Assembly: GCA_963678395.1 (NCBI GenBank)
Contig: OY782827.1
Span: forward strand, 790,506 to 814,505
Length of the DNA: 24,000 nucleotides
From: Acidaminococcaceae bacterium
Lineage (GTDB): Bacteria; Bacillota; Negativicutes; Acidaminococcales; Acidaminococcaceae
Reading direction: 5' to 3'
Within the stretch, counting starts at the first letter, position 1. Each line of letters opens with the position of its first letter. The notes under the pieces were generated by a model, which was given only the letters and a program-made list of their open reading frames with translations, was not told the origin of the DNA and made no database searches. Made by a program: the position numbers and the translations under genes. Below are positions 1 to 24,000 of the stretch, piece by piece.

Positions 1-113
1 GCTTAATATCTGCACAGAGACGGTAGGGAGATAAAAGAGACAGTGGATGATACTTTGAGGAATTGAAAGTTTGTACTTATATCTTGTATCACAGTGGGGA
101 AGGTTGAGAACCA

Positions 114-1025
114 ATGAATTTAAAAGAACAGAATTACGTATGTACCTTAGCTCGTTGTAAAAGTTTCTCTAAAGCTTCTGAGGAGCTCTTTATATCACAA
201 CCGGCACTTAGTATATATATAAGTAAACTTGAGAAAAACTTAGGGACGACTCTTTTCACCAGAAAAGACAAAAAATTGGTACTAACTTATACAGGTGAAT
301 GCTATATAGAAAAGGCAAAAAAATGCTGCGTTTGCAGCGTGAATTTACCGCACAATTGGCAAAAATCAAGGGGGAACAGGCAGGATTAATCCGGATAGGT
401 ATGCAAAGAAGGCGAACTGCTTGCTTTTATGCACCACTTTTAGCTGCTTTCAAAAGAGAGTATCCAGCGGTGGAAGTTGAATTGTTGGACGGCATACATG
501 TGGAACTAGAAAATGCTTATAATAATGACGATATTGACTTGCTTTTGTGTAATAACGCAGATAAACGAGGAGATTCAGTAACTGATTTAATTTGTCAAGA
601 AAGGTTATTGGTAGCTTTATCGCCTAAAAATTCTGCTAATAAATTAGCCCAAAAAGTTCCTGGAGATAAATACAAAAAGTTGCCATTAAATTCTCTTGAG
701 GGAGAAACTTTTATTTTGCAAACTCCTCAGCAGGGGTTAAGGCGCAGTTGCGAAAAAAGCTATGCGTCAGGAAGGCGTGCAACCGGGAAAAGTTATTACT
801 GTAAGTAACATTGAAACGGCCGTACAATTAGTAGGAGAAAATATGGGCGTTTGTTTTAATCGAGAGACTTATGCTAAACATATGTATTATGACAAAAAGG
901 TGATGTATTATATTATTGGCGAACCACCTTATCAATCGGATTTTTCTTTGTTATACAAGAAAACATTAAAATTGAGTCCTTACATGAATCGTATGATAGA
1001 ACTCATAAAGGTATATGGGCAGTGA
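114..1025 (+). pseudogene. LysR-family transcriptional regulator, interrupted by two frameshifts (ORF pieces 114-389, 299-808, 762-1025)
   Basis: N-terminal LysR-type HTH (SFSKASEELFISQPALSIYISKLEKNLG) followed by a LysR substrate-binding-like region. The frame moves -1 at the A7 run 317-323 and +1 at the A6 run 753-758. The joined reading is continuous (...YIEKAKK|MLRLQREF... and ...RRSCEK|AMRQEGVQPGKVI...). Confidence 0.8.
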
Positions 1026-1069
1026 TAATGTAAGTCTAACTTATAAAACTTATAATTTTTATATATTGT

Positions 1070-1121
1070 ACACCTCTTCTTTTTTCCTGCATAATAGTAG
1101 GAAAGGGTAGGGGTGTTTTTA
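1070..1121 (+). terminator. Candidate rho-independent terminator after the LysR gene
   Basis: Imperfect hairpin (acacctcttcttttttcct / aggaaagggtaggggtgt, with G-U pairs and one mismatch) followed by a T5 run. Folded by eye only. Confidence 0.4.
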
Positions 1122-1245
1122 TGCAGTAAAATTAGCCTAAATAAACACTATTGAACTATAAGTTACATTTATGGATGACTAAAGATTTGCCCCATCGGAA
1201 TGTGAAACAGTGCTAGCTTTAATAAAAAAAATAGGGGGAAGTAAA

Positions 1246-2655
1246 ATGGAAAAGGAAGCTAAGGCTAAAAAGCCTTTTAAAATGCCACATACGTTTGTTA
1301 TTGTTTTTAGCATCATCTTGTTAGCGGTACTCTTTACCTGGATTATTCCTGCTGGTCACTATGTGCGCATACCTAATACCCATGGTATAAAAGTAGTTGA
1401 CCCTACACAGTTTAAATATATGGCAGGTTCGCCGGTTAATCCCTTTATGATTCCTATGTACATTGAGAAAGCTTTTGTTAAAACGATAGATATCTTGCTT
1501 GTAATTTTGTTTTCCGGTGGTGCTTTTCATATTTTAACGGAGACAGGAGCATTGCAGGCTATTATCGCTAAAATGGGTAAACGTTTTTCAGAAAAACTGT
1601 ATTTATTTATTCCTATTTTAACCTTAGTATTTGCCCTTATTTGTACTACTCAAGCAGTAAATACCTTTATTGCTTTTGCTCCGGTTATGGTTATGCTCGC
1701 TATGGCCATGGGCTTAGACTCTATAACAGGTGCCGCTATTATTCTTCTAGGTGGGGCTGTAGGTTTTTCTACCGGGACGCTGAATATTAGTACTACGGTG
1801 GTGGCACAACAGATTGCGGAGCTTCCCCTTTATTCAGGACTTGGTTATCGTTCTTTTTGTTTTGTAGTTTACTACATCATAACCAACGTATATTTAATCC
1901 GTTACGCCATGAAAATTCAAAAAAATCCGGAATTAAGTCCTATGTATGAATTAGACCAACAAAGTGATTTAAAAGGCAAGGCTGATCTCAATTCTTTTGG
2001 TGAAATGAATTTGCGCAAATCTCTTATATTCTTAAGTTTGATTGTGTCTATGGGTGCTATTGTTTATGGTTGCATTATGCTTAAGTGGAATATGCCGGAA
2101 ACAGCTGCTATGTTTTTGGCTTTAGCATTGGTTGTTGGTGTTATTGCCGGGTATTCACCTTCTAAAATTTCTACACTGTTCTTAGAAGGCTGTAAAAAAA
2201 TGTTGGCTGCAGCTATTATCATCGCCTTGGCTCGTGCTATTAGCCAAATTATGGCTGCCGGAAATATTATTGATACTGTTGTACACTTTTTCGCAGGCGG
2301 GCTTAGTGTGGTGCCAAGCTTTTTACAAGGACCGGCAATGCTCTTAGCTAACACTGTTATTAATGTGTTCTTAACTTCCGGTAGCGGCCAAGCAACAGCA
2401 GTTATGCCCATCATGACTCCTTTGGCGGATTTAGTGGGCATGACAAGACAAACGGCAGTACTAGCTTTTAATTTTGGCGATGGTTTTTGTAATTATATTT
2501 TGCCTACTTCTACAGCCCTTATGGGAATTATTAGCGCTGCCAATATTCCATATGATCGTTGGATGCGGTTTATGTGGCGCCTGTTTTTAATTTGGTTTGT
2601 TGTAGGTGCGATTTTACTAATGGTAGCTCAGGCTATACATTTGGGACCAATGTAA
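1246..2655 (+). CDS. yfcC: YfcC-family (DcuC-like) integral membrane transporter
   Basis: 469 aa from the ATG at 1246, preceded by a GGGGGA SD-like run; the ORF-track GTG at 1210 has no RBS. The N-terminus KKPFKMPHTFVIVFSIILLAVLFTWIIPAGHY is characteristic of YfcC proteins, and the protein is multi-TM and hydrophobic throughout. Confidence 0.8.
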   Translation: MEKEAKAKKPFKMPHTFVIVFSIILLAVLFTWIIPAGHYVRIPNTHGIKVVDPTQFKYMAGSPVNPFMIPMYIEKAFVKTIDILLVILFSGGAFHILTETGALQAIIAKMGKRFSEKLYLFIPILTLVFALICTTQAVNTFIAFAPVMVMLAMAMGLDSITGAAIILLGGAVGFSTGTLNISTTVVAQQIAELPLYSGLGYRSFCFVVYYIITNVYLIRYAMKIQKNPELSPMYELDQQSDLKGKADLNSFGEMNLRKSLIFLSLIVSMGAIVYGCIMLKWNMPETAAMFLALALVVGVIAGYSPSKISTLFLEGCKKMLAAAIIIALARAISQIMAAGNIIDTVVHFFAGGLSVVPSFLQGPAMLLANTVINVFLTSGSGQATAVMPIMTPLADLVGMTRQTAVLAFNFGDGFCNYILPTSTALMGIISAANIPYDRWMRFMWRLFLIWFVVGAILLMVAQAIHLGPM

Positions 2656-2670
2656 GGGGAGGAGAACACT

Positions 2671-3840
2671 ATGAAAAAAGAGCTATTCGCGAATATTGAT
2701 AGTCAAAGAAATACTTTGATCAATATGGCAGACGCTATTTTTGATAATCCGGAATATGAAGGGCAGGAAGTTTTTGCGGCCGGGTTAATAACTAAATATT
2801 TAAAAGAGAATGGGTTTCAAGTAGAAATGGGAATTGCTGATTTTCCCACTGCTTTTAAAGCTGTTTACGCAAAAGGTATTGGAGGCCCCACTATTGGCAT
2901 TTTGTGTGAATATGATGCTTTGCGTGGATTGGGTCATGGTTGTGGGCATCATATGCAAGGTCCTGGATGTATAGGAGCGGCAATTGCGTTGAAGAATGTA
3001 TGTACGGACGCATCGTATACAATTATTGTTTATGGTACACCGGCAGAGGAAACTCTTAGCGCTAAATGTGCTATGCTGCAAAAAGGCTGTTTTAAGGAAT
3101 TGGATGTGGCCTTTATGATGCATGGGGGACCTAACACTTGTACTGATATTAAATGTTTGGCCTTGTCTACTTTTGAAGTTGTATTTAAAGGTAAGGGAGC
3201 CCATGCGGCACTGGCACCGGAAAAAGGTAGAAGCGGCTTAGATGCTTTGATGATTGCTTTTAATGGTATAGAATTTTTACGGGAGCATGTGCCTGAGGAT
3301 GTACGAATGCATTATACTATTACTGAGTTGCCTGGCCCTATGAACGTGGTTCCCAAGAAAGCAGTAGGAGAAGTTGCTCTACGTTCATTTTCTAAAGAAA
3401 CATTAAATACGGTTGTCTTGCGCTTTCGTGATATAATAAAAGAAACAGCATTAATAGCCGGAGTGGATTATGAAATAACTCAAAAGAACGATTTCTATAA
3501 CAAGATACCGGTACTAGCTTTAAATGAGCTACTTATGGCAAATGCTGAAATAGTTGGAGCACCACAATTAGCACCACCCAGAGAGAAGACTGGTTCTACC
3601 GATTTTGGTAATGTAATGTATGAAGTCCCCGGTTCTTGCATTAGGGTAGCTTTTGTGCCTGAGGGTACATCTTATCATACCCAGGAGTTTGTAGCTGCAG
3701 GTAAGAGTGAAGCTGCTCACAAATGTGTTATCTATGGTGCCAAAATCATTGCTGGGGCTGCCTTGGATTTAATAGAAAATCCAGAAAAAATGGAGGCAGT
3801 AAAAAGAGAATTTGCCGTTAATAAGGCGAAATATAAATAA
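2671..3840 (+). CDS. M20-family amidohydrolase/peptidase (AbgB-like)
   Basis: 389 aa with a GGAGG RBS upstream. Metal-site-like motif LGHGCGHH plus M20 dimerisation and catalytic domain layout. It starts 15 nt after the YfcC transporter, a common transporter-hydrolase pairing. Confidence 0.8.
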   Translation: MKKELFANIDSQRNTLINMADAIFDNPEYEGQEVFAAGLITKYLKENGFQVEMGIADFPTAFKAVYAKGIGGPTIGILCEYDALRGLGHGCGHHMQGPGCIGAAIALKNVCTDASYTIIVYGTPAEETLSAKCAMLQKGCFKELDVAFMMHGGPNTCTDIKCLALSTFEVVFKGKGAHAALAPEKGRSGLDALMIAFNGIEFLREHVPEDVRMHYTITELPGPMNVVPKKAVGEVALRSFSKETLNTVVLRFRDIIKETALIAGVDYEITQKNDFYNKIPVLALNELLMANAEIVGAPQLAPPREKTGSTDFGNVMYEVPGSCIRVAFVPEGTSYHTQEFVAAGKSEAAHKCVIYGAKIIAGAALDLIENPEKMEAVKREFAVNKAKYK

Positions 3841-3875
3841 GAGTAAAAGAAGCGAAACTAATACTTGCTGATTAT

Positions 3876-3921
3876 AGACTGTCATACATGTCAAATATAC
3901 ATATGTGGCAGTCTTCGTTTT
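3876..3921 (+). terminator. Candidate rho-independent terminator after the M20 gene
   Basis: About 16-bp stem (agactgtcatacatgt / acatatgtggcagtct, with two G-U pairs and one mismatch), loop caaatat, then tcgtttt. Confidence 0.5.
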
Positions 3922-3954
3922 ACACCAAAGTTGTAAGGTAAAGGAGGAAATTTT

Positions 3955-4813
3955 ATGAAAAAAAAACGAATACTTAAAAGATGTAGTTTATGATGTAGTT
4001 AGCTCTGTTTTGCAGGGTATTGGCATATATTGTTTTATTGCCAATTGTAATATCGCTCCCGGCGGAGCTACAGGTGTGGCAATTTTGGGGAACTATATTA
4101 CAGGCATGCCAATTGGTCTACTAACTTTTCTCGTAAATGTTCCGCTTTTCATTATGTCTTACATGTATTTGGGTAAAGTAAGAACATTTAAAACTTTAAA
4201 AACTGTTTTTATAGGCAGTGTGATCTTAGACCTAGTTATTGCGCCTATATTTCCTCAATATGTGGGTGATAGACTAATGTCGTCGGCTTTTGGCGGTATT
4301 CTTTGTGGCATAGGCATGGCCATGGTTTTCATGAGGGGGTCAACTACAGGTGGTACGGATATAGTTGCTAAATTGTTACAAAGAAAATATCCCCATATGC
4401 AAATCGGGTTTGCGCTAATGCTTATAGATTTAGTTATTATTGCAGCGTCAGCCGTAGTTTTCCATAATGTTGAGTCTGTGCTTTATGGGTTACTTTCTCT
4501 TATTTGTATGACGAAGACTATTGACGCCTTTTTATATGGTATAAATAGAGGGGCAATGGTCACAATTGTTTCGCCTCGTAATGAAGAAATTGCAGAGGAA
4601 ATAATGCGGCAGTTGGATAGAGGCGCTACTTTTTTACAAAGTCGCGGAGCTTATTCTAAGAAAAACTGTGAAACCTTGTTCTGTGTTATAGAAAACAAGC
4701 AGTTTTATTTGGTGAAAGAAATTATTGACAGTATTGATGAAAAGGCTTTTGTTATTGTTTCTGAAACAAAAGAAGTTTACGGGGAAGGTTTTTTGGCAGA
4801 ACGGGTTGAGTAG
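3955..4813 (+). pseudogene. YitT-family membrane protein (DUF2179 C-terminal domain), frameshifted in an A9 tract directly after the start codon
   Basis: A strong RBS (AAAGGAGG) and the ATG at 3955 open a 12-codon frame that stops at 3991-3993. The YitT body (KDVVYDVVSSVLQGIGIYCF... through 4813) lies in the +1 frame. With A8 instead of A9 (3958-3966) the gene reads MKKNEYLKDVVYDVV... intact. The ORF-track piece is 4010-4813. Confidence 0.75.
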
Positions 4814-4882
4814 TAAGCAAAAAAAATAGGCTCCTGCATTGCAATAATCCAAATTATTCTAAATAGATTGGAGGGATACAAA

Positions 4883-5272
4883 GTGCGTTTATGGCATAGT
4901 TCGTTAATCAAATATTTACCGCGTCAGCAATTGTTGGGGCAGCACAGAGAATGTTGTGCTTTGCGTGGAAAAGGTTGGGGAAAGCCCCATGCGACTGTTA
5001 ACTATGTGTTTCAATACAGTCCACTTATGCTCTACCAATTTCATCTGTTGGTAATGCAGGAAATGGAGCAACGTGGTTATCATGCTGATAAAATCTGGCT
5101 AGACTCTAACTATCGTGGAAAATTATTGGGGTATGCAGACTATAATACGGTTGGTAAATTATTTGAAAAATATCCGGAACATGATAAAAAATATTTAGCA
5201 GAGTGCATCGATAATCTTAGAGAAAAAGGTGTTGTTAGAGAAAGTGAAGATGAGCTCTTTCGCAAAATATAA
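4883..5272 (+). CDS. TIGR02328-family protein, pyrimidine-dimer DNA glycosylase (DenV/Pyr_excise)-like
   Basis: GTG at 4883 lies 7 nt after GGAGGG. The sequence RLWHSSLIKYLPRQQLLGQHRECCALRGKGWGKPHATVNYVF matches the conserved N-terminal signature of this family as I recall it. Confidence 0.65.
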   Translation: MRLWHSSLIKYLPRQQLLGQHRECCALRGKGWGKPHATVNYVFQYSPLMLYQFHLLVMQEMEQRGYHADKIWLDSNYRGKLLGYADYNTVGKLFEKYPEHDKKYLAECIDNLREKGVVRESEDELFRKI

Positions 5273-5358
5273 ATAATCTATAGGTGACTTAAATTTTTAA
5301 ATATCTATTAGTATTGCTGAAACCGTTTATTTACATAATTTTTCATAAAAAATAGCAT

Positions 5359-5397
5359 AAAAAAATCCCATTGTTTAATGAAACAATGGGATTTTTT
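5359..5397. terminator. Bidirectional rho-independent terminator between convergent genes
   Basis: Perfect hairpin aaaaaatcccattgttt / aaacaatgggatttttt with loop aatg. The A-run on one side and T-run on the other let it serve both strands. Confidence 0.8.
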
Positions 5398-5480
5398 ATA
5401 CCTAGTTACACACTAAATAAATCATGCTTTTTTAGCTAAAAACAATAAAAATTCATGCTAATTTGCTAATTTATAGGTTG

Positions 5481-6359
5481 TTATTTATTTGGCATTGGGC
5501 GTAAAGACGGTGGAATCCCATTTTCACAGGGGCCTTTCGTCTGACAAAAACCACAGCTGTAACCAACAAGGTTATAATGTTCTTTAATATATTCTGGTGT
5601 GGCATTATGTACATATGCTCTGCATTTAATCTTGTCGTGCCCTTGAGTGCCGCTGGCATTGGCAGGACAACGAGAAATACAAGCGTTGCACTTACCTTTA
5701 GCAAAGTGCAGGCAATATGCATGCATATCAGTATAAGGACGTTCGTCTGGTTTTAATTGGGCTTTTACTACAATAGAGCCCAGGCGCATTGCTTTGCCTA
5801 AAGGTGTGATAAGTGCATCATCCAGACCAAAGGTACCTAGGCTGCAAGCGTAAGCTATATGGCGTTCTGACCATGTTGATGTATAAACACGTTCTTTGCT
5901 GTCAAGACGGATCCACTCTGGGAAACTAACCGGTGCTACGGTCTCATAACCCATGCTGGTTAATGTGTCAGCCATGTATTCACGCAATTTTTCATTAACC
6001 TTTTCACCAAGAATTCGTGAGTGTGACCATCTTTCTGAAGGCATTTCTTTTTCTTGACGCAAAGAGTATTTCGTTTCCTCGGTTTGTGGAAGTACCCAAC
6101 TTACAACGGTGAGTTCATCTAGCTTAGCGGAAGTGTTGGAAAAAGCTTTGCCAAAAATTTCTTCAGGTAGCCAGTGTCCAGGACCACAGGCGTTAGATGC
6201 TTTGAAACGCTTGAAAATAGGGTCATTAGCCGTAGCAAAACCGACTAAAGGCTTACTCCACATTTTTTCTTCACCAAAGTTTTCACCCATGTAATTAAGG
6301 GGAGTTGTAGCTAAAAAATCAATAACCATTTGTCTAATGATTTCATTACTAATTGCCAC
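5481..6359 (-). CDS. 4Fe-4S cluster-binding protein, epoxyqueuosine reductase (QueG) / reductive dehalogenase-like superfamily (putative)
   Basis: 292 aa with a GTG start 7 nt after AAGGAGGTG. The C-terminal half carries two Cys clusters (C-x8-CNACISRCP and C-x22-CGFCQTKGPC) resembling the twin ferredoxin motifs of QueG/RdhA-type proteins. The exact function cannot be assigned from sequence alone. Confidence 0.45.
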   Translation of the reverse strand: MAISNEIIRQMVIDFLATTPLNYMGENFGEEKMWSKPLVGFATANDPIFKRFKASNACGPGHWLPEEIFGKAFSNTSAKLDELTVVSWVLPQTEETKYSLRQEKEMPSERWSHSRILGEKVNEKLREYMADTLTSMGYETVAPVSFPEWIRLDSKERVYTSTWSERHIAYACSLGTFGLDDALITPLGKAMRLGSIVVKAQLKPDERPYTDMHAYCLHFAKGKCNACISRCPANASGTQGHDKIKCRAYVHNATPEYIKEHYNLVGYSCGFCQTKGPCENGIPPSLRPMPNK

Positions 6360-6429
6360 TTAACGACACCTCCTTAGATATTAGTTTCTTTGATAATTAT
6401 ATGTTGGCGGTTAAAAAATAACAAGTGAA

Positions 6430-6489
6430 AACGGTTCTATACTAAATGTTGGAGTGATTTCTCACCCCAACATTTAGTATAGAACCGTT
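6430..6489 (-). terminator. Long perfect hairpin; likely terminator of the FIST-GGDEF transcription unit
   Basis: 23-bp perfect arms (6430-6452 aacggttctatactaaatgttgg; 6467-6489 ccaacatttagtatagaaccgtt) lie 23 nt downstream of the GGDEF stop. On the minus strand the hairpin is followed by T-rich sequence (tttcacttgttatttttt). Confidence 0.6.
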
Positions 6490-6511
6490 AAATTAGAGGG
6501 TATATATTTTT

Positions 6512-7648
6512 TTATGAATTAGTAAAAAAATGAATTTGATTTCTGCCATTGGCTTTAGCCTTATACATTGCACTATCGGCCCACTTAAGGATATTTTCTT
6601 TGCTGGCATCTTGACTACTGAAAAGTACGATGCCGATACTTGCTGTGGAATTATGGTTAACAATCTCAGGTTTCTTACAGACTAATAAATAAGGTTTTGC
6701 TAGAGCAAAACGAATTTTCTCAGCGACTATAGAGGCTTTCTCAGAGGCCGTTTCTTTATTGTTACCTAAATTATTGATAAGGACAACGAATTCATCGCCA
6801 CCAAAACGTGCTACGGTGTCTGTTGCACGCACACAACCTCGTATTCTTTGTGCTGCTTCTATGAGGAGCAAATCGCCAATGTTGTGACCTTGTTTGTCAT
6901 TTAGTGTTTTGAAGTTGTCTAAGTCTAAAAAGAACAATGCGTTATAGCATCCACTACGCTTGCTGGTAGCCATTGCTTGATCCAAACGATCATTTAAAAG
7001 ACGGCGATTAGGAAGATGTGTTAAAGGATCATAAAAGGCAAAAATACGCAGTTTTTCTTCGGCATTTTTACGTTCAGTTATATCTTCGCTTATACCCATA
7101 AGTTTTTCTAGACGTCCATTTTTGCCCAAAATAGGAATAAAACTTGATGCAAATATTTTTGGCGGAGAACCGCTGCCTGTGAATTCGAAGTGACTTGTTT
7201 CCCCTTTATATGCGCAATCAAGCAAATAGTTAATGTGGGGTCTATCATTAGTGCTAACTGCATCTAAATACAAACTGCCTGTTACATCTTTGCCGTTTTC
7301 AAAACCTAGCATGCGAAGACCGGCCGGGTTCATGAAGGTAACTTTACCATCAAGGTCTATTTCGTGGATGCTGACAGGAGAATTTTCTAATAATAAGCGG
7401 GTTTGATATTCTCTCTCTCTCAAAGCACGTGCTATCTTTTCTGTTTCTAGCTTGGCATCTTCAAGTTCTTTTGTGCGCTGACGAACTTGGTCTTCCAGAG
7501 TAATGGCGGTTTGAAACAGGTTGAAATTTGATCCTTGTACACAGGTATTGCGTTCGGCCCGATTCATTAACGATTGAATAATTTTGTTTAAACGCTTAAT
7601 TTCTTCTTGCAGGGCATTTATTATATCTACTTTAGTGTCGTTAGACAT
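6512..7648 (-). CDS. PAS domain-containing diguanylate cyclase (GGDEF)
   Basis: N-terminal coiled-coil, a PAS domain (ENSPVSIHEIDLDGKVTFMNPAGLRMLG...ISEDITERK), and a GGDEF domain with an intact GGDEF motif and an RxxD I-site five residues upstream (RATD-TVARF-GGDEF). I prefer the ATG at 7648 (GAAGG upstream, overlapping the FIST stop as ATGTCTAA) to the ORF-track start at 7678. Confidence 0.85.
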   Translation of the reverse strand: MSNDTKVDIINALQEEIKRLNKIIQSLMNRAERNTCVQGSNFNLFQTAITLEDQVRQRTKELEDAKLETEKIARALREREYQTRLLLENSPVSIHEIDLDGKVTFMNPAGLRMLGFENGKDVTGSLYLDAVSTNDRPHINYLLDCAYKGETSHFEFTGSGSPPKIFASSFIPILGKNGRLEKLMGISEDITERKNAEEKLRIFAFYDPLTHLPNRRLLNDRLDQAMATSKRSGCYNALFFLDLDNFKTLNDKQGHNIGDLLLIEAAQRIRGCVRATDTVARFGGDEFVVLINNLGNNKETASEKASIVAEKIRFALAKPYLLVCKKPEIVNHNSTASIGIVLFSSQDASKENILKWADSAMYKAKANGRNQIHFFTNS

Positions 7649-8807
7649 TTTGACCTTCATTTTCTGCTTTAGGGTCATAACCTATAGCACAGCCGGTGAG
7701 GGTTTGATTTACATGTACACCAAGAAATTGTTCGCCATAGCTACAAAAACCAACGACGTTATTATTTAAGAAAATTTCTTCAACCTGATCTTTTATACCA
7801 TTTCGTGAAATCTCTAGATTGCGCAGGATACAATCACAACCTAAAATAAGTTGTGGAGAGCCAATGTTCTCTTGAATTTTAGTGAAAGCCTGTTTAAGGT
7901 TGTCAACAAGATTTACGCCATGTGCTACTCTAAGAACTATGCCATCTTCAACAGCACAGTAGAAAGTTAAACTCCCGTCAGTGTTTGTTTTCTGGATGGA
8001 ACGAACATAATCGGTACCATCAATCATAACGACAACAGGTGAATCGGCAAAGTGTAGTGGATTAAGCTCACTAATTTTAACACCAACTAATCTTGCATAT
8101 TCTTTGGTTGCTGATAAGCCGTTAAGCTCATTAACAATACGTTTTTCAGGTTGTGCTTCAGTTACAACTAAGCGCTCATCGGTGGGAATAAAGTGCTGTG
8201 TTTTAAATAATTTAAAAGGCAAGGAAGTGTTTAATATAATTAGCACAGCACTATCAGAATGAAACTGACCGTTGCTATAAACTTGGGTTTGGATAAAATT
8301 TTGATCATCACCTGCGGAGCCGCCAAAGAGAGGGATCTTTCCTAAGGCGTATTGTAATGTGAATGCAACGGGTTCTTCCCGCATTGCCAGAGCATCTATT
8401 AACATGAAGGCAAAACAATTATTTGTTTCTATATTGGGAACTCGGCTTTCCAAATCTTGTAAAAGAGCTTGAGTAAAGTTATTACCGGTGGCCACATCAA
8501 AGTCACTTAAAGGGGCTATTCTTTCAGAAACGGCTACAAAGCTATCGGAGGCAAAGCTGACACCGGTTAAGCTGTGAGAACAATAACCACTAGGCCCGAT
8601 TTCACCTGCAGTGGTACAACCAACAACTTGAATACCTGCAAATAGACGATTTATTTCTTCAGCAATAATTGTAAGGTCATATTTACTGGAGGAAAAAAAT
8701 ATTACCAATTCCATGTTTTTTTGCGCAACTGCCGCATAAAATTCTGCTACTGCTATGCGCTCATCCTGTGAACACGACTGCCCTCGTCTAATACTGTTAT
8801 TGTTCAT
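7641..8807 (-). CDS. FIST (FIST_N + FIST_C) sensory domain protein
   Basis: 388 aa with GGAGG 7 nt upstream of the ATG. FIST-typical segments are present (VVGCTTAGEIGPSGY; C-terminal GFCSYGEQF...HVNQTLT). There is no output domain of its own, and it is coupled to the downstream GGDEF gene. Confidence 0.75.
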   Translation of the reverse strand: MNNNSIRRGQSCSQDERIAVAEFYAAVAQKNMELVIFFSSSKYDLTIIAEEINRLFAGIQVVGCTTAGEIGPSGYCSHSLTGVSFASDSFVAVSERIAPLSDFDVATGNNFTQALLQDLESRVPNIETNNCFAFMLIDALAMREEPVAFTLQYALGKIPLFGGSAGDDQNFIQTQVYSNGQFHSDSAVLIILNTSLPFKLFKTQHFIPTDERLVVTEAQPEKRIVNELNGLSATKEYARLVGVKISELNPLHFADSPVVVMIDGTDYVRSIQKTNTDGSLTFYCAVEDGIVLRVAHGVNLVDNLKQAFTKIQENIGSPQLILGCDCILRNLEISRNGIKDQVEEIFLNNNVVGFCSYGEQFLGVHVNQTLTGCAIGYDPKAENEGQNV

Positions 8808-8934
8808 GCTTATGCCTCCATCTTATATAGCTAGAATATATTAAAATTCAATGCTGTGACTATAGTAATCACAACATATATTAAATCATATAATTTATAT
8901 AATTAGCAATTCTGTTTCTACAAAGGAATCAGTT

Positions 8935-10236
8935 TTATATTTCCGGTTTATGGGTATCCTGTGCTAAAAGAAAGTCAATAATGTTTAAAAATTTAATTTT
9001 TTCATCACAAGTATCATAATATTCATCCATAGAAACTATGATTTTTTCGTAGTCAGAAGGTATTGCTTTTAATGTGGCAAATTTTTTGTCTATAGTTTCG
9101 TTGCATTTTAAAGTTGGAATAAATTGCAAACACTTTCTTACTCCTTGACCGACGGCATAAAAGTCAATTTCTTGTGTATCATATTTACCGCAGAAGACTT
9201 TATAGCCGCGGTGTAATAATTCAAAATAAATTGCTGTTTCCACAATTTTTGTATTATCAGGATCTGCAAAGGAGAGCAACATATTACGAATGCCAGAATC
9301 TGATAAATAGTATTTGGTCAAAAGAGGTAATTGAACATTGTTTTTAATATCAAAATAGGAGATTTTATATAAAATATAGGCTTTTTCTAGCAATAATATA
9401 TATTCAGAAATAATATCTTTATTATAGCTATCATTTTGATAATGGGAGGAAAGGCAGCAACTAACGTCGGCACGGGAAATAGCCTTTCCCGTGTTTCGTG
9501 CTACATAGCGTACAATTTTTTTTAAGGCTTGAATATCGCTAATGTTTTTATCTGTTGCTAGCAAAACATTTTTAATTATAATGCTATTGTACACACCTTC
9601 TAAAAAACCTTGGATTATAGCATTTTCCTGTGGCAAAAAGGGGATCGTAGGCAAGCCACCGAATTTAAGATAGTTTTTGTAATCAAGCTTGAGGTTTTCT
9701 TTCTGATCCATAAAGCTACGAGGCATTCTACGCAAAAAGTTATATTGCCTTGTATCTGTTTGACGTTTCCATAGTATGAATTGTAAATACTCATGAAATG
9801 ATAAAGGCAAGACATTAATAGTCACACAATTATCTTCAAATAATGGTGCAATACTAGATACGGCGGGGAAAACGTTTGAACTAGTAAGATAAATGTCAGC
9901 AACGCCTTCCGAATACCAACATTCAATAGCTTTTTCCCAATCTTTAACCAACTGTATTTCATCAAGAAAAAGATAACTTTTTTGCTTAACAGGTAATTTA
10001 TTTTTAATTTGCGTGCATAACTCCTGATAATTATTAATATTATCAAATTCGCTTAGTTCTAGGTTCATAGTGATAATATTGGTTGAAGGCACGCCCTCAC
10101 CTAATAAGTAATTTTTAAAAATGTCAAGAATAGTAGACTTACCGCATCGACGCATACCGGTTATTATTTTTATACGGGGTTGCTCGCGGTATGCAATTAG
10201 ATTATCTAAATATTGTTGTCTAATAATCATTTTCAT
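8935..10236 (-). CDS. ATP-binding protein, AAA_14 ATPase with DUF4143 C-terminal domain
   Basis: Walker A motif GMRRCGKST near the N-terminus and Walker B-like LFLDEIQ. Length and layout are typical of the AAA_14/DUF4143 family. The second ATG, at 10230, has better SD spacing (GGAGG plus 9 nt) than the first at 10236. Confidence 0.7.
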   Translation of the reverse strand: MKMIIRQQYLDNLIAYREQPRIKIITGMRRCGKSTILDIFKNYLLGEGVPSTNIITMNLELSEFDNINNYQELCTQIKNKLPVKQKSYLFLDEIQLVKDWEKAIECWYSEGVADIYLTSSNVFPAVSSIAPLFEDNCVTINVLPLSFHEYLQFILWKRQTDTRQYNFLRRMPRSFMDQKENLKLDYKNYLKFGGLPTIPFLPQENAIIQGFLEGVYNSIIIKNVLLATDKNISDIQALKKIVRYVARNTGKAISRADVSCCLSSHYQNDSYNKDIISEYILLLEKAYILYKISYFDIKNNVQLPLLTKYYLSDSGIRNMLLSFADPDNTKIVETAIYFELLHRGYKVFCGKYDTQEIDFYAVGQGVRKCLQFIPTLKCNETIDKKFATLKAIPSDYEKIIVSMDEYYDTCDEKIKFLNIIDFLLAQDTHKPEI

Positions 10237-10342
10237 GCGCCTCCACTAAATTATAAAATTTATAGCAAAGTTTGGTAGGAATGTTAAAAAAAACAATTTA
10301 AGCTTACGCAGTTTACTCATAGAGCTTAAATATTGATTTCAG

Positions 10343-11626
10343 TCAAAAATATCTTAAAAAAATATAAATATTGCAGATAATCATAGATAATAGCATCAAA
10401 GGAAAAGCTATTAAGAAAAATTTTACAAAAGAAATTGGATTGCCTCTTTGCGCGGCCATAGATGCAATAACTACATTGGCGCTTGCTCCAATAAGGGTTC
10501 CGAAACCACCAAGGCAGGCGCCTAGTGATAATGACCAGTAAATTGGCGCTAAATTACTAATTCCCATAGTTCCCATTTCTTTGATTAGGGGAAGTAAAGT
10601 AGCTACAAAGGGAATATTGTCGATAAAAGATGATGCTAATGCGCTTAACCAAAGAATAAGTATTGAGGTGAACTCAAGATTACCATGGGTCAAACTGGTT
10701 GTGGCATGTGCTAATATTTTGATTGTTCCTGTTTGTATTAAGGCCCCAACTAAAATGAAAAGACCTATAAAAAAGAAAATGGAAAGCCATTCAATGCGAC
10801 TAAAAACAGTTGTAAGGACTGCTTCATTGGTGGGAATGGTAATAAGCATTAGCAAACTGGCGCCTGTTAAAGCAGCAGTTGCTGTCTGCATATTTAATAC
10901 GGAATGGAACATGAAAAGCAAGATGGTAAAGGTTAAGACAAAAAGGCATTTTTTTAATAGAGCCATGTCTTTTATTTCACTTTTTTCATTTAAACGCATA
11001 ACATTTTCTTGCAACTCTGGAAGTGTGTGCAGTTTTTTGTGGTAAATAAGATATATAATAAGCATATTTATGACGAAGACTATTATGCATATAGGTGTCA
11101 AATTAGTTATAAAATCAATAAAGTCAAATCCTGCCGCGCTGCTTATCATTACATTAGGCGGATCACCGATTAAGGTTGCAGCACCACCTATATTGGCGGC
11201 AATAATTTGAGCTATTAAGAAAGGTTTTGCATCAATTTTCAGTTGCGAAGTAATGCTAAAGGTTACAGGAACCATTAATAAAACCGTTGTTACATTATCA
11301 AGAAAGGCGGAGAATACAGCCGTCAAAGTTGCCAAGGCAAAAAGTAGTGCCGCAGGTCTTGCGTTAGCCTTTTTTGCTGCCCAAAGGGCCATAAAATTGA
11401 AGAGACCTGTTTCACTTGTAATATTGACGATAATAATCATCCCAATTAGAAGACCTACGGTATTAAAATCAATACAAGCTATAGCTTGTGTTTGGTTCAA
11501 AATTCCCAGTACTATCAACAAAGAAGCACCGGCAAGAGCAACAACTGTACGATGAATTTTTTCCGAAATAATAAGAACATAGGAAAATGTAAAAATAATC
11601 ATTGCCACAACTGCACTGTTTGTCAT
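10343..11626 (-). CDS. ArsB/NhaD-superfamily (citrate-transporter-like) anion/ion permease
   Basis: 427 aa, polytopic, with AGGAGG 8 nt upstream. Shows the two-repeat transporter architecture with the GDPPN-type hairpin motif (LIGDPPNVMI) seen in ArsB/NhaD/SLC13-like permeases. Confidence 0.7.
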   Translation of the reverse strand: MTNSAVVAMIIFTFSYVLIISEKIHRTVVALAGASLLIVLGILNQTQAIACIDFNTVGLLIGMIIIVNITSETGLFNFMALWAAKKANARPAALLFALATLTAVFSAFLDNVTTVLLMVPVTFSITSQLKIDAKPFLIAQIIAANIGGAATLIGDPPNVMISSAAGFDFIDFITNLTPICIIVFVINMLIIYLIYHKKLHTLPELQENVMRLNEKSEIKDMALLKKCLFVLTFTILLFMFHSVLNMQTATAALTGASLLMLITIPTNEAVLTTVFSRIEWLSIFFFIGLFILVGALIQTGTIKILAHATTSLTHGNLEFTSILILWLSALASSFIDNIPFVATLLPLIKEMGTMGISNLAPIYWSLSLGACLGGFGTLIGASANVVIASMAAQRGNPISFVKFFLIAFPLMLLSMIICNIYIFLRYF

Positions 11627-11851
11627 TCAACTCGCCTCCTACTATAACCGCCTTTGAAAAAATAGTTGGGCGTATTATTTCCTGATATAGTGAAGTGTTG
11701 CACTTATAAGTCTAGTTATAATAAAAAAAGCAAACGTTTAATATGAAATATTTACTCTATTATACATTTTCCTATGCGCATATGTATATATATATAGCAT
11801 AATATAAGATTACATAATATAATAATTTGGCTTGTAACTATATTATATGTA

Positions 11852-11880
11852 ATTGAGTTCAGAAAATTGAAGTGTTATAA
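11852..11880 (+). promoter_or_regulatory. Candidate sigma-A promoter for the EncFtn-like gene
   Basis: TTGAGT (11852-11857), a 17-nt spacer, then TATAAT (11875-11880) preceded by an extended -10 TG (gTGtTATAAT), about 37 nt upstream of the ATG at 11917. Confidence 0.5.
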
Positions 11881-11916
11881 TCAAGGCAGGTAAATTTTTG
11901 AATGGAGGGTGATAAT

Positions 11917-12258
11917 ATGCCAGCTTTTGCAAACCCATTTCAGGGAAACGTCCAAAGAAAGTTAACAAAGGAAGAGCTAATTCAAGCCGTTAGACTTGAT
12001 ATTGCAGGAGAACTTGAGGCTATATATCTATATGATGCTCATGTTCAAGCGACTGATGATGAAAGAGCTAAAAAGGTTATTTCTGATATTCGCGATGAGG
12101 AAAAGTCTCATGTAGGTGAATTGATGACTTTACTTAGAATTCTTGATCCGCATGAAGCAGAACTTTTCATGGCGGGGGAAAAAGAAGTGCAAGAAATGCT
12201 TGCAGAGTTGGAAAAGTCAGCTAAAATTAAGACAATAGCTGAAATAGGAAGCAACTAA
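11917..12258 (+). CDS. Encapsulated-ferritin (EncFtn)-like ferritin-family protein
   Basis: 113 aa from the ATG at 11917 (GGAGGG 7 nt upstream). GELEAIYLYDAHV...IRDEEKSHVGELMTLL matches the E-x2-E...Y...EEKxH ferroxidase-centre pattern of EncFtn proteins (compare R. rubrum EELEAVDWYDQRV...RDEEKEHAAMTLEWL, from memory). Confidence 0.65.
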   Translation: MPAFANPFQGNVQRKLTKEELIQAVRLDIAGELEAIYLYDAHVQATDDERAKKVISDIRDEEKSHVGELMTLLRILDPHEAELFMAGEKEVQEMLAELEKSAKIKTIAEIGSN

Positions 12259-12259
12259 T

Positions 12260-12391
12260 ATGGATTTAGTTATTGGACAAGATATGGCAGTTGCCTATCT
12301 TGAACAGGCAGAACTTAACCATAGCTTTATAATTCTTGAGACAGCGTTCCCACGTATTAAGAGGGAACGGGCAATAGTTGTTTTTGAGTGA
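12260..12391 (+). pseudogene. Remnant of a family-1 encapsulin shell gene (C-terminal ~43 codons only)
   Basis: A short ORF below the track cutoff, MDLVIGQDMAVAYLEQAELNHSFIILETAFPRIKRERAIVVFE, aligns by eye to the extreme C-terminus of encapsulins (T. maritima ...[45 protein letters not shown]). It starts 1 nt after the EncFtn stop (TAAtATG) and is followed by a terminator. Confidence 0.55.
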
Positions 12392-12430
12392 TGTAGGCTA
12401 GAAAATAAAATATAGAAAAGCTTGAAATAC

Positions 12431-12488
12431 AACCTCCGAATTGGACAGTGAAAAGTAAATTCATTGTTTACTATTGGAGGTTTTTGTT
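12431..12488 (+). terminator. Candidate rho-independent terminator after the EncFtn / encapsulin-remnant unit
   Basis: Outer stem aacctcc / ggaggtt with inner pairing (agtaaa / tttact), followed by tttttgttt. Confidence 0.5.
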
Positions 12489-12807
12489 TACGCCAAAAAC
12501 CAGACTAGCTGTCACTGTTATTGGCTAATATGGGGTGAATATTTTCCAAGGAACTCTTGTACCATTGTGAGAGAAGTTTTTTTTGTTCCAATTTGTGATA
12601 AAATAAATTTATAAGAATTAGTTCGTTAATAAGAACAACATAAGTAATGAGTGTTTTTTGTACATGAATTATAAAGTAGATTAAATTACCAATTGAGTTG
12701 TCTCATATTTTTAATCGTAAAATTTATTCTCACAGCCTTGTCAAAGGGTGGAACCGAAACTGAAATGATGTTGGGTATGCGGAACTGTGGATGAATGGAG
12801 GCGAAAA

Positions 12808-15800
12808 ATGTTTGGGAGTGGGTTGGAAGAGCTTAAACAATTTATAACAAGTGCTTATTTTTGCATAGGAGCACTAATTACGGTTTGTTTTTTAACTTTT
12901 TTGTTTTTTCATTACCGGGTTTTGGGTGTCAAAAAAAAATTGCTTTCCGTGCGAACGTTGAAAAATAGCGAGATGCTCGGAATAGAAGAGATGCAGCAGA
13001 AGATGCTGCATCTCTCTGAGTTGCAAAAAAATGTTAAATGGGGAAATTATAACTTTCTTATACGCTATCGTAATAGAGTTTTATATGATAGTTTTAATGA
13101 AATTCGAGCTAAACTTTCTGAAGTTAAAAAAGAAGTCATAAGTTTGATACCAGCATCACGTTGGCTTGTTGACAATTTTCAGATGATATATAGAGAGCTG
13201 GAAAAAGTAAGCGATACTAGAATAGGGGATAGACCATTACCACTATTGCAAGAGGGCGAATTTCGCGGCTACCCTAGAATTTATGTGGTAGCCAGAGAAA
13301 TGTTAGAGCTTACGGGAGGCCGGTTAAGTGAAGAAAACATATTAACGTTACTAAAGAGCTACCAAAAAGGAACCATGCTTGCGGCAGCAGAGTTATGGGC
13401 TCTTCCGGAAATGCTTAGCCATAGCCTTTTAGAGAATATTATTGTTGTAGCAGAAGATATACTTTGGGTAACAAGTATAAAAACTCAAGCGGATGTTTTT
13501 GTTAAAGAAAGTTTTTTGCAAAATCCAGATAACCCTAGCATAGATATGCTCTTAAAAAAACTAGAAATTAAAGAAGCGGCAAAGGTTTATTTTCATTCAC
13601 AGGTTGTTTTTTTGTTGAAAAACATGTCTTTTGATGAAGTATCAATACAAAAATATTTAGAATACCATTGTACGCATAATTGTAAATTATTACGACCATC
13701 AAATTTATTTCAACAAGAAGGCAAGTTTGAGTCCTGTCTTGAAGCAAAAATACGTGAATTGCTTATAAGTTTGCGGGGAATCCATGAAATAGATGGAGAA
13801 GAACTTTTTGAGCAGCTATCTATATTAGAGGCTATATTACGACAAGATCCGGCTGGTGTATATGCGAAAATGGATGTGGAAAGCAGAGGGAATTATCGAG
13901 CTGTTATAGAAAAACTCATAGTAAAAAGAAATTTAGACGAAGGCATGGCAGCAAGAACTTGTTTGGAACTTGCACGGATAAATAGTTCCAATCTACGGTG
14001 TGCTAATCATGTAGGAACATACTTGGTAGGTCCTGGATATAATATTTTCAAAGCTAAAGTATTAAATAGAAACATACCGAAAAACAAAAAATACAAACAA
14101 AATGTTAAGGGAACAGCCTATTTCTGTTTAGTGGCAGCAATCTTCACATTGTTAATTTGTTTTTTATCGTATATTACACACAGGGTGCAAATACTCGGTG
14201 GTAGCTATAGCTACGCGCTTTTTTTCTTTTCAGTCGCATTTTTACTTTTTGGCGGAGCTATTGATTTGTCCAATAGAATATTTGCTAAGCTTGTTACTGT
14301 TGGTGCTTTACCAGCTATGGATTTCCAAAGCACTATTCCTAATAGTGCTAGGACATTTGTAGTGATGCCAATAATTGTTTTTACGAAAGAACAAGCAGCG
14401 GAAAGTATTGCTAGACTTCTTAAACAATATTTGGGTAACCAACAAGAGAATCTTTACTTTGCGCTATTAGTTGATTTTGCTGATGCTGAGGCTATGCATT
14501 TGCCCTCTGATAAAACGATAGAAGAAGAATTGACTAGTGGCATAAATAAAATTAACGCGCTTTATCCTTCCGATTATAGAAGGTTTTCTCTTTTTATCCG
14601 TGAGCGAAAATGGAATGCTGCGGAAAACTGCTATATGGGATGGGAGCGTAAAAGAGGAAAACTTGAAGAGTTTAATAGTCTGCTTAGTGGTGATAAGGGT
14701 ACTAGTTATGTAATAAAATTGTGCGATGAAAGAATTATAAATACATTTAAATATGTTATTACACTAGATTCTGATTCTGATTTATTAAAAAATATGGCGG
14801 CAAAATTAGTTGGTATAATCCATCATCCGCTTAATAGTCCGGAAATTGATTCGGATAGAAGCAAGGTTTCAGCAGGGTATGGTATAATTCAACCTGCCGT
14901 AAGCAATCATATTTATAAAGGCAGCTTATTTTCACAAGTGTTTAGTGGCAAGCAAGGCCTTGACCCTTATGCTCGTTCCATATTCGATATATATCAAGAT
15001 GTATTTGGAGAGGGTATATTTGTGGGAAAGGGTATTTATGTAATAAGTGCTTTTCATAATATTCTACACCAAAAATTTCCTGAAAACAGAGTGTTGAGTC
15101 ATGATTTATTGGAGAGTTGTTTTGTAAAAACCGCTTTTTCTTGTCAAGCTAGGATAATGGAAGATTATCCTAAAAATCTTCTTTCTTATGCTAAGCGAGA
15201 ACATCGTTGGATTAGAGGCGATTGGCAGTTATTACCTTGGCTTTTCAAACATAGCCAGTTGTCGAAATTATCAAGGTGGAAAATACTGGGAAATATTCTT
15301 AGCAGTCTAACGCCCTTGTTTAAATTATTTGTAATAATACTTAGTCTGGCTTTATTGCCGAAGTTTTATTATGTTGGTCTTATAATTGCACTTTTTCCTG
15401 ATGTATTTAACTTGTTATTTTTAATTTTTGAAACCATAATATATAAGTTGCGTAGCCCCAAGACAACGCTGGTCTATAAAGATTTTTTCAGAGAAATAAA
15501 AATTCGTTGTCAACGTAGTTTTTTTGAGTTGCTTTTTATGCCCTATATGGTCTTTGTTATCTCAGATGCTATATTACGTACAGTATACCGCCTATGTATA
15601 AGTAAGCAACATTTGCTTAATTGGAATACGTCAGCAATAACAGAAAAACAAACTAATAAGACAAAAGAGGCATATTATCGTAGTATGCATATTTCTGTTA
15701 TTATGGCTGTAGGTATTATCGTAGTATTACTACTTTTTGTTAAACAAAGTATTGCAAAAACATTTATTTTCATAACATTAGCCATTCTTTGGGGAAGTTC

Positions 15801-17772
15801 TTATCTTTGGGCTTATAATATTGGACAGGAAAAAGAGCGCTCTACACAAGAAGTCTTAGGTAGTGATGAAAAAGAGCTGCGCAAAATAGCTCGTAAGACA
15901 TGGCAATTTTTTAAAGATTATGCAACAAGTGATAATAATTGGTTGTGCCCGGATAATTATCAAAAAGAACCCAAAGAAAAGGTTACAGATAAAACATCTC
16001 CTACTAATATTGGCTTGCAAATGTTAGCAGTAGTGTCAGCTAGAGATTTGGGGTTTGAAACATTATCTGCCACTGTTTGTACTATAGAGAAAATGTTGGA
16101 TTCTATTGCTAGACTGCCAAAATGGAGGGGACATCTTTTTAACTGGTATAATATAAAGACGTTCGAGGTATTAGGACCACAATATATATCTACGGTAGAT
16201 AGTGGGAACTTTTTAGGGCATTTATTAACCGTAAAAAATGGACTAAAAGCTAGTGTGGTAAAGCCGTTGTTTTCTAAAACGCAAATAGACGGCTTACGAG
16301 AGCTTGGCGAGCTTTGTCAAGAAAAGCTAGAGCTGCAGGATAGCTATGCAACAGTGGAAGAGTTTGCCGCTACTATAAAAAACGCACAAAAAATTTTAGA
16401 GAAAAAGCAAGTAAATTCTACTTCTCAAGATATTTTCGCTGGTGAATTGCTAAAAAGTATGGATGCGTTACAGGAAGAGTTAGATATATTGAACCTTAAG
16501 GGTTATTCTTGTACAAATTGCCCTACTCTTAAAGAACGGGCAGAAACCGGGAATAAGTATGCACAGAATTTAGCGAAAAAAATAGCTGAAATTACTAAAA
16601 CCATAGATAAAATTGTGGCAGAGGCTGATTTTAGATTTTTGTACAACAAGAAACGCGCTTTATTTCATATTGGTTATCACGTTTCTTCCAAAAGTCTTGA
16701 TGAAGGCTGTTACGATTTGATTGCCTCTGAATGTCTTTTAACCAGCGTTTTGAATATTGCCCAAAATACGGTGCCGCTGAAGCATTGGTCAAAACTGGGT
16801 AGACCATTGACGTTGATAAAGGGATCACCTTGTTTTGTTTCCTGGAGTGGCACAATGTTTGAGTACCGTATGCCAAGTTTAGTGTTACAAGAATATGAAG
16901 GGTCGGTATTTTCAGAAACAGCTAGAGCTGTTGTGGCAGAAAATATTGCTTTTGCAAAAAAAAGAATGCTGCCTTGTTGGGGCATATCAGAATCGCAGTA
17001 TTATCAATTCGATCAAGATGGCAACTATCAGTACAGAGCATTTGGAGTACATAGTTTGCGGCTACAAACCTCATTAGGTAATCAAAATCTTGTGTTTGCA
17101 CCTTATGCAACTATGTTAGCACTTAGTTATGCAGACAAAGAGTGTATTGCCAATCTGAAAAATTTAGCCCAACTTGGTTGTGTTGGTACTTATGGTTATT
17201 ATGAAGCCATAGATTTTAATGGGCCAAACCCTGTTACGACAAAACCTTTTTCCATTGTAAAATCATTTATGGCACATCATCAAGGCATGATTTTAGTAGC
17301 AATCAATAATTATCTAAATAATGGGATTATGCAAAAAAGATTCCATAGTGAGCCTATGATACAAGCTGTTGCATCCTTGCTTGAGGAAAAGCGAGGGTCA
17401 TATTTTGTTAATATTCCTAAGGAAGGTTACAATATCAACTTCAAGGAAATAGAATTAAAACACGAAATACCAGAGAGCAGATACATTAATAAAGTGGCTC
17501 CAGAGATGCCGGTAGCGCATTTTCTTTCCAACGACAATTATTCTATTTTGGTAACGTCTGATGGTGATGGCTTTAGTAAATATAAGGATATGATGCTCTA
17601 CAGATGGAGACCAAATATTTATGACTGCACAGGGAATTACATTTTCATTAAGGATGTTAAGACAGGCAGCGTTTGGAGTAACACCTATAATCCTACAAAA
17701 AAGAACCGGACGAATACCATGTTATATTTTCTCTTCATCAGGCAGAATTCAAACGTCGAGATGGCGATATAA
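12808..17772 (+). CDS. cgs: Cyclic beta-1,2-glucan synthase (Cgs/ChvB/NdvB-type), segment 1: TM region + GT84 glycosyltransferase + cyclisation domain + start of GH94-like region; ends by frameshift
   Basis: ATG at 12808 lies 6 nt after GGAGG (the ORF track starts at GTG 12787). Multi-TM N-terminus; GT84-like core with ITLDSDSD (14767-14781 encode DSDSD) and HRWIRGDWQ (15202-15228); more TM helices; then ARKTWQFFKDY...WLCPDNYQ...TSPTNIGLQML, typical of the Cgs cyclisation/glucoamylase-like domain. The 0-frame runs only 23 codons past the A_AAA_AAG site at 17697-17703. Confidence 0.85.
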   Translation: MFGSGLEELKQFITSAYFCIGALITVCFLTFLFFHYRVLGVKKKLLSVRTLKNSEMLGIEEMQQKMLHLSELQKNVKWGNYNFLIRYRNRVLYDSFNEIRAKLSEVKKEVISLIPASRWLVDNFQMIYRELEKVSDTRIGDRPLPLLQEGEFRGYPRIYVVAREMLELTGGRLSEENILTLLKSYQKGTMLAAAELWALPEMLSHSLLENIIVVAEDILWVTSIKTQADVFVKESFLQNPDNPSIDMLLKKLEIKEAAKVYFHSQVVFLLKNMSFDEVSIQKYLEYHCTHNCKLLRPSNLFQQEGKFESCLEAKIRELLISLRGIHEIDGEELFEQLSILEAILRQDPAGVYAKMDVESRGNYRAVIEKLIVKRNLDEGMAARTCLELARINSSNLRCANHVGTYLVGPGYNIFKAKVLNRNIPKNKKYKQNVKGTAYFCLVAAIFTLLICFLSYITHRVQILGGSYSYALFFFSVAFLLFGGAIDLSNRIFAKLVTVGALPAMDFQSTIPNSARTFVVMPIIVFTKEQAAESIARLLKQYLGNQQENLYFALLVDFADAEAMHLPSDKTIEEELTSGINKINALYPSDYRRFSLFIRERKWNAAENCYMGWERKRGKLEEFNSLLSGDKGTSYVIKLCDERIINTFKYVITLDSDSDLLKNMAAKLVGIIHHPLNSPEIDSDRSKVSAGYGIIQPAVSNHIYKGSLFSQVFSGKQGLDPYARSIFDIYQDVFGEGIFVGKGIYVISAFHNILHQKFPENRVLSHDLLESCFVKTAFSCQARIMEDYPKNLLSYAKREHRWIRGDWQLLPWLFKHSQLSKLSRWKILGNILSSLTPLFKLFVIILSLALLPKFYYVGLIIALFPDVFNLLFLIFETIIYKLRSPKTTLVYKDFFREIKIRCQRSFFELLFMPYMVFVISDAILRTVYRLCISKQHLLNWNTSAITEKQTNKTKEAYYRSMHISVIMAVGIIVVLLLFVKQSIAKTFIFITLAILWGSSYLWAYNIGQEKERSTQEVLGSDEKELRKIARKTWQFFKDYATSDNNWLCPDNYQKEPKEKVTDKTSPTNIGLQMLAVVSARDLGFETLSATVCTIEKMLDSIARLPKWRGHLFNWYNIKTFEVLGPQYISTVDSGNFLGHLLTVKNGLKASVVKPLFSKTQIDGLRELGELCQEKLELQDSYATVEEFAATIKNAQKILEKKQVNSTSQDIFAGELLKSMDALQEELDILNLKGYSCTNCPTLKERAETGNKYAQNLAKKIAEITKTIDKIVAEADFRFLYNKKRALFHIGYHVSSKSLDEGCYDLIASECLLTSVLNIAQNTVPLKHWSKLGRPLTLIKGSPCFVSWSGTMFEYRMPSLVLQEYEGSVFSETARAVVAENIAFAKKRMLPCWGISESQYYQFDQDGNYQYRAFGVHSLRLQTSLGNQNLVFAPYATMLALSYADKECIANLKNLAQLGCVGTYGYYEAIDFNGPNPVTTKPFSIVKSFMAHHQGMILVAINNYLNNGIMQKRFHSEPMIQAVASLLEEKRGSYFVNIPKEGYNINFKEIELKHEIPESRYINKVAPEMPVAHFLSNDNYSILVTSDGDGFSKYKDMMLYRWRPNIYDCTGNYIFIKDVKTGSVWSNTYNPTKKNRTNTMLYFLFIRQNSNVEMAI

Positions 17773-18851
17773 CTTCTCACACGGTAGTAAGTCTTTCGCC
17801 GGATTATGATTTGGAAATAAGAAAAGTTACTTTGACAAATCATAGTGATAAGCCTAAAATCATAGAATTAACAAGCTACTTGGAGATAGTTGCCAATAGC
17901 TTTGCAGCCGAACTTGCTCATCCGGCTTTTAACAAACTTTTCATAGAAAACAGTTTCTTAGAAGAAAGCAATATGGTTCTGGCTAAAAGGCGAGGCAGCC
18001 TTAGTACGCCAAAACCGTATTTACTACATATGGTTAAGGCAAATACGGATTTTTTGCAGAAAATAGAATATGAAAACGATCGTTTAAGATTTATTGGACG
18101 TAATAATACGGTGCAAAACCCTATAGCAGTTATAGATAGTATGCCATTTTCTAATAATACTATTTTCTCTGATGATCCTATTATAAGCATGCGTGCGAGA
18201 GTTGTATTACCAGCATTCGGCAAAGTTAGTGTTTACTTTATTACAGGGGTTTGTGCAAATATTGTTGCAGCAAAAAGCTTAGGTAAAGAATTAAATGAGG
18301 TGGCTTGGATTGAGGAGATGAATGAAAAGTTCAGATTGCAAAGTATTCTTGAACTTAAGTATCTAGCTATGACAACGTCACAGCTTAATGCCTGCCAGGA
18401 CTTAGTCGCACCGATATTTTATCCTGCAAGGGCTTATCGTGGACCCTTAGAAAATATGCGACGTAATTGTAAAAATCAAAGAGACTTATGGAGATTTGGT
18501 ATTTCAGGAGACAATCCTATACTGCTATTTAGGGTTACGTCTAGTGAAGCCTTGGGAATAATGCAAGATGTATTTAAAGTTTATGAATATTTGCGTATAA
18601 ATGAAGTAAAGGTGGATTTAGTAGTGCTTAGTGAGGGTAAGCATGGTTATATGACCGAACTCAATAATTTATTGCAGGAAATGACTACTTCCCTTAAGAT
18701 ATTTGATGAAAATAGTGATAAGCATAATATATTTATACTAGATGCCTACCAATTAACCCCAGCAGAAGTTGATTTACTTCTTACAGTAGCCAAGGTAGTC
18801 TTTACGGAAGATACAGGGATTTATTTCCGTAAGATAAAGGAAGAACGGTAA
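17703..18851 (+). CDS. cgs: Cyclic beta-1,2-glucan synthase, segment 2 (-1 frame continuation; first GH94 N-terminal-like domain region)
   Basis: The -1 frame from 17703 reads EPDEYHVIFSLHQAEFKRRDGDITSHTVVSLSPDYDLEIRKVTLTNHSDKP..., continuing the domain begun in segment 1. The ORF-track TTG at 17811 has no RBS and lies inside this domain, so it is not a credible independent start. The segment ends at TAA 18849-18851. Confidence 0.75.
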   Translation, partial: EPDEYHVIFSLHQAEFKRRDGDITSHTVVSLSPDYDLEIRKVTLTNHSDKPKIIELTSYLEIVANSFAAELAHPAFNKLFIENSFLEESNMVLAKRRGSLSTPKPYLLHMVKANTDFLQKIEYENDRLRFIGRNNTVQNPIAVIDSMPFSNNTIFSDDPIISMRARVVLPAFGKVSVYFITGVCANIVAAKSLGKELNEVAWIEEMNEKFRLQSILELKYLAMTTSQLNACQDLVAPIFYPARAYRGPLENMRRNCKNQRDLWRFGISGDNPILLFRVTSSEALGIMQDVFKVYEYLRINEVKVDLVVLSEGKHGYMTELNNLLQEMTTSLKIFDENSDKHNIFILDAYQLTPAEVDLLLTVAKVVFTEDTGIYFRKIKEER

Positions 18852-18878
18852 TTATAACGTGGCTTTTCTAGAAAGAAG

Positions 18879-21323
18879 GTGCCGTATTTGAAAAAAAGGA
18901 AGATAAATTTGTCTGAAAAGGAAACCAATGGTAGAAAATATGAATTTTTCAATGGTTTTGGTGGCTTTGTAGCAAATGGACGCGAGTATGAAATATTTTT
19001 GCAAGATGATAATAGGCCACCGGCACCGTGGGTTAATGTTATAGCTAATGAAAATTTTGGCTTCTTTATTTCTGAAAGAGGAGCAGGACCAACTTGGGCT
19101 GGTAATAGCCACGAAAATAAAATAACGCCTTGGTCTAATGATCCTGTAAGTGATATTGCTTCCGAAGCCATATACATTAAAGAAGAAGGAAAGGAAAAGT
19201 TATTAACGCCTACGCCCATAGGGAGAAAAGGGCATGGGGACTATTTAGTAAGACATGGATTTGGCTATTCAATTTTTTGCCATGAAGAAGCATTAATAGA
19301 ACAAGAGCTTAAGGTTTTCACACCACTAGCAGAGCCTATGAAAATTTGGATATTGAAACTTAAAAATAACTCTAATATTGAAAAAAATCTAAGTAGTGCT
19401 TATTATGTGGAGTGGGTCCTTGGAGTTAACAGGGAAGATACGAGTCCTTATATTGTATCTTCTTATAATAATGAACATGAATATTTAGCAGCAAGAAATA
19501 TCTATAGTGATGCTTTAAGCAAGCAAAGTTGTTTTATTTTCTCTAGTGAGCGCATAGTTTCCTACACTGGTGACAGAAAAGAATTTTTGGGTAAAAAAGG
19601 TTCCATAGATAAACCGGAAGGGTTGAAAGGCAAGTTGTCTTGTACGACTGGTGTAGGCTATGATTCTTGTGGCGTTATCCAGGTCGCTGTAAAACTATTG
19701 CCTCGAGAAACAAAAACTATTGTTTTTGGTCTGGGGCAAAGCAGTTCTAGTACTGATATTAGCCAGTTGCAGAAAAAATATCAAAGTTTAATCAATATAA
19801 ACAGTGAACTGCATAAAGTTCAGGATTACTGGCATGAATTATTGGGAGTAGTGCAAGTTAAAACTACTGATAGAGCTATGGACATACTTATTAATGGTTG
19901 GTTGTTATATCAAACTATAAGCTGTAGATTAAATGCTCGAACGGCTTTTTATCAATGCGGTGGGGCCTATGGATTTAGAGATCAGTTGCAGGATGTATTA
20001 GCTCTTTTGGAGGTTGCACCGACAGTTACACGCCGTCAAATTTTGTTGGCGTGCAGCAGGCAGTTTGAAGAAGGAGATGTACAACATTGGTGGCATCCAC
20101 CATTTGGCTTGGGTGTTCGGACTAGGATAACTGATGATTTATTATGGCTTCCCTATGTTACAAGTGCTTATATAAAAAGTACTGGTGACTATGCACTATT
20201 AAAAGAAAAAGTAAATTATATCAAGGGGGATTTATTGGAAAATGGCCAAAATGAATCTATGTTTACGCCAAAAATTTCAGAGGTCAGCGGTAGCGTTTAC
20301 GAGCATTGCAAAAAAGCCATACTTCATACTCGTTTTGGTGAACATGGGCTGCCTCTTATAGGAACAGGCGATTGGAATGATGGCATGGATAAAGTTGGTG
20401 TAGGAGGAAAAGGAGAAAGCGTTTGGCTAGGTTGGTTTTTTGTTGCCGTGTTAAAAAATATTATACCTATTTGTTATCACGAAAATGACAGTGAATTTGC
20501 TAATGCCCAGGAAAAGTTAAGAAAAGAAGTTTTAAAAAATATAGAAGAGTTTGCTTGGGATGGTAATTGGTATATAAGAGCTTTTGATGATGAAGGAGAA
20601 AAACTAGGCTCAAGTGTAGGCGATGAATGTAAGATTGATTCTATAAGCCAATCTTGGAGTGTACTATCGGAAGGAGCGGAGAAAAAAAGAGCTGTGGAGG
20701 CAATTAATTCATCAGAGAAATATCTTGTACAAGAGAAAGAGGGACTTTCTTTGCTCTTGTTCCCACCGTTTAATAAGACATTGAAAAATCCTGGTTATAT
20801 TAAAAACTATTATCCTGGAATCAGAGAAAACGGGGGACAATATTCTCATGCAGCTGTATGGTTGGCCATGGCTTGCACCAAGGTTGGAGATTATAGCCGT
20901 GGATACAAACTTTTCACTATGCTTAACCCAATTCATATTACGTTGAAATACAATGATGCTCTTCGCTACAAAAGAGAACCCTATATAATGACAGCGGATA
21001 TTTCCTCTGCAGTAGGCAATGCCGGTATAGGGGGGTGGAGTTGGTATACTGGTTCGGCTAGCTGGATGTATCAAGGACTTGTTAATACCTTTTTGGGGAT
21101 TAAAAAAGAAGGTAAGTATCTAACTGTTTTACCTGGTGCGCCTGCTATATTTGGCGAATACAAGGTATGGTATAAATATGGGCATTCTTCCTATGAGATA
21201 CAAGTAAGTCAAAGAAAAAGCAACGATTATATTGTTAGAAATGTCAGAATTGATGGAGTTGTTTTAGAGGGTAATAAAATAGAATTGCTAGATGATGGCA
21301 AGCGTCACATTGTTACAGTTTGA
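18879..21323 (+). CDS. GH94 phosphorylase-like module (C-terminal part of Cgs, or a free-standing GH94 enzyme)
   Basis: 814 aa in the same frame as segment 2 but separated from it by TAA-TTA-TAA. It starts with the GH94 N-terminal domain signature (YEFFNGFGGFVANGREYEI...PAPWVNVIAN) and has the catalytic-barrel motifs GDWND (20367-20381) and GGQYSHAAVW. AGAAGGTG (18874-18881) could serve the TTG at 18888; the GTG at 18879 lies inside this SD-like element. Confidence 0.8.
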   Translation: MPYLKKRKINLSEKETNGRKYEFFNGFGGFVANGREYEIFLQDDNRPPAPWVNVIANENFGFFISERGAGPTWAGNSHENKITPWSNDPVSDIASEAIYIKEEGKEKLLTPTPIGRKGHGDYLVRHGFGYSIFCHEEALIEQELKVFTPLAEPMKIWILKLKNNSNIEKNLSSAYYVEWVLGVNREDTSPYIVSSYNNEHEYLAARNIYSDALSKQSCFIFSSERIVSYTGDRKEFLGKKGSIDKPEGLKGKLSCTTGVGYDSCGVIQVAVKLLPRETKTIVFGLGQSSSSTDISQLQKKYQSLININSELHKVQDYWHELLGVVQVKTTDRAMDILINGWLLYQTISCRLNARTAFYQCGGAYGFRDQLQDVLALLEVAPTVTRRQILLACSRQFEEGDVQHWWHPPFGLGVRTRITDDLLWLPYVTSAYIKSTGDYALLKEKVNYIKGDLLENGQNESMFTPKISEVSGSVYEHCKKAILHTRFGEHGLPLIGTGDWNDGMDKVGVGGKGESVWLGWFFVAVLKNIIPICYHENDSEFANAQEKLRKEVLKNIEEFAWDGNWYIRAFDDEGEKLGSSVGDECKIDSISQSWSVLSEGAEKKRAVEAINSSEKYLVQEKEGLSLLLFPPFNKTLKNPGYIKNYYPGIRENGGQYSHAAVWLAMACTKVGDYSRGYKLFTMLNPIHITLKYNDALRYKREPYIMTADISSAVGNAGIGGWSWYTGSASWMYQGLVNTFLGIKKEGKYLTVLPGAPAIFGEYKVWYKYGHSSYEIQVSQRKSNDYIVRNVRIDGVVLEGNKIELLDDGKRHIVTV

Positions 21324-21348
21324 ATAATATAATTGTTTGCTTATAGTT

Positions 21349-21386
21349 AAAATACGAATCAGACAATTGTCTGATTCGTATTTTTG
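21349..21386 (+). terminator. Rho-independent terminator after the glucan synthase locus
   Basis: Perfect hairpin aaatacgaatcagaca-attg-tctgattcgtattt followed by a T-run, 26 nt after the stop at 21323. Confidence 0.85.
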
Positions 21387-21465
21387 TGTTGAACTGTTTA
21401 TTGGAGGGCGATTGTTTTAATGGTAAACGAATAATTATTGCTTTTTCGAATAATAAGTGCTATGA

Positions 21466-21499
21466 TTCCTTTGGGTTAGCCTAGGCTAACCCAAAGGAA
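21466..21499. repeat. 34-bp perfect loopless palindrome
   Basis: ttcctttgggttagcct|aggctaacccaaaggaa is exactly self-complementary, centred on CCTAGG, with no adjacent T-run. It lies between the cgs terminator and the exonuclease gene. Confidence 0.9.
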
Positions 21500-21628
21500 A
21501 TATTTAATCAGTTTTTAAAGAATGACGATATCGCTGATATCTGCTATACTTTGGTAAAGCAATCCGGTAATATGTCAAGCCTCAAAAAATAAAGAATTGT
21601 AATCAAATCAGGGAAAAGAGGAGGATAT

Positions 21629-22366
21629 ATGATGAATAATTTTGAGAGTAAAAATGTAAATAGTATTATGAACAACCTGCAATTTGCAGGTAGTAATGCA
21701 AGACAAGTACGCAAAGCAAAGGGAAAAAACCTTATGGGAATTGCTGACGATTACGTAGTTATAGATATAGAAACAACAGGACTGGATGTTAGATGTGACG
21801 AGATCATTGAAGTTGCTGCTGCAAAAGTTGAGGGCGGTATAATTATTGATAAGTTTACTACACTAATTAAGCCGGAAAATAGAATAAATGCTTTTATAAC
21901 AGAACTTACTGGCATTACTAACGAAATGGTAGAAAATGCACCACCGGCGGAAACTGCTTTGCAGTCCTTCGTTGATTTTGTTGGTGACGGGTTGCTTATA
22001 GGTCATAATGTTAAATTTGATATTAACTTTCTTTATGATAATTGCCAAGATAAAATTGGTTATAATCTTTCCAACAATTTTCTTGATACTCTGAGACTTA
22101 GCAGAATGCTATTTGCCCAAGAGAAACAACATAAACTTACTGATTTAATAAATCGATTTGGTATTGGTCGTGTAGTAGAGCATAGAGCATTGGGTGATGT
22201 ATTGCAAACACAAAAATGTTATGAATACATGCTTGGATATTCAGTGGATCATAGTATGAAGCTAAAGCATCTGAATGCACAAGAGAAGTCGTCTTTAAGA
22301 GGCCAGGCAAACATAAAGAAAAAAATTGGGAGCGAGATGGGCAATTTATTTGCTGATGTAGAGTAG
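21629..22366 (+). CDS. DnaQ-like (DEDDh) 3'-5' exonuclease domain protein
   Basis: AGAGGAGG RBS upstream. Exo I motif VVIDIETTGL, Exo II GHNVKFDINFL, Exo III HRALGDVLQT. There is a ~40-aa N-terminal and a ~50-aa C-terminal extension of unknown role. Confidence 0.85.
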   Translation: MMNNFESKNVNSIMNNLQFAGSNARQVRKAKGKNLMGIADDYVVIDIETTGLDVRCDEIIEVAAAKVEGGIIIDKFTTLIKPENRINAFITELTGITNEMVENAPPAETALQSFVDFVGDGLLIGHNVKFDINFLYDNCQDKIGYNLSNNFLDTLRLSRMLFAQEKQHKLTDLINRFGIGRVVEHRALGDVLQTQKCYEYMLGYSVDHSMKLKHLNAQEKSSLRGQANIKKKIGSEMGNLFADVE

Positions 22367-22452
22367 TTTCATTTTAGTTTTTCGGTTCTAAGTGTTTGTT
22401 TTAGCAGTATAATAAAAGTAGTACTATTTCCTATGAAGAAAAGGATGGCATA

Positions 22453-23715
22453 ATGTTCAAAAAAATAATGCAGCAACTAACAACTATACATAAACCAAGT
22501 AAAGATACACTGGCTGTATTTCGTTACATCGGGCCGGGTATACTAGTAACCGTGGGTTTTATTGACCCTGGAAATTGGGCAGTTAATTTAGCGGCAGGTG
22601 CAAGCTATGGCTATACACTTTTGTGGACCGTCACATTATCGACAATAATGTTAATTTTGTTACAGCATAATGTTGCACATCTGGGCATTGTTACAGGAGA
22701 GTGTTTGGCAGAAGCTACTAGAAAGTTTTTAAAGCCTTGGATTGCTATAGTGCAACTTACCACCGCAATGTTGGCGGCTATTGCTACCGCATTAGCGGAA
22801 CTTTTGGGGGCGGCTATTGCGCTAAATCTGTTATTTAAAATACCTATCTTTATCGGAGCAGTTATTACTGCTGTGATTTGTACAATTATGCTTATTACAA
22901 ATTCTTATAGAAAGCTGGAAATGTGGATTGCGGGGTTTGTTTCACTTATTGCGGCTTCTTACTTATTTGAACTTTCCATGGTAAATGTAGATTGGGCTAA
23001 TGCCGCGGTTAGTTGGGTAGTGCCTACAACACCGGCAGGCTCTATGTTTGTAGTTATGGGAATCATAGGAGCAGTTATTATGCCACATAATTTATTTTTG
23101 CATTCTGAGGTAATTCAAAGTCGTCAATGGAATTTAGAAGACCCCAAGCTTATTGTAAGGCAACTTAGATATGAATTTGTTGATACATTATTTTCTATGA
23201 GTATTGGGTGGGCAATTAATAGTGCCATGATTGTATTAGCGGCTACTACGTTTTTTGTAAAAGGAATAAAGGTTGATGAATTACAACAAGCAAAGGAAAT
23301 GTTGGTGCCGTTGCTAGGCTCAAATGCGGCAGTGGTTTTTGCTGTAGCATTGTTATTTGCTGGATTTGCTTCCACTACGACTGCTGGTATGGCTGGAGCG
23401 AGCATATTTGCAGGTATGTTTCGTGAATCTTATGAAATGAGAGATATACATTCTAAACTGGGCTTAATTATTACTTATGTACCGGCACTTGCTATTTTAT
23501 TGTTTATCAGTAATCCTTTCTATGGTTTAATATTGTCACAAGTATTATTAAGTGTGCAATTGCCCTTTACCATATTTTTGCAGTTATATCTAACATCATC
23601 ACCACGAGTCATGGGAAAATATGTTAATAAAACTATAACAAAAATTTCGTTAGGAACCATAGGTATTATCGTGACTGTATTAAATTTATATTTAATGTGG
23701 GATTTGCAAAAATAA
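22453..23715 (+). CDS. mntH: Nramp-family divalent metal (Mn2+/Fe2+) transporter
   Basis: 420 aa and polytopic, with the Nramp signature GPGILVTVGFIDPGNWAVNLAAGASYGYTLLW and conserved MPHNLFLHS. Confidence 0.9.
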   Translation: MFKKIMQQLTTIHKPSKDTLAVFRYIGPGILVTVGFIDPGNWAVNLAAGASYGYTLLWTVTLSTIMLILLQHNVAHLGIVTGECLAEATRKFLKPWIAIVQLTTAMLAAIATALAELLGAAIALNLLFKIPIFIGAVITAVICTIMLITNSYRKLEMWIAGFVSLIAASYLFELSMVNVDWANAAVSWVVPTTPAGSMFVVMGIIGAVIMPHNLFLHSEVIQSRQWNLEDPKLIVRQLRYEFVDTLFSMSIGWAINSAMIVLAATTFFVKGIKVDELQQAKEMLVPLLGSNAAVVFAVALLFAGFASTTTAGMAGASIFAGMFRESYEMRDIHSKLGLIITYVPALAILLFISNPFYGLILSQVLLSVQLPFTIFLQLYLTSSPRVMGKYVNKTITKISLGTIGIIVTVLNLYLMWDLQK

Positions 23716-23838
23716 AATTGTGAATAAATTGAGATAATTATGCGCTTTTAATAAAAAAATGCTGGCATAAAAGCTAAAGCTTTAAAGTGTCATATTAGCA
23801 TAGCTGTATCTAGGGTTAATACTAGGAGGTGTTAAGTT

Positions 23839-24000
23839 ATGGAAGAAAGAATTAATGCTATTACACATGGAATTGGCGCCTTCATCGCGGTTATCGGCCT
23901 TTATCTACTTGTTTCACTGGCTTGGAGGTATGGTACGCTCTGGCATGTAGTAAGTTTTAGTATATATGGCGTAAGTTTAGTACTTATGTACCTCACGTCT
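23839..24000 (+). CDS. Hemolysin III / PAQR-family membrane protein (5' partial, runs off the window)
   Basis: AGGAGG 9 nt upstream of the ATG at 23839. The N-terminus MEERINAITHGIGAFIAVIGLYLLV...FSIYGVSLVLMYLTS matches the hemolysin-III family start (E-x2-N-x2-THG). Only 54 codons are visible. Confidence 0.7.
   Translation, partial: MEERINAITHGIGAFIAVIGLYLLVSLAWRYGTLWHVVSFSIYGVSLVLMYLTS

Follow-up and report, generated by a model that had tools for sequence, protein, structure and literature searches.

The closest described systems are the family-1 EncFtn-encapsulin operons, represented by Rhodospirillum rubrum Rru_A0973/A0974 (PDB 5DA5), Myxococcus xanthus EncA with EncB/EncC (PDB 7S8T) and Thermotoga maritima, in which a cargo gene is followed by a shell gene and then by a terminator. 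When separated from its shell, EncFtn is an active ferroxidase that is unable to store iron (PMC5012862); Fe(II) is oxidised and not stored, and a precipitate is formed (PMC5012862, PMC11202242). Additionally, He et al. 2016 described a "Non-EncFtn" group without an encapsulin (PMC5012862), and a 2024 review described "s-FLP" proteins without a targeting peptide, amongst which PDB 3K6C forms the usual decamer (PMC11202242). The locus analysed here has the cargo fold, the ferroxidase motifs and the gene order of the family-1 operons, and in relatives of the same genus the two-gene unit is complete, including a TIGSL-type peptide, but the locus itself is without the targeting peptide, without most of the shell codons and without any family-1 shell in the genome. 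In these respects its product is like the Non-EncFtn/s-FLP proteins (PDB 3K6C, Nitrosomonas europaea NE0167), with a length in the range of about 100-113 aa, no tag and no shell. It differs from them in that it groups with the tagged EncFtn of its own genus and still has shell DNA attached; it is a fresh case and does not belong to an old, separate clade.

The window, i.e., the whole stretch of 24,000 nucleotides that was analysed, belongs to a complete, 2.16-Mb, one-contig Acidaminococcaceae genome. Among named relatives, the MAG "Acidaminococcaceae bacterium STF2_16" is the nearest, and Phascolarctobacterium faecium is one of the members of the same family. The source organism is a gut or digester-type anaerobe. 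EncFtn is a single-copy gene in this genome, read as an ORF of 113 aa on the + strand (11917-12258) that ends in a TAA stop. The first-pass annotation had recognised this ORF as an EncFtn by its GELEAIYLY...DEEKSH pattern, and this was borne out by a score of 156.3 bits against NCBIfam NF058679 (EncB_fam; cut-off 90), with the motifs aligned and model positions 1-103 of 117 covered, and of 30.9 bits against Pfam PF22277 (EncFtn-like; cut-off 27). The two models, together with alignment to the same-genus genome G001, delimit a native part of codons 1-109 (11917-12243, + strand) that contains both motifs and is 88% identical to G001 at the nucleotide level. The protein can be aligned to PDB 5N5E, 7S8T and 3K6C; GELEAIYLY and DEEKSH align with the same motifs in 5N5E and 7S8T, and they are identical in 160 homologues. 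A ferroxidase centre was defined by a Glu in helix 1, an ExxH in helix 2 and a conserved Tyr, all of which are present in the window EncFtn.

Upstream of the gene, a GGAGG Shine-Dalgarno sequence was read directly at 11904-11908 (+ strand), with the ATG at 11917 lying 8 nt further on, and the same GGAGG is found in G001. Its spacing identifies 11917 as the EncFtn start, in place of the ATG at 11902, which falls inside the ribosome-binding site. A promoter had also been proposed before the cargo gene, in agreement with the promoter-like site TTGAGT-17-TGtTATAAT at 11853-11881 (+ strand). This candidate, which was recognised by consensus match only, scored 10/12 and has an extended -10 (TG before the -10), and its sequence is kept in the same-genus locus.

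One base after the EncFtn stop (TAAtATG), an ORF of 43 codons, MDLVIGQDMAVAYLEQAELNHSFIILETAFPRIKRERAIVVFE, occupies 12260-12391 on the + strand, with an SD-like word, AGGAAG, 8 nt 5' of its ATG. The claim that this ORF corresponds to the extreme C-terminus of a family-1 shell was upheld by a match to NF041155 (encap_f1) confined to positions 220-261 of 261 (E 1.3e-11, 44.4 bits; cut-off 100), by a match to PF04454 (Linocin_M18) at positions 224-251 of 253 (21.7 bits; cut-off 24.3) and by 86-89% amino acid identity to the shell C-termini of the same genus. Such matches are far beyond chance. Since both scores are under the cut-offs, and since C-terminal positions only are matched in what is at full length an HK97-type protein of about 260-290 aa, the peptide is a fragment of a family-1 shell member and not itself a member. 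The models and the amino acid identity place the whole shell remnant at 12247-12391 (+ strand), equivalent to ancestral codons of about 224-271 and the TGA stop. The natural stop and the terminator are retained, as had been claimed. The operon terminator, at 12431-12490 (+ strand), consists of a bipartite hairpin and then UUUUUGUUU; it was identified by folding (centroid -21.8 kcal/mol, z -3.46), and the hairpin and U-run are conserved in G001. A simple terminator scan missed this hairpin due to its long loop.

The first-pass annotation had pointed to related genomes as the place to look for an unbroken version of the locus, and both other species of the genus (two genomes) indeed have an intact EncFtn-shell pair at the syntenic site. 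The pair consists of a 122-aa EncFtn and a 271-aa shell, separated by a spacer of 22 nt in which a GGGGGA ribosome-binding site lies, and the EncFtn C-termini read ...SENNVSTIGSLIE (...STIGSLIE) or ...TADTIGSLMK. By blastn (to L009), window positions 11616-12244 align with the G001 locus through EncFtn codon 109, and the alignment resumes at 12247-13400 from shell codon 224 on into the downstream gene, with 86-88% nucleotide identity in the flanks on both sides. At the joint between them (12245-12246), the dinucleotide TA stands in place of 733 ancestral bases, as found both by blastn and by contigs of sequencing runs placed on the G001 locus. The left breakpoint is inside EncFtn, after codon 109, and the right breakpoint is at shell codon 223/224, so that the deletion took 13 codons from the 3' end of EncFtn, and with them the targeting peptide and the stop, then the spacer together with the ribosome-binding site of the shell, and finally shell codons 1 (the start) to about 223 of 271. 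The deletion of roughly 220 shell codons that had been deduced from the window is therefore real, but the accompanying idea of a loss internal to the shell gene that kept its start context is not, as the left breakpoint lies in the cargo gene and the stub ATG at 12260 is not the shell start but Met229, a conserved residue inside the shell (EATN-M-DLVIGQD). The loss may have been a single event with a 2-nt TA filler, a model under which no clear microhomology was seen at the breakpoints, or it may have consisted of two nearby deletions of 38 nt and 695 nt. The latter fits equally well, with GGA common at the second joint, ATAGGA of the old stop region kept and no filler needed. On either model, we consider it nearly certain that the locus is a deletion relic.

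The cargo gene, which had been described as intact, was also affected by this loss. Its 13 C-terminal residues, SENNVSTIGSLIE, are gone, and four residues (IGSN) have been added from out-of-frame shell DNA, encoded by codons 110-113 (ATA GGA AGC AAC, then TAA; 12244-12258, + strand) whose bases read (C)PEATN in the shell frame. The protein now ends in ...AEIGSN and contains no targeting peptide of the T-[VI]-G-[SGN]-L type. The new tail E-I-G-S-N does have I-G-S in common with the deleted native tag T-I-G-S-L; with no shell present to bind it, this likeness would best be taken as chance.

Searches of the whole genome with PF04454 and NF041155, even at E 10, returned the stub only and no second family-1 shell. 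For family-1 shells, this excludes the possibility, raised in the first-pass annotation, that the cargo uses a shell encoded elsewhere in this complete genome, and the cargo is also without a loading tag. It follows from the sequence that no shell can form and that the cargo cannot be loaded. A single classical ferritin (PF00210, 119 bits) is encoded in the genome, at G000:C1:1531408-1531812, about 730 kb away, and no rubrerythrin was found in it. In a set of 41 related genomes, the NF058679 match of each EncFtn that passes the cut-off extends to position 117, so that the tag region is there, and a shell adjoins it, the sole exception being the EncFtn of the window's genome.

Altogether, these observations give a simple history. 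The ancestral operon ran from a promoter through the gene for a 122-aa EncFtn, which carried the TIGSL targeting peptide at its C-terminus, and the gene for a 271-aa shell to a terminator, and the 733-base loss, from EncFtn codon 110 to shell codon 223, took the middle of the operon. The remaining 113-aa product would most likely still be expressed from the conserved promoter and form a free cytosolic ferroxidase ring in which Fe(II) is oxidised and not stored, as the promoter, the ribosome-binding site and all ferroxidase-centre residues are kept and as its length and architecture match those of Non-EncFtn/s-FLP proteins. Bulk iron storage would then be left to the single classical ferritin. 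The shell stub, which is too small for an HK97-type fold, would be a non-functional, inert leftover, although it could be translated by coupling through the TAAtATG arrangement and the AGGAAG word. We hold with good confidence to the overall reading that a family-1 operon lost its middle and that the tagless EncFtn most likely persists as a free ferroxidase; on the narrower point of whether EncFtn is still functional on its own, the balance of the analysis tips only slightly towards function.

The main competing explanation is that the whole locus is dead and that the truncated EncFtn is a useless leftover not yet hit by disabling mutations. This is a real possibility, though not the one that we would favour. 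It draws support from the inability of EncFtn to store iron without a shell (PMC5012862) and from the condition of the neighbouring genes. Private frameshifts in the LysR-like, YitT-like and cgs genes, within the same 24 kb, were confirmed by run contigs, and since the contigs of two runs match window positions 1-20000 without an indel, polishing errors can be discounted and these homopolymer frameshifts are real in the strain. That several genes have been freshly inactivated within 24 kb points to recent decay or to relaxed selection, and EncFtn may be the next to go. The promoter-like site, the ribosome-binding site, the reading frame and the catalytic motifs, all of them intact, argue against a dead locus.

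Substitution counts do not separate these two explanations. Pairwise dN/dS was 0.048 for EncFtn and 0.12 for the stub, values that reflect mostly the time before the deletion. When changes were polarised with outgroups, the window branch had, in EncFtn, 5 synonymous changes against 2 non-synonymous ones and, in the stub, 3 against 4; these are small counts, too few to demonstrate constraint, and they fit a kept gene or a very recent loss alike. One window-specific EncFtn replacement, I50R, is at a mostly hydrophobic position. As regards the neighbouring genes themselves, in the downstream cyclic beta-1,2-glucan synthase-like gene (12787-21323) the GH94 supersandwich domain is split, with ORFs at 12787-17772 and 17811-18851, and further break sites in the window are located at 317-323, 753-758 and 3958-3966.

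A wider survey covered 160 EncFtn loci of other organisms, collected from genomes and metagenomes. A full shell was nearby at 132 of the 160 loci, and most of the others end at contig ends. Ten loci, all in Bacillota, have EncFtn genes of 98-105 aa with no TVGSL-type tag and no shell within 0.9-3 kb. All ten genes stop shortly after the same helix, the last of the core, and their short tails differ from one gene to the next; shell absence went with tag absence in all ten of the complete cases. In the four whole genomes available for tagless genes (L042, L058, L061, L065), no family-1 shell was found. The ferroxidase motifs are kept in 10/10 of the tagless genes, and the core is about 80% conserved, with some genes on long branches. 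On a weakly resolved tree of 100 columns, the ten genes are scattered amongst tag-bearing genes and require 8 state changes. The persistence of tagless, shell-less EncFtn in at least 8 separate lineages argues that selection keeps the free form elsewhere, and it speaks against a dead locus in the window. In favour of a dead locus, three near-identical stand-alone EncFtn genes differ by non-synonymous changes only (2 per pair, 0 synonymous), in a clade too close for the comparison to say more (dS = 0). Searches at E 0.1 for shell fragments beside the other stand-alone EncFtn genes found none, and the window alone keeps one.

With respect to the Non-EncFtn/s-FLP class, the window has an EncFtn-like core without a tag in a genome without an encapsulin. 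It does not belong to a phylogenetic group apart from encapsulated EncFtn, as was described for the class (He et al. 2016); on the weakly resolved tree, its EncFtn clusters with its tag-bearing counterparts in the same genus, with 97% identity over the core. The window most likely captures the Non-EncFtn/s-FLP transition soon after the event. More generally, the co-absence of tag and shell in ten of ten cases, the unrelated tails past the same helix and the roughly 8 separate places in the tree suggest that the tagless class keeps arising, through deletions that begin in the disordered EncFtn linker, extend into the shell gene or all the way across it and remove tag and shell in one step, with the free ferroxidase then kept by selection. 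We offer this generalisation tentatively and think it rather unlikely as it stands. If it were true, anaerobes that also possess a classical ferritin would repeatedly have been able to do without the shell, and there would be a physiological role specific to free EncFtn.

The locus is no new system; it is the ordinary decay of a well-known two-gene system, seen unusually cleanly. Its value lies in a cleanly mapped event and in a possible snapshot of the tagless EncFtn class arising, a class that has already been described and for whose repeated origin the deletion offers a simple mechanism. It also constitutes a mapped natural experiment, in which sister species have the same EncFtn, in one case with tag and shell and in the other without them, and this pairing would be useful for asking what a free EncFtn ring does, a question left open in the Non-EncFtn/s-FLP literature. 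For annotation, the appropriate label for the 43-codon ORF is shell pseudogene fragment, and the name encapsulin cargo should be avoided for the 113-aa protein.

A second explanation would have the stub retained as a functional small protein, or the EIGSN tail acting as a substitute tag for another compartment. The ORF is open, with the SD-like AGGAAG 8 nt upstream and a stop-start coupling layout, and the tail has the I-G-S of the native tag. The stub, however, represents only positions 220-261 of a 261-position HK97-type fold, it has 4 lineage-specific amino acid changes in 43 codons compared with 2 in the intact sister, and the other stand-alone EncFtn loci are without such a stub. As for the tail, its IGS comes from out-of-frame reading, most simply by chance, and the genome has no family-1 shell to bind a tag. 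We regard this explanation as very improbable in both of its forms.

The weakest explanation, that an assembly or sequencing error or a minority variant hides an intact operon in the organism, is scarcely credible in view of the sequencing data, even though these come from one strain and one study. Two public sequencing runs of the same organism and the same study, possibly from the same culture, were examined, and a search of sequencing runs returned only these two. Contigs built independently from each run (about 11x and about 293x word depth) span 11500-12900, and therefore the joint, with zero differences from the window. When both runs were placed on the intact G001 locus at 80% likeness, exactly 733 bases were skipped, with TA between the two sides, and no contig of either run covered the intact allele or the shell body of the relative (zero depth), with the caveat that Logan contigs can drop rare variants. 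No repeats that might have collapsed in assembly flank the joint. An apparent contig joint from 10989 to 13918 was set aside, as it consisted of AT-rich matches of about 20 nt to an unrelated contig of high depth.

The deletion could be private to the strain or could have arisen in culture, as a single strain of the species is available. An exact search of metagenome contigs with the 27-nt joint gave no match, and an exact-protein look-up of the 113-aa product gave no record. The nearest metagenome EncFtn, 93% identical, is from the sister species. Among RNA sequencing runs, a search for the locus gave no match.

Within the family, no more than 6 of 24 other sampled genomes have an EncFtn-shell operon, and on the weakly resolved 100-column tree the EncFtn of this genus is far from that of Phascolarctobacterium, a member of the same family (L015-L017, L052-L054). 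Such patchiness is in keeping with repeated gain and loss. Two MAGs with a genus-type operon bear the labels Acholeplasmataceae and Lachnospiraceae, probably through errors of binning or naming. One of the same-genus genomes has, besides the intact operon, a second, partial EncFtn-like copy (G002:C117:13393-13614; model positions 1-73) in an 86-aa frame on a different contig. In the window, an Nramp-family metal transporter (22453-23715) and a CitMHS-family transporter (10343-11626) are encoded near EncFtn.

The survey also contained other irregular loci. In a metagenome relative (L149 and L150, 2899-4210), the EncFtn keeps its TVGSL tag, but the shell ORF is cut short after about residue 125 (...FFGNKKK*). 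Immediately downstream is an ORF of 307 aa whose N-terminus is GIY-YIG-like, and the contig ends before any further shell sequence. Here too the shell may have been disrupted, perhaps by a mobile endonuclease gene. The reverse case was observed in a Phascolarctobacterium-like human-gut contig (L154, 2501-2570), which has a full shell and an EncFtn ORF that stops after 22 codons. Finally, two loci with an intact ETVGSL tag have no shell within about 2.4 kb (L103, 272-1171) or about 0.9 kb (L130), and the shell may be elsewhere or the architecture may be different; in L103, an open frame runs for about 175 codons 5' of the EncFtn core.

Follow-up and report, generated by a model that had tools for sequence, protein, structure and literature searches.

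The A. tumefaciens enzyme Cgs, also called ChvB (8RF0, 8RF9, 8RFE, 8RFG; PMC10901819), Brucella abortus Cgs and Sinorhizobium NdvB share one order of modules: an N-terminal domain (NTD), GT84, transmembrane (TM) helices, the cyclase, GP1, the Rossmann-fold-like subdomain (RFL), GP2 and GP3. The A. tumefaciens enzyme is a ~320-kDa single chain, and two roles have been proposed for its C-terminal half, scaffolding and phosphorolytic length control (PMC10901819). Truncations of it (1-1540/1587 and 1-1846) had no activity in vivo, so these roles are hard to separate (PMC10901819). TiCGS of Thermoanaerobacter italicus (Thit_1831; GH189, 8WY1) also comes from a Firmicute and is characterised only as an isolated cyclization domain (PMC10834661). 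As the present analysis shows, genes of the Cgs type are also common among anaerobic Firmicutes, with database labels such as "glucoamylase family protein" and "cellobiose phosphorylase." To our knowledge, neither a cyclic glucan nor an exporter or physiological role has been reported for these Firmicutes, and all characterised Cgs members carry their modules on one polypeptide of ~2,800-2,900 aa.

This study was concerned with a Cgs-type locus in a 24-kb stretch of DNA, referred to as the window, from a low-GC Acidaminococcaceae lineage. A first-pass annotation had described positions 12808-21323 as three co-directional ORFs reproducing the Cgs/ChvB/NdvB architecture, a giant gene with two equivalent breaks. 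The three ORFs are present in the same direction (12787/12808..17772, 17811..18851 and 18879..21323). ORF1 lies in a different frame from ORF2, and ORF2 and ORF3 lie in one frame, separated by TAA TTA TAA. The two breaks proved to be of different kinds: junction 1 is indeed a lesion, whereas junction 2 is a conserved natural gene boundary. We therefore read the locus, with a probability of roughly 0.8, as a two-gene Cgs in which fission at RFL|GP2 is the native state and gene 1 is also short of one base. The features of the gene pair are as follows.

12808..17703, + strand: gene 1 (cgs large subunit), part before the frameshift; codons 1-1632, with the N-terminal domain, GT84, TM helices, GH189 and the first third of GP1 (the first GH94 supersandwich)
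17696..17703, + strand: frameshift site CAAAAAAG, one base fewer than every relative
17703..18851, + strand: gene 1, part after the frameshift (-1 frame); codons 1633-2014 and stop, with the remaining GP1 and RFL
18852..18887, + strand: intergenic spacer of 36 nt, with an SD-like AGAAGG (18874-18879) 8 nt ahead of the TTG start
18888..21323, + strand: gene 2 (811 aa; cgs small subunit), a GH94 phosphorylase module that stands alone and corresponds to Cgs GP2, the supersandwich, and GP3, the (alpha/alpha)6 catalytic barrel

Architecture and active sites

PDB sequence searches matched ORF1 to residues 84-1620 of A. tumefaciens Cgs (8RF0/8RF9, E ~1e-239) and ORF3 to residues 2042-2807 (8RF0, E ~1e-198). 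These matches far exceed chance, and by sequence the locus is a homologue of Cgs/ChvB/NdvB, a known enzyme family. The joined product matches the A. tumefaciens enzyme colinearly over nearly its full length, a global and not merely local match. Pfam and PDB matches also bore out the full order that had been proposed, namely NTD, GT84, a six-TM region, GH189 cyclase and GH94 phosphorylase within 12808-21323. The motifs reported earlier (DSDSD, HRWIRGDWQ, WLCPDNYQ..TSPTNIGLQML, GDWNDGM and QYSHAAVW) were all found in the ORF translations, and the claim of intact catalytic motifs held for each catalytic residue compared with 8RF0 (residue roles: PMC10901819, PMC11842490).

The GT84 core matches 8RF0 residues 512-935 (E 1e-81); the GT84 call rests on this alignment, since the Pfam and NCBIfam libraries used contain no GT84 model. 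Its acidic residues are kept in the DxD and SHD motifs (LDSDSD for LDADT, LSHDLLE for LSHDLLE; A. tumefaciens D624, D626 and D739). The priming tyrosine of A. tumefaciens Cgs, Y694 (PMC10901819), lies in the IF1-homology loop and is also kept, with GLDPY here and GIDPY in 8RF0. A crude hydropathy scan gave hydrophobic segments at residues 16-34, 439-457, 462-488, 826-874, 905-926 and 960-978 of gene 1, and segment 826-874 is probably two helices. By this crude scan, about six TM helices flank the GT domain as a predicted inner-membrane anchor.

The cyclase was identified in ORF1 by PF10091 (Glycoamylase; Pfam, E 5e-25), and its region matches 8WY1 best among PDB entries (E 1.6e-112), followed by 8RF0 at 2e-98. 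The GH189 catalytic motifs VDSGN, ASEC and WGISE are kept, corresponding to D1104, E1300 and E1386 of A. tumefaciens. The two glutamates are equivalent to E1356 and E1442 of TiCGS, with which the window cyclase shares the catalytic-Glu segments ASE.. and WGISES and the HHQGM motif. The first PF06165 domain (GH94 supersandwich) is cut in two, with profile positions 3-73 at the end of ORF1 and 110-251 at the start of ORF2. ORF3 contains a second PF06165 and the GH94 catalytic domain PF17167 (Pfam, E 5e-117), and its GFRDQ and GDWNDGM motifs are kept, including the catalytic Asp D2528 and also D2393 (8RF0 numbering). The OpgH/MdoH glucosyltransferases of linear osmoregulated periplasmic glucans resemble the locus weakly in their glycosyltransferase core (E 4e-7). 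Membership in that family was rejected, as the scores, 15-29 bits, fall far short of the 328-884 bits that NCBIfam requires and the architecture differs.

The window locus differs from A. tumefaciens Cgs in several respects. The latter is one chain of ~2,830 aa, whereas the window enzyme would consist of two polypeptides cut at RFL|GP2, and its large gene is frameshifted inside GP1. The host also belongs to a low-GC lineage, and there is no Cgt/ChvA exporter nearby.

The boundary between gene 1 and gene 2

Junction 2 reads TAA TTA TAA (18849-18857), and the same split was found in all nine related loci (49-92% identity, several families), each having a GH94 gene of ~811-821 aa distinct from the ~2,015-aa gene that precedes it. 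The gene 2 equivalents (811-821 aa at the same position in L001-L009) either carry an SD and start codon of their own or start within the preceding gene. In L001-L004 the first gene encodes 2,003-2,039 aa and the spacing to the 811-821-aa GH94 gene ranges from -14 to +37 nt. For example, the closest relative, L001, has the identical TAA TTA TAA and the same spacer, and the gene caller begins its gene 2 at the equivalent TTG. Similarly, L002 has GGAAAGGGGA ahead of the TTG start of gene 2, in L003 the two genes overlap by 14 nt and in L004 they are 5 nt apart. The ATG of gene 1 at 12808 is the equivalent of the start called in L001, and the downstream part of gene 1 is colinear with the last 380 aa of the relatives' 2,003-2,039-aa proteins, stopping where they stop.

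Among the best protein matches, 113 of 120 are ~2,015-2,040 aa long and span only 69-71% of the joined query. In a survey of 84 loci, the GH94 part was at least 57% identical in nine, all of which have a stop 7-44 codons ahead of GP2; most loci at or below 53% identity stay in frame for more than 2,000 codons. The split maps to the border between RFL (1847-2012) and GP2 in the solved A. tumefaciens structure. A quick neighbor-joining tree, drawn without support values, grouped every split form into a single clade lying among the fused forms of ~2,850 aa. Because all nine related loci are split at junction 2, the native state is two genes of 2,014 and 811 codons. The clade thus has 2,003-2,039 aa plus 811-821 aa in place of a single polypeptide of ~2,800-2,900 aa, and the locus is a Cgs variant and not a plain member, since its modules sit on two polypeptides. 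No description of a split form was found in the Cgs literature searched, and the variant is apparently undescribed so far.

Two other readings of the pair were weighed. A single giant fused gene recently broken twice, by a frameshift and a nonsense mutation, would fit the common frame of ORF2 and ORF3 and the fused homologues of ~2,850 aa in other Firmicutes (41-50% identity; P0007, P0008 and P0018-21). It is scarcely credible, however, when the stop lies at the identical position and is followed by an SD and start codon in 9/9 related loci and the split is also implied by the 113 protein matches; the same split in the relatives' loci rules out a nonsense-mutation origin of junction 2. Alternatively, gene 2 could be an independent catabolic GH94 phosphorylase of the cellobiose or sophoro-oligosaccharide type, merely lying beside a GT84-cyclase gene. 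Its size and domain set are those of stand-alone GH94 enzymes, with which it shares the supersandwich and (alpha/alpha)6 barrel layout and the catalytic Asp; it matches cellobiose phosphorylases at E 4e-77, and some sources give such proteins that very name. Yet gene 2 is far closer to Cgs GP2-GP3, aligning colinearly with residues 2042-2807 at E 1e-198 and scoring 665 bits where the best free enzyme scores 263, and its GP1 equivalent, unlike that of free GH94 enzymes, is on another polypeptide, gene 1. Gene 2 is always directly downstream of gene 1, at times overlapping it, so the genes are a conserved pair and not unrelated neighbours, and no conserved genes for sugar uptake or catabolism lie nearby. 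In addition, gene 1 stops exactly where GP2 should start and retains GP1 and RFL, which would have no role lacking GP2/GP3. This reading is thus very unlikely, and the two-gene Cgs is retained.

The frameshift in gene 1

At junction 1 the relatives L001 and L085 read TACCAAAAAAG and L004 reads TACAAAAAAAG, whereas the window reads TACAAAAAAG. In codons, ACC/ACA AAA AAA GAA of the relatives becomes ACA AAA AAG AAC. The original frame runs through A_AAA_AAG and then 22 out-of-frame codons to the stop at 17770-17772, so gene 1 as assembled has an interrupted frame and a 1,654-aa product cut inside GP1. Five close relatives read through NPTKKEPDEY at this site (P0001, P0270, P0271 and P0269 all have NPTKKEPDEY), and the one-base deletion is private to this genome. 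Against L001, dN/dS was 0.149 before the frameshift, 0.082 after it and 0.168 for gene 2. Since the downstream value (0.08) shows no relaxation, the deletion must have arisen very recently if it is not an assembly error at the poly-A run, and the earlier statement that this is not an old decayed pseudogene is upheld. The gene copy in this genome is probably inactive or mis-assembled.

We put about even odds on an inactivating mutation that arose very recently. An assembly or sequencing artefact, namely a homopolymer undercall at A7 with the real gene 1 intact at 2,014 codons and the two-gene synthase working, is a serious if tentative candidate. Loss of one base from a homopolymer is the commonest long-read error, and with ACA AAA AAA at this site in L004, the window's A6 could represent an A7 lacking one base. 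The unexcessive amino-acid change downstream (dN/dS 0.08) agrees with this, as does the fact that the frameshift is the sole frame-breaking difference from L001 across 8.9 kb. Also, a LysR gene in the same window changes frame at an A7 run, and the sequence comes from one contig of 2.16 Mb. On the other hand, the 38 long homopolymers of the locus, A8 and A9 runs included, are otherwise in frame. The window also has a lesion that is no matter of base calling, the loss of 733 bp from the encapsulin gene, and the second LysR frame change need not be in a homopolymer; thus the genome does hold real decayed genes.

A real but leaky deletion is improbable. By this account a -1 slip at A_AAA_AAG would restore NPTKKEPDEY and yield some full-length large subunit, and indeed the heptamer is in phase and the joined product equals the relatives' sequence at the junction. 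A_AAA_AAG is the dnaX slippery sequence of E. coli, the classic bacterial -1 slippery site, and dnaX-type frameshifting is stimulated by an SD lying 10-14 nt upstream and a hairpin downstream. Here, however, the nearest SD-like GGAG lies 18 nt upstream, beyond the stimulatory range, folding of the 94 nt downstream is no better than in shuffles (z 0.2), and a shift at this site is conserved in no relative, all being in frame. A programmed -1 frameshift of the dnaX type was rejected on these points despite the in-phase heptamer, and basal slippage would reach only a few percent, depending on the host tRNA-Lys set. For annotation, the flag of a broken gene belongs on the 1,654-aa call of this genome and not on a pair of ~2,015 aa and ~815 aa.

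A proposed two-subunit synthase and its surroundings

From the solved A. tumefaciens enzyme we infer the following mechanism. Gene 1 (2,014 codons when repaired) would encode a membrane-anchored subunit with the N-terminal scaffold, GT84, TM helices, GH189, GP1 and RFL, and gene 2 (811 codons, own SD and TTG start) a soluble GH94 subunit with GP2 and GP3. The large subunit would glucosylate its own tyrosine in GLDPY and use UDP-glucose to extend a beta-1,2 chain. The GH94 subunit would dock on GP1/RFL and shorten the chain by phosphorolysis, setting its length, and the GH189 domain would then close the ring by transglycosylation. Gene adjacency and the fused homologues suggest that the two subunits may associate physically, and the putative product from UDP-glucose is cyclic beta-1,2-glucan (DP about 17-25). 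The RFL|GP2 fission is probably ancestral to a Firmicutes clade whose members include Lachnospiraceae, Oscillospiraceae and this Acidaminococcaceae lineage.

We lean slightly towards the view that this clade, including the diderm Acidaminococcaceae lineage, makes cyclic beta-1,2-glucan with a detachable length-control subunit, a separate soluble GP2-GP3 that docks on the GP1/RFL platform of a membrane synthase-cyclase. We know of no split-type organism in which cyclic glucan has been shown. If this view is true, ring-size control and C-terminal scaffolding would act in trans and be tunable by subunit stoichiometry. The natural cut at RFL|GP2 would allow the halves to be separately expressed, purified and mixed as a test of GP2-GP3 in trans.

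The neighbours of the locus are a CitMHS transporter, EncFtn, an RNase_T exonuclease and Nramp. The first-pass annotation had noted the lack of a flanking exporter, and accordingly no ABC exporter, ChvA/Cgt-type included, was found in the 24-kb window; a ChvA/Cgt-type exporter is not conserved beside the relatives' loci either. Three flanking elements were recorded.

11902..12393, + strand: EncFtn gene and encapsulin remnant; 12247-12393 is the 3' remnant of the largely deleted partner encapsulin gene
12384..12411, + strand: promoter-like site TTGAGT-16-TAAAAT, a consensus match only, such sites being no commoner than in shuffles
21466..21499, + strand: perfect hairpin with a 15-bp stem, ~140 nt past the gene 2 stop; one found against 0.2 expected in shuffles

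The encapsulin deletion corresponds to L001 positions 581-1313, missing from the window; EncFtn and Linocin_M18 are both intact in L001 and L004. The promoter-like site is followed by a leader of ~400 nt (12402-12807), which aligns to L001 within a block of 91.6% and matched no Rfam family. Lastly, the hairpin, with its weak T-tail, may be the operon terminator.

Domain architecture and catalytic residues

The cgs locus (12808-21323, +) is made up of three open reading frames.

12787/12808..17772, + strand: ORF1
17811..18851, + strand: ORF2, in a frame that differs from that of ORF1
18879..21323, + strand: ORF3, in the same frame as ORF2

The first-pass annotation proposed that these ORFs reproduce the architecture of a cyclic glucan synthase (Cgs). 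Every motif that it quoted was found in the ORF translations, and Pfam domains together with colinear matches to solved Cgs structures bear the proposal out far beyond chance. Pfam identified Glycoamylase (PF10091) in ORF1. A first GH94 supersandwich (PF06165) is divided by the ORF1/ORF2 junction: ORF1 ends with its profile positions 3-73, and ORF2 opens with positions 110-251. ORF3 contains a second PF06165 supersandwich and PF17167, the catalytic domain of GH94 (E 5e-117). ORF1 is colinear with residues 84-1620 of the A. tumefaciens Cgs structures (8RF0/8RF9, E ~1e-239) and also matches the T. italicus cyclization domain (8WY1). ORF3 matches residues 2042-2807 of A. tumefaciens Cgs at E ~1e-198, whereas its best match among free enzymes, a cellobiose phosphorylase, reaches only E 4e-77. 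The NCBIfam search returned MdoH matches alone, all below threshold.

The residues compared are those with assigned roles in PMC10901819 and PMC11842490, and all were conserved. In addition, a hydropathy scan detected hydrophobic segments at the places expected for the TM helices.

Table. Functional residues of A. tumefaciens Cgs (8RF0 numbering) and the corresponding window motifs.
GT84; D624/D626; conserved; LDSDSD
GT84; priming Y694; conserved; GLDPY
GT84; D739; conserved; SHDLLE
Cyclase; D1104; conserved; VDSGN
Cyclase; E1300; conserved; ASEC
Cyclase; E1386; conserved; WGISE
GH94; D2393; conserved; GFRDQ
GH94; catalytic D2528; conserved; GDWNDGM

The Cgs family is well known, and its Firmicute member TiCGS has already been studied. 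No description of a split, two-gene form was found in the searchable Cgs literature, coverage of which is incomplete, so that this is absence of evidence only. The database labels of the two halves are "glucoamylase family protein" and "cellobiose phosphorylase."

The boundary between ORF2 and ORF3

The locus had initially been read as one giant gene interrupted at two junctions. The ORF1/ORF2 junction is indeed a lesion, but the ORF2/ORF3 junction is a natural gene boundary, since relatives carry the same split. When the conceptually joined 2,836-aa product was used as the query, 113 of the 120 matches listed were proteins of ~1,964-2,167 aa covering 69-71% of it, which corresponds to ORF1 plus ORF2 (gene 1). 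Fused forms (~2,818-2,857 aa, 41-50% identity) made up six of these matches, and the one remaining was the window's own 1,654-aa call. The closest relatives among the matches listed were Acidaminococcaceae MAGs.

Genomic context was examined in the related loci L001 (92% identity), L004 (81%), L002 (57%) and L003 (49%). All four contain a gene of 2,003-2,039 aa followed by a separate GH94 gene of 811-821 aa, with a spacing of -14 to +37 nt. The large proteins of relatives share one C-terminal alignment column, and the small ones begin ~20 residues ahead of a conserved EFFNGFGGF. In the window, TAA TTA TAA at 18849-18857 separates ORF2 from ORF3, and AGAAGG lies ahead of the equivalent gene 2 start, a TTG at 18888 from which 811 aa are encoded; the stops, the SD-like sequence and the TTG start are identical in L001. 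Conservation across genera is limited to the two genes of the pair.

In a survey of at least 84 loci, a stop was located 7-44 codons 5' of GP2 in all nine loci whose GH94 part was at least 57% identical, and most other loci, from many phyla, were in frame for more than 2,000 codons or up to the contig edge. The cut maps to the border of the RFL subdomain (residues 1847-2012) and GP2 in the A. tumefaciens structure. A quick NJ tree grouped all split forms into a single clade that lies within the fused forms, and the fused proteins closest to it as outgroups were P0007 and P0008. This topology fits a single fission.

Several surveyed loci showed other arrangements. In a Gammaproteobacteria MAG (L051:5079-12376), cgs is likewise divided at the RFL-GP2 border and changes frame there, either through an independent fission or by error. 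The cgs of a Chloroflexia MAG (L048:3813-12370) is broken into seven or more frame pieces, and L055:3871-12448 has a frame shift within the cyclase; these breaks look like long-read errors or pseudogenes. Five loci (L035, L050, L057, L060 and L082; for example L060:8576-12394, Mesorhizobium sp. LjNodule214) contain the Cgs-type GP module alone (GP1-RFL-GP2-GP3, query residues ~1540-2836) in an ORF of ~1,300 aa, with no GT84 or cyclase match in the available upstream sequence. They look like stand-alone Cgs-like phosphorylases with an RFL insert.

We infer that the products of genes 1 and 2 would associate as subunits, because the genes are conserved as neighbors, appear translationally coupled, and GP1 and RFL are retained in gene 1. 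In the solved A. tumefaciens structure, GP1, RFL, GP2 and GP3 together make up a single rigid body (PMC10901819). By homology, and given the residue conservation computed here, the large subunit would autoglucosylate a Tyr and then elongate the chain from UDP-glucose, over-long chains would be phosphorolysed by the GH94 subunit docked on GP1/RFL, and the GH189 domain would close the chain into a ring.

The frameshift within gene 1

The ORF1/ORF2 junction arises from the deletion of one base, which is private to this genome. It lies at 17696, the sole frame-breaking difference between the window and L001 (91.6% nucleotide identity over 8.9 kb), where the window reads CCT ACA AAA AAG AAC and L001 reads CCT ACC AAA AAA GAA. 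The lesion can equally be viewed as a change from A7 to A6, because L004 reads ACA AAA AAA GAA. The peptide NPTKKEPDEY is read through at this point in the proteins P0001, P0270 and P0271 and in the partial P0269. A metagenome scan found one contig, L085, from an L001-type species with the intact L001 allele. As assembled, the gene 1 product is 1,654 aa and the shift splits the folded supersandwich domain. Against L001, dN/dS was 0.149 in the part of gene 1 upstream of the lesion, 0.082 in the part downstream of it and 0.168 in gene 2, and the values against L004 were similar. None of these three regions showed a sign of relaxed constraint against either relative; thus the lesion is either very recent or not real.

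A real mutation is given a probability of about 0.5. An assembly or sequencing artefact, to which we assign something under an even chance, is favored by the homopolymer-associated site, by a frame change in a LysR gene of the window that likewise falls at an A7 run, and by the source being a single 2.16-Mb contig. However, the second LysR frame change need not be homopolymeric, the 38 other long homopolymers of the locus are in frame, and most of the adjoining encapsulin gene is lost from the window through a 733-bp deletion, all of which argue against artefact. The window copy of cgs is thus either defective or mis-assembled. It is improbable that the deletion is real but leaky. The deletion does create a 0-frame A_AAA_AAG, at which a -1 slip would give the exact wild-type sequence, but the frameshift is conserved in no relative, downstream structure has a z of 0.2 and no SD lies at a suitable position. 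Programmed frameshifting was rejected on these same three grounds, which leaves basal leakiness alone as a possible route. Phase variation was also rejected, as the tract is short (A6/A7) and out-of-frame length variants occur in no relative.

Should the mutation be real, truncation would fall at roughly A. tumefaciens residue ~1620. The A. tumefaciens constructs 1-1540/1587 and 1-1846 failed in complementation (PMC10901819). Residual, length-uncontrolled synthesis may nevertheless persist, because a minimal N-terminal region retains cyclization activity in the B. abortus work, as cited in PMC10834661.

Flanking sequences and genes

The initial claim that no exporter accompanies the locus holds: an ABC exporter or glucan-modifying gene is absent from the window, and none is conserved beside the cgs loci of the relatives. 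Rfam gave no matches in the whole window at gathering thresholds, and scanning the 5' leader region (12240-12830) permissively gave nothing beyond a chance miRNA match (E 0.93); thus no known riboswitch, for example for c-di-GMP, was found.

12394-12807, + strand: untranslated leader of gene 1, ~400 nt
21466-21499, + strand: perfect 15-bp palindromic hairpin, TTCCTTTGGGTTAGCC TAGG CTAACCCAAAGGAA

The leader is ~90% conserved with L001, two compensating 1-nt indels (12562 and 12577) excepted, and is possibly a regulatory RNA. The hairpin, ~140 nt 3' of the GH94 stop and with a weak T-tail, may act as a terminator or as a palindrome to which a protein binds.

An encapsulin (Linocin_M18) gene follows EncFtn in L001 and L004. 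In the window it is nearly all deleted (~733 bp, L001 581-1313), and its last ~147 nt remain at 12247-12393 (EncFtn region 11902-12393, +). The EncFtn C-terminus is the usual site of the cargo-targeting peptide. This C-terminus is altered in the orphan EncFtn, because the deletion also takes the last ~41 nt of its gene. Between the GH94 and exonuclease genes, L001 has flavodoxin and DUF3793 genes (10474-11832) that are absent at window 21353-21619 and in L004, and they were therefore probably inserted in the lineage of L001.

A FIST/GGDEF gene pair and a LysR-type regulator (114-1025, +) broken into three frames are also located in the window.

6512-7678, - strand: PAS-GGDEF diguanylate cyclase gene, 38-nt overlap with the FIST gene
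7641-8807, - strand: FIST-domain gene
114-389, + strand: LysR piece with HTH_1
299-808, + strand: LysR piece with LysR_substrate profile positions 2-120
762-1025, + strand: LysR piece with LysR_substrate profile positions 124-205

In L004, FIST and GGDEF are separate adjacent genes followed by a second FIST gene; the two, which lie a few kb away from cgs, look like a conserved signalling pair. The first LysR frame change is at the A7 run 317-323 and the second falls between 741 and ~760, where an A6 run is not necessarily involved. Either the broken regulator is a pseudogene or its sequence is a hotspot of indel errors.
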